Shown: piece after piece, positions 1 to 64,000 of the stretch
How the letters are laid out: each line of letters starts with the position of its first letter
How positions within the stretch are numbered: position 1 is the first letter of the stretch
From: an uncultured Verrucomicrobiota bacterium
GTDB lineage: Bacteria; Verrucomicrobiota; Verrucomicrobiia; Opitutales; UBA9783
NCBI GenBank assembly: GCA_946186275.1
Contig: CAMHMO010000001.1
Coordinates: 139,735-203,734, forward strand
Direction of reading: 5' to 3'
DNA: 64,000 nt
Position numbers and translations under genes: made by a program
The notes under the pieces: generated by a model
Seen by the model: the letters and a program-made list of their open reading frames with translations, nothing else
Told to the model about the DNA's origin: nothing
Databases searched by the model: none

Positions 1-2241
1 AATGTTTTCAATTGTTCACTACATGTTCCATCGGTTTTTTGCTTGAAATCTTCCAATGACTTACGGATGTTTTTCTTTAATTCCAACAAAGTACGGAATT
101 TTCGAAAATCTTCCGCCTCTTCCAACTTTCGACCGTTGAGCGTAACTGATTTGAGCACATAAAGCCGTCGTTTCACGATTTTCGGTCGAAATAATGCGAA
201 GCCCAACCGTCCTCCGTTGCTTACATAACGTTCCAAACAGATCGCATCTTCCAAAAGCATTTCGAAATTTACGTCTTTCGGGGAAGAGACACTTTTTAGA
301 GATAAGAAATGTTCTTCAAACGACAGAAGACACTTTTCCAATACCTCATGTTTTGTTTTTAATTCATCCAAAGATGACGTTTTCAGCATATCTGCCGCTT
401 TTTGCAACCAAGCAGTATCGGTCGACAGACATTGCTTCAAAACCAGTTCCAATATAGGAAGTACCATATCCTCATGCCGATAATGTTCGGAATTGCGATA
501 ATGATTAAAATGTACCCATTCGCGAAAAACTTCGGGAGGCGGAAGATCATCAACAGGGTAAAATGTGTTTTCCGAAGCGGAACAATATGAACAATTTTCG
601 ATATCGGAAATTCTCTCTTTTGTAAAATATCCACAATCCATCGAATGTTCCGATAAACTCCGTTTAAAAGCATCAAAATCTTCAATCTTCAACGATAAAT
701 CTCCATCTTCCAGCCACCCGTATTGCTCGCGATCCTTTTGCACCGCCCGAATAATGTCCGTCGGGGTTCCGAAATAATGTTAGTTGATGTAATGTTTCTC
801 TGTTTCCACCTCAATTCCGTCCCGAAGTTTTCGGGATAAAACCGCCTCTTCTTCACGCAAATTGCGAAGTTTCGAAGTCATTTTCTCGATCGTATTTCGA
901 ACACGCTTCGAACTAAAAGTTTCGGCTTCTTCAATCAAAGCCGTTACGTTTGCCGCCAACGCATCCAAGGCTTCCCGATCGTTGCCGAGGATACTGAGGG
1001 ATAATTGACGAAATTCCCTAGGCAGTAAATTTTGAAGTACTTTCAGAGCACGTTCCGTCTTGGCGGTGACCAAAATCCGCTTCCCTTTTGCCAATAACTG
1101 GCAAATCAGATTGGCGATGGTATGCGATTTTCCCGTTCCCGGCGGTCCCTGAACGACCACGCAATCCGAAACTTCTAATTTTCGAACAATTTTCTTTTGT
1201 TCCTCGTTGGAAGGTTTCGGAAAATAAATTTCGACATCCCGACATTGGATGTTACCGTTGTTCTCGTCCGATGTCCTTTTCTCTTCTCCGTCGGAAATTT
1301 CCGAAAATTTTTTCAGAAACTTTGGAACCTTTCCAGTTGTTTCAACGAAGTCTTCAATTTCGTTCACGCATCGAAGAAAACCCGAAGAGAAACGCTTTCG
1401 CAAAAACAATCCGGGCGTAAAGGAGATGCGCGGTGTTTCGGATGCCGTCCGTTGAAACACATCAATGTCGTCATACGTTCCGTTGGCACTTAACGCATGA
1501 ACAAGTTTTGTCAAAAACCGACCGATCGTTTCCCGATCGCATATATCCGTTCCGACGGCTTCGATAAAATCTTTATACTCCGACGGCTTGCAGAGCGATC
1601 GAACGTTTTCTTCCAGCATGTCGTCTTCAACCGCAACCGACACGGCACGTTCGCTCGGAATAAGCTCAAATGTACGTTCTTCCGTTTCGAATCGGAGTTC
1701 AACCTCCAAGGTAACAACGGGACGACAAATTTTTCCACACTGCAACAAGCCAACCCCGCATACCAATTCAAGCTGTTCTTTTTCCTGTTCCCATTTTTGG
1801 TACAGCAAAAACAAGTCGTTATACACCTGCTTGGCACAAAACCACTCGGCGTAAGCTTTTTTATAGACTTCCAATTGCTTTAAAAATTCCTCAAACGCCG
1901 ATGGAATTTCCGGAAAATCTTCCAAGAATAACGTTTCGCCGTTTTCATCCGTAACTCCCGTTTTTAAAGTCGGATCTTTACCGTCTTTATCCAACCAACG
2001 ATGAGCTCATCGGAAGGCTTCGGCTCTACAGGTTCTTCCGGAAGCGTGAAACGAAATAAAAAGTCTTCTTCGGAAACATCTCCAAAGAGTGGCGCTTCCA
2101 ATCCCCCCCCCCCCGCAAAGGCTCTATCCAAAGTGTTTTTTCATACCGTTCGTATGATTTAACGCTCGTGAACTTTAATTCGAACAGGGCTTTGATGTAC
2201 CGAAGCAATCGCAAAGGCTTTTCGAGGCAAATATCATCCAT
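1..2241 (-). pseudogene. Disrupted Upf1/DNA2-like SF1 helicase (COG1112 type, DUF4011-like N-terminal region); 3' part runs off the left edge
   Basis: ORF 780..1994 carries Walker A VVQGPPGTGKSHTIANL followed by a coiled-coil insert. Its TAA (780..782) is in frame with an unbroken reading frame continuing to position 1 (..EKHYIN*HYFGTPTDIIRAVQKDREQYGWLEDG..GFALFRPKIVKRRLYVLKSV..). The ORF track omits that stretch because it has no stop inside the window. The upstream fragment 2026..2241 is separated by frame changes at a G12 tract and near 1995..2005. Confidence 0.6.
2103..2114. repeat. C12 homopolymer (G12 on the coding strand of the helicase remnant)
   Basis: Counted directly: atCCCCCCCCCCCCgcaaag. 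Read as ..PLRGGGD.. in ORF 2026..2241. Confidence 0.95.
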
Positions 2242-2298
2242 AGACGCAGATTATTGTGGTTTTATCGATATACGGATACAAGCTTAAGTTGGTTGTCC

Positions 2299-3429
2299 TT
2301 ACCCCAACACATGCAAACACTCGCAAATCACTACCGCCGCGCCGACCCACCAACAGATGCGGTACGGAACCGTGATACGTTCGCCGCTTGTTTTGAGCAA
2401 TCGGTACGGTCCGAAAATGGCAAAAACGGTGCAAATCACGCCGACGATTGCAAAAATCGCGACAAAGGCATTCGGGCAGAGGAAGTTAATGACGGTCGGA
2501 ATAAAACAAATCACGGTGCGTGCCGCCATTTTAGGCATATGCGTTCCGAGCGCATGCATCATACCGATCGCTACACCGATGGCGGAGGTTGTAATCCCGA
2601 ACACGGTCAAAAATTTCAGAAGTGTTTCAATTACATCCGAACCCGATGCTTTGCAGAGGAATTTCGTCAATTCGCCGACAGATACTTGGTTCGCCTGCAT
2701 TTGTTGAAAAAATTCGGGACTGCTTTCGAAAATCTTCGTCAATACGCACGTCGTCCAGGAGAGATAAACGGCAACAATCAGAGTCAGTCCGATAAAAATC
2801 GCAAAACACACTTTTCGGACATCACGCTCCAGGTAGGCATATACGTGCGGACAAACCATTTGCATCACGAAAGAGCAGAAAATAACCGGAAGAAACATCG
2901 GTACTTCACTCCATTTCGGACTTGCAAGCAACAATTCCGACGGAACATTCGAAAAACCGATGGTAAAAACGGCAGACGCAATAATCCCGACCAGCAACAG
3001 CACAAAGACAGAATTTAAATTGGCGAAGACGGTTTCTTTTAAACAGAGACATATAAACAAACCGCAACCGCAGGCAATAACGACACCGTTGTAGTTCAGA
3101 GACCAATTTTTACTGACGGTATCGGCAAGTCCGGAAAAGTAGGCGGTCAAAACCGCGAACGACAACCCGTACAAACTCGACGCAAGCATTCCGAAAGAAA
3201 CCTTGTCGCCGTGTTGTTTGGCAATATCGACGACCGATGCGGGCGTTTGATACTTTTCGTTCAATCGGACGACAATCATGGATGTGTAATACCCGACAAA
3301 CAGCATCAATAAAATCGTGACCGTTAACAATCCGATACCGATATTGACCGAGGTCATCGGTAATGCAAGCAGTCCGGCTCCGATCGACGTTCCGGCCACA
3401 AGTAATGACGAATGCAGTATTTTTTTCAT
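2299..3429 (-). CDS. HAAAP-family (TyrP/Mtr/TnaB-like) amino acid permease, copy 1
   Basis: Long ORF trimmed to [25 protein letters not shown] (ATG at 3427..3429, AAAGGAAAT upstream). Colinear with E. coli TyrP motifs (xAGTxIGAGxLALP; [8 protein letters not shown]; C-terminal hydrophobic segments). Confidence 0.85.
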   Translation of the reverse strand: [376 protein letters not shown]

Positions 3430-3737
3430 AGTATTTCCTTTTGTTACAAAAAATAAAAAGATGTGAGGAAAAGGTTCTTCTGCGCTTAGCGCAAAACCAA
3501 AACCAAGGAAGACAAAATAATGCTTCCGTTGGAGACAATATGATCCGTATCGCACGACAATAACGGCGATTGAACTGAAAAGATCAATGTGCTTTTCACT
3601 CTCACAGGATCAACATTCTTGATGCTATACGAAAAAAAAACGAAGTCAAGTTCTTTTGACGAACTTTAAACAGAAATTAAAAATTTCTCTTAAACTGCCG
3701 CCGGACGGCAATGCTCGAACAAAGTTATGGAAGCGAC

Positions 3738-4901
3738 TTACAGAAAATACTGACTCAGTTCGCAAAGCACAATAACAACACCGGCAACGCAACAAAACAG
3801 TGCGCTGACGGAATCTTTCCCTGTTTGTTTTTTAAGCAGGTAATGCGGTACAAAAATCATGAAAACCGTTGCAATCGCTCCCGAAAATGCAAACACGCGT
3901 ACAAACAAATTGGGTGAAATAAGATTGATCACCGCCGGAACAAAACAAACGATGAAACGCGCCGTTATCTTCGGTACGAACATGTAGAGTGATTGCAAAA
4001 GACCGATGGCAAATCCGATGGCGGACGTAATAACGGACAATAACGTCAGCAACTTCAACAGCGAACCGATAAACGGATGCGGCGAGGTGTTGCACAAAAA
4101 TTCAATCAACTGTCCGACCGTTATCCGATGCGCCTGCAAACGCTTTAAGAATTCCGCATCGTTGGCGGTAATGTTTTTCAACACGCACATAACCCACAGC
4201 ATGTAAATAATACCGGGAATCGAAATCCCGAGGATGAGTGCACGACTGATTTTCTTTCGATCGCCCGCCAGATCATTGTAAATACGCGGACAAAGCGTTT
4301 GCATGATAAAAGATGTAAAAAGAACCGGCAAAAATCCCGGCAACTCCTTCCAACGCATTTCGGTTTTAATTTCCACACCCGGATAAGAAATTCCGACATA
4401 AACAATCGCTGCCAAAATTGCCGCCAGCAAAACGGTCACGAAAGAGGAATTCAGATTGGCGAAACGCTTAGCATCCAGGTTTAAAATCAAAAACAATCCG
4501 AGTGCACTCAACCAAACCGTTGCATTGTAATTAACGGAACACACACGGCTGAAAGTATCCGAAAAACAGGAAAAATAGCCGACCAGCAATCCGAACGACA
4601 GCAGATAAATACTGCTCAACGTAAGCGCAAAAACACTCTTCCCGACGTGACCGCGACAGATTTTATCCATCGAAGCCGGCTCTTTGTAAAGCGCATTCAA
4701 ATCAACCGCCATCATGGAAGAACGGTAGGCAATAAAGACAAATGTAACGGTCAATAAAAGCAATAAGCCGATATCGAGATTGACGCCTGACAGAGGCAGT
4801 GCCAAAAAACCCGCGCCGATGGAAGTTCCGACCACCAACAGTGTTGCATGGATAAAACGCTTCACATCCCGAGAATAACCCGGAGTACGCTTGCCGGTCA
4901 A
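3738..4901 (-). CDS. HAAAP-family amino acid permease, copy 2
   Basis: ..VKRFIHATLLVVGTSIGAGFLALPL.., LPVLFTSFIMQ. By analogy with the other copies, the true start may be the GTG at 4865. Confidence 0.85.
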   Translation of the reverse strand: MTGKRTPGYSRDVKRFIHATLLVVGTSIGAGFLALPLSGVNLDIGLLLLLTVTFVFIAYRSSMMAVDLNALYKEPASMDKICRGHVGKSVFALTLSSIYLLSFGLLVGYFSCFSDTFSRVCSVNYNATVWLSALGLFLILNLDAKRFANLNSSFVTVLLAAILAAIVYVGISYPGVEIKTEMRWKELPGFLPVLFTSFIMQTLCPRIYNDLAGDRKKISRALILGISIPGIIYMLWVMCVLKNITANDAEFLKRLQAHRITVGQLIEFLCNTSPHPFIGSLLKLLTLLSVITSAIGFAIGLLQSLYMFVPKITARFIVCFVPAVINLISPNLFVRVFAFSGAIATVFMIFVPHYLLKKQTGKDSVSALFCCVAGVVIVLCELSQYFL

Positions 4902-4934
4902 TCTTATAACCGAACCGCCGCTTTTGCACGTATG

Positions 4935-6059
4935 CTACTTCCATTCATATAAAATTTCGCACACCACAATCGCCACGCCGAACAAAAAACAAAACAACCC
5001 GCTGAGGCTTCTTTGTTTCATATGCCGTACCGTCAGATAATACGGCACGAAAATCGTAAAAACAGCCGAAACCATCCCGATGAATGTCAAAATGTGGATA
5101 AACAGATTCGGTGCAAAAAGATTGATCGCGGCAGGCACGAGGCAAATAACAAAACGCGCCGACGGCTTCGGCAATACGTTTTGCAACGATTGCAACAGCC
5201 CGACGCCGTAACCGATGGCGGATGTTACAACCCCCAATGCCGTGACCGTCTTTAAAACCGTACCGACGGAAGCATACGGCAACGTATCGCACAGGAAAGC
5301 AATCAATTCGCCGACCGAAACCTCATGCGCACGCAAACGTTGCCAGAACGCTGGCTCCTGAGAAGCCGTTTTCAGCACGCAAATCATCCACAGCGCGTAA
5401 ATGAGCCCCGGCATCAGACACCCGAGCAACAGAGCCAGCCGAACCTGTCTGCGGCGACCGCCCAAATTGTTGTAAATATAAGGACAGACGGTTTGCATGG
5501 TGAAGGAAGCAAACAAAACCGGCAAAAAACACGGCAATTCCCGCAAATTTGTTTGCGTTTCGATCATTCCCGACGAACATCTTGTCGCAATTTGAAAAAG
5601 AATGAGCAAAATCGCCGCCAAAAAAGCAAAAACAAACAACGAGTTCAGATTTGAAAACCAACGCGTTTGAAGACTTAAAATCAAAAACAATCCGCAGGCA
5701 CTTGCGACAATACCGAGCGAACGATTGACCGGCAAAAACGCGCAAAGCATATCAGAGAAACAGGCGAAGTAGCCCGTCAGGAAACTCAACGACAGCAGAT
5801 ATAAACTTGTTACGGCAACAACAAAAATCGTTTTACCGACATGCATGCGACACAGTTTATCCAACGAAGCCGGCGATTGATAAAATTCGTTCAAATCGAC
5901 CGCCATTACGGAGGAACGATAAGTAACAAAAACGGATACGAGTGTCGCCAAAATAATCAGCGGCACGCTCAAATGCGCACCAGACAGCGGCAGTGCCAAA
6001 AAACCGGCACCGATGGCAGTTCCGATTACCAAAGCCGTCGCGTGGATAAAGGATTTCAC
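4935..6059 (-). CDS. HAAAP-family amino acid permease, copy 3
   Basis: MKSFIHATALVIGTAIGAGFLALPL.., LPVLFASFTMQ; full-length paralog. Confidence 0.85.
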   Translation of the reverse strand: MKSFIHATALVIGTAIGAGFLALPLSGAHLSVPLIILATLVSVFVTYRSSVMAVDLNEFYQSPASLDKLCRMHVGKTIFVVAVTSLYLLSLSFLTGYFACFSDMLCAFLPVNRSLGIVASACGLFLILSLQTRWFSNLNSLFVFAFLAAILLILFQIATRCSSGMIETQTNLRELPCFLPVLFASFTMQTVCPYIYNNLGGRRRQVRLALLLGCLMPGLIYALWMICVLKTASQEPAFWQRLRAHEVSVGELIAFLCDTLPYASVGTVLKTVTALGVVTSAIGYGVGLLQSLQNVLPKPSARFVICLVPAAINLFAPNLFIHILTFIGMVSAVFTIFVPYYLTVRHMKQRSLSGLFCFLFGVAIVVCEILYEWK

Positions 6060-6253
6060 GATACAAATGTAGAAAATCGGGCTTTGTAAATCAAGTGCAA
6101 ACAGGTATATTCATCTTGCCCGTTGGGAAACCGACATCGCAACTTTGGCAAAATCGTTTTCCGAATATGACGGGGCTAGATTGAAACTTTTAAAATCCCC
6201 TACCCTGCCCTTTCGCTCCGGGAGCAAAGTAATTTCGGAGGCGGTTATCGCTT

Positions 6254-6295
6254 CAAAAGAGGCAAAGCACGTTAATACGTCCCGTGCTTTACCTC
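6254..6295 (-). terminator. Rho-independent terminator after permease copy 4
   Basis: Minus strand reads GAGGTAAAGCACG-ggacgtattaa-CGTGCTTTGCCTC followed by TTTTG, 12 nt after the stop at 6307. The 13-bp stem has one mismatch. Confidence 0.7.
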
Positions 6296-6306
6296 TTCCG
6301 AATGTT

Positions 6307-7443
6307 TTAACCAAACAATACCGTCAATAATTCGCACATCACCACCGTAAGCCCGCCGATAAAACACAGGCGATGCGCAAACGTCTTTTGCACGCCCATC
6401 GGTTTCAACAGTTTATAGGGAACCAAAATCGCCAAAATCGCCAGCATCATGCCGCCGAATGACAAAACCTTCAAAAATGCTTCCGCAATAGTCAGATTGA
6501 TAAGAACCGGAACAAAACAAAGCACACATTTGGAAACGGTTTTCGGCAAAAATGCCTGCAACGGTTGCAACAGTCCCAAAGCGACACCGATTGTGGAGGT
6601 TAAAACCGCAAACAGCGTCAACAATTTCAAAAATACGCCCATGGCGGGAAGACTTGAAGACTCGCAAAGAAACCGTATCAATTCGCCGACGGAGATTTGA
6701 TGCACCTGTAAACGTCGAAAGAATTCCGCATCGTAGGATGCGGCGGTGTCCAAGCAACAAAGCGTCCACAAAAAATAAATCACCGCGGGAATACCCAAGC
6801 CGATCCAAAGCGCCGTTTTTAAACGTTTTAAATCGTTATTCAGGTAGGAACAAAAATATGCACAGGAACCCTGCACACCGAAGGAAGTAAAAAGGATCGG
6901 CACCATCTTAACCCATTCATCGGCTTGAAACACCGCTTCCGTTGTAACCGTCTCCGATACGTGTTTAATGGAAACAACAGCGACGGCAATCACTGCCAAC
7001 AGCATCAGCACGAAAACGGAATTCAAATTCGAGAACGCGCGCGTTTGCAGGCTCAAAAGCAGAAGCAGACCGCAACCACATAGCACAACGGAAGACGTTT
7101 TGCTCAATCCGCAAAACGTACCGATGGTATCCGCCATGCAGGAAAAATACACCGTCAGCAGTCCGAAAAACAGCAGGTAAAAACTGCTCAATGTCACCGC
7201 GAACAACGCCTTTCCACCGTGTTGTCGACTTAGTTCCACAATCGACGCGGGCATTTTGTGCGCCACATTGAGTTGGGCGGTCATATACGACGATTGATAC
7301 GCCAACCATACCATAACAGCAATGACGCCGATAAATGCACCGCATCCGAGGTTCACAACCGTCATCGGCAACGCAATAAGACCGGCACCGATGGAAGTGC
7401 CGGCTACCAAAAAAATCGTATGAATTAATCTTCTCATCACCAA
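6307..7443 (-). CDS. HAAAP-family amino acid permease, copy 4
   Basis: [27 protein letters not shown].., [11 protein letters not shown]. Confidence 0.85.
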   Translation of the reverse strand: [378 protein letters not shown]

Positions 7444-7694
7444 GCTTTCGTAAATCGTTTAAAAAACCATGCCGTACGCAACGCCATTCGAATACTCCCC
7501 TGCTCCGTTCCGAACAATCCGCCAGGAGAATACTTCGAACCGAAAACACAGTGATAATATAATGTTGCCGATGCCGAAAGCGATATCAAACCGACGTATG
7601 TCAATATCACCGCAACATTGCTTCCGTTGACACTCATCACCATTCCAAATGCCGACAACACGGCACATCCGGACTTTTTTATTTTATTTTTCAT
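7437..7694 (-). CDS. Small hydrophobic protein of unknown function inside the permease array
   Basis: ORF 7437..7709 trimmed to MKNKIKKSGCAVLSAFGMVMSV... Its start context GAAAGGAAATACAATGAAAAA closely matches that of permease copy 1 (AAAGGAAATACTATGAAAAAA). No family recognised. Confidence 0.35.
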   Translation of the reverse strand: MKNKIKKSGCAVLSAFGMVMSVNGSNVAVILTYVGLISLSASATLYYHCVFGSKYSPGGLFGTEQGSIRMALRTAWFFKRFTKAW

Positions 7695-7705
7695 TGTATT
7701 TCCTT

Positions 7706-8830
7706 TCAAAAAAGTTGCTTCAATTCACACAGCACTACAATAACGCCGAACAGGAAGCAAACATGTTCACCGACTGTTAATCTTTGTCCCTGTTTTTTCA
7801 GCAAATAATACGGCATAAAAAACACAAAAACCGTCGCCACCATACCGCCGAACGACAGGATTTTTAAAAAAACATCCGAAATTGTCAAATTGATCACAAC
7901 GGGAACGACACAAACCAAAAGACGCGCCAACTTATCCGACAGTAACTCCTTCATGGATTGAAGCAACCCGATCGCAATTCCGACGGCAGAGGTTATAACC
8001 GCAAGCAGGGTGAGCAATTTCAGGAAAAGCCCGAGCGATTTGTAATGCGAACAATCGCAAAGAAAGCCGATCAACTCCCCGACAGACACTTGATGTGCCT
8101 GCAAACGCTGATAAAAAGCCACATCGTTTGACGCAATCGTCTGCAACACACACGCAATCCATGCGATGTACACTATTGCCGGAACAAGAACACCGATAAA
8201 AAACGCCAGGCTGATTTTTCGTTTATTTCCGTCAAGGTATCCGTAAACGGTATGGCAAACGTTTTGCACGCCGAAGGATGTAAAGATGACAGGGAAAAAC
8301 GCGAGCAGGTCATTAAACTTCACGGAACCGCCGGAAATCATACCGTGCCCGTCGGTGCGCGTCTGAAAAATCGCAATCGCAATCACGACCATCAGAAGAC
8401 CGACAAAGATAGTGTTTAATTGCGAAAAAACGCGTGTTTTTAAGCTTAGAAGCCCAAATAAACCGAGACCGCAAATTAAAATACCCGTTGTTTGCCCGAA
8501 ATGACAGAAGGTATTGACGGTATCCGAAACACAGGAAAAGTAGACCGTCAGCAGGCTGAACGAAAGCAGATAAAAGCTCGCCATCGTGATTCCGAACGCT
8601 TTTTTCCCTGAATAAATCTCGCTGAGTTGTACGATCGATGACGGCGCCCGACGCAGCGCATTCAAATCGATCGTCATCATCGATGACCGCCAGGCAATGT
8701 ACACCATGGCGGCAATAATAATCGCCGAGAGCGATATTCCCAAGTGCACCGCCAGCATCGGCAACGCAACCAATCCGGCACCGACGCAGGTACCGAAGAT
8801 GAGACATATGGAGTGAACGAGTTTTTTCAT
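7706..8830 (-). CDS. HAAAP-family amino acid permease, copy 5
   Basis: [25 protein letters not shown].., [11 protein letters not shown]. Confidence 0.85.
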   Translation of the reverse strand: [374 protein letters not shown]

Positions 8831-8836
8831 AAGATT

Positions 8837-9964
8837 TTAAAAAAATTGCTTCAATTCGCACAGAACAATCGCAACGCCGAACGCCAAACAGATGCAGTCG
8901 CTCGAACGATGTTTCTTTTCTTTCCAAAGCAAATAATACGGTACGAAGATGGCGAAAATCGCCAGCATCATGCCGCCGAACGACAATACCCTCATGAAGG
9001 CATCACGAACGGTCAAATTGATGAGCACCGGAATGAAACAAAGAACGATTTTCGAAACATTTTTCGGCAAAAATGACTGCAACGGTTGCAAGAGGCCGAC
9101 GGCAATACCGATGGTCGATGTAATAACCGCGAACAGCGTGAGAACTTTCAAAAACACACCCAAAGCGGGATGATGCGATGACGTACAGAGAAATTGGATC
9201 AATTCTCCGACGGACACCTGATGTGCCTGTAAGCGTTGATAAAATTCGGCATCATGCGTCGCGACGTTTTTCAGCACGCAAAAAATCCACAACGTATAAA
9301 TCACCGCCGGGATGATGACACCGAGGACGGCGGCTTTGGAAATTTTCTTTCGGTCATTATCCAAGTACGAACAGACATAAGAACACAGCACCTGCATGCC
9401 GAACGAGGTAAAAATCGTCGGCAGGAACACGGATAATTCGGTTAATTGCAGGTGCGTCTCCGTTTCTGACGAAATACCGCTCGGATTACCGCACACGTGC
9501 ACGATGGCAATGCCGATAAAAAGCAACAAAATCGAAACACAGACCGAATTAATCTTCGAAAAAATGTTATTCCGCAGGTTCACCAGTGCCAATAACCCGA
9601 TTCCGCAGAGCATAATGACCGTACGCGAAGGCACATTGCAAAACGTACCGATCGTATCCGCCAGACAGGAAAAATAAGCCGTCAGCAGACCGAATAACAA
9701 TAAACAATAACTGCTCAGGGTAATGAAGAATGTTGCGCGCCCGGCATGCTCGCGGCTCATTTCAACAATCGATAAAAAAGACCGATACCGTATATTCACG
9801 TCCACCGGCATCATAAACGACCGATACCCCACAAAGACCATCAGACCCGTAAGCCCGAATATGAGCGGCAATCCCAAATTTACCGCAACCATCGGTAACG
9901 CAACGATACCGACCCCGATCGATGTGCCTGCAATCAGCAAGGCAATATGTATTATTTTTTTCAT
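8837..9964 (-). CDS. HAAAP-family amino acid permease, copy 6
   Basis: [25 protein letters not shown].., [28 protein letters not shown] parallels TyrP [28 protein letters not shown]. Confidence 0.85.
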   Translation of the reverse strand: [375 protein letters not shown]

Positions 9965-10508
9965 TGTTTTTTTATTGTTTATCCTTTGACCTGCCCCAAA
10001 CCGAGTCCCCCTCGCTTCGGGATAAGTTCAAAAAGAAAGATTTATAAGGAAAATTCAACGGTACGGCTTAACGCCATCCGTAGAAATAATATGAGGTCGC
10101 CGCAAAAAATCGCGACGCTTTCGTAAATCGAATAAAACTAAACGACCTCACGCTTTTTATTGAAGAGAGAAAACATCCTCTGTCAACGGTTTTTGTAAAA
10201 AATTAAAGGAATTTTCCGATTTTTGGAAAAATAAGCGATAGAAGCGGATAAAAAGATATTTTTTTTAATTAACCAGTTGATAAAATAATGGGAAATTTTC
10301 TGCCAGGATGATTTCAGCACTTTGCAGAGCGGAACGACTTTATGCCATGTCAGACTTGCAAACTAAAGGTCCTTGGTTTGAATTTGGGTTTTGTATCTGT
10401 GGAGGCTGTTCCTTCTATCTATTACCTTCGTCAAAGGTGTAAAGTGAAGATGGATTTGTTTTTTTGTTTGTATTTGCAGCTTACGAACTCTACTCTGAAG
10501 CAAGTGTG

Positions 10509-11630
10509 ATGAATATCCCTTATTTTCGATACGATTTCCTATACAAGGAGTTTAAAACAGACATAGATGAAGCCCTCCGAAATGTCTTAGATAAAGGCGC
10601 TTTTATTCTACAACAGGAGCTCAGAGATTTCGAAAAAGCGATTGCGGATTTTACTGGTGCGAAGCACGTCATCGGCGTCGGAAACGGAACCGACAGTCTG
10701 ATATTGATGATGAAGGCTTGCGGGATCCAACCCGGTGATGAGGTAATTATGCCTTCTCATACGTTTATTGCCACGGCAACCGCCGCGGGTTGGTTAGGGG
10801 CAATCCCGGTTCTTATCGACTGTAGAGATGACCATTTGATGGATGTAAGCAAGATTGAGGCGGCAATCACTTCAAAAACAAAAGTCATTATGCCGACGCA
10901 ACTGAACGGACGCACCTGCGAGATGGACAAATTGCAGGAAATTGCCGACAAACACGGGTTAATCATACTGGAAGATGCCGCACAAGCCTTAGGTTCCAAG
11001 TATTTGGGTCGTTGTGCCGGAACCTGGGGTAAGGCGGGTTCCATCAGTCTGTATCCGGCAAAAGTTTTAGGGTGTTTCGGGGACGGCGGAATGGTTTTAA
11101 CGGATGATGACAAAATTGCGCATGATATTTTTTGCATGCGGGATCACGGACGCGATCCGAAAACCAATCGGGTTTGCATGTGGGGTATTAATACGCGCCT
11201 GGACAATCTTCAAGCTGCGGTGTTGTTAGCTAAATTCAAACATTACCGCAAAACAATGCAACGCCGTCGTGAGATTGCTCAGCGTTACTGTGAACGATTA
11301 TCGAAAATCCCGGAAATCATTCTTCCGCCAGCTCCGAATGATGCAGATACACGGCATTGCGATGTTTACCAAAATTTTGAGATAGAGGTAGGAGAGCGTG
11401 ATGACTTGCGGAATTATTTGCAAGCAAACGGCATCGGTACCCTTATCCAGTGGGGAGGAAGGGCAGTGCATCAGATAACGGAATTGAAAGATAGTATGCG
11501 TTTTGATGTTAGTAATCTGCAAAGAACGGAGTTACTGTTTAAGCGTTGTCTGATGCTACCACTCAATATGTCCGTTTCGGATGATGAAGTCGATTATATT
11601 TGTGAAAAAATTGAAGCATTTTATAAATAA
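10509..11630 (+). CDS. DegT/DnrJ/EryC1/StrS-family PLP-dependent sugar aminotransferase
   Basis: Trimmed to MNIPYFRYDF (ATG 10509). Family hallmarks: GVGNGTDSL, PSHTFIATA, ILEDAAQALG, SLYPAKVLGCFGDGGMVLTDD. Confidence 0.85.
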   Translation: MNIPYFRYDFLYKEFKTDIDEALRNVLDKGAFILQQELRDFEKAIADFTGAKHVIGVGNGTDSLILMMKACGIQPGDEVIMPSHTFIATATAAGWLGAIPVLIDCRDDHLMDVSKIEAAITSKTKVIMPTQLNGRTCEMDKLQEIADKHGLIILEDAAQALGSKYLGRCAGTWGKAGSISLYPAKVLGCFGDGGMVLTDDDKIAHDIFCMRDHGRDPKTNRVCMWGINTRLDNLQAAVLLAKFKHYRKTMQRRREIAQRYCERLSKIPEIILPPAPNDADTRHCDVYQNFEIEVGERDDLRNYLQANGIGTLIQWGGRAVHQITELKDSMRFDVSNLQRTELLFKRCLMLPLNMSVSDDEVDYICEKIEAFYK

Positions 11631-11639
11631 GGATAATGA

Positions 11640-12479
11640 ATGAAAATAGATGAATATTTGAAAGATTTACCAGCGACAAGAGATGAAACTTGGTTTAATA
11701 ATCTAGACAGTCGAAAAAAGGAAGAGGCGTCTTTTCACGATTATGTACGGGCTGAAGAGGCGGTTAAAGGTGAGGCCGGGAAAAGAAGAAATTTAAAATT
11801 TTATAAAATTACGTGGAAATCGAAAGCATACGTACGCTCTTGGTTAAGAAAACATGTAATCGGGAAGGTTTTTTTGGATTATGCGTGTGGCGATGGGAGA
11901 CATTCGGAGGATGTTCTGAAAACATCCTGTCAAAGGCTTTTGGTGGGTTTGGATATTTCTTCGGAATCCATAAAGATTTGTAATGATAAACTGGGTCATA
12001 TTAATCCCAAATGTAAAAAATATTTCATTCAGGGAGATTGTGAGAACACGGGGTTCCCCGACAACTCCTTTAACATCATTCTTTGTTCTGAGGTGCTCCA
12101 TCATCTTGATTTGCACCGTGCTTTTTCGGAATTATATCGCATCCTGAGTCCGGGAGGGCGTATCCTTTGTGTCGAGGCACTTGGCATTAACCCTATTATT
12201 CAGTGGTACAGAAACAAGACCCCTGACTTGAGAACGGAATTTGAAACACATCACATTTTAACGCCAAAAGCCTTTAAAATTGCAGAGGATTGCGGATTTG
12301 TAGTAGAGGAGGTGAAGTATTGGCACTTGTTCGCGATTCCGTCAGCTTTTTTCTACACAAATAAATTTTTATTCAATGTCTTGTTAAACATAGGGAATGC
12401 TTTGGATTGTGTATTTTTAAAAATTCCAGGATTTCAAAAGTTGGCGTGGCAATTCACTTTTGTTTTGCGCAAAAGGTGA
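11640..12479 (+). CDS. Class I SAM-dependent methyltransferase
   Basis: Motif I VFLDYACGDGRHS; post-I/II DISSESI, ILCSEVLHHL; LSPGGRILCVE. Confidence 0.75.
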   Translation: MKIDEYLKDLPATRDETWFNNLDSRKKEEASFHDYVRAEEAVKGEAGKRRNLKFYKITWKSKAYVRSWLRKHVIGKVFLDYACGDGRHSEDVLKTSCQRLLVGLDISSESIKICNDKLGHINPKCKKYFIQGDCENTGFPDNSFNIILCSEVLHHLDLHRAFSELYRILSPGGRILCVEALGINPIIQWYRNKTPDLRTEFETHHILTPKAFKIAEDCGFVVEEVKYWHLFAIPSAFFYTNKFLFNVLLNIGNALDCVFLKIPGFQKLAWQFTFVLRKR

Positions 12480-12604
12480 AGAGTATGGAAATTAGCGTGA
12501 CAAAGGGGTATTACGCGGTATTTTTTAGATGCCATGTAATGTAGGCAATATTGGTAAGTTTTCATAGCAAACGCGCGTGAGAAATTGTCTTTCAGCATAA
12601 GCTT

Positions 12605-13618
12605 TTGTATGTTTCGATGTTTGATTTTTTCTCAAAAGAGTATCTATTGGAAACTGAGATGCGCGGGGACATAGCTGTAAGGATTTTAAGGAGAATTATC
12701 ACAATCCGTGAAACCGAAGAGTTTATTGCCAGAAAAATAGAATCGGGAGATATAAGATGTCCATGCCATTTGGCGGTAGGGCAAGAAGCAACACCTTCTG
12801 TTTTGGCTGAATTTTTAAATCCAGAAGATCGCGTTTACGGTACGCATCGATCACACCATCAGTACCTCGCAGTTACAGATGACGTAGAGGGATTGTTGGC
12901 TGAAGTACTTGGGAAAAAGAACGGATGCGCTAAAGGGATGGGTGGATCGCAACACTTAATAAATATTGAGAAGGGCTTTGGCGGCTCGGTTCCGATTGTT
13001 GGCGGAACCATCCCGATTGCCTGTGGAGCCGCCTTAGCGATGAAGTTAAAAGATAATAGGAGTATCGCGATCCCATTTTTTGGCGATGGAGCCACCGAAG
13101 AAGGTGTTTTCCATGAAAGTTTAAACCTTGCAAGCGTCATGAAACTTCCCGTATGTTTCATTGCCGAGAATAATTTATTTGCCAGTCATTTACATATTTT
13201 GGAACGTCAACCGGAAACCTCGTTGTGCAGGTTCGCAAAAGCGCATTTAATTGAGAACATCCAACTGGACGGGAATGATGTCATTAGTCTGTATGATCAT
13301 TTAAAGCAGATTATCCGTTATGTTCGCGATGAACGCCTTCCTTACTTCGTTGAAGTTATGACTTACAGATGGAAAGGTCATGTCGGATATCGCGAAGATC
13401 TGGATGTCGGTGTGAAACGTAAAGAGGATTTATCGATTTGGAAAACAGAAAAAGATCCGATCGGGAGATTACTTTCAAAGTATGAGTCGCTCAAAGATAC
13501 CTATGAAAACTTTATCCGAGAAGTTCACAAAAGAATAGAAAAAGCTTGGGAGTTTGCCAAGCAATCTGATTACGCGGATAAAGATTTTTTGTTAAGTTGC
13601 GTGTACTGCGAGGATTAG
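12605..13618 (+). CDS. Thiamine-diphosphate-dependent 2-oxoacid dehydrogenase E1 alpha-like subunit
   Basis: ThDP-binding motif FFGDGATEEGVFHESLNLASVMKLPVCFIAENN; overall colinear with PDH/acetoin dehydrogenase E1 alpha. Confidence 0.8.
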   Translation: MYVSMFDFFSKEYLLETEMRGDIAVRILRRIITIRETEEFIARKIESGDIRCPCHLAVGQEATPSVLAEFLNPEDRVYGTHRSHHQYLAVTDDVEGLLAEVLGKKNGCAKGMGGSQHLINIEKGFGGSVPIVGGTIPIACGAALAMKLKDNRSIAIPFFGDGATEEGVFHESLNLASVMKLPVCFIAENNLFASHLHILERQPETSLCRFAKAHLIENIQLDGNDVISLYDHLKQIIRYVRDERLPYFVEVMTYRWKGHVGYREDLDVGVKRKEDLSIWKTEKDPIGRLLSKYESLKDTYENFIREVHKRIEKAWEFAKQSDYADKDFLLSCVYCED

Positions 13619-13621
13619 GAT

Positions 13622-14602
13622 ATGAAAATAACTTACGCGGAAGGAATTCGGCTGGGATTTGAGTATTTGCTTGAAAATTACAAAGACGTTTTTGTTATCG
13701 GACAGGGGGTTTGGAGTCCTTGGTATGTAGGTTCCTCCATGGAAGGTTTGGACAAAAAATTCGGTCGCGAACGTGTTATTGACACCCCTGTATCCGAAAA
13801 TGCGGTTACTGGACTTTGTGTGGGAGCCGCTTTGAACGGTATGCGTCCCATATGTGTGCATCCCCGTATGGATTTTGCCGTTTTGTGTCTTGATCAATTG
13901 GTGAACGAAGCCGCAAAGTGGCGTCATATGTTCGGCGGTCAAGTAAAAATACCAATGGTTGCGCGGTTAATCATCAATCGGGGTGGCGAACAGGGGGCTC
14001 AACATTCACAAGCACTGCAGTCATGGTTGGCGCATATACCCGGATTGCGAGTGGTGATACCTTACACCCCGAATGATGCCAGGGATTTGCTGATTTCGGC
14101 AACTTTGTGCGATGATCCCGTTGTTTATATCGATGATCGTTGGTTATACGAACAACAAGAGGAAGCAAAGCCTATTCAAATATATTCTTTATCAAAAGAA
14201 GCACTGAAGTGTATTCACGAAGGCACCGATATAACATTGGTCGGCTCAGGATACACTTCTCTGTTATGCAAAAATGCTTGCGAAAAACTTAAAGACGTCA
14301 TTTCGTGTGATGTTTTTGATCTGCGGATTCTTAACCCGATGAATTTACAACCAGTATTCGAATCCGTAAAAAAAACGGGGCGTTTGTTAGTCGTCGACGG
14401 AGGTTGGTCATCTTGTGGAGTGGCATCGGAAGTGATTGCACGGGTTGTCGAACATTTGCGTGATGTGACTGTTCTAAAATGCGCTCCGCGGCACATAACT
14501 TTAAAGAATGCTCCGGCACCTACAAGCAGATACTTAGAACAGATATATTATCCCAACGTGGAGGATGCGTGTAAAACGATTTTGGATATGGTGAAGATGT
14601 GA
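13622..14602 (+). CDS. E1 beta-like (transketolase pyrimidine-binding plus C-terminal domain) subunit
   Basis: RVIDTPVSENAVTGLCVGAALNGMRPI.., GAQHSQALQSWLAHIPGLRVV; starts 4 nt after the alpha subunit. Confidence 0.8.
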   Translation: MKITYAEGIRLGFEYLLENYKDVFVIGQGVWSPWYVGSSMEGLDKKFGRERVIDTPVSENAVTGLCVGAALNGMRPICVHPRMDFAVLCLDQLVNEAAKWRHMFGGQVKIPMVARLIINRGGEQGAQHSQALQSWLAHIPGLRVVIPYTPNDARDLLISATLCDDPVVYIDDRWLYEQQEEAKPIQIYSLSKEALKCIHEGTDITLVGSGYTSLLCKNACEKLKDVISCDVFDLRILNPMNLQPVFESVKKTGRLLVVDGGWSSCGVASEVIARVVEHLRDVTVLKCAPRHITLKNAPAPTSRYLEQIYYPNVEDACKTILDMVKM

Positions 14603-15327
14603 TTCGTTTTCTTAACTATATCTTGTGTCTGTTAATAGCAATTGCTGTATTGCCGATCATTTTGTTTTTTTCGTTTTTGATTTATTTGTATGATTTCCAT
14701 AATCCGTTTTACATTTCGGTTCGTATAGGCAAAAACGGCAAATCTTTCAAAATGATAAAGTTGCGTTCCATGTGTGTCGATTCATGGAAGTACAAAGCTG
14801 ATACTACCGCAAATGACGACCCTCGCATCACGCCTATTGGACGAATAGTGCGCAGGTATAAAATAGATGAATTACCACAAATTGTTAATGTCCTCAAAGG
14901 AGATATTTGTATTGTCGGACCAAGACCTCAGGTTGAGACGGAAGTTAATCGTTATACATCGGTGGAAAGGGGTATCTTAAAGGTAAAGCCAGGGATAACA
15001 GATATCTCTTCTATTGTTATTGCCGATCTTGGCAACATTAGTAACGGAGTAAAAGATCCGGATTTGTTTTACGCACAGATTGTGCGTCCTTGGAAGTCCC
15101 GATTGGCACTTTTATATGTAGAGCATGCTTCAATTTGGTTGGATTTACGGTTAATGTTTTACACATTTACAAATATGTTTGCTAGAAAGTGGACTTTGGA
15201 CAAATTGTCAAAAATCGTTCGTCAATGGAAATATGATGTCAAGGACTTACCTGAAATTGTTGCGCGGCGTAAAAACTTATATGCGTATTCTGTTCCTGGG
15301 GCAGATAAAATTGTGGAGGCACCATAG
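14599..15327 (+). CDS. Bacterial sugar transferase (polyprenyl-phosphate hexose-1-phosphate transferase, WbaP/PglC-like)
   Basis: N-terminal TM helix, then DPRITPIGRIVRRYKIDELPQIVNVLKGDICIVGPRP. The GTG start overlaps the E1 beta stop. Confidence 0.85.
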   Translation: MIRFLNYILCLLIAIAVLPIILFFSFLIYLYDFHNPFYISVRIGKNGKSFKMIKLRSMCVDSWKYKADTTANDDPRITPIGRIVRRYKIDELPQIVNVLKGDICIVGPRPQVETEVNRYTSVERGILKVKPGITDISSIVIADLGNISNGVKDPDLFYAQIVRPWKSRLALLYVEHASIWLDLRLMFYTFTNMFARKWTLDKLSKIVRQWKYDVKDLPEIVARRKNLYAYSVPGADKIVEAP

Positions 15328-15378
15328 ATTGTAGAAGGAAGATCCTCTGAGAAGAAAATTTCTTATGCGCTTTCACAC

Positions 15379-16110
15379 CTACCCCAATTTAACCTTCAGA
15401 TCGTTAACCGTATCAAATTCCGCCCAATGATTTCGAATCGGAACACCGAAAACGGGAAAGTTTTGTTCGATAAGGTATTGCAAGAAATCCGTCGTGTAAG
15501 CATTTTTGTAATTTAAATGCAAATTTTTAAACGTTTCGTAATGCTGCTTGAATACTTTCACGTGCGTTGAGGAAATCTTAAACAACCCGATATATTGCCC
15601 CTGAATATCCTCCAAGGTTTTCGGCTTTTTGCCCAATTCGAAAATCCGACGTGTTTTCATATCCCAACGAAACGTTTCGGCATCTTTCAACGGCTCATCC
15701 ATGCGAGATTGCCAATAACGCCGCCAATCGACATCCGTAACGATACTGCACGGATCCTTCGATTGAAGCAATTTCTCCAATGCCGAAGCGTGGTAGATAA
15801 TATCTCCGTAGCTTACGATGATATCGCCGTCGTCCGTCATGTGTTCTTCGGCGTAAAACAAGCTGTAAAGCATGTTCGTCGTTGCGAATTCTTTATTGAC
15901 GACAACGGGATATTGTTGAGGCAAGGCATCGCTGCGGTATCCGCCGATGAGCGTGATGTTTTTCAGATTAAATTGCTTAAAAACTTCCAGTTGGTATTGC
16001 AAAAGCAGCTTTCCAAGATAAGAAACCAGGCATTTCGGTTGATTTTCCGTATAAGGACGCAAACGTTTCCCTTCGCCGGCGCAAAGAATAAAAATTTTAA
16101 CTTCTTTCAT
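15379..16110 (-). CDS. Nucleotidyltransferase (cytidylyltransferase fold; Cj1416-like candidate)
   Basis: N-terminal ILCAGEGKRLRPYTENQPKCLV signature of NTP-transferases. Overlaps the upstream amidotransferase-fold gene by 14 nt. Confidence 0.75.
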   Translation of the reverse strand: MKEVKIFILCAGEGKRLRPYTENQPKCLVSYLGKLLLQYQLEVFKQFNLKNITLIGGYRSDALPQQYPVVVNKEFATTNMLYSLFYAEEHMTDDGDIIVSYGDIIYHASALEKLLQSKDPCSIVTDVDWRRYWQSRMDEPLKDAETFRWDMKTRRIFELGKKPKTLEDIQGQYIGLFKISSTHVKVFKQHYETFKNLHLNYKNAYTTDFLQYLIEQNFPVFGVPIRNHWAEFDTVNDLKVKLG

Positions 16111-16729
16111 AAAATCTTTTCAAAAAAGCGCCGAACCAATCCAAATAAGGTACTCTCTCGGGATGCCACATGAAAGTGACAATCGGCAAAGTTGAATGAT
16201 ACATGGCTTCGCAATGGCCTTCCTTATCCGTAGCAAAACTTAAAAATTCTTCGGGAATTTTATCCAACGTAAAACGATGAAAAGAATTTACTTCAAACGT
16301 TTTTTGAGGAATTCCGTAAGGATTTGAATGCACGAAAATATCATGACGAACGTTAACGTGTCCTTCAATGTTCACCAAGGTTGCGCCGAAATACCGACCG
16401 ATAAACTGCATCCCGTGGCAAATACCCAAAAGAGGCATCTTGTGTTCTACGCAGTAATCAATACAATCCCTTTCGCATCGATCGCGCGTCGGATGTTCAT
16501 CACCGCCGCTCATCAGAATGCCGTCCAACGAAAGTGCTTCAATGAAATCACCGACACGGCACACATTCGGAATGGGAACCGCCAGGCAATCGTTCGTCCA
16601 CAGGAATTCCGTCCAATTTTGATCCAACGCATCGCGGGTTTCCCCGAGAGTTTCGAGGTATTCTACGCGCTGAGTAATACCAATTCTTAACATTTTTATC
16701 CGAGAACCGTCAGTTGATGTGTTGCACAA
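16097..16729 (-). CDS. Class I glutamine amidotransferase-fold hydrolase (peptidase C26/PuuD-like; Cj1417-like candidate)
   Basis: Nucleophile elbow PLLGICHGMQFIG and His/Glu motif FMWHPE. Confidence 0.75.
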   Translation of the reverse strand: MCNTSTDGSRIKMLRIGITQRVEYLETLGETRDALDQNWTEFLWTNDCLAVPIPNVCRVGDFIEALSLDGILMSGGDEHPTRDRCERDCIDYCVEHKMPLLGICHGMQFIGRYFGATLVNIEGHVNVRHDIFVHSNPYGIPQKTFEVNSFHRFTLDKIPEEFLSFATDKEGHCEAMYHSTLPIVTFMWHPERVPYLDWFGAFLKRFYERS

Positions 16730-19319
16730 TCCAACCGAACCAATCGCGCAAACTTCAGCTTATTAAAAAGACTTTCGCCGACACCGATGCTCGCCGGCAG
16801 GTTGAATTCCGAAGCACGAATTGCCATGTGCGAATTCGGTCCGCCGTAAGCGGTTATCAATCCGCCGATGTTGTAATTAAAGATCCAATCGAACCCGGGA
16901 TCCGCTTGTTCGACGAGAACAATTTTACCGCTCAACAAGCTTCCGTCCGTTGTTTCGGAATGTTCCAAATAAACAACTTCCGCTTCAATCGTTCCGTTGG
17001 CGATAAAATTAGGCAGTGTTTTAGGGACAAAAAAGGCATAAAAATCATCCCCTTTCGTAATCAACGGCGGCAACTCGATACTTTGAGTGATAAGATTATA
17101 CTCCTTACCCTGCGCAATAACCGCCTTTAACAACGATGCGGTATCCTCCCGCATGGAAAGACCGTTGCGGATATCTTCAAATAAACCGACAGAAACGTGC
17201 GACATTGCTTCCGCGTCGAAACCGTACTCTTCACCGATTGCTTTAATAAGGTCAAGAATTTCGGAAACGTAGCGCGTAAAGATAAACTTCGAGTATTCCC
17301 GACCGGAAACGGCATGCGATATAAATCGATAAAATTCATCCAAAGAAACACCGAACGTTTCCCGCAACGCATGTTCCAAATTTTTACTCGGAACATATTT
17401 TTTCTCGGGTTGCAGTCGCTCTTTTTCGCGGTTGCAACCGAAAATAGATATTTATTCGGATCGGAACGGTACGCCGGCGACGTAATATCGTAAGTACCTG
17501 GACGTAAATGTCCGTATTTGTGAATACAGCTTTCTTTCGAAATTTCGCCGTTTAACGCCCGTCGGATTTCATCGAAAAACTGCCCCGTAACGGTTTTGAT
17601 GCCGCCCGTAATCTGCATTTTTTCTTCTTCCGTCAGAAGACCTTTTGCGACAAAAGATTTCAAAAAGGAACTGGCAATAAAGCCGCAACGCGCCAAATGG
17701 GAAAAATTAAGTGTTCTGGCGCGACACGTTTGAAGCAAAACGTAAATTTTATCCAACGGTTTTAAGTCGGAAGCATCAATCCGATCAAATTGATGTTCAA
17801 TCGCCTGCATTTCCGCATAACAACGCTCGCAAATTTCGAAAGCATTTTTCGTTAACGTCAACAAAGCCTCTTTGTACGTCAAAAATTCTTCCTCCGAAAG
17901 CCCCGCCTCCGTCGTCAATAACCCATGCCAACGATCTTCAAAATCGACCGTATAACACGTCGGCATCACCATGAATTCCAATTTATCGTGCCAAGCGGAA
18001 TTTTGTTTCAGACGCCGAACGAAATAATCAACCAATTTCCCGGTCGTTTCATCGGAAAGAACATTCGGCAAAAACGAGTGCACACTCGCCCTCACATCTA
18101 CATAAGGATGGCCGACGAAATTGACGATCAGCGGATACGGTCGAACATCTTTGTAACCGAATTCGGCGCGTTGTTGCGCCCAAATATCGTTCGTAATAAG
18201 ATGTTGGTAAAGAGAAACGGCTAACCGACGCGGTTTAACACCGATAATTTCCGCCGGATTCCAGTCCGGCATTACACCGAAAATCGTTTCTTTCCCTCGA
18301 ATATCGGGATGGGCAATTTGGTAATCTTCAAAGCGTCGTTCCGCATCTGCCAAATAGTTCTGCAAACTTTCGTCGGTAACCTCCCGCAATTTTTGAGAAG
18401 CGATCGGTCTGACCTGGAAAACATACAATTCATCGTCATCGGTGACAGCGAACTCGACATCCAATGCATCGAATTGCACCAACGTCTCAATCTCCCGAAC
18501 CGCTTCGAATAATTTTGAGTAAAAACTCGGCGCGCTTGGCGGAATTTTCGCATACTCCCAATGGTAAAACGTTTCGTCGGATTTACTGAAACCGCTCGTA
18601 ACGGCAGCGGTATCCTTTTGCGCGTAATTGATAACGTAATAAGGTGCTCCGTACGTAAGCGTTCGCGTAAAAATAACGCCGCTGAGCTTCACGTTGTGCA
18701 ACATCGGCTGGATTAAAACCTGATCCGCGGAATTTTGGTTTCCGTAAGACGCAATGACCACATCGATCGCCTGTCGCAGTGCCTCCGAAGTCGGTTGAAC
18801 ATTGAGAAGACTTTCAAACTTCCCGGCATTGGCGGTGACAAATCCGTCCTCACGCAGAGAACTGCTTCTGACAACGAGCGTTTGCGAACCAAAATGCTTT
18901 AAAACATCTTCAAGAATTGCTTGCGGATTCTCGCGCCACTGACGTACAGAACAACAAACTTGCTCCAAAATATGAGCCTTGGTTACCTTCCCCTGTAACG
19001 TGTGCAACGTTTGTGCCTTTGTGGTCAGGACAAATTTTGCAACCCCATTCGGACTTAAAACTTCCGTCCATAACCCGTGCGCATCCAAAAAACGAACATT
19101 GCAATTCCTCTTTTGCAAACAACGAACCACTTCGGATAAACGATAATCCCTCACTTCGTCGCAAAAACAGGCATTTTCCTTCAAAATTTTTAACGCTTGC
19201 GGTCTAAAGTAAACGCAACCGACGAACGGATAATGAATTTTATCGATGCAAATCGTTTCGTAATCCTCCTTCGTTTTTAACAGTGACAAATCCAAATCAA
19301 GGGCAACAACGATATTCAT
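16696..19319 (-). pseudogene. PEP-utilising-enzyme family protein (PPDK_N ATP-grasp plus phosphohistidine swivel domain; Cj1418 glutamine-kinase-like), split by a frameshift
   Basis: ORF 17127..19319 has the ATP-grasp part (LVVRSSSLREDGFVTANAGKFESL) and turns to nonsense after ..SDCNPRK. ORF 16696..17379 carries the swivel domain with GGPNSHMAIRASEFNLPA. Adding one base to the T6 run at 17398..17403 joins them (..DCNPRKKYVPSKNLEHALRETFG..). This could instead be a homopolymer sequencing error. Confidence 0.6.
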
Positions 19320-19343
19320 GCGTTTTCAAGTATCCATCTGTAA

Positions 19344-20098
19344 TATAATGAACAGGCTTTTGATGCGTACGATACCGTTTTTTGCGTCGGTCCGCACCAT
19401 GAGACTGAAATTCGCAAACGCGAACAAATGTATCGATTGCCTGCTAAAAATTTAATCCCCGTCGGTTATCCGCGAATGGATGCAATTTTTCAAAAAAATC
19501 AACATTACCAAAAACAGTTCAACAAAACAACCGTTCTTGTGGCGCCCACCTGGAGCATGGCAAGTTTGTTCGAAAACGGCATAGATGAATTGTCAGATGT
19601 TTTGGAGAAAACCGATTGGCGGATTATCATTCGCCCACATCCCGAGTTTTTAAAACGACGTTCTTCCTTGCGAAAACATTGGAAGATCGCGTAATTCAAA
19701 CAAAAAACTTCGTCTGGGAAGATTGTTTGCTTTAGGAGAATAATCTTTACGAAGCCGATATCCTCATCACCGAGCGCTCGGAAATTGCCTTTAAATACGC
19801 TTTCGCGACGGAGCGTCCCGTGCTGTTTATCGATACACCGCTGAAGGAGCACAATAAAAATTGGAGATCATTAGGCATCGAGCCGATCGAACTGCAACTG
19901 CGCCATAAAATCGGCGTTTCGGTACCGTTGGCTCGTCTTTCGGAAGTTCCGGATGAAATTGAGAACCTGCTGAAAAGCCGAGCGGATTGGCAGGAAATGT
20001 TAAGAGAAATTCGCGAAATACATGTTTATAATTTTGGACATTCGGTTGAAAAGGGCGTGGATTATATAAGAGAAAGATTAAAAAAGAGTTGCATATAA
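19344..20098 (+). pseudogene. TagB/TagF-like CDP-alcohol (glycerophospho)transferase remnant
   Basis: Open frame starts at 19344 with no N-terminal domain. Family-like segments: VGYPRMDAIF, TTVLVAPTWS, then after a frame change ..LEDRVIQTKNFVWEDCLL*ENNLYEADILITERSEIAFKYAFATERPVLFIDTP.. with an in-frame TAG at 19733..19735. Confidence 0.6.
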
Positions 20099-20135
20099 CA
20101 AATATCGGTGCTAGAAGTTGTTAGTGGGTGGTTTC

Positions 20136-20171
<36 letters not shown>

Positions 20172-20538
20172 GTTTTATGCCGAATGGAAGCCGTTCAAGT
20201 TCTTGGTGTTTTGCCTCAGGCAATTTGCTTTTGAGAGGCTCCCTGCGAGACGGCAAGCCATTCTCAATCGTCTGAAAGACTACTTCGGTATAAGGGGGAA
20301 CAGCTCGCGTTGCATTACAAAATTGCAAAAATTCTGGAAAGACAGCATCAAAATTACGAATCGTACGACTATGGCGAAGGTTACTTCTATCATGTAACGA
20401 AGCAAAGACATACGATGTGGTTTTATCGTTTGCCAATCATTCTACCTATGATCACTTCATAAGTTGCTTCGTTGAAAAAAGTTATACGAATATTCGTCGT
20501 AATCTTGCTTTAGAGTTGAGTTATTTTGGGAGTCTAGC

Positions 20539-21852
20539 ATGAGGTTATTTTTGTTATTATCGGTGTATAGGCTCCTTTTGAACTGGTTATGCAGTATTTT
20601 TTATGCTTGGAGAGGGTTTGAATATTCTTTTACATTCGATATACTCTCATGGTTTATATTCGCAGGTAGCTTTTCCCTTTTTAGAATCATAGTGCTTCTT
20701 AGCAAAAGGATGGATGATGTGCTAAAATTCCTTCTCTTGCTCCTTTATATGGCATCATATTTGCCGTTTACGTCTTTAATTGCCTTTCGTCGAGTATCGA
20801 TTCCTCTTATCATCCATAATTCGATTTATTTTCTTATTCTGGGAACGGTATGCAGATTGGGAGTTGAATTTTGTGATTTTAAAATACCTCTTATTACAGT
20901 TGGTAGGCGTCTTTTGACTGGAATTTGTGTTGTTATAGCGTCTGTTTGCCTATACATCTCCTACAGGTATGCATCCTTTCGATTGTACCTCCGTTTTGAT
21001 GACGTGTACATTGCTAGAAGTGCATTTTTACGTTTAAACATAAGTAAATTTGAGCGCACATTTTTCAGTGTAGCTGCGGCGCTTTTGCCCTATTTTGCGT
21101 CATATTTCCTTACTCAAAGACGACTGATAATAACAGTGCTTTGTACTGTATCTATAATAACTTCATACTGTACTTGTGGTTCCAAATTTTTGTTATTTAC
21201 ACTTGTGATTGGATACATTATAGTGTTGTTTCCTAGCAAAAAGATTTCAATAAGAGGAGATTTTTTCTGTTATCTTGGAATAGCTGTTTCTTTGATCACA
21301 GTTCTCGCACTGAAAGTTTCTTGTACTAATGTAATAGCTGATGTGGCTTCAAGATGCCTGTCGAGGATACTTTTTGCACTCAACTTCATGATTATTGATT
21401 ATTTTCATTTCTTTATTGAGACACATCATCCGCCTGAGTGTTACCTGAAGATTTTGAGTCACTTTATTAACGTTCCTGTTCGTTATCATAGTGATATTAA
21501 TCCAGTGCCATTGGTGATAGCGAAGACTTATTATGGTAATGAAGATTGGTGTTGTTGTGGATTATTGGGAATTGCAGTTATGAGGTTGGGATATCCAGGC
21601 ATTTTTGTAATGCCGTTTGTTTCTGCTTTTCTCGTATTGTTTTTTAGCAAGCTTGTTGTTGCTTTGGCTGATCGATTACAGATTTTTTTTTCAGGTTGTT
21701 TTATTATCTGCATCATGAATGGTAACACTTATGTACACTTCCTTTTCCCATTATTTTTCTGCCTTTGGTTGATGGGCTCTGCTGAGAATTCTAAGAAAAG
21801 TTGTAACAGTGTATCTAGAAATTTCCTACCTTACATTCGCGGCGGTATTTGA
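20539..21852 (+). CDS. Polytopic membrane protein, O-antigen polymerase (Wzy)-like
   Basis: 437 aa, almost entirely hydrophobic segments, markedly AT-rich, and located in the glycan locus. Assigned by architecture and context only. Confidence 0.5.
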   Translation: MRLFLLLSVYRLLLNWLCSIFYAWRGFEYSFTFDILSWFIFAGSFSLFRIIVLLSKRMDDVLKFLLLLLYMASYLPFTSLIAFRRVSIPLIIHNSIYFLILGTVCRLGVEFCDFKIPLITVGRRLLTGICVVIASVCLYISYRYASFRLYLRFDDVYIARSAFLRLNISKFERTFFSVAAALLPYFASYFLTQRRLIITVLCTVSIITSYCTCGSKFLLFTLVIGYIIVLFPSKKISIRGDFFCYLGIAVSLITVLALKVSCTNVIADVASRCLSRILFALNFMIIDYFHFFIETHHPPECYLKILSHFINVPVRYHSDINPVPLVIAKTYYGNEDWCCCGLLGIAVMRLGYPGIFVMPFVSAFLVLFFSKLVVALADRLQIFFSGCFIICIMNGNTYVHFLFPLFFCLWLMGSAENSKKSCNSVSRNFLPYIRGGI

Positions 21853-23616
21853 GTGCGCCTCGTGCGCCCGTGATCGGAACGTCGAGCAAATCGAATCAAA
21901 ACTGTCGATTTTCGAGCGATCGACTTGTATGTCCGTATTGATCGTATCGATGGCGGTATTGATAAACTGCGTTTTCTTTGAAAAAGCATCCGTCCAGGAA
22001 GAAACGACATCGGTTGTTATTTTATCGTTGTTGTAGAAATATTCATATTCCCGCACGCTGTTCGGGATAACCTTCGCGCAATCGATGCGTGTTGGAAGTT
22101 TGAAGTTTTTCACATAGCCCTTGTCAGCTTCATTCGTGTTTTCGTTATAATAATGATAAACCGCTTTCGCATTCGTCATTTCTACGGTATCAATCGGATC
22201 TTTTGTATCAATAAAAGTCGCCGTAAAAACCCCGGTTTCGTCCAAATCGTAATTATCACAAAAGTTATTTCCGCGCCCATCCCTGTCCGTACCGTTATTA
22301 CCGATCAAAAACCGCATACCGCTCTCGTCTGCCGGTATTAAAAAGCAATAATTACTTTTATCTTTTCGATTGGATTGAAGAACCAGATACTTTTTGTCAT
22401 CCTCTTCATAGAAGTTGTACATACTTCCACCGCATAAATACGTCAGTGCCGTCGCGGCACCGTCGGGAATTCGATGTTTGATATCTTTGCCGTCGGTACC
22501 CGATTGGCTTGAATTCAGGATATTCAGGCCGCGATTGATAAACTCCAAATACGTATTGAGTGCGGAGATGCTTTTCGATTGGATGTTTAAATTTTCGCGC
22601 AACGCCTGAACTTTGACCTCAAAAAACGACGAAACGGCGTTGATCGGACCGTCGCGATCCGTCAAATACCCGACGTAGAACATTTCCAACGCACCAAGGT
22701 GTTTCGTCGCTTCGGTATCTTTGGTGCTTTTCACATCGGGGATACACGGGAAGCCGGTTTCGATGTCATCGGGGAAATTGGTGTAGTCCGTATAACCGCG
22801 ACCGATAAGTTTGTAATAGTAGTAAATGAACTTCATGCGATCGATGAGTGATAACGAACCGAACACCATTATGGGAGCCTTTGCCGTTCCGCCTGCACGT
22901 GAATCCTTGTAAGCGATCAGTGTCGTACGCAAAGCCTCGAGATTGTCATAGTTGGTTATCGAAGCTATCTGTGAACGCACGTCTCCGGCTTCATACAACA
23001 TCTCCATCGGATCTTTGACGATTTCCCACTGTTTTGTATCGTTATTATATTGATGATGTTTCACCAGCGCATCGACCGTTTCATCGGCAAACGTTTTGCA
23101 AACGGACAGTTTATCGATGTAAGCGCGCGCCCTTTGCATTCTCTCATAATCGCTTACATCGGGCAGATCGCTAATTTCCTGCAACTTCTCCAAAGCCGTT
23201 TGGGCTTCGTTAATATATGTGTGCAACATCTGCAGGTAATCCACAATCGATTTGACGTAAAACCGCAACGCCATATACCCTTCGCGACACGTCTCATCAA
23301 CGGCTTTACCGTCGGGCATTCGCGAATCATTATAAATTTCGGAAAGTCTGTTAAAATTATCGCCGTATTTATCAATCGTATCCAAGGAAATAATATATCC
23401 GAGACGATAAAGTGCACCTTTCAGCAGATCGGGATAAGAGGTACCCGTCGGATATTTGCCTGTTGTATCGACGAAAAGTTTTTTGTATTCCGCAACGATT
23501 TCCGAAAGCGATTTATCCGATATATCCGCCACCGATGGTTGCACGCCGACGGTACGAACGTTTTCAATCGGCACAAACGGCTGATTGGATGAAACATCTG
23601 AAATACTTTGGGACAT
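21826..23616 (-). CDS. Orphan 596-aa protein, paralog of 23621..25348
   Basis: No signal peptide and a Ser-rich N-terminus. Shared blocks with its neighbour: YLTDRDGPINAV / YLIDRDGSVNAV, HRIPDGAATALTYLCG / HRIPEGAMNALMYVCG, KVIPNSVREY / KILPNSVRKY, INTAIDTINTDIQV / IQTAIDTVNTDIKV. Confidence 0.7.
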   Translation of the reverse strand: MSQSISDVSSNQPFVPIENVRTVGVQPSVADISDKSLSEIVAEYKKLFVDTTGKYPTGTSYPDLLKGALYRLGYIISLDTIDKYGDNFNRLSEIYNDSRMPDGKAVDETCREGYMALRFYVKSIVDYLQMLHTYINEAQTALEKLQEISDLPDVSDYERMQRARAYIDKLSVCKTFADETVDALVKHHQYNNDTKQWEIVKDPMEMLYEAGDVRSQIASITNYDNLEALRTTLIAYKDSRAGGTAKAPIMVFGSLSLIDRMKFIYYYYKLIGRGYTDYTNFPDDIETGFPCIPDVKSTKDTEATKHLGALEMFYVGYLTDRDGPINAVSSFFEVKVQALRENLNIQSKSISALNTYLEFINRGLNILNSSQSGTDGKDIKHRIPDGAATALTYLCGGSMYNFYEEDDKKYLVLQSNRKDKSNYCFLIPADESGMRFLIGNNGTDRDGRGNNFCDNYDLDETGVFTATFIDTKDPIDTVEMTNAKAVYHYYNENTNEADKGYVKNFKLPTRIDCAKVIPNSVREYEYFYNNDKITTDVVSSWTDAFSKKTQFINTAIDTINTDIQVDRSKIDSFDSICSTFRSRAHEAHSNTAANVR

Positions 23617-23620
23617 ATGA

Positions 23621-25348
23621 TTATTTTTTAATGTTTGAAGCGACTTTCACGTAGGCGGTGTGCGTTCGGTTTCGAAACGTATTGCTTAAAGTATTCAAGG
23701 TGTCGATTTTGTTGCGAAAGACTTTAATGTCGGTATTAACGGTATCGATGGCGGTTTGTATGGACGAAATTTTATCCTGAAACGCCTTTTGCCAGGAAGG
23801 CAATATGTCGGATTTGTCAATGAAAGCGGCTTTGTTAAAATCCGCGTATTTCCGAACGCTGTTTGGAAGAATTTTTTCACACTCGATTGGAAATGACGGT
23901 ACAAAGTCTTTCCCGAAAATTTTTTCCACATCATTATGACGATTGTAGCCGGAAGCCTGATTCGAGCAATGATATGTTGTCGGTTTACCGGAAAATAAAT
24001 CATCGCTGAGAAAGTATAGCTCACGATTGCCATTCCAATGATTATCAACACAGCAGTTCCCGCGATAGCTGTTTGCATCCGCCCTGTCACCGATCAACCA
24101 ATTCATACCGGCATCGTCGGCGGAAATCAGCAGATACTGTCCGTGACTTACATAACCTTCGAGAACCAAACACTTTGTCCCGTCGGATGCTTCCGCCAAC
24201 GGATACATGTTGCAGCCGCACACATACATCAATGCGTTCATCGCACCCTCAGGGATGCGATGTCGCTGCTCCGACGGAATTTCTCCCTTATCATTCGACG
24301 TCACACTTGACTGACTTGCGTTTAAAATATCCAAGGCACGCTGAATAAATTTCAAATAGACATTGAGTGCCTTTATTTTCTCCGATTCCAAGCGAATTTT
24401 TTCAATCAAAGCGGCGGATTTGACCTCCTGATACGACGCAACGGCGTTCACGGAACCGTCACGATCGATGAGGTAACCCATGAAAAAAGGTTCGATCGCG
24501 GCAAGCACATCCGTCTTTGATGCTTCCTTAACGGTCGGTACACCGCGAATCTTGTCGTTCGGAAAAAGCGCATCGGTTTTACCGCTGTCAATGTCGTAAT
24601 ACAATTTGATGTACTTTAAACGATCGAGAAGATTGAGTTCGTTAAAAACTTCGATGTTTTTTTTGCCAAACACAGGCTCCTTTTGATATTCCTGTTTTTC
24701 GTAATCCTGCACCTTCATGGTACGCAATTTATCGTAGGGCTTGTAGGCATTCGGGTCACCATCATGAAACTGCGTATGGGGGGCGTTTGTATAATCATCC
24801 TCATACAGTTTCCAAATGTCCTCGTTCAGGTCATAAATATAACGGAAGCCGAACGTTTCGTGCATCTCCTTCGAAAAACCGTCCAGAATATCCAGCTGAT
24901 CGATAAGCCACTGCGGAAAATCCGCCGTTGCCTGATTTAAAAGCGCGCGCGCTTTAATGATATAATCCCCGAGCTGATTGATTTGTTCGATGATCTGGCG
25001 ACCGTAAAACTTATAGGCATCATTTGCCTGATCGGAATCCACGCAAACATCTCGAATAAAATCCGTAAAATTCACATGGCGATTACGATCCATAGGAATG
25101 TTTTTTCCGAAAATGTCATTCAATTGTTTTAACAGATTGTTCTGAACCTTTTCGTGATTATTGAAAATCTCCGTGTAGTGTATTTTGATATCCTCTGCCA
25201 CAGCCGTATCGGCAACGGATGCCGCACGCAGATTTTTGCGTTCAACCGCCGACAATGATGATCGCGAACCGACGACGACATGCGGATACGTTGCGGGCAA
25301 AGGATTTAAATTCGGAACGGAATATGCCACGGTTTTGCCTTTATTCAA
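23621..25348 (-). CDS. Orphan 575-aa protein, paralog of 21826..23616
   Basis: See paralog blocks above. Separated from its paralog by 4 nt. Confidence 0.7.
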   Translation of the reverse strand: MNKGKTVAYSVPNLNPLPATYPHVVVGSRSSLSAVERKNLRAASVADTAVAEDIKIHYTEIFNNHEKVQNNLLKQLNDIFGKNIPMDRNRHVNFTDFIRDVCVDSDQANDAYKFYGRQIIEQINQLGDYIIKARALLNQATADFPQWLIDQLDILDGFSKEMHETFGFRYIYDLNEDIWKLYEDDYTNAPHTQFHDGDPNAYKPYDKLRTMKVQDYEKQEYQKEPVFGKKNIEVFNELNLLDRLKYIKLYYDIDSGKTDALFPNDKIRGVPTVKEASKTDVLAAIEPFFMGYLIDRDGSVNAVASYQEVKSAALIEKIRLESEKIKALNVYLKFIQRALDILNASQSSVTSNDKGEIPSEQRHRIPEGAMNALMYVCGCNMYPLAEASDGTKCLVLEGYVSHGQYLLISADDAGMNWLIGDRADANSYRGNCCVDNHWNGNRELYFLSDDLFSGKPTTYHCSNQASGYNRHNDVEKIFGKDFVPSFPIECEKILPNSVRKYADFNKAAFIDKSDILPSWQKAFQDKISSIQTAIDTVNTDIKVFRNKIDTLNTLSNTFRNRTHTAYVKVASNIKK

Positions 25349-25386
25349 ATATCGGACATCGGTCGAAAATTTTCACAAAAACTTCC

Positions 25387-25737
25387 CTAAATCATCCGCC
25401 CCGGCATCAGACGCCCTTTGATTTTTGCGGTACAGGCATTGTGAGAAGTCTCTTTCAAAGGTATATTTATTCGTTTGGCAGCCGTTTTTTTCTCAATCGT
25501 CGCATTGCTTTGTTTTGACAGTGGCAACAACATCTTCAGTGCCTGTATCATGGCTTTTTCGGACGGATTAATTTTCTCTAACAGCCGAATGGTTTCCTCG
25601 ATATTCTTCGGCGTTAACAGACTGCCTTCCGCCGTTGCGGATTTACTTTCGCGGAAAAATTTCTGCAGTTGCGCCAGACGTTTATCCAGCTCCGCCAATT
25701 CCTTCAACATCGCCTCGGGATCGCTTTTCTTTGCCAT
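25387..25737 (-). CDS. Small helical/charged protein upstream of the paralog pair
   Basis: 116-aa ORF, coiled-coil-like N-terminus (LKELAELDKRLAQLQKFF), 38 nt upstream of 25348. No family recognised. Confidence 0.4.
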   Translation of the reverse strand: MAKKSDPEAMLKELAELDKRLAQLQKFFRESKSATAEGSLLTPKNIEETIRLLEKINPSEKAMIQALKMLLPLSKQSNATIEKKTAAKRINIPLKETSHNACTAKIKGRLMPGRMI

Positions 25738-26160
25738 TCAAAAGCAATGTGAAGCAGATTTTGTGCCTGAATGACGGAGGAGAGAAAAAAAATCCGACCT
25801 GACGGACAAAAGAACGGTTTTCGGAAAACCTGCGTTGCGGTTTGGGAATAGATATGTTTTTTTACTTACCATCGAAGGCGGTTCGCATTTTTTTCATCCG
25901 ACCCCGTCCGTGTTTAATAAAAAAAGCGTATTTTAAAAATCGTTTTTTCAACAGAACACACGGTATAGGAACGATGCCCGTGAAAATGGCTCCGATTTAT
26001 TTAAAACCGACGATTTGTTAACCGAGGGTATCTCCGTTAAAAAAACCATAGCTTAATCTCTCGGAGTACGTTGCGTGTTCTGCAGACTTCAAAGGGCGGC
26101 AACAATTTCATTCCACTTCTTTTCCATTGCCTTTGACGGCAAAAAATTCACAATAATTTC

Positions 26161-29100
26161 GTGGCAGGAAATGTAAAAAAAGCAATTACGGACGCCAATG
26201 AAGCGGTTGCATCCGTGGCGTACGCTTACAGCGAGGTGGTTTCGATTTACCCGATTACGCCTTCCTCGCCCATGGCGGATTTCTGCGACCAATGGTCGGC
26301 AAACGGCAAACCGAACCTTTGGGACAATGTACCCGAAGTCATTGAAATGGAATCGGAAGCGGGCGTGGCGGGATTGGCGCACGGAACCGCTCAAAACGGC
26401 GTTTTGACGACAACCTTTACCGCTTCGCAGGGATTGTTGCTGATGATCCCGAATTTGTACAAGCTCGCAGGGGAATTGACGCCCTTTTGTATGCACGTCA
26501 CCGCGCGCGCCTTATCCACCCACGCCTTGTCGATTTACGGTGATCAGTCGGACGTCATGGCAACGCGCCAAACGGGCGTCGTGCTTTTGGCGTCGCATTC
26601 GGTGCAAGCCGCACAGGACTTGGCGGCAATCGCGCATGTGTGTACATTAAAAGCCAAAATTCCGTTCTTGCACTTTTTTGACGGCTTTCGTACATCGCAC
26701 GAAATCAACACCTATGTACCTTTGGAAGAGACACACCTGAAAGCTTTGTTGGATGAAGAAGATTTGATTGAATTTCGCAAACGCGGTCTTAATCCCGATG
26801 CTCCGATGATATGCGGGACGGCGCAAATGCCCGATGTATATTTTCAGTGTGCCGAACGCTCCAATCCGTTTTACAATGCCGTTCCCGAAATCGTCGAAGC
26901 CAAAATGCGACAGCTGGAAGCGTTGACGGGAAGAAGGTATCATCTCTTCGAATACACGGGTTCGCCCGACGCCGAACGGGTTTTCGTTGCGATGGGTTCG
27001 GGTGCGGAAACTTTAAAGCAAACGGTTCACTATTTGATGAAAAAAGGCGAAAAAGTCGGCGTTATTAACGTTCATTTGTATCGCCCGTTTTCGGTAAAAC
27101 ATTTTATTCAGACCCTGCCGACATCGGTTAAGGAAGTGATTGTTCTCGATCGCACAAAGGAACCAGGCTCCGTTGCCGAACCGCTCTGTCTGGATGTCAC
27201 GGCGGCGTTACAGCGGGCGGCCGATGCAAAGAAGTTCCCTCATTTGCCAAAAATCCTCGGCGGACGTTACGGCGTCGGCATGAAGGAATTTACGCCGACA
27301 ATGGCGAATGCCGTTCACGAAGCCGCCAAGGCACAAACCTTGAAGCCCTCCTTTACGGTCGGCATCAACGACGACGTCACACATTTGTCGGTGCCGATTA
27401 AAGAAACGCTGGATCTGGAAGACAAAGACGGATTTCGCGCGCTTTTCTTCGGATTGGCGTCGGACGGAACGGTCGGTGCCAACAAGAATACGATTAAAAT
27501 CATCGGTCGCGAAACGGAAAAATTCGCCCAGGCGTACTTCGAATACGATTCCAAAAAATCGGGCGGCATGACGGTTTCACACCTGCGTTTCGGCAATAAA
27601 CCGATCGAAGCACCGTATTTAATCCAAACCTCGCACTTTGTCGGCTGCCACCAATTCCAATTTTTACGCACGTATCCTGTATTGGAAAAATTGCAAAACG
27701 GCGGCGTATTCCTTCTCAATGCGCCGTTCAACCCCGACGAGCTGTGGGAACAGTTGCCGCGGAATATTCAGCAAACACTGGTTGAGAAGCAAATTCGGTT
27801 TTATGCCATCGACGCCTACGCCATTGCGCAAAAAGCCGGCATGGGCAATCGCATCAATACGATTATGCAGACGTGCTTCTTCGCGATTTCCGGAATTTTA
27901 CCGCAACAAACCGCCATCGAAGCCGTCAAACACGCCATTCAAAAGACGTACGGCAAAAAAGGTGATGCCGTGGTCGCCGCCAACTGTGCCGCCGTGGATG
28001 CGACTTTGGCGAATTTGCATAAAATTTCGTTAAAACAGGTTTCCGTAACCGAAGGAAAAGCCGCTTCCTTCAACTTATCGGGCGCGTCGGAATTCGTGCA
28101 GACCGTCACCAGGCGTCTGTTGGAGCACAAAGGCGAAGAGTTACCCGTCAGCACGTTGCCGATCGGCGGTCGTTGGCCGACAGGCACGGCGTGCTTCGAA
28201 AAACGCAACATGGCGCAATTTATTCCGCAGTGGAATCCCGAATTATGCGGTCAATGCACCCGCTGTACGACGGTATGCCCGCATGCGGCGTTGCGATCAA
28301 AACATTTCGATAAGGAACTTCTGGAAGACGCGCCCGAAGGTTTCAAGTCCCTGCCCTATCGTTCCAAGGAACTGGCAAACGATGTTTTTACCCTGCAGGT
28401 TGCGCCAGAACATTGCACCGGGTGTGGCTTATGCAGTGAAAGCTGTCTGTCGCGAAGCCGTACGGATGCGTCGAAAAAAGCGCTGATAATGGTCAAAAAA
28501 TCGGAAGCATTCGAAGACGCAAAGCGAAATTGGGACTTTTTCGCAACCCTCCCCTACCCCGCCGCATCGGGTACGCCATCCGATGCTAAACAGGCGCAGT
28601 TCCGACAGCCGCTGTTCGAATTCTCGGGAGCCTGTATCGGATGCGGTGAAACAGCGTATATTAAATTGCTCACGCAACTGTTCGGCGACCGACTTTTAAT
28701 CGCCAACGCAACGGGATGCTCCTCCATCTACGGCGGGCACTTGCCGACAACGCCGTACACAAAAAATGCCGAGGGGCGCGGTCCGGCATGGGCATCGTCT
28801 CTGTTTGAAGACAATGCCGAATTCGGGCTCGGCATGCGTGTTTCGGCGGACAAAAAAACTTATCTTGCGCGCGAACTGTTGCGGGAACTGCAACCGCAAT
28901 TATCGACGGATTTTTCAAAATTATTGCAAAAACCGACCGACGATGCGCAACGACAGCAACATCGGGAGTTGATTGACGCACTGAAAGCACAATTAAAGCA
29001 ACTTTCCTCCGAAAAGGCGCGTTTATTGTTGCCGATTGCGGACTTTTTGGTTGATCGCTCCGTTTGGACAATCGGCGGCGACGGCTGGGCGTACGACATC

Positions 29101-29688
29101 GGCTACGGCGGTTTGGATCACGTACTGGCAAGCGGTAGGAATGTAAAAATTTTGGTATTGGATACGGAAGTTTATTCCAACACAGGCGGTCAACAGTCGA
29201 AATCCACGCCCTTGGGTGCCGTTGCAAAATTCGCCGCCTCGGGCAAGGAACGTTCCAAAAAAGATCTCGGTTTATTGGCAATGAGCTATAAGAGTGTCTA
29301 TGTGGCTCAAATCGCCGTCCAAACGAACCCGAACCAAGCCGTTAAAGCCTTTCTCGAAGCCGAAAGTTACGAAGGTCCGGCACTCATTATCGCTTACTCC
29401 AACTGTATCGAACACGGTTATGATTTACGTTTTGGCGTCGAACAACAACGCCTGGCGGTCGCAAGCGGTTACTGGCCGCTGTACCGCTACGATCCGCGTC
29501 TGATGGAACGTAATCCGTTACAACTCGACGCCGTCGATAATCGCATTCCGTTATCAGAGTACCTGAAACGCGAAAACCGTTTTCAAATTCTGACCAAAAC
29601 CCAACCGCAACGCGCGGAACAGTTACTGCAACGGGCGCAGGAGGCGATCAATCAACGGGTAGCATTTTATAAGAAGTTGGCGGAGTAA
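26161..29688 (+). CDS. nifJ: Pyruvate:ferredoxin (flavodoxin) oxidoreductase, single-chain
   Basis: 1175 aa, GTG start. N-terminal AVASVAYAYSEVVSIYPITPSSPMA, two 4Fe-4S motifs CGQCTRCTTVCP and CTGCGLCSESC, ThDP motif GGDGWAYDIGYGGLDH. Confidence 0.95.
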   Translation: MAGNVKKAITDANEAVASVAYAYSEVVSIYPITPSSPMADFCDQWSANGKPNLWDNVPEVIEMESEAGVAGLAHGTAQNGVLTTTFTASQGLLLMIPNLYKLAGELTPFCMHVTARALSTHALSIYGDQSDVMATRQTGVVLLASHSVQAAQDLAAIAHVCTLKAKIPFLHFFDGFRTSHEINTYVPLEETHLKALLDEEDLIEFRKRGLNPDAPMICGTAQMPDVYFQCAERSNPFYNAVPEIVEAKMRQLEALTGRRYHLFEYTGSPDAERVFVAMGSGAETLKQTVHYLMKKGEKVGVINVHLYRPFSVKHFIQTLPTSVKEVIVLDRTKEPGSVAEPLCLDVTAALQRAADAKKFPHLPKILGGRYGVGMKEFTPTMANAVHEAAKAQTLKPSFTVGINDDVTHLSVPIKETLDLEDKDGFRALFFGLASDGTVGANKNTIKIIGRETEKFAQAYFEYDSKKSGGMTVSHLRFGNKPIEAPYLIQTSHFVGCHQFQFLRTYPVLEKLQNGGVFLLNAPFNPDELWEQLPRNIQQTLVEKQIRFYAIDAYAIAQKAGMGNRINTIMQTCFFAISGILPQQTAIEAVKHAIQKTYGKKGDAVVAANCAAVDATLANLHKISLKQVSVTEGKAASFNLSGASEFVQTVTRRLLEHKGEELPVSTLPIGGRWPTGTACFEKRNMAQFIPQWNPELCGQCTRCTTVCPHAALRSKHFDKELLEDAPEGFKSLPYRSKELANDVFTLQVAPEHCTGCGLCSESCLSRSRTDASKKALIMVKKSEAFEDAKRNWDFFATLPYPAASGTPSDAKQAQFRQPLFEFSGACIGCGETAYIKLLTQLFGDRLLIANATGCSSIYGGHLPTTPYTKNAEGRGPAWASSLFEDNAEFGLGMRVSADKKTYLARELLRELQPQLSTDFSKLLQKPTDDAQRQQHRELIDALKAQLKQLSSEKARLLLPIADFLVDRSVWTIGGDGWAYDIGYGGLDHVLASGRNVKILVLDTEVYSNTGGQQSKSTPLGAVAKFAASGKERSKKDLGLLAMSYKSVYVAQIAVQTNPNQAVKAFLEAESYEGPALIIAYSNCIEHGYDLRFGVEQQRLAVASGYWPLYRYDPRLMERNPLQLDAVDNRIPLSEYLKRENRFQILTKTQPQRAEQLLQRAQEAINQRVAFYKKLAE

Positions 29689-29693
29689 GGAAA

Positions 29694-31337
29694 ATGTTTA
29701 TTCGGAAAATAACCATAGAAAATTTCAAAAAATTTCAAAAAAAACGAACTTTTGAATTTAAAGACGGATTAAACATTTTGGTCGGCGACAACGAAACAGG
29801 AAAATCGACCGTTTTGGAAGCCGTTCATTTGGCATTGACGGGATATTATCACGGAAGGGCTCTCGCTTTCGAATTGTCTCAAACCCTGTTCAATAAAAAC
29901 GCAATTGATGATTGGTTGAAATCTGCAGGTAAAGGAATACTGCCGAAGATTATGGTTGAAGTGTTTTTCGGTGACTGTTCCGATGAAATGTTTAAAGGAA
30001 ATCATAATTCCGAAGGAGACGGCAATGCATGCGGAATTAGATTTTCGGTTCTTTTCAACGAAGATTACAAAGAGGAATTGGAAGCGATTGTTGAGTCAAA
30101 AGAAATATCGGGATTGCCGATCGAATACTACGAAGTTCGGTTGGAAACTTTCGCAAGGGAGATCATCACGACACGCTCCATACCGATTAAATCTTTATTG
30201 ATCGATGCCTCCGAGTACAAAGCGGGATATAACGTTTCGGATGTTTATATCTCCAAAATCATAAAAAACCGCCTTGAAGTTTCGGAAAAAATTGCCGTTG
30301 CGCAAGCCATGCGAAGCCTAAAGGGAAAGCTTGGGAAAGATGAAACAATAACGAAGATCAATTGCAAGCTTAACGAGGAACTTGCCGAAACAATCGGGCA
30401 CATCTCTCTCGGTGTAAATATCGGAACCGTAAATGCGTGGGAGAAAGATTTTGTTCTTGAATGCGATGGGATCCCATTGTCGTACAAAGGGAAAGGAACC
30501 CAATGCTTTGTTAAAACGCATTTGGCGTTATCGGACAAAAAGTCCGATACTTCCGACATCATCCTTCTGGAAGAACCCGAAAGTCACCTGTCGTTTTCGA
30601 ATTTAAATCAGTTGCTTCGGTACATCGAAACGAAGTGTGAGAAAAAACAGATCCTGGTGACCACCCACAGTAGCTTTGTCACCAATAAACTTGGTTTAGA
30701 TCGTCTAATCCTTATGAGCGAAAACGAAACCATGAAGATGAACGATTTGCATCCGGATACAAGCAATTTTTTTAAAAAACTGCCCGGTTACGACACGCTT
30801 CGCCTGATTCTATGTAAAGTTGCCATCCTGTGTGAAGGTCGTTCCGACGAATTGATTATTCAGCGTGCTTACCGCGATCGGCACGGACACTTGCCGATTG
30901 AGGACGGCATTGATGTCATTTCGTGCGAAGGATTAAGTTTTTTGCGATTTCTGGAAATTGCGGATAAGTTGAAATTAAAAGATGTGCGTGTCGTTACCGA
31001 TAATGACGGTGACGTACAAAAATTAGAAAAAAAGTACGAAAATTATTTGTATAAAAACAAGAAGGACAACATCAAGATTTGCTACGATCAAGACGTAAAT
31101 CCCCGAGGTGAAAACGATCCTGAAAACTATAACCCGAACACATTGGAATCGAATTTGTTAAAAGCAAACGATCTTAAAACACTGAACGCGATATTCGGTA
31201 GAAACCGTAAAGACGAATGCGAACTGGGAAAATATATGCAACAGAACAAAGCCGAATGCGCTTTAAAGATATTTGAAAGTTCCGAGAAAATTAACTATCC
31301 GAAGTATATACAGGATGCCGTCACATTCCCAAAATAG
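29694..31337 (+). CDS. gajA: OLD-family nuclease (ABC-type ATPase plus TOPRIM), GajA-like
   Basis: Walker A LNILVGDNETGKST, Walker B IILLEEPESHLS, TTHS, TOPRIM AILCEGRSDE and VRVVTDNDGD. Confidence 0.85.
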   Translation: MFIRKITIENFKKFQKKRTFEFKDGLNILVGDNETGKSTVLEAVHLALTGYYHGRALAFELSQTLFNKNAIDDWLKSAGKGILPKIMVEVFFGDCSDEMFKGNHNSEGDGNACGIRFSVLFNEDYKEELEAIVESKEISGLPIEYYEVRLETFAREIITTRSIPIKSLLIDASEYKAGYNVSDVYISKIIKNRLEVSEKIAVAQAMRSLKGKLGKDETITKINCKLNEELAETIGHISLGVNIGTVNAWEKDFVLECDGIPLSYKGKGTQCFVKTHLALSDKKSDTSDIILLEEPESHLSFSNLNQLLRYIETKCEKKQILVTTHSSFVTNKLGLDRLILMSENETMKMNDLHPDTSNFFKKLPGYDTLRLILCKVAILCEGRSDELIIQRAYRDRHGHLPIEDGIDVISCEGLSFLRFLEIADKLKLKDVRVVTDNDGDVQKLEKKYENYLYKNKKDNIKICYDQDVNPRGENDPENYNPNTLESNLLKANDLKTLNAIFGRNRKDECELGKYMQQNKAECALKIFESSEKINYPKYIQDAVTFPK

Positions 31338-32544
31338 AAAATACTCAAACGGCAGGATCATTGTTGCGGCAGCGGGTTCGGGAAAAACAACATACATCGT
31401 CGAAGAGGCATTGAAAAAACACAAAACACTTGATCCATATAAACGTATTTTGATAACGACCTTCACTGATAAGAACGAAGAGGAAATCAGAAAGAAAATA
31501 ATAAAAAAACACGGTTGCATACCGCAGAATATCATCGTGCAAACCTGGTTTTCGTTCCTGTTGCAACACGGCGTTCGTCCGTATCAGGATACCTTGTTTC
31601 CCATATTGAGTGACGAACGAGTTAAAGGGATATCGCTTGTCAATCAACAATCGGCGAAAGGAATAAAAGAAGGAGATTTGTTTTATTATTTCACGAAAGA
31701 TTTTCGCATTTACACGGATAAACTTTCAAAATTCGTGTGTAAAACAATCGAAAAAGAGAAAAAAGAAGACGGAAATCTTACGCCGGGACGCATTAAAAAC
31801 ATTTTTCCGAAGATTTATATCGACGAAATGCAGGATTTGGCAGGATACGATTTGGATTTTGTCGAACTTTTAATCGAAGAAGGCGTCGAAATAACACTCG
31901 TCGGCGACCCGAAACAACGCACCTATCTTACAAATTACGGAGGAAAAAACAAAACAGAGAAGGATGGTCGTCAAAGTGCGATGGAATTTTTTAAAGGTAA
32001 GATCGAAATCGATAAAACGACGCTGAACGGATCATGGCGAAATTGCCAAGAAATTTGTGATTTTGCCAATAGAATACACGATGGAAAATTTAAAGCATGT
32101 AAATCCAAGGCAGAACAAAGTTCGGATTTCGATTCAAAGAAATATGATGAACATCACGGCATATGGATCGTAAACGAGGAATATGTTTCAAAGTATTGCA
32201 AAAAATACACTCCGAATATATTGCGCCATAATAAAAAAATAAAAATCGATCTGTGTCATAACGAAAGTGATATTTTCAATTTCGGTTTATCAAAGGGATT
32301 AACATTTGATCGGGTTCTTATTTATCCGACAGAAGGAATAAAGAAATGGCTGAAAAATCCGTCGTCCTCTTACAAAGAGAAAGCCGAAAACAAATGCGAT
32401 CGTTCCGCATGTGCATTCTATGTTGCCGTAACGCGGGCACGTTACAGCGTTGCGTTTGTTTGCGACAAGAAATGGATCAATGAAATTTTTTCGGCACCAT
32501 CACTTTTCCAATCCGAACAACCATACAAACTTTTCGAGATATAA
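31315..32544 (+). CDS. gajB: UvrD/Rep-like SF1 helicase, GajB-like
   Basis: Trimmed to MPSHSQ (ATG 31315, overlapping gajA by 23 nt). AAAGSGKTT, TFTDKNEEEI, IYIDEMQDL, LVGDPKQRT, VAVTRARYSV. Confidence 0.8.
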   Translation: MPSHSQNRKYSNGRIIVAAAGSGKTTYIVEEALKKHKTLDPYKRILITTFTDKNEEEIRKKIIKKHGCIPQNIIVQTWFSFLLQHGVRPYQDTLFPILSDERVKGISLVNQQSAKGIKEGDLFYYFTKDFRIYTDKLSKFVCKTIEKEKKEDGNLTPGRIKNIFPKIYIDEMQDLAGYDLDFVELLIEEGVEITLVGDPKQRTYLTNYGGKNKTEKDGRQSAMEFFKGKIEIDKTTLNGSWRNCQEICDFANRIHDGKFKACKSKAEQSSDFDSKKYDEHHGIWIVNEEYVSKYCKKYTPNILRHNKKIKIDLCHNESDIFNFGLSKGLTFDRVLIYPTEGIKKWLKNPSSSYKEKAENKCDRSACAFYVAVTRARYSVAFVCDKKWINEIFSAPSLFQSEQPYKLFEI

Positions 32545-32600
32545 TCCTTCCGCAATTAACGAAATACACGGGAATGAGAACACATTCGTTCCACGGGAAT

Positions 32601-32616
32601 CCCCCCCCCTTTTTTT
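32601..32616. repeat. C9T7 homopolymer pair in a convergent intergenic region
   Basis: Counted directly: gggaatCCCCCCCCCTTTTTTTattc. Confidence 0.95.
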
Positions 32617-32667
32617 ATTCAACCCCTCTTCGGCAAACATCGCTCGCCCGATAAAAGGAAGCATGTT

Positions 32668-34185
32668 TTATTTCTCTGTCAACAGAGCATATTCTTCCTC
32701 AAAATCCTCCGTCAACGTCGGCTTCTTTATTTCCAAAACATCATACCATTGATTACATTTATCCAACTGTTCGATTTTACTCCGACAAACATTTCGCATG
32801 AGTGTGTCGTAGTAAAAAAACATCTTCCGATAGCCGTCGCATTTACCCGTGAGCGATGCGTAATTGGCAAGCAGTGCCTCCCTGCGATCGTTCTCGGAAA
32901 TACAATTCACCGCTGTCTTGCGTTCCATCCTGCGTTTTTCCTTCACCGAAAGATGCGAAAATTTGTTTATCTCTTTTTTTAACCCGCCGATTTTGTCCGA
33001 CAAATCATCAATCTCGTCCTGCAACTCTTCCGCATCCTGCGGTTCGTCGCTTTTTTGCATATCTTTAAGTAACCGCTTTTGTTCCTTTTTAAGCTTCCTC
33101 AGTTCTCTTGTTTTTTCGACAATTCCGTATTGGCATTTCGCCTTTTGCTCTTTTTTCCCCTTAAAATCCTCCTGCGCCTGCTTTCTTGCCGCTTTCTCCT
33201 GCGCTCTGAATTTTTCGGAAGCCCTCAAACGGGCATCAAAATTTTCCTTTTTCGGCTCATTCAAAGAAGTATTAGAATTTTTTTCCGAAACTTTTCCGAG
33301 AATTGAACACATTCGTTCCAATCGCCCCAAAATCTTCCCGTTCAACTCTTTTAAACCGTAAACCGCTTTTCCGTACAGATCTCCCGTCGTCTTCGCATAA
33401 ATTCGCAATTTCTCATCCGGTGAACGAGCGTTATCAATCTCAACCTTGGCATTCGCCGTCATCGCATCCGATCGGCGGAAACAGGTTTCGAAAGATTTTT
33501 GAAACATGTTCACATTCTGAACCAACGGACTGTCGTTACTCTTCTTCGTCAGCTCATTGTAAACATCCCTTTTTGCAAAAGATTTCATCAGCTCCGCCAA
33601 AACTTTATCACAGGGCTTTTGTTCGATTGTTTCCGACAATCCGTCCGTTCCGAACGTTTTCGCAAATTCCGAAACGGCACAATGCACAAACACGAACATA
33701 CGGCGCACAAAAGCACCGTAACATTCCGTCGTCACAACTCCGTCGATTGTACCGAAATCCGCAGTTAAATTCCACGCTCTGCCGATGTAATCCGAAACAC
33801 ACAAACATAAATCGCGGTTGAGACGCAAAAAACAAAGTGCGCTTTTGACAGCACCGTTTGATGTTTTAATTCTCCCGTTCAAACGAATCGTTTCCGATTT
33901 TCGAAGATCGTCATACTTCTTGACTATTCCGTACGCATGCGTTCGAAAATCCGAATAAAGCATTTTACAGTCTTTATAAAGTTCATAATATTCTCCCCAC
34001 AACAACGGATCTTCATGATTTTTTTGAGGAAATCGCTCGGGTGACAATATGCTTAGCAGATCTGCCTCAAAATCCGCCCTCGAACTCACTGCACCCGTTC
34101 CGAGACACAGCGCAACCAACACAATCCCTCTCCGAAACATCTTATTCATCTCACTCATGGTAATGTGGTTTTTTTCGAGATGCAA
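32668..34185 (-). CDS. Secreted protein with Lys/Glu-rich coiled-coil region, unknown function
   Basis: Signal-peptide-like MNKMFRRGIVLVALCLGTGAVSSRA, a central KQAQEDFKGKKEQKAK..KLKKEQKRLLKD stretch, and a Cys-containing C-terminus. The start is probably internal to the listed ORF. Confidence 0.6.
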   Translation of the reverse strand: MHLEKNHITMSEMNKMFRRGIVLVALCLGTGAVSSRADFEADLLSILSPERFPQKNHEDPLLWGEYYELYKDCKMLYSDFRTHAYGIVKKYDDLRKSETIRLNGRIKTSNGAVKSALCFLRLNRDLCLCVSDYIGRAWNLTADFGTIDGVVTTECYGAFVRRMFVFVHCAVSEFAKTFGTDGLSETIEQKPCDKVLAELMKSFAKRDVYNELTKKSNDSPLVQNVNMFQKSFETCFRRSDAMTANAKVEIDNARSPDEKLRIYAKTTGDLYGKAVYGLKELNGKILGRLERMCSILGKVSEKNSNTSLNEPKKENFDARLRASEKFRAQEKAARKQAQEDFKGKKEQKAKCQYGIVEKTRELRKLKKEQKRLLKDMQKSDEPQDAEELQDEIDDLSDKIGGLKKEINKFSHLSVKEKRRMERKTAVNCISENDRREALLANYASLTGKCDGYRKMFFYYDTLMRNVCRSKIEQLDKCNQWYDVLEIKKPTLTEDFEEEYALLTEK

Positions 34186-34357
34186 GTTTTTCCGATTTTT
34201 TAAAAAACGGTAAAATTTTCAAAACATTAAAAACAAGTTTATTTTATATAAAGAATGCTCCGTTTTCCGCATAAAAATGCCGAATGATCAAAAACTTGCA
34301 ACATACGGCAACACGGAAATTTTATCGTTGACATAAAAGCCTTTTCCGAGAAGAAAA

Positions 34358-36196
34358 ATGCATGTGGAAACAACATCCAAAACACTTACAATTGTAGCGG
34401 TATGCACGTTGCCGATCACGGGTTACGCGGGTCGTGCCATGACCTTGAAAGAACTGAACGCGTTTCTGGAAGGACTGCGTACGGAGGGGCTTAAAAACCT
34501 GGAGCCGTTGTGCGAGAAAATAGAAAAAACGAGAGGTGTTTTTCATGCGACAGAATGCATGCATTTTGAAGATTTCGGCGACGATTGGTACAAAGATCTG
34601 CCGAAAGACAGTGAACAGGATAAAAAGCAGAAGAGAGAACTGAAAGAAACTTTCCTGAGGGAACACAAGGAAATTCCGGATCAATCGAACAGTTATCTTG
34701 GTTTAAATTCGGATGAAGCGGATCGAGTCAAAAGTGACGCCCTTAACGCGCTTGATGCAGTTACCTTTGGCGGCGTGGGAAGGTTTTTGTCGACCGTTAC
34801 AAAGATAGAGTACAATGCCGACGGCGAACCGGTTTCCATCGAAGCAATCGACAGATTTCCCTCTCTTATCGATATTCGATTGGATGAACTGAGTTCGCCC
34901 TTCCATCCTTACATCATCAAGCAACGCGATCCGAAGGCAACGGACGAACGTCTCGAAGCTTTTTCGCAAGTATTGACCTCGGATGACTTGAAACAACGCA
35001 ACATTGATGTCGAAACACTGAAAACACTCGGCATCGAAACGATTCGGGAAATCACGTTCGATTCAATCCTCAAAAGTAAAATTTTTACCAAAACACAGAG
35101 AGATAAGGCTCAAGAATGGTTTCGCAATCCCGCTGGACTTGAAAAAGCGATCGAGAATTATGCGGGGACTTATCCGTGGATACAGAAAAACATCAGCTGT
35201 ACATTCAAAAGCCGATCGATTGCAGCCGAAAAAGTATTGGATTGGGAAAAGAAGACCATCCGTTTTAAGGATAAAATTACCGAATTCCCGCTTACATTAT
35301 CCTATCTTACCTCGAAGCTCCCTGATGAAACCTCCGAAGTGCAAAAGCAAATAGAAACATTTTTGAAAAATCTGTTGCCTTACAAAAACGGCAAAGAAAA
35401 GGTCATTCTTTTGCTCCTTTTGGATGAAATTACCCCGTCCGAGTATCGTCTGAAGTGGATGCATGATGGCGGCGAGCATGCCAATGGTGCTTACGATCTG
35501 CGCGGCAATGCATTTTGTTTCAGTTTCAAAGGAGAAACGAAATGCTTGTCTCACGAAATCGGGCATTATTTGCAGATGCATTTGGGTTTATACCAAGCCT
35601 TCGATGATTACCAAACGTCGTTTGCAAAGCAACTCCTGCAATTGGAAAACAAGCAAACGGATGAATCGATAACGATTCCGAGCATGATAAAGGATGATAT
35701 TGAATTCGGCAACGAACCGGCTTTTTGGGGATTGAAGGATCTTTGTATTAAATGCCCAGAACAGCTTTCGGCAAAGAAGTTTTTCGAATATTGGCAACTC
35801 GTCAAGCGTTGGCACTCGATTATGGAAGTTTCCAATATCCTCGGGGTTTATTTCAAAGGAAACACGCTTTACATCAATGCCCTGTCGGATATCCGCGAAC
35901 TTAAACGCATCCGTTATACGCATAACCGCCGACTAAGCAAAAAGGAAATAGGATATGAAAAAGATAACTTTAAGGAAGAGGCAGACAAAGCATTGTTCGG
36001 GAAAATTATCGAAGAAGCTTATCGATATCCCGTACCGACGAAGATGTTAAGCTTGCTGTGTCGACTGCACCAATGCAAAAACCCGAACGAAGATGCAAAA
36101 AACGTCGTGTGCGATTTTGATCTTGCCGATGGCAAAGAGAAATGGAACGAGAAGGTGAGTCCTTTGATTTCGGAATATATTGAAGCCGAACCGTAA
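34358..36196 (+). CDS. Secreted HExxH protein, unassigned putative zinc metalloprotease family, paralog 1
   Basis: Hydrophobic N-terminus, CLSHEIGHYLQMHLG, and conserved downstream block WHSIMEVSNILGVYFKGNTLYINALSD. Confidence 0.65.
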   Translation: MHVETTSKTLTIVAVCTLPITGYAGRAMTLKELNAFLEGLRTEGLKNLEPLCEKIEKTRGVFHATECMHFEDFGDDWYKDLPKDSEQDKKQKRELKETFLREHKEIPDQSNSYLGLNSDEADRVKSDALNALDAVTFGGVGRFLSTVTKIEYNADGEPVSIEAIDRFPSLIDIRLDELSSPFHPYIIKQRDPKATDERLEAFSQVLTSDDLKQRNIDVETLKTLGIETIREITFDSILKSKIFTKTQRDKAQEWFRNPAGLEKAIENYAGTYPWIQKNISCTFKSRSIAAEKVLDWEKKTIRFKDKITEFPLTLSYLTSKLPDETSEVQKQIETFLKNLLPYKNGKEKVILLLLLDEITPSEYRLKWMHDGGEHANGAYDLRGNAFCFSFKGETKCLSHEIGHYLQMHLGLYQAFDDYQTSFAKQLLQLENKQTDESITIPSMIKDDIEFGNEPAFWGLKDLCIKCPEQLSAKKFFEYWQLVKRWHSIMEVSNILGVYFKGNTLYINALSDIRELKRIRYTHNRRLSKKEIGYEKDNFKEEADKALFGKIIEEAYRYPVPTKMLSLLCRLHQCKNPNEDAKNVVCDFDLADGKEKWNEKVSPLISEYIEAEP

Positions 36197-36238
36197 AGAC
36201 GATTATATTTAGTCGAAACTCTTGTATTCAAAAGACTT

Positions 36239-37831
36239 ATGAAAAAAATCACAAAAACCATCGGGTATATCGGGCTGTCGGCTGCCTTGTTGCGCATGCC
36301 GCATGGGCAGGCGGTTACGTTGACCGAACTGAACGAACATCTCGCACAGTGGCGTGAAAAAAGCATCGCAAACTTGAAGAAGTTTCTGGAAAAAATAAAG
36401 GATGTTCCTTGCTCAGATGAAAAGATAGGCAAAGCAAAGACACTTCTTGAAAAATACGAGAAGAGTCAGATCACATGTGCGAACAAAGAAGGGAAAGTAA
36501 TGACTATCGAAACATTTGGCTTTATACCTTCAGCTCGCGAAACTTCTTTCTCTGCGTATCAAGAAGAGAAATGGAACGAGTGGCGCAGCAAGGGAAAGGG
36601 AAATCCGCTTGATGTCTTTTCTACCAAAGAATTATCCGAAGATGAATTACGAGAAAGAAACGTCGATATCAAAGAAATACAAAAACTTGGAATTACGTCG
36701 GTTCGGGAAATTACATTCAACTCAATCCTGGGAAGTGATTTTTTCAACAATGACCAAAGGAAATTGGCAAACACATGGTTGAACGATGAACAGGCGCTGC
36801 AAAAAGAAATCGAAACATACGTAACTCGGTGTACGTTTTGGGACAGAAATTTTTTTGACACATTAATCATTACGAATACAAGTTTCGAGAATACAACCTC
36901 TCAACTTGTAGAATATATTCCATATCCTTTCCTTACACCTGCAAACGAAGGTGCGGTCCCCGAATTGCGCAAAAAAACGGAACTCGGTCTGAAAAATATG
37001 TTGTCTCGCAAAAACGGAAAAGAGAAAGTTATTTTATTCCTTCTTTTGGAGGAAAATATGCCCGAAAATGCTCGTGCAAAATGGAGATATCATTCCGATA
37101 AAAACAAACATCTCGGGCGATACAATTCGAAAGATAATTTATTTTCATTCATCGACGACGTTGACGGAATGAGAGCACTTTCGCACGAAATCGGACATTT
37201 CCTGCAGGAACATTTAGGCTTCCGTCAAACTTTTGAAGATTACGGAACGCAATTTGCAAAAAATCTGTTGCTGTTGGAAAACGACTACACGGAAAATGAT
37301 ATTTTCAATATGCCGCAGTGCATACAGAATGTCTTAAACAGATTTTATGATCACAAGAATATTGAAACAGAGACAGAATATACGCCGAATTTGAAACAAC
37401 TTTCAAAAAAAACGTGCTTTGAATATTTTCAACTTACGGCACGATGGAGAAAAAGTTGTGAAATTTCCAACATGCTCGGGGTGTATTTCAAAGGCAATAC
37501 GCTTTACATTAATACCTTATCGGATTTTCACGAATACGATGTTATATTTTACGGACATGAATATAAGATTAATAATGAATCGGTGGAAAAAATCTCCTCG
37601 GAATTAGAAGATGAAAAAACAAAAAAAGCGTTTTCGGATATCCTGGGAACAGCATATCAAAAATCCGTACCGACTAAAATGTTAGAACTATTATGGCACT
37701 TGCATAACAGAAACCATCTCAAAGGTAACGGAAACCATCCCAAAGGTATTGAATGTCCCTTGAATTATCAAAATCGAAATGCTTTAAAAGAAAAACTCGA
37801 TTCATACGGAGATTTTTTAAAAAAACCGTAA
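36239..37831 (+). CDS. Secreted HExxH protein, paralog 2
   Basis: Signal peptide MKKITKTIGYIGLSAALL, ALSHEIGHFLQEHLG, WRKSCEISNMLGVYFKGNTLYINTLSD. Colinear with paralog 1 (e.g. RNIDVETLKTLGIETIREITFDSIL / RNVDIKEIQKLGITSVREITFNSIL). Confidence 0.65.
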   Translation: MKKITKTIGYIGLSAALLRMPHGQAVTLTELNEHLAQWREKSIANLKKFLEKIKDVPCSDEKIGKAKTLLEKYEKSQITCANKEGKVMTIETFGFIPSARETSFSAYQEEKWNEWRSKGKGNPLDVFSTKELSEDELRERNVDIKEIQKLGITSVREITFNSILGSDFFNNDQRKLANTWLNDEQALQKEIETYVTRCTFWDRNFFDTLIITNTSFENTTSQLVEYIPYPFLTPANEGAVPELRKKTELGLKNMLSRKNGKEKVILFLLLEENMPENARAKWRYHSDKNKHLGRYNSKDNLFSFIDDVDGMRALSHEIGHFLQEHLGFRQTFEDYGTQFAKNLLLLENDYTENDIFNMPQCIQNVLNRFYDHKNIETETEYTPNLKQLSKKTCFEYFQLTARWRKSCEISNMLGVYFKGNTLYINTLSDFHEYDVIFYGHEYKINNESVEKISSELEDEKTKKAFSDILGTAYQKSVPTKMLELLWHLHNRNHLKGNGNHPKGIECPLNYQNRNALKEKLDSYGDFLKKP

Positions 37832-37954
37832 TATATTTGCCAAAATTCCGAACGCCGGAAACAGCTGAAAAGTATTGTTGGAAGTCTGCGAAAAGTAAGA
37901 AATTTTTTGCTTTATCACAGTCGGATGTAGTATCAGCGGAAATTATTTAAACAC

Positions 37955-37981
37955 AAAAAGCGGGCAATAAACCCGCTTTTT
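37955..37981. terminator. Bidirectional rho-independent terminator between convergent genes
   Basis: AAAAAGCGGG-caataaa-CCCGCTTTTT. Confidence 0.8.
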
Positions 37982-38005
37982 GCACGACATGAGATAACAA
38001 ATTCT

Positions 38006-40699
38006 TTACGAACGCGCCTGTTTCAAGGCCGCCTGAGCGCATGCCAGACGTACAATCGGGATGCGTTTCGGGGCACAACTCACATAATCCAAGCCGACGT
38101 TGTGGAAAAATTCGACCGAACGCGGATCGCCGCCGTGTTCGCCGCAAACACCCAATTCCATCTTCGGTTTGACGGCACGCGCGCGCTTCACGGCAAATTT
38201 GACCAGTTCCCCTACCCCGTCAACATCGATGGATGCAAACGGATTTTGCGTGAAAATTTCGCAATCCGTATAGGCTTTGAAAAACTTCCCCATATCGTCG
38301 CGACTGATACCCAACGTGAGTTGTGTCAGGTCGTTTGTGCCGAAGCTGAAAAAGTCGGCGACTTCGGCAATGTTCGCCGCGCGTACCGTTGCACGCGGAT
38401 TTTCGATCATCGTTCCGAGTTTGTACGGAATTTCAATGTTTCGTTCGGCGCAGACATTTTTATGAATGTTGCGAATGACCTTCGCCTGGTGTTCAAATTC
38501 CTTCACGAACCCGACCAGCGGCAACATAATCTCCAAAGACACCTTTATGCCCGACGACAAAACCTCCGCGACGGCTTCGAAAATCGCCCGAGCCTGCATC
38601 TCGGTAATTTCGGGGTACGAAATGCCCAGACGGCAACCGCGATGCCCCAACATCGGATTTTGTTCTTTCAACGCATCGGAACGACGTTTGATTTCATCCA
38701 TCGACAAACCGATCGCTTTGGATAATTCCGCAATCGTCTCCTCATCGTGCGGCAAAAATTCGTGCAACGGCGGATCCAGAAGGCGGATAATCACCGGATG
38801 CCCCTTCATGGCTTTGAAGATGCCGACAAAATCCTCCCGTTGCAATGGAAGCAGTTTATCCAAAGCTTTACGACGCGCCGCTTCATTATCGGCTAAAATC
38901 ATTTCCCTCATCGCATCAATGCGATGCCCTTTGAAAAACATATGCTCCGTGCGACACAAACCGACGCCTTCCGCGCCGAACGCAAACGCCAACGCGGCTT
39001 GATCGGGCGTGTCGGCATTGGTGCGAATGCCTAATCGACGATAACCGTCGCTCCAATGCATGATTTTGTGAAACATGCGATAAGTTGCGCTCTTATCCGC
39101 ATCCAAAGTACCGTTCAGCACCTGCATCACCTCCGACGGAGCCGTCTTTATCGCGCCGCCGAACACTTCGCCCGTGGAACCGTCGATGGAAATAAAATCC
39201 CCTTCGCGCAAAACAGTTTTGCCGCAGGTTAAGCTTTTTGCGTCGTAATCAATCCGTACATTGCCCGCGCCGCAAACACAAACTTTTCCCATCTGACGTG
39301 CCACCAAAGCCGCATGGGAACTGACACCGCCGCGGCTCGTCAGAATACCTTCGGCGACCAGCATGCCGCGTAAATCCTCGGGGGAGGTTTCGGCGCGGCA
39401 CAAAACAACCTTATCACCTTTTTTGGCAAGCTCTTCCGCGCGATCCGCCGTAAAAACAACCTTTCCGCAGGCGGCACCGGGACCAGCGGGTAATCCGACG
39501 GTCACGGGAGAAGCTTTTTTCTTTTCATCCGCATTAAAAATCGGCACCAACAGCGTTGCAATCGATTCTGCGGGAATGCGCAACAGAGCCGTTTTTTGGT
39601 CAATGAGCCCTTCCTGCACCATATCCAGGGCAATACGCACCGCCGCAAGACCCGTCCGTTTGCCGTTGCGGGTCTGCAGAATAAATAAATGCCCGTCCTC
39701 GACGGTAAATTCGAAATCCTGCATGTCGGTAAAACGTTTCTCCAAAACGGAACGCACTTCCAGCAGTTCCCGATAGGCATTCGGCATTTCCCGCTCCAAA
39801 TCCGCCATCGGGTGCGGCGTCCGAATACCCGCCACTACATCTTCACCCTGCGCATTGATGAGATATTCGCCGTAAAATTCATTCGTACCGTTGGCGGGAT
39901 TGCGCGTGAACGCCACGCCCGTCGCACTCGTGTCGCCGGCATTGCCGAACACCATCGACTGAACATTCACCGCCGTTCCCCAATCCGACGGGATATTGTA
40001 CTTATGACGGTACAAAACGGCGCGTTCGTTGAACCAGGAACCGAAAACCGCCCCCACCGCGCCTTCCAGTTGTTCGAAAACGTCCTGCGGGAACTCGTAC
40101 CTTTTTTCTTTGCGTACCAGTTCTTTGAAGCGGACGATGATGTTTTTCAAGTCGTCGGCATCCAATTCGGTATCGAACTTGACTCCTTTGTTCTTTTTGG
40201 CATCCGATAGAATTTCGTCGAACGGATCGAGATCGCTTCCGGCACCGATATTCATGACGACATCGCCGTACATTTGAATAAACCGACGGTAACAATCGTA
40301 TGCAAAGCGCGGATTGTTCATCTTCTTAGCAAAACCCTCCGTTGTTTGGTCGTTTAAACCCAGGTTTAGAACCGTATCCATCATGCCGGGCATCGATTCG
40401 CGCGCGCCGGAACGCACCGAAAACAACAGCGGATTGGACGGATCGCCGAAGGTTTTGTGCAACTGGGCTTCGACGTTTTTAATGGCATCTTTTATCGCCG
40501 CCTTTAATTCTGGCTTAATCTTCTTGTCGGACTTGTAATAATCCAGACACATTTCGGTGGTAATCGTAAACCCGGGCGGCACCGGCAAACCGATGCGCGA
40601 CATTTCCGCCAAATTCGCACCTTTGCCTCCGAGCAATTTTCGCATCGCGGCATCACCGTCCGTGTGTGCCCCGAACTCATACACCATCTTGTCCTCCAT
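38006..40699 (-). CDS. ppdK: Pyruvate, phosphate dikinase
   Basis: Trimmed to [10 protein letters not shown]... [28 protein letters not shown], phosphohistidine site [16 protein letters not shown]-terminal GLDYVSCAP. Confidence 0.95.
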
Positions 40700-40871
40700 A
40701 AGCAGAAACCCTGTAAATTTAGTATAAGATTGACCGAGTTGAAAGTCAATCAATGCGTAGGGCACAAAAAACCGCACAAGATTGCAACACGTACGGTTCG
40801 TAAAGAAAAGACCGCAAACGCCCGACGTTTAAATTCGGGCGTATTGCAAAAACAAGAACTCTCCGAAGTAA

Positions 40872-42218
40872 TTACTTCTTGGAAAACTTCCCGTCGGAAG
40901 CATCGTGCATCTTTTTAAGCTTCCGATACCATTCCTCATCTGCCTTCACCGATTCCATATATGATCGGCGACAGTCAACCTGGGCACTTCCGCTTATATA
41001 TGAAATATTGAACGCCGCCGAAATCGCTTTCAAATAATACGGCATATCCTCTTTTTTTTCACTTTGTTCGCCCTTCCCTTTCTCCTCATCATCGCTGTCG
41101 GAAAACTCAATCATTTTTTCCCCGACGCTGCGATCCTCTTGTATCAGCTTATTTTGCCTGCCGGCAAAATCCTTCAAACGCTCTTTACTATCGTAGATGT
41201 AAGATCGCATAAAAAGCGGTTTATGATACGGAATGCCACTCCGACCGCCTTTTCCTAAATCCGGAAACACGAAATCAGACAGTTCATTGATATACACAAC
41301 GCCGTCGATTTCGATAAAACCAAGCATGTTCCATGCTTCTTCGATCGTATCCCAATCCATGGCAACCGCAGGGCACTGATTATAAATCGCTTCCACACTG
41401 CGCTCCGTCACGGGATCCGAAGAAAAATCTTTCGGCAGTTGATACACATCCCGAATGAATTTTGTTGTATAGGAGCACAAAGCGGGATCGCCCGACAAGC
41501 CCAATTCATAGTATAGCGCGTGTCTTATTTCGTGCGCCAAAAGGGAATGATGGAAAATCTCATCTTCCGTAAAATGAATAACATAACGCCGATCGTTCCC
41601 GACCGCTTTAATGTAACAAAAACCGCTGCTTCCACCCATGAATTTCAGCTCAGTCTTGTCTTTAAGCAAAAAATCATAAAGCGCCAATACCTGTTTTGAT
41701 TTCTCCCACCACGGCTTTAACAGCAGACATGCCAAAAAACTTCTTTTCTTGTTCTCAATCGCACTCAACGGCAAAGGGGAAAAATCGTAAATCCTATCCT
41801 CGGTATCGCGGAAGCAGAACGAACAGGGAATTGCTTCTATGCAACGCTCCAGCACTTTTTTGTAATCCTTGATGCACCCGTCAAAATCAAACGTACTCGC
41901 GGTTTTGCCAAAAGCTTCGCTCTTTTTGATCCCTTCACAAATGGTTTCAAACGAAACCACTCGAAATGTTTCGTTATACCCCAAATCCCTGAGCTTTTGC
42001 AATCGCTCTTTGTCGACTTCCTCCAACGGTCGCGAGTACTGCAGAAACGCCTCTTTGGTACTCCTCTGCGGCGGTAATTCCAGCAATGAGTAAGGCTCGC
42101 CGAAGACGGACGAAGCGGTTGCGAAACTGATGCAACCCAACGACGCGACATGATACAGTGTTTTACCGATGCTCATATTCGATACTACAATGGAAAGCAG
42201 AAAATTTTTGAATGACAA
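40872..42218 (-). CDS. Secreted HExxH protein, divergent paralog 3 of the 34358/36239 family
   Basis: Hydrophobic N-terminus, SLLAHEIRHALYYELG, and WDTIEEAWNMLGFIEIDGVVYINELSD matching the family block. Confidence 0.6.
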   Translation of the reverse strand: MSFKNFLLSIVVSNMSIGKTLYHVASLGCISFATASSVFGEPYSLLELPPQRSTKEAFLQYSRPLEEVDKERLQKLRDLGYNETFRVVSFETICEGIKKSEAFGKTASTFDFDGCIKDYKKVLERCIEAIPCSFCFRDTEDRIYDFSPLPLSAIENKKRSFLACLLLKPWWEKSKQVLALYDFLLKDKTELKFMGGSSGFCYIKAVGNDRRYVIHFTEDEIFHHSLLAHEIRHALYYELGLSGDPALCSYTTKFIRDVYQLPKDFSSDPVTERSVEAIYNQCPAVAMDWDTIEEAWNMLGFIEIDGVVYINELSDFVFPDLGKGGRSGIPYHKPLFMRSYIYDSKERLKDFAGRQNKLIQEDRSVGEKMIEFSDSDDEEKGKGEQSEKKEDMPYYLKAISAAFNISYISGSAQVDCRRSYMESVKADEEWYRKLKKMHDASDGKFSKK

Positions 42219-42332
42219 AGTTATTCTTTAAAATCAGCTAAGCGTGAAAAATCACTACCACAATCGCTCCGTTAATAACAATCAACTTTTCCAAAATCAC
42301 CGCTTATCTTTATAATAGAGAAACCGACCACC

Positions 42333-44174
42333 GTGGATCCGCTTGACGTACGGAAAACAAACTTCGGACGCATTCGATTTCTTCAATGCGTCAGCGGTGT
42401 TTTGTTTTTCATTCTGTTTGTCGGCATCGTCTATCGACAATACGGACAGTTTTATTTGTACAACAAACTCGACAACCGCCAATGCCTGCGTCGGATTTTA
42501 CAACCGGGCATGCGCGGAAAAATTTACGACCGCAACGGACGGATTTTGGCAACACACCGCGACAGTTACTGTCTGTACGTCGACCTCAACGCGTTTCGCA
42601 AACCCTTCGAGTTGTTTTGCAAAAAGAACCGCGCTCCCTCCCTGCAACGCGAACAACTGTGGGCGTTGGTGAACGATGCACTTTTGCCATACGCGCGCCA
42701 AATCGGCGATATTCCGTTTAAAATTTCGCCCAAAAAGCTGTTGCAGCATTATCACCAAAACATCCTGTTGCCGTTGAAAATTGCCTCCGATCTGCCGCAA
42801 GCAGTCTATGCCCGACTGTTGACAATCCTTCCGACGGAAAGCCCTTTCCAAGTCGGCGTCGAATACATTCGTCATTATCCGTACGGCTCTTCCGCCTGCC
42901 ACGTGCTGGGGTACGTGACCCGAACATCGGAGTTGGATGCCGAGCATCTGCCGGGAAACGGCCTGCGAACGTTCTTTTTGCCGCGCGAAAAAGGACAAAC
43001 GGGCATCGAAGAGCAGTACGACGAGTATTTGAGCGGTTGCAACGGCGGCGAAATCTGGCGCGTCACACCGTCGGGACAAAAACAGCAAAAATTGCTTTCC
43101 GTCCCAAGCGTCAACGGATCATCCTTGACGTTATCGCTGGATATCGATTTGCAACGGGTTTGTGAACATGCGCTGGAGGAATATAAAAAAGGTTCCGTTT
43201 CGGTGATCGACCTCGCAAGCGGCGGCGTTTTGGCGATGGTCAGTACGCCGGGATTTGATTTAAACGAACTGACGCCGTTTGTGTCGCCGGAAGTTTTCGA
43301 AGACATCAATGCGCGCGAAGCCTGGTTCAATCGCGCCGTTCAAGGACTTTATCCACCCGGCTCAACTTTCAAGGTACTTTCGATGTCCGCCTTCCTTCGC
43401 AACGGCATCGTCGACGCACACACGACGTATGATTGTACGGGGACGTATCGCATTGCGCACCGCAATATCCGATGCCACAAGCGCGGCGGGCACGGATTAC
43501 TCAATACGATGCAGGCAATTCAATTCAGCTGTAATCCGTTTTTTATCCACTACGGAATGCGTTTGGGCGTTGAAAAATTGTACGACGAAGCCTGCCGTTA
43601 CCGTCTCGACCGACCGACGGGAATTGATTTGCCGCACGAAACACACCGCCTTTGTATTCCGTCGCCGCAATGGAAGCGCAAAAAACTGCACGACGGCTGG
43701 GCACAAGGCGACACGGCAAACATGGTGATCGGGCAAGGTTACACGCTGGTTACGCCGTTTAAAATGGCGTGTTTCGCAGCGGCACTGGCGAAAAATCAAA
43801 CTTTTTTTACGCCGCATTTTGCCGAAATCGAAACCGACGGTATCGCTCCGTCTGCCCCCCTGCCTCAAACGGCACTGTCGACGATGCACCGCGGTATTTT
43901 AAGAAACGGCATGCGCAAAGTCGGCGAACGTTATATTTCCTTCGTGCCGACGGCATTAAAAACGGGAACGGCGCAGGTCAAAGTCGCCCACACCGATCGT
44001 TACACGCATATCGGTTGGATGATCGGCTATGCTCCGATGGACAATCCGAAGATCGCCTTCTGCATCCAAATCGAACAGGAAGGCACGGATGATGATTTTT
44101 GGGGCGGTCAGGTATGCGCACCCGTCGCAAGGGCGTTTTTGGAGCGTTATTTTGAAAAGAAAAGGGGAAAATAG
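42333..44174 (+). CDS. mrdA: Class B penicillin-binding protein (PBP2-like transpeptidase)
   Basis: N-terminal TM, RGKIYDRNGRILA, SxxK PPGSTFKVLS, SxN FSCNPFF, KTG LKTGTAQV. Confidence 0.75.
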   Translation: MDPLDVRKTNFGRIRFLQCVSGVLFFILFVGIVYRQYGQFYLYNKLDNRQCLRRILQPGMRGKIYDRNGRILATHRDSYCLYVDLNAFRKPFELFCKKNRAPSLQREQLWALVNDALLPYARQIGDIPFKISPKKLLQHYHQNILLPLKIASDLPQAVYARLLTILPTESPFQVGVEYIRHYPYGSSACHVLGYVTRTSELDAEHLPGNGLRTFFLPREKGQTGIEEQYDEYLSGCNGGEIWRVTPSGQKQQKLLSVPSVNGSSLTLSLDIDLQRVCEHALEEYKKGSVSVIDLASGGVLAMVSTPGFDLNELTPFVSPEVFEDINAREAWFNRAVQGLYPPGSTFKVLSMSAFLRNGIVDAHTTYDCTGTYRIAHRNIRCHKRGGHGLLNTMQAIQFSCNPFFIHYGMRLGVEKLYDEACRYRLDRPTGIDLPHETHRLCIPSPQWKRKKLHDGWAQGDTANMVIGQGYTLVTPFKMACFAAALAKNQTFFTPHFAEIETDGIAPSAPLPQTALSTMHRGILRNGMRKVGERYISFVPTALKTGTAQVKVAHTDRYTHIGWMIGYAPMDNPKIAFCIQIEQEGTDDDFWGGQVCAPVARAFLERYFEKKRGK

Positions 44175-44483
44175 GAAGCGTACAAAATCGACCATTCGCT
44201 CTGTCGAAGATATTCTGTTGCGACAGATACCAAAAACCAGCAACCGCCTCCGAGCGTGAGAGCAATTTCAGAGTTATTTGTCCTTTTACGTACACTTTTA
44301 AGAAGTACAGGTATTTCCAAAATCGCAACCGACCGCCTGTTGTTTTACATTACCGCCCGTTTGTCGAAACAACAGATCCGAAACGAACAAAAAGGGACGG
44401 GAGTGTAATGTAACCGTTCTTTCTCGAAACCGTTCGCATTCGTTTCGGTAAAATAACATGCATCACAAGTTTTCCGGTCGTCG

Positions 44484-44511
44484 AAAACAAAAATACCCGT
44501 CAAACGACGGG
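44484..44511 (-). terminator. Rho-independent terminator after the OMP gene
   Basis: Minus strand: CCCGTC-gttt-GACGGG followed by TATTTTTGTTTT, about 29 nt past the stop. Confidence 0.7.
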
Positions 44512-44539
44512 CATTCCTGTTTATGAATATGAAAACTGT

Positions 44540-45421
44540 TTAGAAATGATACATCAAAGCGACTTCGAAGCCTTTCGCCGTACCGCCGCCTTCGATACCG
44601 ATTTCCTGATTGTCTTTCTTCATGCTGTAACGCTTGTTATCAATACGCATCAGACGATAACCGCCGCGCAGGCTCCAACCTTCGGAAATGTTCACGCCGA
44701 TACCCGCAAAGCACTGGTACAACTTCTTCATTTTGCGGAACGGAATTTTATCCTCATTATTCAGATGCAGACGCGCAACCTCATAACAAGCACCCAAACC
44801 GCCGCCGACATACGCCATGAAGTATTTATTCAACGGCACATCCAGCGTCAAATTGACGGCACCAAACGGCTGATGGAAACGGATTTTGGTGTTTATATCA
44901 TTCCAATCTACACCGAATTTACTCCGCGATAATCTGTTTGCACCATCCAGTGCCTGATTGGCGGTAACTGCACCAGGATGTCCAAGATACGCCAGGATCT
45001 GTGCTCCCGTTTCCAACTTCAACATCTTTGCTAACTTATACGTCTGCGTATCCGCCTGCACATATCCAAACTCCAAACCCAAACGCAACCACTTATACTT
45101 AGCACCCAACTCAAATGATCCCATGAACCCGCATTTTGATTTTTGATCTTCTCCAGGCACCCTCAAATCAACTCCAAGACCATCCAAGTCCACTACCCCA
45201 GTACCGTTAATCGTACCGAAATGCATAGAACCGCTCACACGATGTGCACCGCTCTTCGGCAATCCGCCTTTAATCATGATGTACGGACGCACGGAAGGCT
45301 TCTGCGCCTCATACGAAACACCACCCTCTTCATCCGCACTCGTCTCCGCAACACCGAAAGCCGCGGAAACCGCGCAGAACGAACCCAACAACAACGACCA
45401 TTTCTTACCAGACCACAACAT
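44540..45421 (-). CDS. Outer-membrane beta-barrel protein
   Basis: Signal peptide MLWSGKKWSLLLGSFCAVSAAFGVA, alternating hydrophobic pattern, and C-terminal ..GFEVALMYHF (terminal aromatic residue). Confidence 0.65.
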   Translation of the reverse strand: MLWSGKKWSLLLGSFCAVSAAFGVAETSADEEGGVSYEAQKPSVRPYIMIKGGLPKSGAHRVSGSMHFGTINGTGVVDLDGLGVDLRVPGEDQKSKCGFMGSFELGAKYKWLRLGLEFGYVQADTQTYKLAKMLKLETGAQILAYLGHPGAVTANQALDGANRLSRSKFGVDWNDINTKIRFHQPFGAVNLTLDVPLNKYFMAYVGGGLGACYEVARLHLNNEDKIPFRKMKKLYQCFAGIGVNISEGWSLRGGYRLMRIDNKRYSMKKDNQEIGIEGGGTAKGFEVALMYHF

Positions 45422-45435
45422 ATAACGTCTCCATT

Positions 45436-45459
45436 AGAGAGAGAGAGAGAGAGAGAGAG
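45436..45459. repeat. (AG)12 microsatellite, (CT)12 on the OMP gene strand, 14 nt upstream of its ATG
   Basis: Counted directly. Minus strand reads TTGACC-TCTCT..CT-AATGGAGACGTTAT-ATG. Confidence 0.95.
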
Positions 45460-45667
45460 GTCAAGTTAAAAAATAACGTTTTTTTTCGAATGTTTGTTTT
45501 TTTTGAAAAAATTGCCGAAAGTTTCGCCTCAAAGGAAAAATCCCTAACCTTCGAATTCAAACCGCGACCGTTGCACAATACAACTGTCACCCGACATTTT
45601 CCGAAAAAGCACGTTTTTTGCTTACGCGGGTCATACTGCGGGCAATAATAAAGTCAAACCGTAAGAA

Positions 45668-46606
45668 ATGATCGAAGGAAAATCGCCGTATGCTTTCATT
45701 GTCGGATCACAATCTTCCTCATTGGCAACCGAAGTCGCGCATTTGCTCGGATGCGAAGCCGTTTCCGTGTATAAAAAAATCTTCGATGACGGCGAAACAC
45801 GGCTCCGACTGCCGATAACGGTTGCAGGCAAAGAAGTGATTATCTTTCAAACCATCACCGAACAACCCGATGCGGTTGTTTTTGAAACTTTGCGGATGGT
45901 TGATGCGGCAAAAACTTTGGGCGCAAGAACAATCACGGTCGTTTTTCCCTGTTATCCGTATGCACGGCAGGATCGGGAATTGCAAAACGGATGCGACATT
46001 CCGCCGAAATTGATTGCAAAACTTTTAAAAACCGCAGGAGCCGATCGGCTGGTGACCGTCGACATCCATGCACCGAGGCAGATCGATGATTTTCCGTTGC
46101 CGACGTACAACATATCAACCGAAGCGTTGTTTGCGGAGTATTTGAAACAACGGACGGTGGAAACGGATGAAATTCTTTTATTTGCGCCCGATCGCGGTGC
46201 CTTACTGCGTGTGCAATCGCTTGCAAAAACACTCGGATGCGATTTTGGTTGGTGCGATAAAAAACGCTTGACGGACGGAACACTCAAATTCGCGAATTTT
46301 CACGGCAATGCGTGCGGTAAGTCGGTGTATATCCTCGATGATCGCATTGACACCGGCGGTACATTGATTACGGTCGCAACCCGTTTAAAACAGGCGGGTG
46401 CACGACAAATTGTCGGCATTGTCACACATGGCATTACTTCCCCTGCTCTCTTGAAACGACTGAAAACGGCGGGCTTGGACGAGATTATCGAGACTGATAC
46501 GCGGGAGGTTATTCGGGATAAGAATTTTGTAGAAGTTTTGTCGGTTGCGGAATTATTGGCGAAGGAGTTGAAAAAGCTGAACGAAGTTCACTCACTCCCC
46601 TGGTGA
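45668..46606 (+). CDS. prs: Ribose-phosphate pyrophosphokinase
   Basis: YPYARQDR, VTVDIHAPRQI, PRPP loop ILDDRIDTGGTL. Confidence 0.9.
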   Translation: MIEGKSPYAFIVGSQSSSLATEVAHLLGCEAVSVYKKIFDDGETRLRLPITVAGKEVIIFQTITEQPDAVVFETLRMVDAAKTLGARTITVVFPCYPYARQDRELQNGCDIPPKLIAKLLKTAGADRLVTVDIHAPRQIDDFPLPTYNISTEALFAEYLKQRTVETDEILLFAPDRGALLRVQSLAKTLGCDFGWCDKKRLTDGTLKFANFHGNACGKSVYILDDRIDTGGTLITVATRLKQAGARQIVGIVTHGITSPALLKRLKTAGLDEIIETDTREVIRDKNFVEVLSVAELLAKELKKLNEVHSLPW

Positions 46607-46714
46607 GCAGTTTACAAAAACTCTTCGACGAAAACTGTCTCAAAAAAACGCGCAAAAGGCAAAAGCCCCCTCGCTCCACTTCCATTCAAAGATTTTTATA
46701 CAGAGAAACGCCCC

Positions 46715-47485
46715 CTACTCGAAATCCTTTACGCCGAGGGTATGAGTTACTTTTGAACCTAAATTGGAGAAGCACTCGCAAACCGACAGCCTGTCTTGTT
46801 CATCCGGGAGCACGCCTTTTGGCTTGGACTCGAACCCTGGTGGGAAGCGAGCCATCCATTCCGCCATCAACCTGGTAGGATACCATCCCGCGAAAGTCCC
46901 GTCCGCTTCAAAGCAATATATCATTTCAAAAAAACACCCCGTCGACAGCTCCTCGTACCTCACAAGATAGAGATCGTATTTCCCGAAATCCTCAAAAGCC
47001 GGACTGTCCTTTTTGAGTTTCTTTTGCGTAACGTCGCAACACAACCTGCCTTGAGATGGTCTCCCGGGTAACCATTCGAGCATCTCCTTCGGAAAAAATA
47101 TCCGCGCAAAACGCGGACTACAAAAAAACTCCAGATATTTCCGTATATTTTCCGCGCCTACGGTTCCGGGTGTAATCGCTTGCGCAATTTTGGCACCGAT
47201 TTTCTCATCCTCAGACAGGTCAATAAGCCTGCTTTTATACTGCCAAGCCCGGCCGTGACGTTTACCAAATAATGAGCTCCAAGTATATGAGGATTCACCT
47301 TGCCAGTGATCAAGGATCGCCCGGGCGTCCAAACCGGCAATATGTTCACAAAACTCCGGAAACCCGGGGGCGTAATTCTTATAGCAAAGGATGTCAAATC
47401 CTTCCGCTCTTAAACCCGGAGCACCCAGGGCAAACCCAAGTACCGCTGTTACAATTCCTGCCTTTCTCGCCGTCAATGAGCACAT
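46715..47485 (-). CDS. Secreted hypothetical protein
   Basis: 256-aa ORF with signal-like ARKAGIVTAVLGFALGAPGLRAEG. No family recognised. Confidence 0.5.
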   Translation of the reverse strand: MCSLTARKAGIVTAVLGFALGAPGLRAEGFDILCYKNYAPGFPEFCEHIAGLDARAILDHWQGESSYTWSSLFGKRHGRAWQYKSRLIDLSEDEKIGAKIAQAITPGTVGAENIRKYLEFFCSPRFARIFFPKEMLEWLPGRPSQGRLCCDVTQKKLKKDSPAFEDFGKYDLYLVRYEELSTGCFFEMIYCFEADGTFAGWYPTRLMAEWMARFPPGFESKPKGVLPDEQDRLSVCECFSNLGSKVTHTLGVKDFE

Positions 47486-47590
47486 GTCGACCTCCTGTCA
47501 CTCCCCGCCTCCATAAGTTCACCGCCCATGTCAAATTTTTCCTTTTCCCTTGACGGTGCGGTAAAACAATTGCCAAATAAAGGCATGGAC

Positions 47591-47666
47591 GCCGAGGTAG
47601 CTCAGCCGGTAGAGCAACGCATTCGTAATGCGTGGGTCGTGAGTTCGAATCTCATCCTCGGCTCCA
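47591..47666 (+). tRNA. tRNA-Thr (anticodon CGU), CCA encoded
   Basis: Hand-folded cloverleaf: acceptor GCCGAGG/CCTCGGC, D arm GCTC/GAGC, anticodon stem ACGCA/TGCGT with loop TTCGTAA, T arm GTGAG-TTCGAAT-CTCAT. Confidence 0.9.
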
Positions 47667-47693
47667 GTTTTTCGTAAAAAAAGCGGGGTTTTT

Positions 47694-47852
47694 ATGTCAC
47701 AACATGCCAGTTTTAAAAAGAGTGCAGCGAGTGCGAGCGCAAGCCAAACGGTGTTGAAGCGCTACGATCGCATTGCGTTGATGAAGAAGCGCGGTCAATG
47801 GAAGGAAGGGCGCAGTGTGCTCGGTTTGCCGAAAACAAAACCGGAAGCCTAG
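47694..47852 (+). CDS. 52-aa 'small basic protein' (PVC-type)
   Basis: Own translation: MSQHASFKKSAASASASQTVLKRYDRIALMKKRGQWKEGRSVLGLPKTKPEA. Below the ORF-track length cut-off. Resembles my recollection of the small basic protein family (..VLKRxERI..W.EG.SV.GLPK..). Confidence 0.6.
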   Translation: MSQHASFKKSAASASASQTVLKRYDRIALMKKRGQWKEGRSVLGLPKTKPEA

Positions 47853-47882
47853 GTAAATTTTCAAGCCCGAACAGATTTTCAT

Positions 47883-48455
47883 ATGGCAACGCAAGATAAA
47901 GGTCCGGCAACGAACATTCGCAAAGGGAATGTTATTCTCTACCAAAACGTACCGCATATGGTGACGGAGGTGGAGCATCGCATGCAGGGGCGGCAAGCCG
48001 GGTTTATTCAGGTCACGTTGCGTAATTTGATGACGGGCGTTTCGACGCAAAACAAATATCATTCCAACGACACCATCTTCTTTTGCTTCGTTGAATCCAA
48101 GACCCTTGAATACTCCTACGAAGACGAAGCGGGCTTCCATTTCATGGATCCCGATACCTATGACGACGAAGCGGTATCGGCGAAATTGCTGGAGGAACAG
48201 CGCGGTTATTTAATTCCGGGGACATCGTATTCGTTACTGTTTGTGGAAGATAAGCCAGTACAGTTGCAGTTGCCGGCATCGATTGAAATGAAGGTCGAGG
48301 AAGCCTCCGAAGGTCTGCGCGGCGATACGGCGAGCAACGCCCAAAAGCCGGTTACGGTCGAAACAGGCATGCGCGTACAAGTTCCGCTGTTTATTAAAAC
48401 TGGCGATAAAATCCGCATCAGTACCGCCGACGGTTCCTATTTAGGGCGGGCATAG
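47883..48455 (+). CDS. efp: Translation elongation factor P
   Basis: Colinear with E. coli EF-P, including C-terminal LRGDTASNAQKPVTVETGMRVQVPLFIKTGDKIRISTADGSYLGRA. The modification loop reads HRMQGRQAG. Confidence 0.9.
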   Translation: MATQDKGPATNIRKGNVILYQNVPHMVTEVEHRMQGRQAGFIQVTLRNLMTGVSTQNKYHSNDTIFFCFVESKTLEYSYEDEAGFHFMDPDTYDDEAVSAKLLEEQRGYLIPGTSYSLLFVEDKPVQLQLPASIEMKVEEASEGLRGDTASNAQKPVTVETGMRVQVPLFIKTGDKIRISTADGSYLGRA

Positions 48456-48514
48456 GGTGTTTTTTTCTTCACTCGCACATTGACTGTATCGGTTGAAGAT
48501 CCGACGATGTTTTT

Positions 48515-49432
48515 GTGACTTCTTCCAAACCGCTGACGCTTTATACCTTGCCGCTGACGACGGAGCAATCGGACGCCTTGGCGGATTGGTGTGAATCCCA
48601 CGGCTGGAGGTTTTATGAGGTAGCTTATGCCTCTTACGCCTATCGCGGCGAAAACGTCAATATCGTCGTCTACAAAAGCGGGAAGCTGGTAGTTCAGGGA
48701 AAACAAACGGAAGCATTTATCTTAAATGTTCTGGAGCCGAACATTACGAAAAAATTACAATTCGGCTTAGAAAAAATTGAACATCCGGAATGGTTTCGGT
48801 CACACGCGGGGCTGGATGAAAGCGGCAAAGGCGATGTATTCGGTCCGTTGGTGACGGCGTGTGTGATTGCCGATGAGGAAGCGGTCGATTTTTGGCTTAA
48901 AAATGATTTAAAGGAAAGCAAATCAATTGGCAGCGACGAGCGTTTGTTCGAAACGGAAAAGCTGGTGCGACAAACGAAGAATGTCGTCATCGAAATTGCT
49001 TTCGCGGAAATGGAGAAATACAACGCGCTTTATCGGCAATTCGGCAATTTAAACGAACTGCTTGCGTGGTTTCACGCGCAGGCGTTGCAAAATACTTTAA
49101 AACGGCGGTTAGTGTCGGAGGGGCTTTTGGATCAGTTTTGTAAGGCAAAGTTGGTGCAAAAATATCTCAAAAAGGACGGTTTTTCGGAAAATTTCACCCT
49201 GCAACAGCGCGTTCGCGCGGAGAGCGATCCAGTCGTGGCGGCAGCTTCCGTCATTGCACGCGCAACCTATGTGCGACAGTTGAAAAAACTGAGTGACGAA
49301 GCGGGTTTTACCTTGCCGAAGGGTGCCGGCGGGAATGTAAAAACGACACTTCGAAATTTAATCGAACAACGAGGGCGTGATTGTTTGTCGAAATTTTGCA
49401 AAATGCACTTTAAAACGGTGGCGGAAGTGTGA
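48515..49432 (+). CDS. rnhC: Ribonuclease HIII
   Basis: About 80-aa N-terminal substrate-binding domain, then RNase HII/HIII catalytic motif HAGLDESGKGDVFGPLV. Confidence 0.8.
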   Translation: MTSSKPLTLYTLPLTTEQSDALADWCESHGWRFYEVAYASYAYRGENVNIVVYKSGKLVVQGKQTEAFILNVLEPNITKKLQFGLEKIEHPEWFRSHAGLDESGKGDVFGPLVTACVIADEEAVDFWLKNDLKESKSIGSDERLFETEKLVRQTKNVVIEIAFAEMEKYNALYRQFGNLNELLAWFHAQALQNTLKRRLVSEGLLDQFCKAKLVQKYLKKDGFSENFTLQQRVRAESDPVVAAASVIARATYVRQLKKLSDEAGFTLPKGAGGNVKTTLRNLIEQRGRDCLSKFCKMHFKTVAEV

Positions 49433-49478
49433 ATTTAAGGTATTCCGCGATAAAATTCAGAAGCGTAGCGATTGCAGT

Positions 49479-50249
49479 TTAGGCGCAAAAAGCAGAAACA
49501 AAAATCGCTACGATCAGTATTACATTGATTTTCCAAAACAGTTTGGATTTTTCACTTTTGTCATTACTGTTCATGAAAGGATCGAGGCAGTAAAAAAGTC
49601 CGTAGCATGCATCAACAAGCACAAGACCGACAGTCAGTGAAACGGCAATTAATTTGAAAATATTCGCGTTCCAAATAGCACTCAGTGTAGCGTTTGTAAA
49701 AGAAAGTCCGCCGCTGAACACCATAATAATCGATGCAAAAATACCAAGGACAGCAACAAACTGCTTTTGAATGCCATCGGTTTTGGTTTGGAACTGCTTT
49801 TGGATGCCGTGGGTCTTGCTTTGCAAGTTCTCGTAATTTTTCTGCGACTGTTCGAGCTGTTCTTTTAAAGTCTTCGTTTTGTCTTCATTATCGAGCAACC
49901 GATCCGCAATCTCTTCTGCCGATCGCATTCTCGAATTTTCCAGACAAATATGGTCGAGCAGTTTGTTGAGTACCTTGTAAAAACCTTTGATTTCACTCAA
50001 ACGCTTTTCTTTAATTCTGCTTAAATTTGTTACGATTGTCTCAGGACCAGCTTTGTTGCTTTTTTGAATTTCCTGCAAAGCGGCTGAAATATCGGAATAA
50101 AAGTGCCTGAAGCCACCACGATAAAGTTTATCCAACCTCGACACAACCCCTTTTAATCCTTCATCATTTTTTCGTTTTGAAAGCTCAACAATAATCTCGC
50201 AAAGTTTCTTCCTTTTGGAATTCTCTTCTGTCAAGTCCATCGGTTGCAA
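49479..50249 (-). CDS. Coiled-coil protein with three C-terminal TM helices; candidate toxin/effector partner of the Panacea-domain gene
   Basis: N-terminal helical region with internal repeat T[HD]GIQKQF x2. C-terminal hydrophobic segments FVAVLGIFASIIMVFSGGL, IFKLIAVSLTVGLVLVDACYGLFYCL, INVILIVAIFVSAFCA. Starts 4 nt after the upstream gene. Confidence 0.55.
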   Translation of the reverse strand: MQPMDLTEENSKRKKLCEIIVELSKRKNDEGLKGVVSRLDKLYRGGFRHFYSDISAALQEIQKSNKAGPETIVTNLSRIKEKRLSEIKGFYKVLNKLLDHICLENSRMRSAEEIADRLLDNEDKTKTLKEQLEQSQKNYENLQSKTHGIQKQFQTKTDGIQKQFVAVLGIFASIIMVFSGGLSFTNATLSAIWNANIFKLIAVSLTVGLVLVDACYGLFYCLDPFMNSNDKSEKSKLFWKINVILIVAIFVSAFCA

Positions 50250-50253
50250 GCTT

Positions 50254-50700
50254 TTACCGCTTTTGCGGGCACTTCCTTATCATTTCAGTGGGAATTTCTT
50301 TGTAGGCTCCTCTGCCGTCATCATAAATCTTTGCCCATGCACCGCCTTCTTTGTGAGTTTCCTGAACCATTTCCCACGGATCCAAATTCCTTTTCTCCTC
50401 CACAATGCCGTCGATTAACACTTTATCTTCTTTGTCTATCGATACATTATCTGGAGCATCCAATATCCAAACGATGGTTCTACCGCCGTAAATACGGTAT
50501 TCGTCGTAGACTTTGGGGACAACCGGACCGAACTGCCAAGCTTCAATAGGCTCCGAAAATGCCTTGCGATCCTTTTCTTTTAAAAAGCACTCCTGGATAT
50601 AATATAAAATCTTCTGCAACTGCAAGTTGCTGATAGGATGATCCTCATCGATACATTTTTTCAAAACGTACCTTGCCAAATCGAATGCCGAGTATTCCAT
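50254..50700 (-). CDS. DUF4065 / Panacea (SocA-like) antitoxin-domain protein
   Basis: ISNLQLQKILYYIQECFLKEKDRKAFSEPIEAWQFGPVVPKVYDEYRIYGG matches the family core (..LQKLLYYAQ.. ..EAW.YGPVVP.VY..). Confidence 0.8.
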   Translation of the reverse strand: MEYSAFDLARYVLKKCIDEDHPISNLQLQKILYYIQECFLKEKDRKAFSEPIEAWQFGPVVPKVYDEYRIYGGRTIVWILDAPDNVSIDKEDKVLIDGIVEEKRNLDPWEMVQETHKEGGAWAKIYDDGRGAYKEIPTEMIRKCPQKR

Positions 50701-50904
50701 ACGACTTCCTGTTCGTCAATACATGCGCCAAGTACATTGGCACACCACACGTTGATACTATCACTCAGAAATGTTAGTGTCAGTATATTTTTTTTGAAAA
50801 ACAAGGCGGTAAATTTTTTGGCGGAAGAATGAAAAGTTGTTTATTACTGTGCTTCGCAGCAATATAATCGTTGCCAAAGCACACCGCATCATTTTCAGTG
50901 GGGT

Positions 50905-51273
50905 TGTTCACGGTCGATGCATTCGCTCCGCAAAACGGAGAGGAAAGTCCGGACACCGCAGAGCAGGATTCCTCGCGCAAGCGAGGGACGGGCGTCAAAG
51001 CTCGGACGGCAAGTGTCACAGAAAACAAACCGCCCGCGCAAGCGGGTAAGGGTGAAACGGCGAGGTAAGAGCTCACCGCACAAACAGCGATGTTCGTGGC
51101 AGGATAAACCCAATCCGGTGCAAGACGAAATAGGAAGTCGGGTTGCTCGCCCAAAGACTTCGGGTTCGTCGCACCCGCAAGGGCACGGTGCATTGCGATT
51201 TTTTGCGATGCGTCGCGAGATAAATGAATGCAACCTTTCAAAGGTACAGAATCCGGCTTACCGACCGTGAACA
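50905..51273 (+). ncRNA. rnpB: RNase P RNA, bacterial type A
   Basis: P1 pairing TGTTCACGGTCG (50905..) with CGACCGTGAACA (..51273). Universal blocks GAGGAAAGTCCGGAC, ACAGAAAACAAACCGCC, GGTAAGGGTGAAACGGCGAGGTAAGAGCTCACC, ACAGAATCCGGCTTA. Confidence 0.9.
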
Positions 51274-51590
51274 TTTTTCTTGTGAACATTGAAAGATTTG
51301 CAGTTTTAATGAGCACATCGATGCCGACGGGCTTTGTTTTTTATGCTGTAAGGGAAAACATACCGAAATTTGTATAAATCCCTGAAAAACTCAAAACAGA
51401 TGACATTGAAATTTCGAAAAAATTACAATTAAACAGCCAAACAACGGAGGATATTGAAATTTCACACACCCCTCTCCTGCAAAACCCGTCGGAATTTGAA
51501 AAAACACCACACCGTGTACGGTGAGTACAATGGCGTTTCAAAACCATTAAAAAAATTTACAATCCGTCCCGGACGGCGCATCCTGAAAGC

Positions 51591-52049
51591 ATGGTTTTCA
51601 ATGCAACCGAAGAGGTTTTATCCGCCATTCCGCATCGACCGCCGTTTTTGTTCGTTGATCGCGTTTTGGAAATAACGGATACGAGTATTGTCGCCGAACG
51701 AACATTGCGTACGGAAGAGGAATTTTTCAAGGGACATTACCCGCAGATGCCGATTATGCCGGGGGTATTGATGTGCGAGGCGTTGTTCCAAACGGCGGGT
51801 ATCTTGATGAGTCGTTATTTGAACGAAACCGACAAAGACGGCGGCAAAATTCCCGTTTTGGCGCGCATCGAATCGGCAAAATTCAAGCAACCGGCGTTTC
51901 CGGGCGATTGCCTGTGTTTGGAAGTTCAACTGACGGAAAAAATGAAGGAATTTTATTTCTTTAAAGGGAATGTCAAAAAGGGCGAAAAATTGCTCATTGC
52001 CCTGACGTTCATGCTTGGGATGGTACCCAAAACCTCTGTCAAACCGTAA
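51591..52049 (+). CDS. fabZ: 3-hydroxyacyl-ACP dehydratase
   Basis: IPHRPPFLFVDRVLEI, FFKGHYPQMPIMPGVLMCEALFQ. Confidence 0.9.
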   Translation: MVFNATEEVLSAIPHRPPFLFVDRVLEITDTSIVAERTLRTEEEFFKGHYPQMPIMPGVLMCEALFQTAGILMSRYLNETDKDGGKIPVLARIESAKFKQPAFPGDCLCLEVQLTEKMKEFYFFKGNVKKGEKLLIALTFMLGMVPKTSVKP

Positions 52050-52052
52050 CGT

Positions 52053-52844
52053 ATGGATTTCTTGGGTATTACGGGGAAAACCTTCCTGCTGTTCGGAGTT
52101 GCCAATAGAAAAAGCATCGCCTGGTACGTCGGGCAAACCTTGGAACAATGCGGTGCGACGGTATTGTACTCGGTGCGTTCCGAACAGCGGAAACAGCAAC
52201 TGTCGCAGTGGATTGATCCTCAAAAACTTTTCATCTGCGACGTGGAGCGGGAAGAGGAAATCGCGCGCCTCCGTTCGGACATTGAAAAACAATTCCCGAT
52301 CCTCGACGGCGTTTTACATTCGATTGCGTTTGCGAACTTTTCGGAGGGTTTTAAGCCGTTTCATGAAACCAAGAGGGCTGATTTCCTGCAGGCAACGGAA
52401 ATTTCCTGCTTTTCATTGATGGAAATTTCGAAACACTTTAAGACTTTATTGTCGAAAAACGCCTCCGTGGTGACAATGGGCATTTCGTCGCAGGTGACCG
52501 CCGTGCACTACGGTTACATGTCGCCGATTAAAGCGGCTTTGGAAAGCATGGTGCGGTTTTTGGCGAAATCGTTCAGTGCCGACAGCGAAGTGCGTTTCAA
52601 TTGTGTCGGTTCGGGACCGTTGAAAACCAGTGCCTCGGCTGGTATCCCGGGATTTTTAAAGAACTACCTTTTTGCGGAGAAATTAACGCTCCGCAAGCGC
52701 GCAATTACCACGCAGGAAGTCGCCAATGCAGCGGTTTTTCTGTTGAGCCCCGCTTCGAGCGGTATCAACGGTCAAACCCTAACGGTCAATGCCGGTATGG
52801 ATTTCAATTATTTTGACGAAGAAGTTGTTGGGAAAGCGGTCTAA
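52053..52844 (+). CDS. fabI: Enoyl-ACP reductase (NADH)
   Basis: GVANRKSIAWYVG, LDGVLHSIAFA, YGYMSPIKAALE (Y-x6-K). Colinear with E. coli FabI. Confidence 0.85.
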   Translation: MDFLGITGKTFLLFGVANRKSIAWYVGQTLEQCGATVLYSVRSEQRKQQLSQWIDPQKLFICDVEREEEIARLRSDIEKQFPILDGVLHSIAFANFSEGFKPFHETKRADFLQATEISCFSLMEISKHFKTLLSKNASVVTMGISSQVTAVHYGYMSPIKAALESMVRFLAKSFSADSEVRFNCVGSGPLKTSASAGIPGFLKNYLFAEKLTLRKRAITTQEVANAAVFLLSPASSGINGQTLTVNAGMDFNYFDEEVVGKAV

Positions 52845-53175
52845 GAACAAAGATTGCGACGTTTTTTGGGTAAAAACGGCATTTTTATCGAAGAAATCCG
52901 TAATTATGCGTGAACGTACTCCGAGGTTTTGGGTTCGGTTGAAATAAACTTGCACGTCTCTTTCTTGAACAAATCAAGTATTTGAATTGAATCCGCAGCA
53001 CATTTCTAACCATAACAAGGCTCAAAATTATATTCATTACCTTCTTATTTATTTTACCAACAGAGGCGGTTGCTGTTCCGTATCGACCTCGCAAAACGAA
53101 AAAATTTCCCGCCGACGTTTTAATTGCACAATAAAATTGAAAAAATCGCCAATTGCTCCAAAATTTTTGGTAGCA

Positions 53176-54165
53176 ATGAGTAACGAAGTCGGTAAAGAAA
53201 AGGTCGGTTCCTGCATTGTCATGGGCGCGGGTGCCTGGGGGACGGCAATGTCGGTGCATCTCGCCAAAAACGGTTTATCAACGATATTGGTGCCGTGGGA
53301 TGAAGCGGAAGCGCAGGCAATAAAGGAGCACGGCAATCGCCTGGGCGTTGAATTGCCGCAAAATATCCGCATCGATACGCACTTTGAGCGTTATCTGCAA
53401 CCGACGTCCGTTGTGTTTCTCGCCTGTCGCGTACAGGGCTTGCGAACCGCCTGCGAACGTTTAAAAACATACGAAACAAAATTAACGGATGTCATTTCCC
53501 TGATGAAAGGGTTGGATGAAGAAACGTTCCAAACACCGACGCAGATTATTCAAACATTGTTGCCGAACGTCAACGCGATGTGTTTAACGGGTCCGACAAT
53601 TGCCAAGGAATTTGCGGAAGGGAAACCCGCTGCGATGCTTTTGGCATCCCGCATCGAGCGGCGCAATCTGCAAAAAGCATTTTCGAACGAAGCTGTGCGT
53701 ATTTATTACGGCAACGATGTGACGGGGGCGGAACTCGGTGGTTCTCTGAAAAACATTTATGCCATCGGCATCGGCGTTTTGGACGGTCTGGAATTGGGGA
53801 ACAACGCGCGCGCAGCGTATTTGACGCGTGCGGTGAAAGAAATGATCGACATAGGCGTTTGCTTGGGCGGACGTCGGGAAACGTTTTACGGGCTGAGCGG
53901 TTTGGGCGATTTGTTCACGACGGCACGCGCGGGACGCAGTCACCATTTCGGGTTCGCATTCGCCCAGGGACAATCGCCCGAAACGCTTTTAAAGGAAACA
54001 ACCGTCGAAGGTTACGCGAGTATTTATCGGTTTCACGAACGTTTAAAAGAGCGCGGTATCGACACACCGATTTTGGACGGTTTGTATGCGGTGTTCTACG
54101 AACAAGCCCCGATAAAAGACATCATGCGTCGCTTTATGGCACGCCCGTTGAAGGATGAAATGTAA
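53176..54165 (+). CDS. gpsA: NAD(P)H-dependent glycerol-3-phosphate dehydrogenase
   Basis: Trimmed to MSNEVGKEKVGSCIVMGAGAWGTAM (ATG 53176). GGSLKNIYAIGIGVLDG, GDLFTT. Confidence 0.85.
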   Translation: MSNEVGKEKVGSCIVMGAGAWGTAMSVHLAKNGLSTILVPWDEAEAQAIKEHGNRLGVELPQNIRIDTHFERYLQPTSVVFLACRVQGLRTACERLKTYETKLTDVISLMKGLDEETFQTPTQIIQTLLPNVNAMCLTGPTIAKEFAEGKPAAMLLASRIERRNLQKAFSNEAVRIYYGNDVTGAELGGSLKNIYAIGIGVLDGLELGNNARAAYLTRAVKEMIDIGVCLGGRRETFYGLSGLGDLFTTARAGRSHHFGFAFAQGQSPETLLKETTVEGYASIYRFHERLKERGIDTPILDGLYAVFYEQAPIKDIMRRFMARPLKDEM

Positions 54166-54412
54166 AACCGCCTCCGCCGGCTAAAATGCTTCAAACGCTT
54201 TACGCTCACTGAAAACGGTTGTGTCGTTGTTCATTCGCAAATATCAAAGCAACATATTTCGGTTTGTTTCCACACCAGACGCCTCGGGTGTTTCCTGAAA
54301 GAATAAAATCCTTCGGATATTTTTTTAAACGGCCAGGTCGGTCGTAAGGCGGTTGCGGTTGAAAATAATAAATTGAGAAACACCTCGTTTTTCTCAGAAT
54401 GAAAACAAAGGA

Positions 54413-55096
54413 ATGTCGAATAACCGCAACGGTCATCGGCAACGCCTGCGTGAACGTTTTTTAAAGACGGGACTGCGCGGTTTTGCGGAACATGAAGTAC
54501 TGGAATTGATATTGACGCTGTGCATTCCGCGTCGGGATGTCAAAGAACTCGCAAAGGCATTATTGAAAAAGTTCGGAAGCATCCGCAACGTACTGGACGC
54601 CGATCCTGCGCAACTGAAAGCCTTCGGCGGGCTCGGAGAAGCATCGATTGTCTGTTTTTTACTTATCAAGGCGTTTTCGGAGTATTATTTGCAACAAAAG
54701 ACCGTCGAACTTCCGATTTTTACCGACAACGCGTCGTTGGTGCAATTCTGGCAATCGCGCCTGGGGGCGTTGAATTACGAAGTTTTCGAAATCGCTTATC
54801 TGGATGCCGCTTGCCGCCTGATGAAAGACGGCATCGAACGTTTGGAGGAAGGAGCGGGAGCCCGTACGAAGGTTTGTTCGGAAAAAATTTTACGGTCGGC
54901 ACTGATGCGCGGTGCCGTGAATTTCGTTTTGGCGCACAATCATCCTTCCGGCAACGCACAACCGTCGCAAACGGATCTGCAAATTACCCAAAACCTGCAT
55001 TACGCCTGCACCCTTATCAACATACGTCTTCTGGATCACATCATCATCGCGAAGGACGACGTTTACTCGTTCAGGCAGTCTGGACTTTTAGCATAG
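54413..55096 (+). CDS. radC: RadC-family JAMM-domain protein
   Basis: N-terminal HhH-like LELILTL.., JAMM motif LAHNHPSGNAQPSQTDLQITQ. Confidence 0.85.
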   Translation: MSNNRNGHRQRLRERFLKTGLRGFAEHEVLELILTLCIPRRDVKELAKALLKKFGSIRNVLDADPAQLKAFGGLGEASIVCFLLIKAFSEYYLQQKTVELPIFTDNASLVQFWQSRLGALNYEVFEIAYLDAACRLMKDGIERLEEGAGARTKVCSEKILRSALMRGAVNFVLAHNHPSGNAQPSQTDLQITQNLHYACTLINIRLLDHIIIAKDDVYSFRQSGLLA

Positions 55097-55431
55097 TTGC
55101 AACTTTCCTTGCAAACCCGTCACCTTTTTCAAAAATACACGAATTTTATCAATCGCGTCAGAGACGTTTAAAAAATCAAAATTACGAACGCACGACCGAA
55201 ACCCGTCGTTCACGAAGGGATTTTTGCGGAATGCCTGACGCTTCCGAAAGCTCCGAAGCATTCACCACTGTTTCACTCCCGATGCGTACCGAATGACCGC
55301 CGAACGAACCGACGGCATCGGAAATACGACCCAAATCCGCATTTCCCGCAACACTCCCGACATGAGCATTAAAACCGACCGACATATGTTTATTTTAGTC
55401 TTTTTTCGACACAATCGCAATTTTGTTTCCC

Positions 55432-57075
55432 TTAAACCGCCAGAGCGGCTTTTTGCCCGGCAATCGCAACGGCATCTTCCAGAGAACGCTCAAAATGTTC
55501 GTTGTGGGAAAAATCCGTCAAATGCGCCCGCGACAAACGCGCTTGTACCAAGGCATTGGCTTCGCAAAAAACCACATGCACGCCGTTGCGTTCCGATTCG
55601 CCCGTGAACGTTCGCAGGGAATCCATGGCGGTCACATCGATGAACGGCACATGTCGCAGGCGGATGATAATCGCTTTCACATCGGGATGCACCGCGGACA
55701 ACGCCGATTGGAACGCGGTAATGGCACCGAAGAAGAACGGTCCCTCGATGGAATAAATACCGACGTTTTTCGGGATGCTGACCCGCAGATGCTCGTGCCG
55801 AAGCATTTCATCGGTATCGTGTTCGATTTGCACGGTTTTCGCCATCCGTCGCATGAAAAACAGCGTTGAAAATACGACACCGATGTTCACCGCCACCACC
55901 AAATCCACCAAAATCGTCAACAGAAAGGTCATCAACAGCACAAAACGGTCGGAATTCGGCGCGGTCGTGAGAATACGACAAAAACGTTTGGCGTCGCACA
56001 TGTTATAACTGACGACGAACAGAACCGCCGACAACGCGGCAATGGGAATGGCGGACGCCAACGGTGCCAGCAATAAAATAAAGAGCACCAGCGTGATGCA
56101 ATGAATAATCCCCGCCAGCGGACAATTACCGCCGCTTTTAATGTTGGTGGCGGTACGCGCAATAGCACCCGTCGCCGCAAATCCGCCGAACATCGGCACG
56201 AAGATATTGGCAATCCCCTGCCCTATCAGCTCTTGGTTGGAACGGTGATGCGTTCCCGTCATGCTGTCGGCAACGGCGGCGGACAGCAACGATTCGATCG
56301 CTCCGAGCAACGCAATCGTAAACGCCGGACCGATCAATTCAGCTATCAAATTCCACGAGCAGGTCGGGAACCGAAACGACGGCAACGTTTGCGGGATACC
56401 GCCGAATGCGCTTCCGACGGTGGCGACGGTTTGGAAGTTAAACAGACTTTGCACAACTGTTGCAACGACGAGCGCAACCAGAAATCCAGGGATCGGCTTC
56501 AGCCGTTTATTGACAAAAAGAATGATGCCCAGACTTAAAACCGCAAGCATTGTCGTGGAACCGTCGGGCGTCGGAAGCACACGCAGGGTATGGATAATTT
56601 TTTCGCAAACATTTGCACCGACCAAAGGATCCGAAAATCCGAAAAAGTCTTTCCATTGACCGACGAAAATCGTCAACGCAATGCCCGACGTAAAGCCGAC
56701 AACGACGGGTTCGGGAATATACTTAATCATCGACCCCAGCTTCAACATGCCCATCAAAACCAGGAAAATTCCCGCCAAAAACGTTGCCAGTTGAAGACCT
56801 TCGAAGCCGTGTTCCCGAACAATGCGGCTGAGCAAAATCACAAACGCACCCGTCGGACCGGCAATCTGCACGCGCGTTCCGCCGAAAACGGATACAAAAA
56901 ATCCCGCAATAATCGCGGTATATAGACCTTTTTCGGGACTGACGCCGCTCGCAATCGCAAACGCCATCGCCAACGGCAACGCGACAATCCCGACAATGAT
57001 CCCCGGAACGATATTGGCGAGAACGTTGCTTCTCGAAAATAAATTACTCTTTATGGCTTCCCGCAGTGCAATCAT
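55432..57075 (-). CDS. SulP-family anion transporter with C-terminal STAS domain
   Basis: Trimmed to MIALREAIKSNLF (ATG 57073..57075); the listed TTG start lies inside the upstream terminator T-run. IVPGIIVGIVALPLAMAFAIASGV, STAS tail IIRLRHVPFIDVTAMDSL. Confidence 0.85.
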   Translation of the reverse strand: MIALREAIKSNLFSRSNVLANIVPGIIVGIVALPLAMAFAIASGVSPEKGLYTAIIAGFFVSVFGGTRVQIAGPTGAFVILLSRIVREHGFEGLQLATFLAGIFLVLMGMLKLGSMIKYIPEPVVVGFTSGIALTIFVGQWKDFFGFSDPLVGANVCEKIIHTLRVLPTPDGSTTMLAVLSLGIILFVNKRLKPIPGFLVALVVATVVQSLFNFQTVATVGSAFGGIPQTLPSFRFPTCSWNLIAELIGPAFTIALLGAIESLLSAAVADSMTGTHHRSNQELIGQGIANIFVPMFGGFAATGAIARTATNIKSGGNCPLAGIIHCITLVLFILLLAPLASAIPIAALSAVLFVVSYNMCDAKRFCRILTTAPNSDRFVLLMTFLLTILVDLVVAVNIGVVFSTLFFMRRMAKTVQIEHDTDEMLRHEHLRVSIPKNVGIYSIEGPFFFGAITAFQSALSAVHPDVKAIIIRLRHVPFIDVTAMDSLRTFTGESERNGVHVVFCEANALVQARLSRAHLTDFSHNEHFERSLEDAVAIAGQKAALAV

Positions 57076-57172
57076 ATTCAAAACAACACGGTTTTCTAAT
57101 GTTATGCGGGCGTTGTCAAGAATATAGGTCGGTCGAAACGACGAAGTTATGGGCTGTTTTTTGAGAAAGCGC

Positions 57173-57206
57173 AAAAAAACAGATGCGCCGCCCGTAAGGG
57201 CGGCGC
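57173..57206 (-). terminator. Rho-independent terminator after the 57258..58769 gene pair
   Basis: Minus strand: GCGCCGCCC-ttac-GGGCGGCGC then ATCTGTTTTTTT. Confidence 0.8.
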
Positions 57207-57257
57207 AAGAGTTTAGATGGTAAGGTTCTTTAATTCCTAGTCTTCTTCCTCCTCTTC

Positions 57258-57698
57258 CTATTTCTCGCCGAACGGATCTCCGTCGTCATCTGCACTAGGT
57301 TCGTCTTCCTCTATTATTATTTCGTTCTTGTCTTCCTTTTTCTCTTCGAGTTTTAACTCTCCTTCTTTTCGTGCCTTCTTTGGAGCTTTTTTCGCTTCTT
57401 CTATCATCAAAGGCCGCAATTCCCTTGGTTTCCACTTTCTTGCTTCTTTTACGGCACACAAACACTCATACGGCGTCCTGAAAGTACGCCCTTTTAATCT
57501 CCCAAAATTATAATTAAGAGCGAAACATGGTCTTGGTTTTATGAGGATAGGAGTGCCTCTCTTATATTCAACATATTCACCGTTAGGCTTCATACCTTGT
57601 CCGAACACTCTCTCCACATAAAGATCGCGAAAAGATTTCTCAGTCAACTCCCTATCCTCAGTATTTGCATTTGCCGAACTCCACTTTTCGTGAATCAT
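57258..57698 (-). CDS. Hypothetical protein with basic core and acidic tail
   Basis: 146-aa ORF in an AT-rich segment with C-terminal EEKKEDKNEIIIEEDEPSADDDGDPFGEK. No family recognised. Confidence 0.5.
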   Translation of the reverse strand: MIHEKWSSANANTEDRELTEKSFRDLYVERVFGQGMKPNGEYVEYKRGTPILIKPRPCFALNYNFGRLKGRTFRTPYECLCAVKEARKWKPRELRPLMIEEAKKAPKKARKEGELKLEEKKEDKNEIIIEEDEPSADDDGDPFGEK

Positions 57699-57749
57699 AC
57701 CCGTACGACTACTTGAGTTACAACGCTTACATCTGATATTATCATACTT

Positions 57750-58769
57750 TCAATGTGAAAAAATTTCCCATACATAGGGTCTTTTGCCGAAGTTAGCCCT
57801 TAGACAATCAAAACGAATTAAATTGCCCATGCGTTGTCTGTCGATCTTTGAAATTTCATGATCAGTGTACACAGCCCTATAACATCTGCTCACCGTCGGA
57901 ATATCAGACAAGAGACAAAAAGTGTCATGTTTGAAAGGCGCATAAACAACAAGATTATACATCGCATGATTGATCTTGCGCTTTAGGTCTCTCACCAAAA
58001 AGAAATGGAAACCGTCAAATCCGCTGTAATGAACACACGTACACTCTTTCGGCAAATTGTAATCGACGAAAAATGACGTTTCGACCACAAAAGGTCTGTT
58101 TTTAAATACACCACACCCGCAAATCGTTCTTTGTCTTAAAGCGTTCTTCAAACGTTCGCGTATCGTTGCATATGTTTCTTCTTTTATTTTTTTGTATTCC
58201 TCGATAATTTTCCCCTTTTTTGATTTATCACCCTTTAAAAAATCACATACCCTCTCATGAGGAATTGTGACTGAAAATTTACCGTCGGTATCATCCTTCA
58301 AATCTGAAAATACAAATTGTGGCGCCACTTTTGATATAAACTCGTCAGGAAATTTATTTTTACCATAAAATTCCGCCCATTTTTCCATGTTTAGAAACGT
58401 ATCGGATAAAGTGCTATGTACCAAATTTGCCCGTACTCCATACGAAACATGTGAATACTTTCCTTTATCGCTTCTCCACTCCGAAATCGAATCGGCATCA
58501 TCGTAAATACGCAACCAACCCTTTGGCTGTAATATCGGCACCGGATACTTATCCTTGTCTCTCCATAGGATAGACACCGATTCCAGGCACTCTCCTTTTT
58601 CATTCTCCTTCGAAATAACAAAACGGGCACCCTTTTCCTGCATCAGTTCCTCCTTCACCACCCGAATGGTGACAATCTCCGCCTGCGCGGTTCCGAACGG
58701 AACCGCCGCAAGCCCCATTATTTTTATGTAGTTTTTAATATGATTTTTCATAAGTTCACAAATTTTCAC
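57750..58769 (-). CDS. Secreted hypothetical protein
   Basis: 339-aa ORF with signal-like IKIMGLAAVPFGTAQAE, Cys-containing C-terminal half, AT-rich. No family recognised. Confidence 0.5.
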   Translation of the reverse strand: MKICELMKNHIKNYIKIMGLAAVPFGTAQAEIVTIRVVKEELMQEKGARFVISKENEKGECLESVSILWRDKDKYPVPILQPKGWLRIYDDADSISEWRSDKGKYSHVSYGVRANLVHSTLSDTFLNMEKWAEFYGKNKFPDEFISKVAPQFVFSDLKDDTDGKFSVTIPHERVCDFLKGDKSKKGKIIEEYKKIKEETYATIRERLKNALRQRTICGCGVFKNRPFVVETSFFVDYNLPKECTCVHYSGFDGFHFFLVRDLKRKINHAMYNLVVYAPFKHDTFCLLSDIPTVSRCYRAVYTDHEISKIDRQRMGNLIRFDCLRANFGKRPYVWEIFSH

Positions 58770-59239
58770 CGCCGTTTTTCTTGGCCGATAAAATCGGCAT
58801 GATGTTTTTTAAAAGGGTGTCAAGCGTTTTTTTAGGTTTTTTTGGTTTTTTTTGGGGGAAAATGAAGAGATGTGCTCAAGGTTATAGGGACAAGGTAGGT
58901 AGGATTAGCAGGAGGAGGGGTCGGCAGGAAGGCGACGTGGATTTATTACAAAGACGGAAGCAGTACTTTCGGTTTCAAGTGGTGAATAAGGTTTGAATAA
59001 AAAAACCGTCGTACAGCTTGGTATCCCGTTAAAAATTACCTTGAACCACACATCCATTTTGCCAATCGAAAGCGAAAATTGAGATGTTCTACGCTTCGGT
59101 GGTGTTGTGAAAAATCTTAAAAAAATGAAAACTTAGGCAATATGGATGCAAAAAACCGCATCTTTGACGCGGTTCCCATACCTCACTTTACGAAACCATC
59201 TGTAATACACCTACAGCTAAACCCGGAAACCCTAAACGC

Positions 59240-60304
59240 CTAACCCTTCGTCACATCCGCACTCAGATAAGAAAAAACTTTTTCCAGACGATCGACACGC
59301 TTGAAAAGTTCCGGAAGCTTGCATTTCAGGCGATCAATACGGTGCGCCAGCATGAACGGAATCGCAACCGTTCCGCGCACAAAGGCATGATCTTCCAAAT
59401 CCTGCGAGACGCCCGATTGCGCTCCAACGACAACGTGATTGCCGATGCGCAAATGCCCCGCAATCCCGGCTTGACCGGCAAGGATGGTGTCATCACCGAT
59501 GTGCGTACTGCCGGCAATCCCGACAAACGCCACGATGAAGCAACGCTTCCCGATGATAACATTGTGCCCGATTTGAACCAAATTATCGATTTTCGTTCCT
59601 TCGCCAATGCGGGTTTCTTCGAAACGCGCGCGATCAATTGTCGTGTTGGCTCCGAGATCGACTTCGTCCTCCAACACTACGCGCCCGAGTTGCGGCGAAC
59701 GATAATGCTTCCCGTTCTCCGTTTCGTACCCGTAACCTTCTGAGCCGATCACCACGCCCGCATCCAGGTAACAACGACGCCCGATATGCGTGCCTTCCAA
59801 CAGCGAAACATTCGGACGCACAATGGTTTGCGATTGGATCGTTACGCGTTCGCCGACGTAAACGTGCGCGGTCAAAGCAACTTCTTCCTCAATCACGGCA
59901 TGCGCGCCGATGACACACAAAGGTCCGATAAAAGCTTTTGGCGAAACGCTTGCCGTCGGATCGATAACCGCCGTCGGATGAATGCCGGGTTTAAAACGAG
60001 GCTTCGTCTTTTGCTCAATATCGCGACAAATCGCATCCAGCCCCTTCGACGGATTTTCGAGCAACAAAAAAACCTGCCCTTCGTGCGGCGTTCCGACAAA
60101 GGTTGTCGGAAGCAAAATTAACGAAGCTTGCGACTGAAAAACTTGCGACTTGTACTTTAAATTCCCAAGAAAAGAAATGTCGCCCTTTTGCGCCTTCTCC
60201 AGGCTCGCAATCCCCGTGAACACCTTTTGATCGGAACGTCCCTGTATCTTATCGGGTCGCACCAGCCGAATAAGTTCCTCCAAGGTGTAACTTACGGGTT
60301 TCAT
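59240..60304 (-). CDS. lpxD: UDP-3-O-acylglucosamine N-acyltransferase
   Basis: N-terminal LpxD domain followed by long left-handed beta-helix hexapeptide repeats (..IGHNVIIGKRCFIVAFVGIAGSTHIGDDTILAGQAGIAGHLRIGNHVVVGAQSGV..). Conserved bamA-skp-lpxD order. Confidence 0.9.
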   Translation of the reverse strand: MKPVSYTLEELIRLVRPDKIQGRSDQKVFTGIASLEKAQKGDISFLGNLKYKSQVFQSQASLILLPTTFVGTPHEGQVFLLLENPSKGLDAICRDIEQKTKPRFKPGIHPTAVIDPTASVSPKAFIGPLCVIGAHAVIEEEVALTAHVYVGERVTIQSQTIVRPNVSLLEGTHIGRRCYLDAGVVIGSEGYGYETENGKHYRSPQLGRVVLEDEVDLGANTTIDRARFEETRIGEGTKIDNLVQIGHNVIIGKRCFIVAFVGIAGSTHIGDDTILAGQAGIAGHLRIGNHVVVGAQSGVSQDLEDHAFVRGTVAIPFMLAHRIDRLKCKLPELFKRVDRLEKVFSYLSADVTKG

Positions 60305-60634
60305 TTCCGTTTCCTTAATTCTCTTTGCACCGCTTTCTTAGAATTTTACACGAAAACGCCGATCCGCGCAATGTTTCAAATCTATCCCCGATTTAAAAGC
60401 GAAAATCAACTTCCAGAAACCCGCTTCGAGCTTCAGCCGTTCAAACGCCTCCGTACTTTACATATCGCCATGTCTGTGAACCCGCATGCGGCTCTAGTAC
60501 TTACTTACTACGCTTTTGCGACGAATCTAAACCACATTTTCGGGAATAATCCAAAGCACACCACCAGCTCCAATCAGCCCTCAGACGCTCCTCCTCTATC
60601 GCCCCCGCTTCTCGCAAAAAGACGTAAAATATGA

Positions 60635-61318
60635 CTACTTCTTGCCCGCTTCTTTTGTCTCGTTCGCCTTCGCCTTTGCTTCCTCCGCTTTTTTCTCCGC
60701 TTCCCGAATTTCCTTTTGATAAGGCTTATTAACCTCGCGAACGGCATCCGCTGTCAAATCCAGAGCAGGATCCGTATATAAAACCGCCGTTTTATTCAAA
60801 ATGCACTCCAAATTCCTTTCCTTCGCCATCCGCTCCATATCGAGGTTAATCTCTTTAAAATGTTCCGCCAAAACCGTTTGCCGATGCTCATTCAGCTTCA
60901 TCTCTTTCTCCTGCTGGAACTGACCGATCGCTTCGCCTTTTTGACGAATTTTCGCACCGATTTCCGTCAACTGTTCCTCCAACTTTTTGCGTGCATCCTC
61001 GCTCAAAGCGGGCGCATCCAGCTTTTTCATCAACGTATCGCGCTCTTCGAACAAAGGCTTTCCTTCATTCATCATCTTTTGCAACTCGCTTTCCGCCTGT
61101 TGCGCCAATAAACGAAAATTCTCCTGTGCCGCTTTCGCCGGATAAAATTCACTATAAACCTCGGCGAGATCCACCACTGCAAACGCTTTTCCCTGCGTCG
61201 CAACACGCGCCTGCGAACCGTCCGATGGAACAACGGCTTTTTTTTCGGCGGCAGACAAACAAACGCAGGACATCATCCCGACGCCGAAACTTAATGTTCT
61301 CAACAGTGAACTTTCCAT
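60635..61318 (-). CDS. skp: OmpH/Skp-family periplasmic chaperone
   Basis: Signal peptide, long Lys/Glu-rich helical body, and position between bamA and lpxD. Confidence 0.75.
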   Translation of the reverse strand: MESSLLRTLSFGVGMMSCVCLSAAEKKAVVPSDGSQARVATQGKAFAVVDLAEVYSEFYPAKAAQENFRLLAQQAESELQKMMNEGKPLFEERDTLMKKLDAPALSEDARKKLEEQLTEIGAKIRQKGEAIGQFQQEKEMKLNEHRQTVLAEHFKEINLDMERMAKERNLECILNKTAVLYTDPALDLTADAVREVNKPYQKEIREAEKKAEEAKAKANETKEAGKK

Positions 61319-61324
61319 AGCAAA

Positions 61325-64000
61325 TTAAAACGACGTACCGAACGAATAGGCAATGTGCGGTGCGCTCTTCTTATTATACGGATCCGTCCGCAAAGGAAAA
61401 GCAAAATCCAATCGCAACGGCGTCCCCAAAATATGGATTCGAAACCCGAACCCCGCATCGGCATTCAAACCGCCCGATTTCGGAAGGTGATATTTCTCAT
61501 TGCTCGCTTTATACAAAGCACCGACGTCGCAAAAACCGACCACGCGAAAAATATCGTGCAGTTTGATCGAATACTCCGTTTTTGCGAACCAAAACATCTG
61601 ACCGCCGAGGTTGGTTTCAATTTTATCCTTCGCTTTCGGGCCCACTTCGTGATAGTCGAAACCGCGCAAATCATCGGGCCCCCCAAGGAACTCGCGTTCG
61701 TACAGCGAAACATTCTTTCCAAACAGACCGCGTACATACCCCGCTTTTCCGCCGACCATTAAAACCTGTTCGTGGTTGGGAGAGATTAAGTACCACCCTG
61801 CCGCACCGAAACGCGTACGAAAGTACTTTGTGGCACCACCGAGACCCGCAATCTGATTATCCCAAGAGATGTAGGTTCCGCGCGTCGGATAAATGAAATG
61901 GTTGCGCGTGTCGCGTTCCATCAGGAACCCGATCTTGGAAATTACCCGCCCGCCCTGTTCATCCAAAACCGCCTGCGACTCGTTGTTCCTGTCGACGCCC
62001 GTTAATTTAAAATGCTCCAAGTGGTAATACAGTTTTCCGATGACCTGTTCGAATAAACGCTTCCGCAGATAGACTTCGCCGCCGATGCGCCGCTGTTTGT
62101 AGGATTTACTGTCCAACTTGCTGACGGAGAGAAAGTTGCTGAACCCGAAAGCCAATTCGCGGTCGTACAACCACGGCTCTTCAAAAGACCATTCCAGCGA
62201 CTTTGTGTATTTACCGAGGGAGGTGCCGATTTGAAACTTTTGCCCGGCACCGCGAAAATAATCCTTCGAATTTTGCCAATCGAAATTGTTTTGGCTCAAT
62301 GTAATGCCGAAATTAAATTTGCTCACGTTATCAAAACCACCCGTAAAAGCAATGCTCCCTGTTTTATTTTCCTCAACCGCCACCTTCAAATCCTTTTCGC
62401 CGGCACGATCGCAATCCTCGGGAATGAGCGCGACCGATTTAAAGAAGCCGGTATTTTGCAGACGCGCCTCGGCACGTCGCATGCGCGCCAAATCCATAAT
62501 ATCCCCGGGTGCCATGTTCAATTCCCGCAGAATGACCTTTGATTTCGTATGGGAGTTGCCCGTCAAATAAATGGAGTGAATGCGATACAACTGCCCGCGC
62601 TGCACCGTAAAATGCACATCCATCCGATGGTCGCCGACAAAGGTACGTTTCACTTGAACATCCGCCGCCGCATACCCTTTACAACCGTAGAATTCGCGAA
62701 TAAACTCACAGGCGTTTTCGATCGCAACGGGCGACGCCGCACTGCCCTCTCTTAAACCGATCCATGCCCGCAAAAGCTCATTGTCGTTCGGCTGATCGGA
62801 AGAAACGGTTGTGTTGTTGATCCGATAACACTCGCCTTCGTCGATGCAAAAAATGACATTCCAATGCTCTTCGTTGAGCGTCCACGCCTTCTTCGCGCGC
62901 TCCAAAATCACGTCGTCGCGGTCAATTTTAACATCCAAATACCCGGCGTTGATGTAAAAATTGCGCAACGTTTCGATATCTTCCTGCAACTTTTCCTCTT
63001 CAATGCGTCCTGATTTCGAAAAAAACGAGAACAAATTCCAGGATTTCGTCTGCAATAAATCCTTCAAGTCGCTCTGTTTAAACGCTGTCACGCCCTCGAA
63101 GGACACACTGCGGATTTTATGTCGCCGCCCCTCCTTCACGAAAACGCAAATTTCTTCGTAGCCCTCCTGGCTCGGTTCCGACTCAATCTCGACCTCCGCA
63201 TCAAAAAAGCCCTTCGCATGGTACATATTCAGCAACCGCATGCGATCCGCCCGCAACCGCTGCTCGTTGAGCGGCTGATGCACGCGGCTTTTCATTTCTG
63301 CAATCAATTCCTTATCTTTAAAAAACTTAACGCCCTCAAAGTAAAAACCGGAAACTTTCGGGCACACATCCAACGTCAAATGCAAATCGAACGTCCCGTC
63401 GCCCGTTTTTTGGAGGCTCCAATCGCAATTTTTCACCCAACCGCTCTCGTACAACCGCTTAATGGAAGCATGAATGTTTTTCTTAGAGACCGCCTCCCCT
63501 TCTTTGAAATTCAACAGCGAGCGAACATACGCCTCCGACACGCTTTCCGTTCGTTTGCGCGTAATTTTAAGCGCACTCAAACGCCATGTTCCGTTATCCA
63601 AAAAATCAAACTTCTTATCCTCTACCAATGCGCGCTGAAGGCTGTCCGCGACCCTCTTATCGTCGTCCGAAACATCTGCCTTGGTTGCCGAATGATTTTG
63701 CGACTCTCCTTCCTCGACACCGCCCGAAACCGCCTCCGTACTGCCGGCACCCCGATCTTCCGACAATACCCTTTGGGCGCGCGCATCTGTACCGTTTTTA
63801 CCCGAAAACCCCTCGACCAAAGGCGACTCCGAAACTTCCTCAAGCGGCGAAACGCTCTCACCGAGTGCCTCCTTCAGATCTTTTCGGAACTGCATTCGCG
63901 ACCGAATATAAGATTTGGAAGCCTTCCTCTCCTCAAGTTCACGCAGACCCAAACTTTGCTCCGAAGAATCGGAAATTTTATTTTTTCGCGTTGTAACCGC
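61325..64000 (-). CDS. bamA: Outer membrane protein assembly factor BamA (5' end beyond the right edge)
   Basis: Repeated POTRA-like units, C-terminal barrel ending ..HIAYSFGTSF. The frame stays open from 63952 to 64000 (..AVTTRKNKISDSSEQSLGLRELEE..), so the listed TTG start is not the real one. Confidence 0.85.
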   Translation of the reverse strand, partial: AVTTRKNKISDSSEQSLGLRELEERKASKSYIRSRMQFRKDLKEALGESVSPLEEVSESPLVEGFSGKNGTDARAQRVLSEDRGAGSTEAVSGGVEEGESQNHSATKADVSDDDKRVADSLQRALVEDKKFDFLDNGTWRLSALKITRKRTESVSEAYVRSLLNFKEGEAVSKKNIHASIKRLYESGWVKNCDWSLQKTGDGTFDLHLTLDVCPKVSGFYFEGVKFFKDKELIAEMKSRVHQPLNEQRLRADRMRLLNMYHAKGFFDAEVEIESEPSQEGYEEICVFVKEGRRHKIRSVSFEGVTAFKQSDLKDLLQTKSWNLFSFFSKSGRIEEEKLQEDIETLRNFYINAGYLDVKIDRDDVILERAKKAWTLNEEHWNVIFCIDEGECYRINNTTVSSDQPNDNELLRAWIGLREGSAASPVAIENACEFIREFYGCKGYAAADVQVKRTFVGDHRMDVHFTVQRGQLYRIHSIYLTGNSHTKSKVILRELNMAPGDIMDLARMRRAEARLQNTGFFKSVALIPEDCDRAGEKDLKVAVEENKTGSIAFTGGFDNVSKFNFGITLSQNNFDWQNSKDYFRGAGQKFQIGTSLGKYTKSLEWSFEEPWLYDRELAFGFSNFLSVSKLDSKSYKQRRIGGEVYLRKRLFEQVIGKLYYHLEHFKLTGVDRNNESQAVLDEQGGRVISKIGFLMERDTRNHFIYPTRGTYISWDNQIAGLGGATKYFRTRFGAAGWYLISPNHEQVLMVGGKAGYVRGLFGKNVSLYEREFLGGPDDLRGFDYHEVGPKAKDKIETNLGGQMFWFAKTEYSIKLHDIFRVVGFCDVGALYKASNEKYHLPKSGGLNADAGFGFRIHILGTPLRLDFAFPLRTDPYNKKSAPHIAYSFGTSF

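Follow-up and report, generated by a model that had tools for sequence, protein, structure and literature searches.

The O-methyl phosphoramidate (MeOPN) group is regarded as a hallmark of Campylobacter capsules, with roles in serum resistance and phage recognition. The MeOPN precursor of C. jejuni is made by the L-glutamine kinase Cj1418, the γ-glutamyl-CDP-amidate hydrolase Cj1417 (EC 3.5.1.129), the cytidylyltransferase Cj1416, and the CDP-amidate 3′-kinase Cj1415. Phosphoramide groups have already been reported on the LPS cores of Xanthomonas and Shewanella (PMC8042644, PMC3210612).

In this report we describe a related locus in a 64,000-nucleotide stretch of DNA (the window; GCA_946186275.1 CAMHMO010000001.1:139735-203734) from an uncultured Verrucomicrobiota bacterium. 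The locus is probably a decaying copy of a widespread, fused-kinase variant of the cj1418-cj1417-cj1416 cassette, which would have lost the first and last steps of the pathway. Locus L083 of C. jejuni and cluster P0121 (Cj1416) served for direct comparison.

Gene Organization

Three enzyme genes lie on the minus strand between positions 15379 and 19319, and are transcribed in the order kinase, hydrolase, nucleotidyltransferase (NTase; Table 1). The reading frames given for them in the original prediction were confirmed by ORF calling. The Pfam domains found across the trio are NTP_transf_3, GATase/Peptidase_C26, PPDK_N and PEP-utilizers. The PEP-utilising enzyme is divided between two ORFs (17127-19319 and 16696-17379), the motif GGPNSHMAIRA being within the second. 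Counted from its likely ATG at position 16699, the hydrolase gene overlaps that of the kinase by 4 nt and that of the NTase by 14 nt. The nearest species representative to the window genome is an Opitutales MAG, which bears out the PVC-like genome first proposed, and the source would be a gut or rumen Opitutales bacterium (Verrucomicrobiota).

Table 1. Coordinates of the cassette genes, remnants and lesions in the window
Feature	Position	Strand	Basis
Cj1416-like cytidylyltransferase (CTP:phosphoglutamine cytidylyltransferase family), intact, 243 aa	15379..16110	-	homology to Cj1416
Cj1417-like γ-glutamyl-CDP-amidate hydrolase (class I GATase fold), intact, 200 aa	16097..16699	-	homology to Cj1417
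Putative glutamine-kinase gene, 3′ fragment (residues 747-989 of the intact 989-aa fusion), swivel domain GGPNSHMAIRA	16696..17427	-	tblastn with P0002, Pfam, NF004508
Frameshift site, one base short relative to every related sequence	17428..17429	.	three-frame translation; metagenome runs
Putative glutamine-kinase gene, main fragment (ATP-grasp/PPDK_N-like and central parts), matching Cj1418 residues 1-529	17439..19046	-	homology to Cj1418
N-terminal degenerate NTase-like domain of the fusion, C-terminal half remaining	19047..19314	-	P0002 match from residue 117
708-bp deletion junction	19314..19315	.	blastn against L001 and L003; run X1 contig
TagF-like (CDP-glycerol glycerophosphotransferase family) pseudogene remnant, 5′-truncated	19315..20098	+	match to L001 protein

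Nucleotidyltransferase and Hydrolase

The NTase, which includes ILCAGEGKRLRP, is 38% identical to Cj1416 over 249 aa (E 1e-56) and 37% identical to the NTase of the Campylobacter-type cluster of Eubacterium sp. 14-2 (L082); its family also aligns with the Cj1416 sequence taken from a published figure (hhalign, E 6e-65). All 35 of 35 family-invariant residues are kept, including GxGxRLxPxTxxxPK, and the GxG(T/S)Rx8PK signature is present as CAGEGKRLRPYTENQPK. Both this signature and the PF12804 fold are shared with LicC and PntC (1JYK, 6PD1; CDP-choline and CMP-2-aminoethylphosphonate, respectively; PMC6697681). The best solved structure is LicC 1jyk, the match to which (54 bits) is confined to the N-terminal 90 residues or so; that to Cj1416 (169 bits) spans the entire protein, C-terminal half included. 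No lic or ppm genes were found near the window cassette. Judged by these alignments, the product is a member of the Cj1416-type cytidylyltransferase family and its gene is intact.

The hydrolase frame, holding GICHGMQ and WHPE, is readable back to position 16729 (16097-16729); the ATG at 16699 (200 aa) is the likely true start, in agreement with the genes called in relatives. Alignment of the protein with Cj1417 covers 189 of 200 aa at 32% identity (E 3e-28), and its class I GATase fold is recognized by PF00117 (E 1.9e-19). A Cys-His-Glu triad (C104, H189, E191) is invariant across 19 family members, among them the window hydrolase, which retains the Cys of GICHGMQ and the His-x-Glu of WHPER. 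Among NCBIfam models the protein scores best on NF045546, that of Cj1417 (113 bits), with a GMP synthase model next at 62 bits. The score of 113 bits does not reach the equivalog cutoff of NF045546 (250 bits), which we judge to be narrow because the hydrolase of the complete, Campylobacter-type Eubacterium cluster likewise falls below it, at 116 bits.

Kinase and its Fused N-terminal Domain

The kinase was compared with P0002, the intact fusion protein of a relative, to which the main fragment is 91% identical; the 3′ fragment, which is out of frame with the sequence upstream of it, is 86% identical over 17427-16699 (tblastn). Against Cj1418 residues 1-529 the main fragment (17439-19316 compared) shows 36% identity over 542 aa (E 3e-107), the alignment beginning at residue 92 of the window ORF, and P0002 is 37% identical to Cj1418 over all 779 residues. 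Model NF004508 (PRK05849) scores 601 bits with the main fragment and 250 bits with the 3′ fragment (cutoff 501), and is tied to the Campylobacter-type kinases through the unfused kinase of Eubacterium sp. 14-2, which scores 970 bits. The phosphohistidine swivel of the 3′ fragment (PF00391, E 1.9e-12) carries the motif GGxxSHxAI with the catalytic His, a motif invariant among 15 homologues. Several homologues have been named "glutamine kinase" by JGI. By homology, the window kinase belongs to the Cj1418-type L-glutamine kinase family (EC 2.7.3.13).

The kinase of relatives bears an extra N-terminal domain of approximately 205 aa, which is NTase-like, degenerate, and conserved in 76 of 82 loci. 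Alignment with the stand-alone Cj1416-like NTase family (hhalign, probability 99.9%, E 6e-32) leaves a gap exactly at the GxRLxP signature. This profile evidence identifies the domain as a paralogue that has diverged from the Cj1416-like NTase; since it is without the GxGxR...PK signature, it is probably not catalytic.

The P0002 match of the window ORF starts at P0002 residue 117. The first 91 residues of this 730-aa ORF represent the C-terminal half of the lost N-terminal domain, and its ATG (19317-19319), which lies within sequence aligning to the TagF-like gene of the close relative L001, derives from antisense TagF-like sequence and is, from this alignment, fortuitous; both points had been missed in the original prediction.

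Distribution and Neighborhood of the Cassette

Relatives of the cassette are present in at least 581 of 599 candidate stretches from species-representative genomes of more than 10 phyla, the carriers spanning gut Verrucomicrobiota, Marinobacter, Pseudomonas, Legionella, Actinomycetota and a haloarchaeon. Gene order is shared among these carriers, and nearly all have the kinase fused to the degenerate, Cj1416-like domain. With at least 581 species representatives carrying it, the expectation that a P-N modification would be unusual outside Campylobacter does not hold at the gene level. Of 81 related loci, 55 have the kinase, hydrolase and NTase genes directly adjacent and in this order, with the hydrolase standing between the other two as it does in C. 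jejuni. Of 82 loci, 81 encode the hydrolase and 79-81 the NTase. Because gene order and co-presence are kept across the related loci, we judge the arrangement not to be due to chance. The cassette is an uncharacterised, widespread variant of the known pathway, and the window holds a decayed member of it.

The locus resembles that of C. jejuni in its three enzyme families, their order and their overlapping frames, with identities of 36-38% (kinase), 32% (hydrolase) and 38% (NTase), and in the presence of the swivel His, the Cys-His-Glu triad and GxGxRx8PK. Profile and direct comparison thus support specific homology to the cj1418-cj1417-cj1416 set and order, as had been suggested. It differs from C. 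jejuni in the extra domain on the kinase of its relatives, in the lack of a linked Cj1415-type kinase, in having neither a homologue of the C. jejuni methyltransferase nor one of its DUF2972 protein, in having a TagF-like gene as the usual partner of the fused cassette, and in the broken state of the kinase and TagF-like genes of the window. Among the 82 related loci an APS-kinase-like gene occurs only in L082, L052 and L061. A tblastn search of the 64-kb window with the Eubacterium protein found no such sequence (best E 1.5), in agreement with the earlier remark that no Cj1415-type 3′-kinase is visible. In the Eubacterium sp. 14-2 cluster (L082) the hydrolase is 34% identical to that of the window, and the kinase is homologous and unfused. 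An APS-kinase-like gene and two methyltransferase genes accompany them, one of the methyltransferases being 43% identical to its C. jejuni counterpart, and the gene set of the cluster is that of C. jejuni L083.

The commonest neighbor of the cassette is the TagF-like gene (48-50 of 82 loci); a formyltransferase-fold gene is present in 35-37. The NTase gene of L001 is followed by genes for two membrane proteins (no Pfam hits) and a formyltransferase-fold protein, all of which are absent from the window. The L001 TagF-like orthologue is intact, with PF04464 and a weak TarF match (E 1e-4), and distant members fall below the Pfam cutoff at E values of about 1e-3. The TagF-like protein shows no similarity to the 537-aa DUF8374/DUF2972 protein adjoining the C. 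jejuni genes, which we take to be a phosphoramidate transferase of the Cj1421/1422 type. The SAM methyltransferase gene (11640-12479) that had been listed as part of the window locus is real; its product is, however, unrelated to the cassette-linked or C. jejuni methyltransferases, giving no match to the cassette-linked cluster c13 and only 21% identity (E 8e-4) to the C. jejuni methyltransferase adjoining Cj1418, and no homologue of the Cj1419/Cj1420 type was found in the window.

By homology, the intact cassette would act in three steps, the first being the kinase reaction. The phosphoglutamine would then be joined to CMP from CTP, giving CDP-L-glutamine, from which glutamate would be hydrolysed off to leave cytidine diphosphoramidate, an activated P-N donor for surface-glycan decoration. 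The TagF/TarF glycerophosphotransferases, whose PF04464 domain is found in the divergent neighbor of relatives, take a phospho-group from a CDP-linked donor and release CMP. CDP-amidate would be a suitable donor for such chemistry, and the TagF-like transferase may move the phosphoramidate straight from this compound, CMP again being released.

We tentatively suggest that the fused cassette could be a widespread second route to P-N glycan decoration, with CDP-amidate used directly by TagF-like transferases. Such a route would skip the 3′-phosphorylation needed by Campylobacter, the NTase paralogue on the kinase, itself dead, might serve to hold or channel labile phosphoglutamine, and the strain represented by the window would be a natural knock-out. 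The missing 3′-kinase, the TagF-like partner and the probably dead NTase domain together predict a simpler transfer chemistry. If the fused cassette makes the same P-N donor, phosphoramidate-type decoration of glycans would be a common trait of gut and environmental bacteria and a blind spot of glycan chemistry, and the genes would offer a handle on the unexplained phosphoramide groups of the Xanthomonas and Shewanella LPS cores.

Identities to the Campylobacter enzymes of just 32-38%, together with a hydrolase under its equivalog cutoff, would also fit a product other than cytidine diphosphoramidate, another amide or amine being N- or O-phosphorylated or another nucleotide being used, so that the likeness reflects family membership. 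The differences in architecture (extra domain, no 3′-kinase, other transferases, formyltransferase-fold neighbor) and a TagF-like protein dissimilar to the DUF2972 protein of C. jejuni point the same way. We nevertheless consider a different product unlikely: the enzyme trio co-varies as one unit, its gene order and overlaps being retained whether the kinase is fused or unfused; the Campylobacter-type hydrolase of Eubacterium scores 116 bits on NF045546 versus 113 for that of the window; and the likeness of the NTase to Cj1416, unlike its LicC match, extends through the C-terminal substrate-binding half.

Deletion, Frameshift and Probable Loss of the Pathway

The kinase had been read as needing frame repair only, but a 708-bp deletion, also overlooked at that stage, has in addition removed its 5′ part. 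Blastn aligns window 15371-19314 with L001 14295-10351 and window 19315-20392 with L001 9642-8563, and L003 agrees. The deletion took codons 1-116 of the kinase fusion, both start codons, and approximately 118-122 codons of the divergent TagF-like gene. By this alignment the kinase gene is a 5′-truncated remnant of a fusion gene, more than merely frameshifted; no uninterrupted kinase frame with its own start is present in the window, the truncated gene being read in two frames on either side of 17428.

The frameshift lies inside GCGAAAAAGAG (coding strand). One more C follows 17428 in metagenome runs X2, X3, X4, X10 and X26, and one more T follows 17429 in X20 and X21. In run X1 the contigs break off at precisely this site, so that the frameshifted version in the window is without independent confirmation, and the 1-nt frameshift may stem from faulty assembly.

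Also real is the TagF-like remnant noticed earlier in the locus (19428-20098); it matches the PF04464 protein of relatives, corresponding approximately to residues 123-389 of the 389-aa L001 protein. It consists of two short ORFs (19428-19694 and 19820-20098), its frame being broken by a further 1-nt deletion (relatives have an extra G after 19669) and by substitutions.

Given that the heads of the kinase and TagF-like genes are deleted, and given the frameshift and the further lesions, we conclude that the first and last steps have probably been lost. With a truncated kinase and a TagF-like pseudogene, the phosphoramidate-precursor pathway is probably dead in this genome, where the intact hydrolase and NTase genes would be recent orphans. 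The dN/dS of the window versus its relatives (0.12-0.20) is close to that between two intact relatives (0.08-0.14), pointing to recent lesions. The window copy is itself of small value, having apparently been inactivated recently; it suggests a trait that is dispensable and strain-variable in gut Opitutales.

Could the pathway still work, with the frameshift an assembly error, the kinase truncated at its new ATG acting like the unfused Cj1418, and a transferase encoded elsewhere? Every other near-identical run has a frame-preserving base where the X1 contigs break. The truncated ORF spans the whole Cj1418-aligning region, so that with its frame restored it keeps everything that aligns to the unfused enzyme and could be active if transcribed. 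All invariant residues are kept in the hydrolase and NTase, dN/dS is not raised much, and the genome beyond the 64-kb window could hold a transferase or another copy of the kinase. Against this, both divergent start regions are deleted and no sigma-70-like site was found upstream of the new kinase ATG, though this is weak evidence; half of an N-terminal domain that most related loci conserve is gone; the linked TagF-like gene carries further lesions besides its truncation; and the L001-type accessory genes are missing. A functional pathway thus appears quite improbable, and we retain the reading of a decaying copy.

Run X1 may be the very data from which the window was assembled, and it is the only run in which the deletion junction was found, at a depth of only about 3x; run X3 has 708 extra letters at this point, and in run X21 the sequence goes on intact. 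It is still very improbable that the junction is a collapsed or chimeric join and not a real allele, since the independent Logan assembly of X1 gives an exact 211-bp contig spanning it, loose ends being absent at 19314/19315, and alignment with the relative reveals no repeat at the two break points that could explain a collapse.

Relation to Generic Enzyme Families

The kinase shares an ATP-grasp and a phosphohistidine swivel domain with PEP synthase, pyruvate phosphate dikinase and rifampin phosphotransferase. It differs from the PEP synthase family in being without the PEP/pyruvate-binding TIM-barrel domain, and scores 17-35 bits against cutoffs of 600-1000. That the trio represents ordinary housekeeping enzymes (PEP synthase; PuuD/GMP-synthase-type; GlmU/RmlA-type) that merely neighbor one another can be practically discounted, for although the Pfam domains are generic and there are weak matches to PEP synthase, GuaA and GlmU models, these reach 17-62 bits against cutoffs of approximately 170-1000, while the Cj1418-type model is passed at 601 bits. 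A generic PpsA/PuuD/GlmU identity was accordingly rejected on the family-model scores, on the three-gene synteny across phyla, and on the direct, full-length similarity to Cj1416, Cj1417 and Cj1418.

Gene content of the locus

Four ORFs were called on the minus strand within 15379-19319 of the window. They bear out the trio described in the original prediction, as their Pfam domains are those of the three enzyme types and all of the quoted motifs are present. The methyltransferase and the TagF-like remnants assigned to the same locus are likewise real. The former belongs to a block with the DegT aminotransferase, E1 alpha/beta and PglC-like sugar transferase genes. It is not related to the methyltransferases linked to the cassette or to that of C. 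jejuni, and we reject it as an O-methyltransferase for MeOPN, the O-methyl phosphoramidate of the Campylobacter capsule. L001, a metagenomic locus from a close relative, carries transketolase-type subunits where the window has the E1 pair, and the sugar-modification module therefore differs between close relatives.

Just beyond the glycan locus lie two adjacent paralogous ORFs (34% identity over 501 aa) which have no Pfam match. The window also holds an unusually large tandem set of aromatic amino-acid permeases; of its six members, which share 38-54% identity with each other, one was tested and falls in PF03222 (tryptophan/tyrosine permease family).

Features of the window and of the loci compared with it
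Sequence	Feature	Position	Strand	Description
Window	Permease array	2299-9964	minus	Six tandem paralogues, 374-418 aa
Window	Sugar-modification block	10464-15327	plus	DegT-type aminotransferase, SAM methyltransferase, TPP-dependent E1 alpha and beta, PglC/WbaP-like initiating sugar transferase
Window	Methyltransferase	11640-12479	plus	Part of the block
Window	NTase	15379-16110	minus	ORF, 243 aa; Pfam NTP_transf_3
Window	GATase-fold hydrolase	16097-16729	minus	Likely start ATG at 16699, giving 200 aa; Pfam GATase/Peptidase_C26
Window	PEP-utilising-family enzyme (kinase)	16696-17379 and 17127-19319	minus	Two ORFs in different frames; Pfam PEP-utilizers, PPDK_N
Window	TagF-like remnants	19428-20098		Two short ORFs
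Window	(GA)14	20138-20165		Microsatellite
Window	Paralogous ORFs	21826-23616 and 23621-25348	minus	596 and 575 aa
Window	(AG)12	45436-45459		Microsatellite
L001 (close relative)	Partial TagF-like copy	5924-6469		181 aa, C-terminal half
L001	Intact kinase fusion gene	10001-12970		Uninterrupted counterpart of the window kinase
L033 (Natrarchaeobius oligotrophus)	ORF after fused kinase	13182-14609		475 aa, NTase domain at residues 224-346
L052, L061 (Rheinheimera)	Fused-type cassette	6790-14434		With APS-kinase-like gene
L082 (Eubacterium sp. 14-2)	Unfused cassette	8392-16293		Kinase, methyltransferase, hydrolase, NTase, APS-kinase-like, second methyltransferase
L083 (C. jejuni, CP010476.1)	MeOPN genes			Methyltransferase, 779-aa kinase, 200-aa hydrolase, NTase, 170-aa APS-kinase-like, KpsC and KpsS
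L083	Cj1416 gene	10001-10576		Called as 191 aa, not 253 aa

Relationship to the Campylobacter enzymes

Direct BLASTP comparison matched Cj1418 to the window kinase fragment (36% identity, 542 aa, E 3e-107) and, over all 779 residues, to P0002, the intact kinase of a close relative (37%, E 6e-163). Cj1417 matched the window hydrolase (32% over 189 aa, E 3e-28) and Cj1416 the window NTase (38% over 249 aa, E 1e-56). These comparisons rest on the 253-aa Cj1416 cluster P0121 and on the proteins of L083, which replaced a Cj1416 sequence machine-read from the alignment in PMC6697681 (Suppl. Fig. 15) and used to find P0121 and then the C. jejuni chromosome locus. Among NCBIfam models the hydrolase best matches NF045546 (gamma-glutamyl-CDP-amidate hydrolase) at 113 bits, under the 250-bit equivalog cutoff, with the next family at 62 bits. 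On NF004508 (cutoff 501) the two pieces of the kinase reach 601 and 250 bits, and the trio falls far under the cutoffs of the PEP synthase, GuaA and GlmU models. Among solved structures the NTase matches LicC best, and there over the N-terminal 90 residues only; no Cj1416, Cj1417 or Cj1418 entry was matched among solved structures, the kinase has no PDB relative at E 0.01, and an exact-sequence look-up of the window NTase gave no identical record. The BLASTP and NCBIfam results and the partial LicC match argue against a merely generic similarity to PpsA, PuuD or GlmU, and the predicted specific homology to cj1418, cj1417 and cj1416 stands.

The shortened Cj1416 call in CP010476.1 may mean that this strain has a naturally truncated MeOPN pathway. 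Many species of enterohepatic Helicobacter encode proteins 57-66% identical to Cj1416 (P0150-P0235). At NCBI the majority of these proteins and of their Campylobacter orthologues bear the name "phosphocholine cytidylyltransferase family protein", which probably misleads.

A fused kinase

A protein search returned 3822 homologues. Those of full length measure 990-1040 aa and extend some 115-140 aa beyond the N-terminus of the window ORF; their identity is 57-90% in Opitutales and Puniceicoccales MAGs and about 42% in Pseudomonas, Halomonas, Marinomonas and others, and JGI labels some of them "glutamine kinase". In tblastn, the match of P0002 (989 aa) to the window begins only at residue 117 (window position 19316) and shifts to another frame around 17430; judged by this alignment, the window gene is the remnant of a larger fusion gene.

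The N-terminal ~205 residues of the intact fused kinases constitute one domain, which has no Pfam match in P0002 and is absent from Cj1418, whose alignment begins at P0002 residue 208. With hhalign, this domain aligned to the family of stand-alone Cj1416-like NTases (probability 99.9%, E 6e-32, 16% identity), the relationship expected of a divergent paralogue. A gap falls exactly at the position of the GxGxRLxP signature, and the PK is also missing. A consensus signature is boxed in the published comparison of LicC/PntC-type enzymes (PMC6697681, Suppl. Fig. 15); the domain has neither its Arg nor its Lys and is therefore probably a non-catalytic binding or docking module. That it, rather than the stand-alone NTase, could be the equivalent of Cj1416 is rejected: it lacks the signature motif and resembles the NTase of Eubacterium in no BLAST alignment, and it is the stand-alone NTase that aligns with Cj1416 from end to end. 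Our incomplete coverage of the literature found no paper describing the fused architecture or its breadth.

Distribution and two architectures

A scan of one genome per species yielded at least 599 candidate stretches, at least 581 of which encode a relative, so that the supposed rarity outside Campylobacter does not hold at the gene level. The 80 loci listed include Pseudomonadota (Marinobacter, Legionella, Vibrio, Bosea, Rhodoferax, SAR86, Pelagibacteraceae), Verrucomicrobiota, Planctomycetota, Actinomycetota, Bacteroidota, Cyanobacteria, Myxococcota, Spirochaetota, Acidobacteriota and Chloroflexota, as well as one Firmicute and one haloarchaeon. Carriers available in culture include Marinobacter spp., Pseudomonas chlororaphis, P. 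veronii, Legionella septentrionalis and Rheinheimera maricola. Nor are P-N glycan groups themselves new outside Campylobacter, since a phosphoramide has been reported on the LOS core of Xanthomonas campestris and in a minor LPS variant of Shewanella MR-4 (PMC8042644, PMC3210612). For the distribution of the cassette, the literature, incompletely covered, yielded only a preprint on Borgs, which notes a comparable cluster of four genes that includes two cytidylyltransferases.

The hydrolase is present in 81 of 82 loci and the NTase in 79-81; kinase, hydrolase and NTase genes are directly adjacent, in that order, in 55 of 81. A TagF-like gene accompanies them in 48-50 of the 82 loci, a formyltransferase-fold gene in 35-37 and a methyltransferase cluster in about 15. 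Other recurrent neighbours encode sulfatase-family (alkaline-phosphatase-superfamily) membrane proteins, Wzt-like ABC ATPases and sulfotransferase-family proteins. An APS-kinase-like gene was found only in L082 and two Rheinheimera loci.

The gene set of L082, from a Firmicute, is that of Campylobacter as seen in L083. Its 806-aa kinase is unfused (970 bits on NF004508), its hydrolase scores 116 bits on NF045546, and its methyltransferase is 43% identical to that of C. jejuni. With most other loci fused, two architectures thus exist: a Campylobacter type with an unfused kinase and a 3'-kinase, and the much more common fused type, that of the window, which has neither. As an uncharacterised variant of a known pathway, the wider family is a more interesting object than the broken copy in the window.

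The two Rheinheimera loci possibly represent an intermediate; their APS-kinase-like gene is 39-40% identical to that of Eubacterium, and immediately upstream they have a TagF-like gene and a long gene of the formyltransferase fold. The L082 set is preceded by a gene for a 563-aa protein with a weak sulfotransferase-family match. Direct comparison rejected both this protein and the TagF-like protein as homologues of the Campylobacter DUF2972 protein. No separate hydrolase gene was found at the haloarchaeal locus L033, where the single ORF following the fused kinase suggests a hydrolase-NTase fusion. The contig of L062, labelled as a Bifidobacterium breve MAG, is probably mis-binned; the gene order around its cassette matches that of six Solirubrobacterales/Solirubrobacteraceae loci (L049, L057, L058, L059, L063, L067).

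Proposed pathway

The C. jejuni pathway is established (summarised in PMC11800397 and PMC6429109). By analogy, and given the homology, conserved catalytic residues and synteny observed here, the kinase would form phosphoglutamine, the stand-alone NTase would convert this to CDP-L-glutamine, and the hydrolase would leave cytidine diphosphoramidate. Enzymes of the family to which the TagF-like protein belongs take a phospho-group from CDP-linked donors and release CMP. Since the fused type lacks a 3'-kinase and a TagF-like gene is its commonest partner, the TagF-like enzyme probably uses CDP-amidate directly.

Lesions in the window copy

The observed lesions were defined against L001 and L003, the latter from the Opitutales MAG Tb.RUG.38. 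Window positions 15371-19314 are collinear with 14295-10351 of the relative and 19315-20392 with 9642-8563, from which it follows that 708 bp are missing at 19314/19315. Lost with them are codons 1-116 of the kinase fusion, the first ~118-122 codons of the divergent TagF-like gene and both start codons; the "ATG" opening the 730-aa ORF of the window is antisense TagF-like sequence. The junction is spanned by an exact 211-bp contig of the gut-metagenome run X1, whereas run X3, of isolate-like depth, has 708 extra letters there and X21 continues into intact sequence. The deletion is thus a real allele, so far in one sample.

The frame change in the kinase is another matter. Seven runs contain an extra base relative to the window, after 17428 in X2, X3, X4, X10 and X26 and after 17429 in X20 and X21; four of them are ~99% identical locally. 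Contigs of X1 end on both sides of the site. This one-nucleotide deficit is unconfirmed and may have arisen through faulty assembly. At least one further 1-nt deletion lies in the TagF-like remnant, and the genes following the NTase in L001, for two membrane proteins without Pfam match and a formyltransferase-fold protein, are absent from the window.

As the kinase (first step) and the presumed transferase (last step) are both lost, the pathway is, on the gene content, most likely off in this organism. Values of dN/dS between the window and its relatives are 0.12-0.20 in all parts, compared with 0.08-0.14 between the two intact relatives, with no clear relaxation in the window copy; this closeness indicates that the copy was broken recently. 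A scan for promoters and terminators gave fewer matches than expected by chance.

One of the two membrane proteins following the NTase in L001 clusters with a 486-aa protein encoded upstream in that locus. The (GA)14 microsatellite, which closely follows the TagF-like remnant on its 3' side, is kept in L001. At this repeat in the window, several runs have contigs that break or pile up, together with spikes in depth and loose ends made of TG repeats. The partial TagF-like copy in L001 lies a few kb from the intact gene and indicates an earlier rearrangement in the locus.

Follow-up and report, generated by a model that had tools for sequence, protein, structure and literature searches.

A lineage-restricted family of predicted Sec-exported, gluzincin-like HExxH proteins in reduced-genome Opitutales

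The window analysed here is a stretch of 64,000 nucleotides from the genome of an uncultured verrucomicrobial bacterium (Opitutales, UBA9783). It contains two adjacent genes for similar proteins, each with a signal-like N-terminus and an HExxH motif, which raises the question of whether these proteins are exported zinc peptidases and what such enzymes would do for a bacterium with a genome of about 1 Mb. The answer favoured here, with a probability of roughly 60%, is that they represent a new, lineage-restricted family of Sec-exported, gluzincin-like zinc metallopeptidases, and that the bacterium probably lives as a symbiont of a rumen eukaryote, either intracellularly or otherwise dependent on its cells.

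The tandem pair and further family copies

The tandem genes are separated by a gap of 42 nt, in which a terminator-like site was looked for and none was seen. As the preliminary description had it, they encode adjacent, predicted secreted paralogs with 612 and 530 aa; the two proteins are colinear and share 37% identity over 434 residues (E=2e-75). Both the HEIGHxLQxHLG motif (HEIGHYLQMHLG, aa 399-410 of the 612-aa protein; HEIGHFLQEHLG, aa 316-327 of the 530-aa protein) and the conserved block further downstream, W(H/R)xxxE(V/I)SN(I/M)LGVYFKGNTLYIN(A/T)LSD, were located in each of them. The Glu of the block lies 91 (612-aa protein) and 92 residues (530-aa protein) past the first His of HEIGH. 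The features of the window are:

34358..36196, + strand: 'long' paralog, slot 1 of the tandem pair, ORF of 612 aa, predicted exported HExxH protein
34358..34438, + strand: predicted Sec signal peptide of the long paralog, aa 1-27, ...TLTIVAVCTLPITGYAGRA↓MTL (manual reading of n-, h- and c-regions, hydropathy maximum KD10 2.27)
35552..35566, + strand: HEIGH of the long paralog, aa 399-403, invariant in family alignments
35810..35890, + strand: distal conserved block WHSIMEVSNILGVYFKGNTLYINALSD of the long paralog, aa 485-511, with Glu490 as candidate third zinc ligand (alignments)
36239..37831, + strand: 'short' paralog, slot 2 of the tandem pair, ORF of 530 aa, predicted exported HExxH protein
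36239..36313, + strand: predicted Sec signal peptide of the short paralog, aa 1-25, MKKITKTIGYIGLSAALLRMPHGQA↓VTL (reading of n-, h- and c-regions; pLDDT <50 for residues 1-23)
37184..37198, + strand: HEIGH of the short paralog, aa 316-320, within predicted helix 308-326 (alignment and AlphaFold)
37445..37525, + strand: distal block WRKSCEISNMLGVYFKGNTLYINTLSD of the short paralog, aa 403-429 (alignment and AlphaFold)
40872..42218, - strand: third, divergent paralog (BLASTP to the long paralog, E=6e-8)
41520..41534, - strand: HEIRH motif of the third paralog, aa 229-233
41274..41354, - strand: distal block WDTIEEAWNMLGFIEIDGVVYINELSD of the third paralog, aa 289-315, with Glu294 65 residues past the first His

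The third paralog had been absent from the preliminary description, as had four further copies elsewhere in the 1.02-Mb genome, one of which is split. With about seven copies in total, the family takes up about 1% of the genome. The longest ORF of the third paralog has 448 aa, but its true start is likely Met15, leading to a protein of 434 aa. It belongs to a subfamily of its own with 25 clusters, which was connected to the main subfamily with a profile-profile probability of 96.8%. The split copy on contig C6 bears a G7 tract (about 46002-46008 of the contig) that was considered for phase variation; intact orthologs have no tract at this site.

The tandem pair adjoins Gabija genes. A defence-island protease tied to Gabija was rejected, as there was no PADLOC match and the close strain L018 keeps the pair without gajA and gajB. 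A toxin/immunity pair was also rejected, as both genes are paralogous with the same motifs and no small gene is adjacent.

A putative zinc site and its predicted fold

HEIGH did not vary in any of the 35 relatives examined, and 34 of them had the distal Glu (the remaining row was gapped), so the motifs are not due to chance. HExxH was invariant across three family alignments. When 45 diverse members were aligned, only five columns did not vary: three belong to HExxH (both His and the Glu), one is a Gly and one is the distal Glu. The place of this Glu among the five columns is consistent with its earlier proposal as candidate third zinc ligand. HExxH and the distal Glu were retained in 104-106 of 111 full-length members. 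A lack of HExxH in orthologs, which had been named as an argument against a metalloprotease, was not observed, as every close ortholog and 104 of the 111 members kept the motif. In one remote subclade, Y-D/T-x-x-E/D stands in place of HExxH and the distal Glu decays as well; for residues that make up a single site, such a joint loss is what one would expect. The Glu of HExxH, predicted not to be a ligand, is as conserved as both His, which argues for catalysis and not for metal binding alone. The His at +9 (HEIGHxLQxH) was considered as third zinc ligand and rejected, because it is conserved in one subfamily only and would sit on the opposite face of a continuous predicted helix.

These data bear on an unlikely alternative, in which the HExxH/Glu site does not cleave peptides, but holds a structural metal in an adhesin or surface protein or hydrolyses a non-protein amide (a cell-wall bond). 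It would agree with the lack of any significant fold or profile link to a peptidase, with a fast evolution like that of surface antigens and with the large N-terminal region, whose conserved residues (S128, R156, F160 and I163) match no known function. However, the invariant non-ligand Glu would be needless in a purely structural site, and the joint loss of site residues in one subclade fits a split between enzymes and pseudo-enzymes. No anchor, repeat or C-terminal sorting signal was found. Finally, when HExxH and a distal Glu are both carried by helices, this is in the overwhelming majority of cases the mark of a peptidase.

The AlphaFold model of the short paralog reached a pLDDT of 81.2 and a pTM of 0.83, with pLDDT values <50 for residues 1-23. 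The model of the third paralog (pLDDT 81.7, pTM 0.81) shows the core elements in the same order. According to DSSP, two helices and then three strands (281-305 in the short and 189-217 in the third paralog) directly precede the HExxH helix, which spans residues 308-326 (with H316, E317 and H320) and 224-239, respectively. It is followed by an insert, the Glu helix and a hairpin; in the 530-aa protein, Glu408 lies in predicted helix 406-413 and the β-hairpin comprises residues 415-425. The zincin-like active-site helix that the preliminary description had called for is thus predicted in both models as a long and confident helix after a three-stranded sheet. The same order of elements is found in minimal gluzincins.

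Foldseek searches with two models against the PDB and with one against BFVD gave nothing at E<=0.001, the best values being 0.39 (PDB) and 0.03 (viral BFVD). The weak local matches were enriched in zincins, namely M1/LTA4H, M35, M9, an ImmA-like regulator, 4L7A, astacins, IrrE-like and SprT-like proteins. From the predicted topology together with this enrichment we infer a zincin fold for the family and do not regard it as demonstrated, because no Foldseek match was significant.

Also among the weak matches was 8S5F, an HExxH oxygenase that is not a protease. That the family consists of HExxH-type iron/2-oxoglutarate oxygenases like ChlB-HExxH (PDB 8S5F) has a negligible probability: the match to the third paralog (E=4.3-6.1) would point in this direction, but it is not significant and has an rmsd of 19-21 Å, and no HExxH-hydroxylase model was matched in NCBIfam. 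It is also implausible that an enzyme dependent on oxygen and 2-oxoglutarate would be exported by Sec, and the lineage consists of fermentative rumen anaerobes (PMC12306168).

Comparison with known peptidases

With Pfam and NCBIfam, nothing above threshold was obtained for the three proteins of the window, and the same was true with Pfam for 54 aligned members (E<=10) and ten remote or long members. PADLOC gave no match for the HExxH proteins. PDB sequence-profile searches with two family alignments, one of them merged, led to chance matches only (a tail protein, NepR and SPOP), and a profile search of 1.84 billion representatives as well as an iterated search with remote members revealed no link to an annotated family. 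It therefore still holds that the proteins cannot be assigned to a named peptidase family. The faint resemblance to M34 or M48 sites that had been mentioned was supported by no profile: M34 (Pfam ATLF) did not match the two tandem proteins at E<=1 and was missing from the families displayed for the 54 scanned members at E<=10, and Peptidase_M48 (PF01435) matched neither the tandem proteins nor the other members scanned.

Sub-threshold Pfam matches were seen for Reprolysin_5 (in 5 of 54 members), Zn_peptidase, M78 and M3. The metzincin signature HExxHxxGxxH/D with a Met-turn was not found; the motif here reads HEIGHxLQxHLG. Only one subfamily has the extra His after HEIGH at +9, which differs from the +10 of metzincins; in others it is at +7 or absent. 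The helix is predicted to run on through it. M78 (ImmA/IrrE, PF06114) gave its best E-values of 0.053 and 0.081 for two remote members only, with 13 bits against a cut-off of 22. ImmA/IrrE and SprT-like zincins were recurrent weak local matches around the HExxH helix, in Pfam as well as in the form of the PDB 6CZ6 family and of viral IrrE-like and SprT-like models. These matches stayed far below threshold (Pfam E=0.05-0.08), and the proteins concerned are small, cytoplasmic, regulatory or involved in DNA repair and devoid of a signal peptide.

Minimal gluzincins and M48/M56 peptidases comprise the 'minigluzincins' proabylysin and projannalysin, HtpX/Ste24 and the BlaR1 sensor domain. In their structures, the helix with HExxH comes after a backing helix and a sheet of three strands, as is predicted here, and the third ligand is a Glu on a separate 'glutamate helix' far downstream, whose candidate counterpart in the family lies 65-92 residues on. 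The family differs from them in the lack of a profile or significant fold match, in an N-terminal region that is conserved and about 200 residues long, in a variable insert of 65-130 residues and in a hairpin with the signature Y-x-N-x-L-S-D. Its members are predicted to be soluble and Sec-exported instead of membrane-embedded, and no transmembrane segments were found in them beyond the signal peptide.

The best-ranked zincin for the third paralog (ranks 4-5) was BACCAC_01431 from Bacteroides caccae (PDB 4L7A), a putative HExxH metallopeptidase from the gut. However, this protein has half the size, no sequence relationship to the family was seen, and the match was not significant (E=1.1, TM-score 0.14-0.26, 9-14% identity).

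Predicted export, diversification and possible role

In the tandem proteins, the N-terminus has a basic n-region and a core of 10-12 hydrophobic residues, and positions -3 and -1 are occupied by small residues (GRA↓M and GQA↓V). What had been noticed as signal-like is thus a Sec-type layout, and it recurs in most of about 40 family members, while five remote members have no signal. Signal peptides were judged by eye and by hydropathy, with which the disordered N-termini of the models concur. A lipoprotein was rejected, as there is no lipobox and the Cys residues of the h-region are not preceded by L-[AS]-[GA]. The genome contains a T2SS-like operon on contig C8 and three secretins, and passage of the family proteins across the outer membrane is assumed here.

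Legionella ProA (M4) and Chlamydia CPAF are proteases of intracellular bacteria that carry Sec signals and act on host proteins. They offer an analogy in role, given the T2SS-like machine in this genome, but belong to unrelated families. NleD (M91) and NleC (M85) are HExxH zinc-protease effectors delivered via type III, for which export genes also occur here. In contrast to the family with its predicted Sec signal peptides, these effectors have none, and the family proteins scanned with Pfam matched neither Peptidase_M91 nor M85.

The family comprises only 98 clusters among the 1.84 billion representatives. It occurs only in Opitutales genomes of 0.7-1.3 Mb, and about 290 further genomes of the order lack it. 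Its genes are under purifying but fast evolution, with dN/dS values of 0.30 (long paralog) and 0.21 (short paralog) compared to 0.05-0.10 for the neighbours PFOR, PPDK and PBP2; the family evolves 3-6 times faster than these. Positional orthologs of the long paralog are 76% identical in L007 and 86% in L018, and the short paralog shares only 38% identity with the protein in slot 2 of L007, while the flanking PPDK is 95% identical. Overall, family members are 38-76% identical where their neighbours reach 93-95%, and copy number varies between strains. The paralogs form position-specific clades, with the long paralog in a well-supported 'long' clade. At one slot the alleles form deep branches, and mosaics produced by recombination and a flux in copy number were seen as well.

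A role as periplasmic housekeeping proteases in envelope quality control, like that of BepA or HtpX, would be compatible with a Sec signal peptide alone, but is very improbable. Such proteases are single-copy, slowly evolving and widespread, and the family has about seven copies, the high rate given above and the restricted distribution among Opitutales; no Peptidase_M48 or TPR match was obtained either.

Reduced-genome Opitutales, among which the present genome would by its traits belong to UBA9783 or LL51, are common in ruminant guts and uncultured. It is debated whether they are free-living scavengers or symbionts (PMC12306168 vs PMC11257099), and their reduced families have been placed among protist endosymbionts (PMC11257099). 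In the one genomic study of the lineage, the reduced family UBA9783 lacked amino-acid biosynthesis, no secreted proteases were annotated for it, and import of peptides and amino acids was reported (PMC12306168). These findings, the signal peptides and the T2SS-like operon would all suit exported zinc peptidases that serve nutrition only and break down proteins of the host or the environment to feed an amino-acid auxotroph, with no specific targets in a host or partner. We consider this fairly unlikely. Enzymes for bulk digestion are rarely 38% identical where housekeeping proteins are 95% identical, and the allelic branches, mosaics and copy-number flux would be unusual for them. Furthermore, an OppA-type peptide-binding protein (SBP_bac_5) was not found in this genome, which weakens a purely nutritional role.

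For the favoured reading as exported gluzincin-like metallopeptidases of a symbiont, the following mechanism can be proposed for the 530-aa protein. The signal peptide would be cut after about residue 25 and the mature protein would fold as a single compact unit, in which a backing helix and three-stranded sheet (281-305) precede the active-site helix (308-326). Zinc would be held by His316 and His320 plus Glu408 from the later helix (406-413), with Glu317 as the water-activating residue, and the substrate cleft may be lined by the edge of the sheet and by the N-terminal region with its conserved R156, F160 and I163. Folded proteins could leave the periplasm via the T2SS-like machine. The approximately seven paralogs per genome would probably differ in the host or partner proteins that they cleave, and the purpose of cleavage could be host manipulation or peptide release. 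Zinc binding, peptidase activity, outer-membrane passage and targets are what we infer. If the proteins are active, they would constitute a new peptidase family, possibly with a new fold, for MEROPS and Pfam.

A further-reaching version is possible but doubtful. In it, the family would form a structurally new clan of zinc metallopeptidases that arose in, and stayed restricted to, reduced Opitutales inside protists of the rumen and other guts, and the T2SS-like machine would release the proteins as a diversifying set of weapons against proteins of the host. If true, the family would provide the first candidate host-interaction enzymes for a verrucomicrobial endosymbiont lineage that would combine ATP/ADP translocases with a scattered type III apparatus of a non-flagellar, chlamydia-like kind. 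As an exported, fast-diversifying family under selection, it is a concrete candidate for dealings with a host or partner.

The suggestion of a host- or community-associated bacterium was strengthened on the side of the host by the genome, which, at about 1 Mb, encodes two ATP/ADP translocases, the T2SS-like operon and the type III export proteins FHIPEP and FliP, the flagellar rod domain being absent from it. The bacterium probably lives inside another cell or is a protist-associated symbiont, and the two nucleotide transporters, the rod-less type III genes and the T2SS-like operon support, in a way that can be tested, an intracellular life in the rumen.

The tandem pair and further copies

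Two adjacent ORFs of 612 and 530 aa had been described, and reading of the ORFs confirmed their coordinates. A third paralog lies on the opposite side of the pyruvate phosphate dikinase (PPDK) gene from this pair.

34358-36196, + strand, long paralog, 612 aa
36239-37831, + strand, short paralog, 530 aa
40872-42218, - strand, third paralog, 448 aa

The extensive colinear similarity claimed for the pair corresponds to 37% identity across 434 colinear residues (BLASTP, E = 2e-75). Only 42 nt separate the two ORFs and no terminator-like site was found between them; thus, judged from the sequence, they are probably co-transcribed. Their N-termini, described as signal-like, both match a type I Sec signal peptide in layout when read by eye, with a basic n-region, a 10-12-residue hydrophobic core and then GRA-M (long) or GQA-V (short). 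This layout is common to most relatives, and residues 1-23 of the short paralog are disordered in its AlphaFold model. The HEIGHxLQxHLG motif was likewise found in both proteins, as HEIGHYLQMHLG at aa 399-410 (long) and HEIGHFLQEHLG at aa 316-327 (short). It is followed in both by the reported block W..x.E(V/I)SN(I/M)LGVYFKGNTLYIN(A/T)LSD, whose Glu lies 91 (long) or 92 (short) residues past the first His of HExxH. In the third paralog, the corresponding sequences are HEIRHALYYELG and IEEAWNMLGF...YINELSD; its match to the long paralog has E = 6e-8, and its subfamily aligned to the main one with 96.8% hhalign probability, spanning the HExxH-to-LSD core.

A family profile was searched against all ORFs of the window's genome (1,019,407 bases, 16 contigs, 91.6% complete), in which seven family copies make up about 0.95% of the sequence. 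Copies outside the window are:

C1:132122-133831 and 133894-135540, second tandem pair
C6:45032-46586, split family copy with a frameshift at a G7 run

The split copy consists of two overlapping ORFs, with the G7 run shortly before its HEIGH. At that site its intact orthologs (loci L021-L023) lack a G run, and only 26 G/C runs of at least 7 exist in the genome. Phase variation, a pseudogene or an assembly error in the homopolymer could account for the split.

Conserved residues, family assignment and predicted fold

HEIGH is invariant in 35 relatives of the pair, and the distal Glu, a candidate third zinc ligand, is present in every row of that alignment but one gapped row. H316, E317 and H320 (numbering of the short paralog) are still invariant when both subfamilies are aligned together (54 sequences). 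Across 45 diverse members of the whole family, invariance is limited to five columns, H316, E317, H320, E408 and G414. At least 85% of 111 full-length members also keep S128, R156, F160, I163, L266, G327, F339, W403, N411, Y423, S428 and D429. In a small remote subclade (P0115, P0119, P0120 and P0131), HExxH is replaced by Y-D/T-x-x-E/D, and two of the four members have N or D for the distal Glu. Such a joint loss of site residues would be expected if pseudo-enzymes had arisen within a family of enzymes. The extra His of HEIGHxLQxH was rejected as third ligand because it stands at +7 or is missing in other clades and is placed within a continuous helix predicted to extend to residue 326.

Pfam and NCBIfam gave no match for the family's window proteins, and PADLOC has no model for the long, short and third paralogs. 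When the 54 aligned members were compared with Pfam at E ≤ 10, all recurrent matches were sub-threshold; the peptidases among them were Reprolysin_5 (five members, best E = 0.0024), Zn_peptidase (three) and Peptidase_M78 (one). Remote members gave further M78 and M3 matches at E ~ 0.08. Profile searches of PDB sequences returned chance matches only. An exhaustive HMMER search with the family profile, covering 1.84 billion cluster representatives, yielded only 98 clusters at E ≤ 0.001, and iteration including remote members added nothing and no informative name.

AlphaFold models were obtained for the short paralog (mean pLDDT 81.2, pTM 0.83) and the third paralog (81.7 and 0.81). Both share one order of elements: a pair of helices and three beta-strands lead to the long HExxH helix, and after an insert that varies in length come a short helix with the invariant Glu and a beta-hairpin ending in Y-x-N-x-L-S-D. 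Minimal gluzincins have a backing helix, a three-stranded sheet, an active-site helix and a glutamate helix in the same order as the models. Foldseek found no significant match (best E of 0.84 and 0.39 for the two models in the PDB and 0.03 in BFVD). Zincins were strikingly frequent among the short, low-rmsd local matches, with LTA4H and cold aminopeptidase (M1), Grifola peptidase (M35), collagenase G (M9), the 6CZ6 regulator, 4L7A, hatching enzyme, meprin and viral IrrE-like and SprT-like models. Their frequency supports, without proving, a predicted zincin-like core within an otherwise unmatched fold.

Read most economically, these proteins form a new family of Sec-exported putative zinc metallopeptidases of gluzincin-like type, with H316, H320 and E408 as candidate metal ligands and E317 as candidate general base. 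Non-catalytic, periplasmic-housekeeping and oxygenase roles are less likely.

Evolution of the locus and its neighbours

Compared with the close strain L018 (Nei-Gojobori), dN/dS was 0.30 for the long and 0.21 for the short paralog, and 0.07 for PFOR, 0.05 for PPDK and 0.10 for PBP2. The family genes are thus under purifying selection, yet at the protein level they evolve 3-6 times faster than the neighbouring genes. Over window positions 34358-44174, dS was strongly mosaic. The short paralog had a value of 0.04, PPDK and the long paralog lay at 0.23-0.26, and PBP2 and PFOR reached 0.45-0.52, an unevenness that indicates recent recombination between strains at the HExxH locus. Against loci L007 and L008, PFOR, PPDK and PBP2 are 93-95% identical, the third paralog 67-69% and the short paralog 38%, while the long paralog reaches 76% (L007) and 42-46% (L008). 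Three tandem copies occur in L008 and L019, and in L007 the third type is present twice. A maximum-likelihood tree built from 117 members showed well-supported, slot-specific clades, with two deep branches for the short slot. In L018, the third paralog (16529-17825, - strand) is split at a T5/T6 run with one extra T relative to the window's intact gene, either by family turnover through frameshift or by assembly error.

The genes upstream of the pair are:

29694-31337, + strand, GajA, OLD-like ATPase plus TOPRIM (PADLOC, E = 3.8e-186)
31273-32544, + strand, GajB, UvrD-like helicase (PADLOC, E = 3.2e-112)
32668-34185, - strand, 505-aa protein with signal peptide and long charged coiled coil, divergent from the pair

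With GajA and GajB the Gabija defence pair is complete; its insertion site lies between PFOR and the HExxH pair. Gabija is present in L007 at 60-63% identity and missing from L018, which marks it as a mobile islet. A functional link to the HExxH pair was rejected, as L018 keeps the pair without Gabija; the proximity is incidental. The 505-aa protein had no family match save a weak JetC/MukB-like coiled-coil match. Its relatives precede the HExxH array in L009 and L019 and are missing from this place in L007 and L018. It is perhaps a variable partner or simply another island gene.

Another tandem pair of paralogs lies elsewhere in the window:

21826-23616, - strand, 596 aa
23621-25348, - strand, 575 aa, 34% identical to the former
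contig C1:26373-28595, third copy of this type

The pair has no Pfam match, has polar N-termini without signal peptide and evolves fast (dN/dS 0.21-0.25 against L018). These proteins look like effectors of a different family.

Distribution, organism and possible role

Those relatives that have a name are MAGs from the rumen with the label Opitutales or Verrucomicrobia. Nine of 301 genomes sampled across the order carry the family. Eight fall into the same family-level group as the window and the ninth into another, and all are of 0.7-1.1 Mb; the family was absent from the large-genome Opitutales sampled. Three or four copies occur in a more distant 0.9-Mb genome (GC 38%, SecA 43% identical). 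Two views of the lineage have been published. One study describes the reduced Opitutales family UBA9783 of farm-animal guts as amino-acid auxotrophs using PPDK and PFOR, without flagella and without annotated secreted proteases (PMC12306168). According to another, reduced Opitutales families are among the endosymbionts of protists (PMC11257099), and UBA9783 were also predicted to be symbionts (preprint). From its traits, we infer that the window's genome belongs to one of these reduced families. Relevant genes elsewhere in it are:

C3:35993-37468, - strand, ATP/ADP translocase (TLC/NTT), E = 1.8e-180
C7:15173-16639, - strand, ATP/ADP translocase (TLC/NTT), E = 1.9e-132
C6:68612-70711, - strand, FHIPEP (FlhA/SctV) homolog
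C3:92532-93245, - strand, FliP (SctR) homolog
C8:16086-27644 (locus L024, 4086-15644), - strand, T2SS-like operon

ATP/ADP translocases, here present twice and unmatched in 14 control genomes, are a hallmark of an intracellular, energy-parasitic life. The FHIPEP and FliP homologs are scattered among housekeeping genes, and no flagellar rod/hook domain (Flg_bb_rod) was found anywhere in the genome; by analogy with Chlamydiae, they may belong to a scattered, non-flagellar type III apparatus. The genome has three secretins. The T2SS-like operon encodes at least three pseudopilins, a PilN/GspL-like protein, an 856-aa secretin (weak GspD-type N0 match), a 574-aa GspE-type ATPase and GspF.

A rumen symbiont that depends on other cells, and probably lives inside them, would have been the setting in which the family expanded and diversified. 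Its enzymes might simply release peptides, or they might manipulate specific host proteins. No SBP_bac_5 peptide-binding protein was found in the window's genome, and this lack of an OppA-type binding protein, together with the speed and pattern of evolution, leads us to lean towards the specific interaction.

The remote 747-aa member P0156 lies on a 5.5-kb metagenome contig (L016) with a Rep3-type plasmid replication gene, which suggests that some family members travel on plasmids.

Follow-up and report, generated by a model that had tools for sequence, protein, structure and literature searches.

The window, a 64,000-nt stretch of genome G000 (C1:139735-203734) whose lineage falls in an Opitutales MAG from ruminant gut in the species-level genome scan, carries two co-directional open reading frames on the minus strand, with panA at 50254-50700 upstream and panT at 49479-50240 downstream. 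The genome has a size of approximately 1.02 Mb at about 92% completeness, and its family-level relatives range from 0.7 to 1.3 Mb. It belongs to a gut or rumen lineage of Opitutales with reduced genomes, yet it harbors two PanAT loci. The original prediction placed the pair between rnhC and rnpB, and this location is borne out by the flanks: RNase HII/HIII Pfam families were matched on the rnhC side in syntenic loci, and rnpB was found at 50906-51276 (Rfam RF00010, 228 bits). The AT-richness ascribed to the pair is real but modest, with a GC content of about 40-44% for the two genes as compared to about 47-51% in most flanking windows.

Upon inspection of the junction between the two genes, we found that the previously described gap of 4 nt depends on reading panT from a TTG at 50249, which gives an open reading frame of 256 aa (49479-50249), with the panA stop codon (TAA) at 50254-50256. 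Because all PanT homologs in the alignment begin with the residues MDL and the called product has 253 aa, the true panT start is most likely the ATG at 50240, so that the spacer from the panA stop codon is probably 13 nt in length (50241-50253, minus strand). On the other side of panA, an AGGAAG is located 5 nt ahead of the ATG, and the leader and promoter region of the cassette extends over 50701-50840 (minus strand). We tentatively place a promoter at a sigma-70-like site, CTGACA-17-TAGTAT at 50783-50755, which is a consensus match only, in a setting where promoter-like sites are no more common than in shuffled sequence. The second Panacea locus of the genome, on contig 3, is approximately 71% identical to the window locus over a stretch that starts about 140 nt before panA and takes in the 5′ portion of the gene, the CTGACA −35-like box included; because the identity extends this far upstream, the cassette appears to bring its own leader and promoter region. 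Searches upstream of panA for an operator-like inverted repeat yielded only short, imperfect repeats, and a search for a terminator-like site at the locus found none.

For the 148-aa product of panA (50254-50700), the earlier identification as a Panacea (DUF4065) protein is well founded, as residues 28-122 matched SocA_Panacea (PF13274) with an E-value of 1.1e-17 and a score of 65.4 bits, far over the cut-off of 25.7 bits, and the match spans positions 1-112 of the 113 in the profile. The protein has no additional domain, including at its N-terminus. It also matched phrog_1281 (E 7e-37) and is homologous to the PanA of a Helicobacter rodentium prophage (28% identity, E 6e-23). Against the NCBIfam SocA equivalog NF047745, which describes a type VI antitoxin, PanA scored 82.5 bits, far short of the cut-off of 190; we therefore ruled out a SocA ortholog and classify PanA as a standalone Panacea antitoxin of the DUF4065/SocA-like family. 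Its partner is conserved, co-directional and separated from it by 13 nt, well inside the 100 nt within which the FlaGs criterion taken from Kurata et al. 2022 accepts a conserved co-directional partner.

The AF2 model of the panT product is all-helical with a mean pLDDT of 73.6, reaching about 85-90 in the N-terminal 150 residues and dropping to about 50-65, a low-confidence range, in the transmembrane part. Residues ~1-90 (49971-50240, minus strand) form a predicted cytoplasmic helical domain in which four helices (6-23, 29-43, 51-64 and 68-82; pLDDT 85-90) make up a small bundle. This domain holds alignment columns that are invariant across the family, among them the motifs FRHxY and KLxDHxxLE, and may be the PanA-binding or regulatory part of the protein. 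A single long helix (residues 91-193) then continues into the first of three hydrophobic segments, which Kyte-Doolittle hydropathy places at residues ~162-182, ~194-219 and ~235-253 (49482-49757, minus strand; windows >= 2.1). TM1 contains LGIFxSII..F.GGLSFT, the motif that is most strongly conserved in the family. With four lysines before TM1, none in loop 1 and three in loop 2, the loop charges fit an N-in topology. Both methods thus support the long helical N-terminal region and the three C-terminal TM helices of the original prediction. The internal T[HD]GIQKQF duplication noted there is likewise a genuine tandem repeat: TRF identified a 33-nt unit just before TM1 (49759-49823, minus strand; period 33, 2.0 copies, 84% matches) encoding KTHGIQKQFQT/KTDGIQKQF. 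It is lineage-specific, however, and not a family signature, as most homologs in the alignment carry one copy rather than two. Among close orthologs the copy number of this 11-aa juxtamembrane repeat (KTDGIQKQFQT) differs; the window protein has two copies, P0005 has an additional copy placed elsewhere, and P0013 has a diverged pair.

The partner protein had been regarded as novel and without a recognizable family, a view that did not hold. It matched phrog_5763 with an E-value of 2.1e-20, and a profile built from 13 relatives retrieved 2,293 representatives at 50% identity with E <= 1e-3 (1,496 with E <= 1e-10), most of them matching over their full length in proteins of 250-310 aa. The species-level genome scan recovered relatives at 25-32% identity in Lachnospiraceae, Oscillospiraceae, Erysipelotrichaceae, Dialister, Desulfosporosinus and Fretibacterium. 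When phage records were searched with tblastn, the protein matched a Mu-like prophage of Helicobacter rodentium ATCC 700285 (E 2e-12); the corresponding BLASTP comparison gave 27% identity over 229 residues (E 2e-19), and the motifs FRHxY, KLxDHIxLE and LGIFxSxIxxFxxGLxFTN are common to both proteins. Alignment of the Opitutales and the Helicobacter/Campylobacter groups with hhalign gave a probability of 99.96% (E 4e-39, 232 columns).

These Helicobacter proteins connect the family to published work. Kurata et al. (2022, PNAS, PMC8832971) named the DUF4065 domain "Panacea" and sorted the toxins paired with it into clusters. Among the T4 rows listed in their Dataset S1 is WP_026943962.1 of H. 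rodentium ATCC 700285, in A|T order at a distance of −20. This accession belongs to the 90%-identity cluster of the prophage protein, and panA and panT overlap by exactly 20 nt in prophage record BK070140, which agrees with the listed distance. The listed T4 rows also include H. rappini WP_104731349.1, which is in a different cluster of the same PanT family and within the Helicobacter/Campylobacter group aligned by hhalign, along with many Firmicutes proteins, and all of them are in A|T order. The window pair likewise has panT immediately downstream of panA, and its PanT has a helical N-terminal region by AF2 and C-terminal TM segments by hydropathy, as does the T4 toxin PanT(Hel. sp.). Based on its full-length homology to the H. 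rodentium and H. rappini proteins listed there, we assign the 253-aa protein (49479-50240, minus strand) to PanT toxin cluster T4. Its link to the experimentally validated member, WP_095295403.1, rests on the authors' clustering together with homology to two other listed T4 members. The assignment shows that the cluster is also present in Verrucomicrobiota, a phylum absent from those T4 rows of Dataset S1 that were examined.

The association of the two genes extends well beyond the window. In 31 out of 35 species-level loci, a Panacea-like open reading frame was found directly upstream of the panT homolog on the same strand, its end coinciding with the partner's start or lying shortly ahead of it. 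Of two further loci, one has the C-terminus of PanA at the edge of its contig and the other keeps only remnants of both genes; the last two end at contig boundaries, which leaves 33 assessable loci, all 33 with panA or its remnant directly upstream. The recurrent adjacency that had been proposed as a check on the original prediction is therefore plainly visible. Pfam recognized PF13274 in eight of nine sampled upstream frames, the exception being a 68-aa fragment of a decayed locus (L037). The same pairing occurs in three metagenome loci (L001-L003) and in three Mu-like Helicobacter prophage loci (L040-L042), and some of these homologs are phage-borne, located before the small terminase gene in L003 and after mor in the Helicobacter prophages. 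No other neighbor is conserved: across 28 loci, 118 Pfam families were found in 115 ORFs, none of them in more than four ORFs, and the surrounding genes are mostly housekeeping genes with an occasional integrase, BRO or phage gene. Such a pattern marks the pair as a self-contained mobile module of two genes. In a Dialister MAG (L022), the PanA-PanT pair is immediately followed by a gene for a HicB-like antitoxin (4809-5366; PF15919, E 1.3e-13), an arrangement that suggests a small toxin-antitoxin island.

We also considered a reading in which the 253-aa protein is no toxin at all but a membrane-anchored structural or signaling protein, such as a holin-like protein or a coiled-coil tether, that merely co-occurs with Panacea. 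The protein has no catalytic domain, and searches against Pfam, NCBIfam and PADLOC assigned it to no family and returned only sub-threshold coiled-coil and TM noise. In PADLOC-DB 2.0 its best match, restricted to a coiled-coil segment, was LeoBC (18 bits, E 2.6e-4), and PanA had no match. A profile search against PDB sequences produced nothing below an E-value of 0.08, and Foldseek comparison of the AF2 model with PDB and BFVD produced nothing at E <= 0.001 and no holin-like relative. The weak coiled-coil matches to Nuf2, tape-measure and SbcC-type profiles that could favor such a role are low-complexity noise below the cut-offs, whereas the obligate antitoxin-then-toxin pairing across phyla and the toxicity validated in a member of the same T4 cluster (PMC8832971) both speak for a toxin, making a purely structural or signaling protein highly improbable. 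We rejected Nuf2, Vma12, ATP synthase b and LeoBC as relatives of PanT, their matches being sub-threshold coiled-coil or TM noise.

Among the characterized systems, the closest is PanA-PanT(Hel. sp.) of Helicobacter sp. 13S00482-2, whose toxin, WP_095295403.1, is listed under T4 in Dataset S1. This toxin has a coiled-coil N-terminus followed by C-terminal TM helices, is toxic in E. coli and is neutralized by its PanA; it depolarizes the membrane without pore formation and without SYTOX uptake, and complex formation has been demonstrated for PanATs (PMC8832971). The window pair shares its gene order, tight spacing, standalone Panacea antitoxin and toxin architecture. By comparison, the window PanT is only about 27% identical to the Helicobacter group, its genes are separated by a spacer where those of Helicobacter overlap, its host belongs to another phylum, and it carries an extra 11-aa juxtamembrane tandem repeat. 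The small T3/T12 (D11) membrane toxins, namely PanT(Esc. col.) and PanT(Bar. api.), resemble the predicted window toxin in being neutralized by Panacea and acting on membranes, and for the T3/T12 (D11) toxins PanA binds directly to the region ahead of the TM segment (PMC10440598). These differ from the window PanT in being small peptides that form large, SYTOX-positive pores, and they fall in other sequence clusters, with no evidence of homology to it.

In the type VI system SocA-SocB of Caulobacter, SocA is a ClpXP adaptor that promotes degradation of SocB, an inhibitor of the replication clamp. The antitoxins of both systems belong to the DUF4065/SocA-like fold family (PF13274), but the partner in the window is an unrelated membrane protein and the window PanA scores far below the SocA cut-off. 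Finally, both families of the window pair are already catalogued among phage proteins, as phrog_5763 for PanT and phrog_1281 for PanA; PHROGs gives no functional annotation for either of them and does not record the PanAT link.

Taken with these precedents, the most probable reading, and one in which we have good confidence, is that panA and panT make up a bicistronic toxin-antitoxin cassette of type II, antitoxin first and toxin second, in which the T4 PanT would depolarize the membrane. That the original prediction of a toxin-antitoxin module with a membrane-acting effector was correct is supported by the homology, the conserved pairing and, by analogy, the published T4 experiments. Both genes would be transcribed from the promoter upstream of panA. 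PanT would enter the inner membrane by its three TM helices, leaving the N-terminal domain in the cytoplasm and the long helix as a link between the two. By analogy to PanT(Hel. sp.), free PanT may dissipate the membrane potential without large pores, and the loss of potential would shut down transcription, translation and replication together. PanA is expected to neutralize PanT by direct protein-protein binding, most likely at the cytoplasmic N-terminal or juxtamembrane part of the toxin. Such binding is modeled on other standalone PanAs, the Panacea core of one of which neutralizes its TM toxin directly (PMC10440598). For the window pair itself, we observed the domain identity, the T4 homology, the conserved pairing and the architecture; its toxicity, depolarization and direct neutralization are predicted from the characterized members, and it may serve in addiction or in phage defense.

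The history of the site could be followed in related genomes. Only 2 out of 41 related genomes carry the partner gene. In two genomes of the same genus (G001 and G004), only about 152-167 nt separate rnhC from rnpB and no pair is found there, with the RNase HIII 92-93% and rnpB 96% identical to those of the window. Since similarity to these empty sites stops at 49453 and restarts at 50871, the cassette is an insertion of approximately 1.4 kb, with an approximate extent of 49454-50870. Target-site duplications and terminal repeats were sought at its borders, where only short, imperfect repeats occur and none is recognizable as either. The occupied rnhC-rnpB site is syntenic in two metagenomic relatives (L001 and L002), and identities between the occupied sites range from 58-68% for PanT and 78-89% for PanA to 89-91% for RNase HIII and 96-98% for EF-P. 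The insertion polymorphism is thus directly observed, and the cassette between rnhC and rnpB was probably acquired horizontally. The empty sites, the presence in so few related genomes, the GC content below that of the flanks and the phage-borne homologs all support its mobility.

Divergence among the occupied sites was strongly uneven. Between the window and L001, in a single pairwise comparison that is indicative only, dN/dS was 0.63 for PanT, 0.26 for PanA, 0.11 for rnhC and 0.02 for efp, with core genes overall at 0.02-0.13. In the alignment of Opitutales orthologs, by contrast with this overall rate, TM1 and TM2 of PanT are nearly invariant.

The second PanAT locus of the genome lies outside the window on contig 3 (L050 2642-3732, minus strand) and was not found in other genomes of the genus. 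Its antitoxin gene, panA2, has an intact frame and encodes a 157-aa protein with 56% identity to PanA. In the panT paralog that follows (PanT2), an A8 run breaks the reading frame in two and the product ends after TM2; the break may reflect either genuine inactivation of the toxin, with the antitoxin left on its own, or a fault in the assembly. At the site orthologous to that of the window in L002 (5001-5773), panT is frameshifted near residue 214, giving a 227-aa product (P0013) without TM3, which is a second, independent truncated toxin beside an intact panA. Two further loci, L037 (3580-4261) and L038 (3805-4336), hold decayed PanAT remnants in which the PanA-like region has no full open reading frame and only the N-terminal ~80-100 residues of PanT are left, which demonstrates erosion of the cassette in some genomes of Firmicutes.

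The high dN/dS of PanT and the frameshifted paralog and L002 copies count against the toxin-antitoxin assignment, as they could reflect relaxed constraint or decay. Taken further, they would make the cassette a decaying selfish element, with a PanT that is non-toxic or only weakly toxic and is kept by inertia in a reduced genome. The remnant loci fit such a view, as does a T4 member from C. difficile (WP_074138355.1) that is given as "not toxic" in E. coli in the listed T4 rows of Dataset S1 (PMC8832971). Yet the panT frame in the window is intact and full-length, all of the family-invariant motifs (FRHxY, KLxDHxxLE, LGIFxSII and FT) are kept in its product, dN/dS is still below 1, and the first two TM helices have hardly changed among orthologs. 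Given this retention, we regard decay into a harmless relic as unlikely for the window copy, and a functional toxin-antitoxin cassette remains our preferred reading.

A second alternative concerns the use to which the cell or a phage puts such a cassette, and thus amounts to a biological role on top of the toxin-antitoxin mechanism rather than a different mechanism. The pair may serve mainly for abortive infection or phage defense or, when carried by a prophage, for superinfection exclusion; PanA would then sense a phage cue and release PanT, and the infected cell would be depolarized. Family members do occupy accessory slots of phages and prophages, as seen at the terminase and mor positions described above, and the pair is patchy among close relatives and its toxin evolves fast. 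Conversely, neither PanA nor PanT has a convincing PADLOC match, and the neighbors at most of the 28 loci are housekeeping genes, not defense islands. On balance, a mainly defensive function, including release of PanT upon a phage signal, seems possible but somewhat doubtful to us.

More speculatively, T4-type PanAT cassettes in reduced-genome gut and rumen Opitutales might be engaged in an ongoing arms race. We raise this idea, which we hold to be improbable, because the toxin evolves much faster than the antitoxin and core genes, because sister species differ by gain and loss of the cassette at the rnhC-rnpB site, and because the toxins have repeatedly been inactivated at homopolymer runs or cut short ahead of TM3. 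Solo panA genes left by toxin knock-out could then act as anti-addiction or anti-phage-toxin immunity. If an arms race of this kind were true, T4 toxins would use their conserved N-terminal helical bundle to sense a trigger, and the bundle would not be a passive dock for PanA.

Overall, the window contains a new, divergent member of PanAT toxin cluster T4 that opens no new mechanism, and it offers a clean example of a chromosomal PanAT insertion polymorphism in a genome of about 1 Mb. Its main value is for annotation: a large family that has no Pfam family and no PHROGs function (phrog_5763) can, by homology, be labeled as T4 PanT membrane toxins, a designation that would cover approximately 2,300 clusters at 50% identity in Bacillota, Campylobacterota, Synergistota, Verrucomicrobiota and phages.
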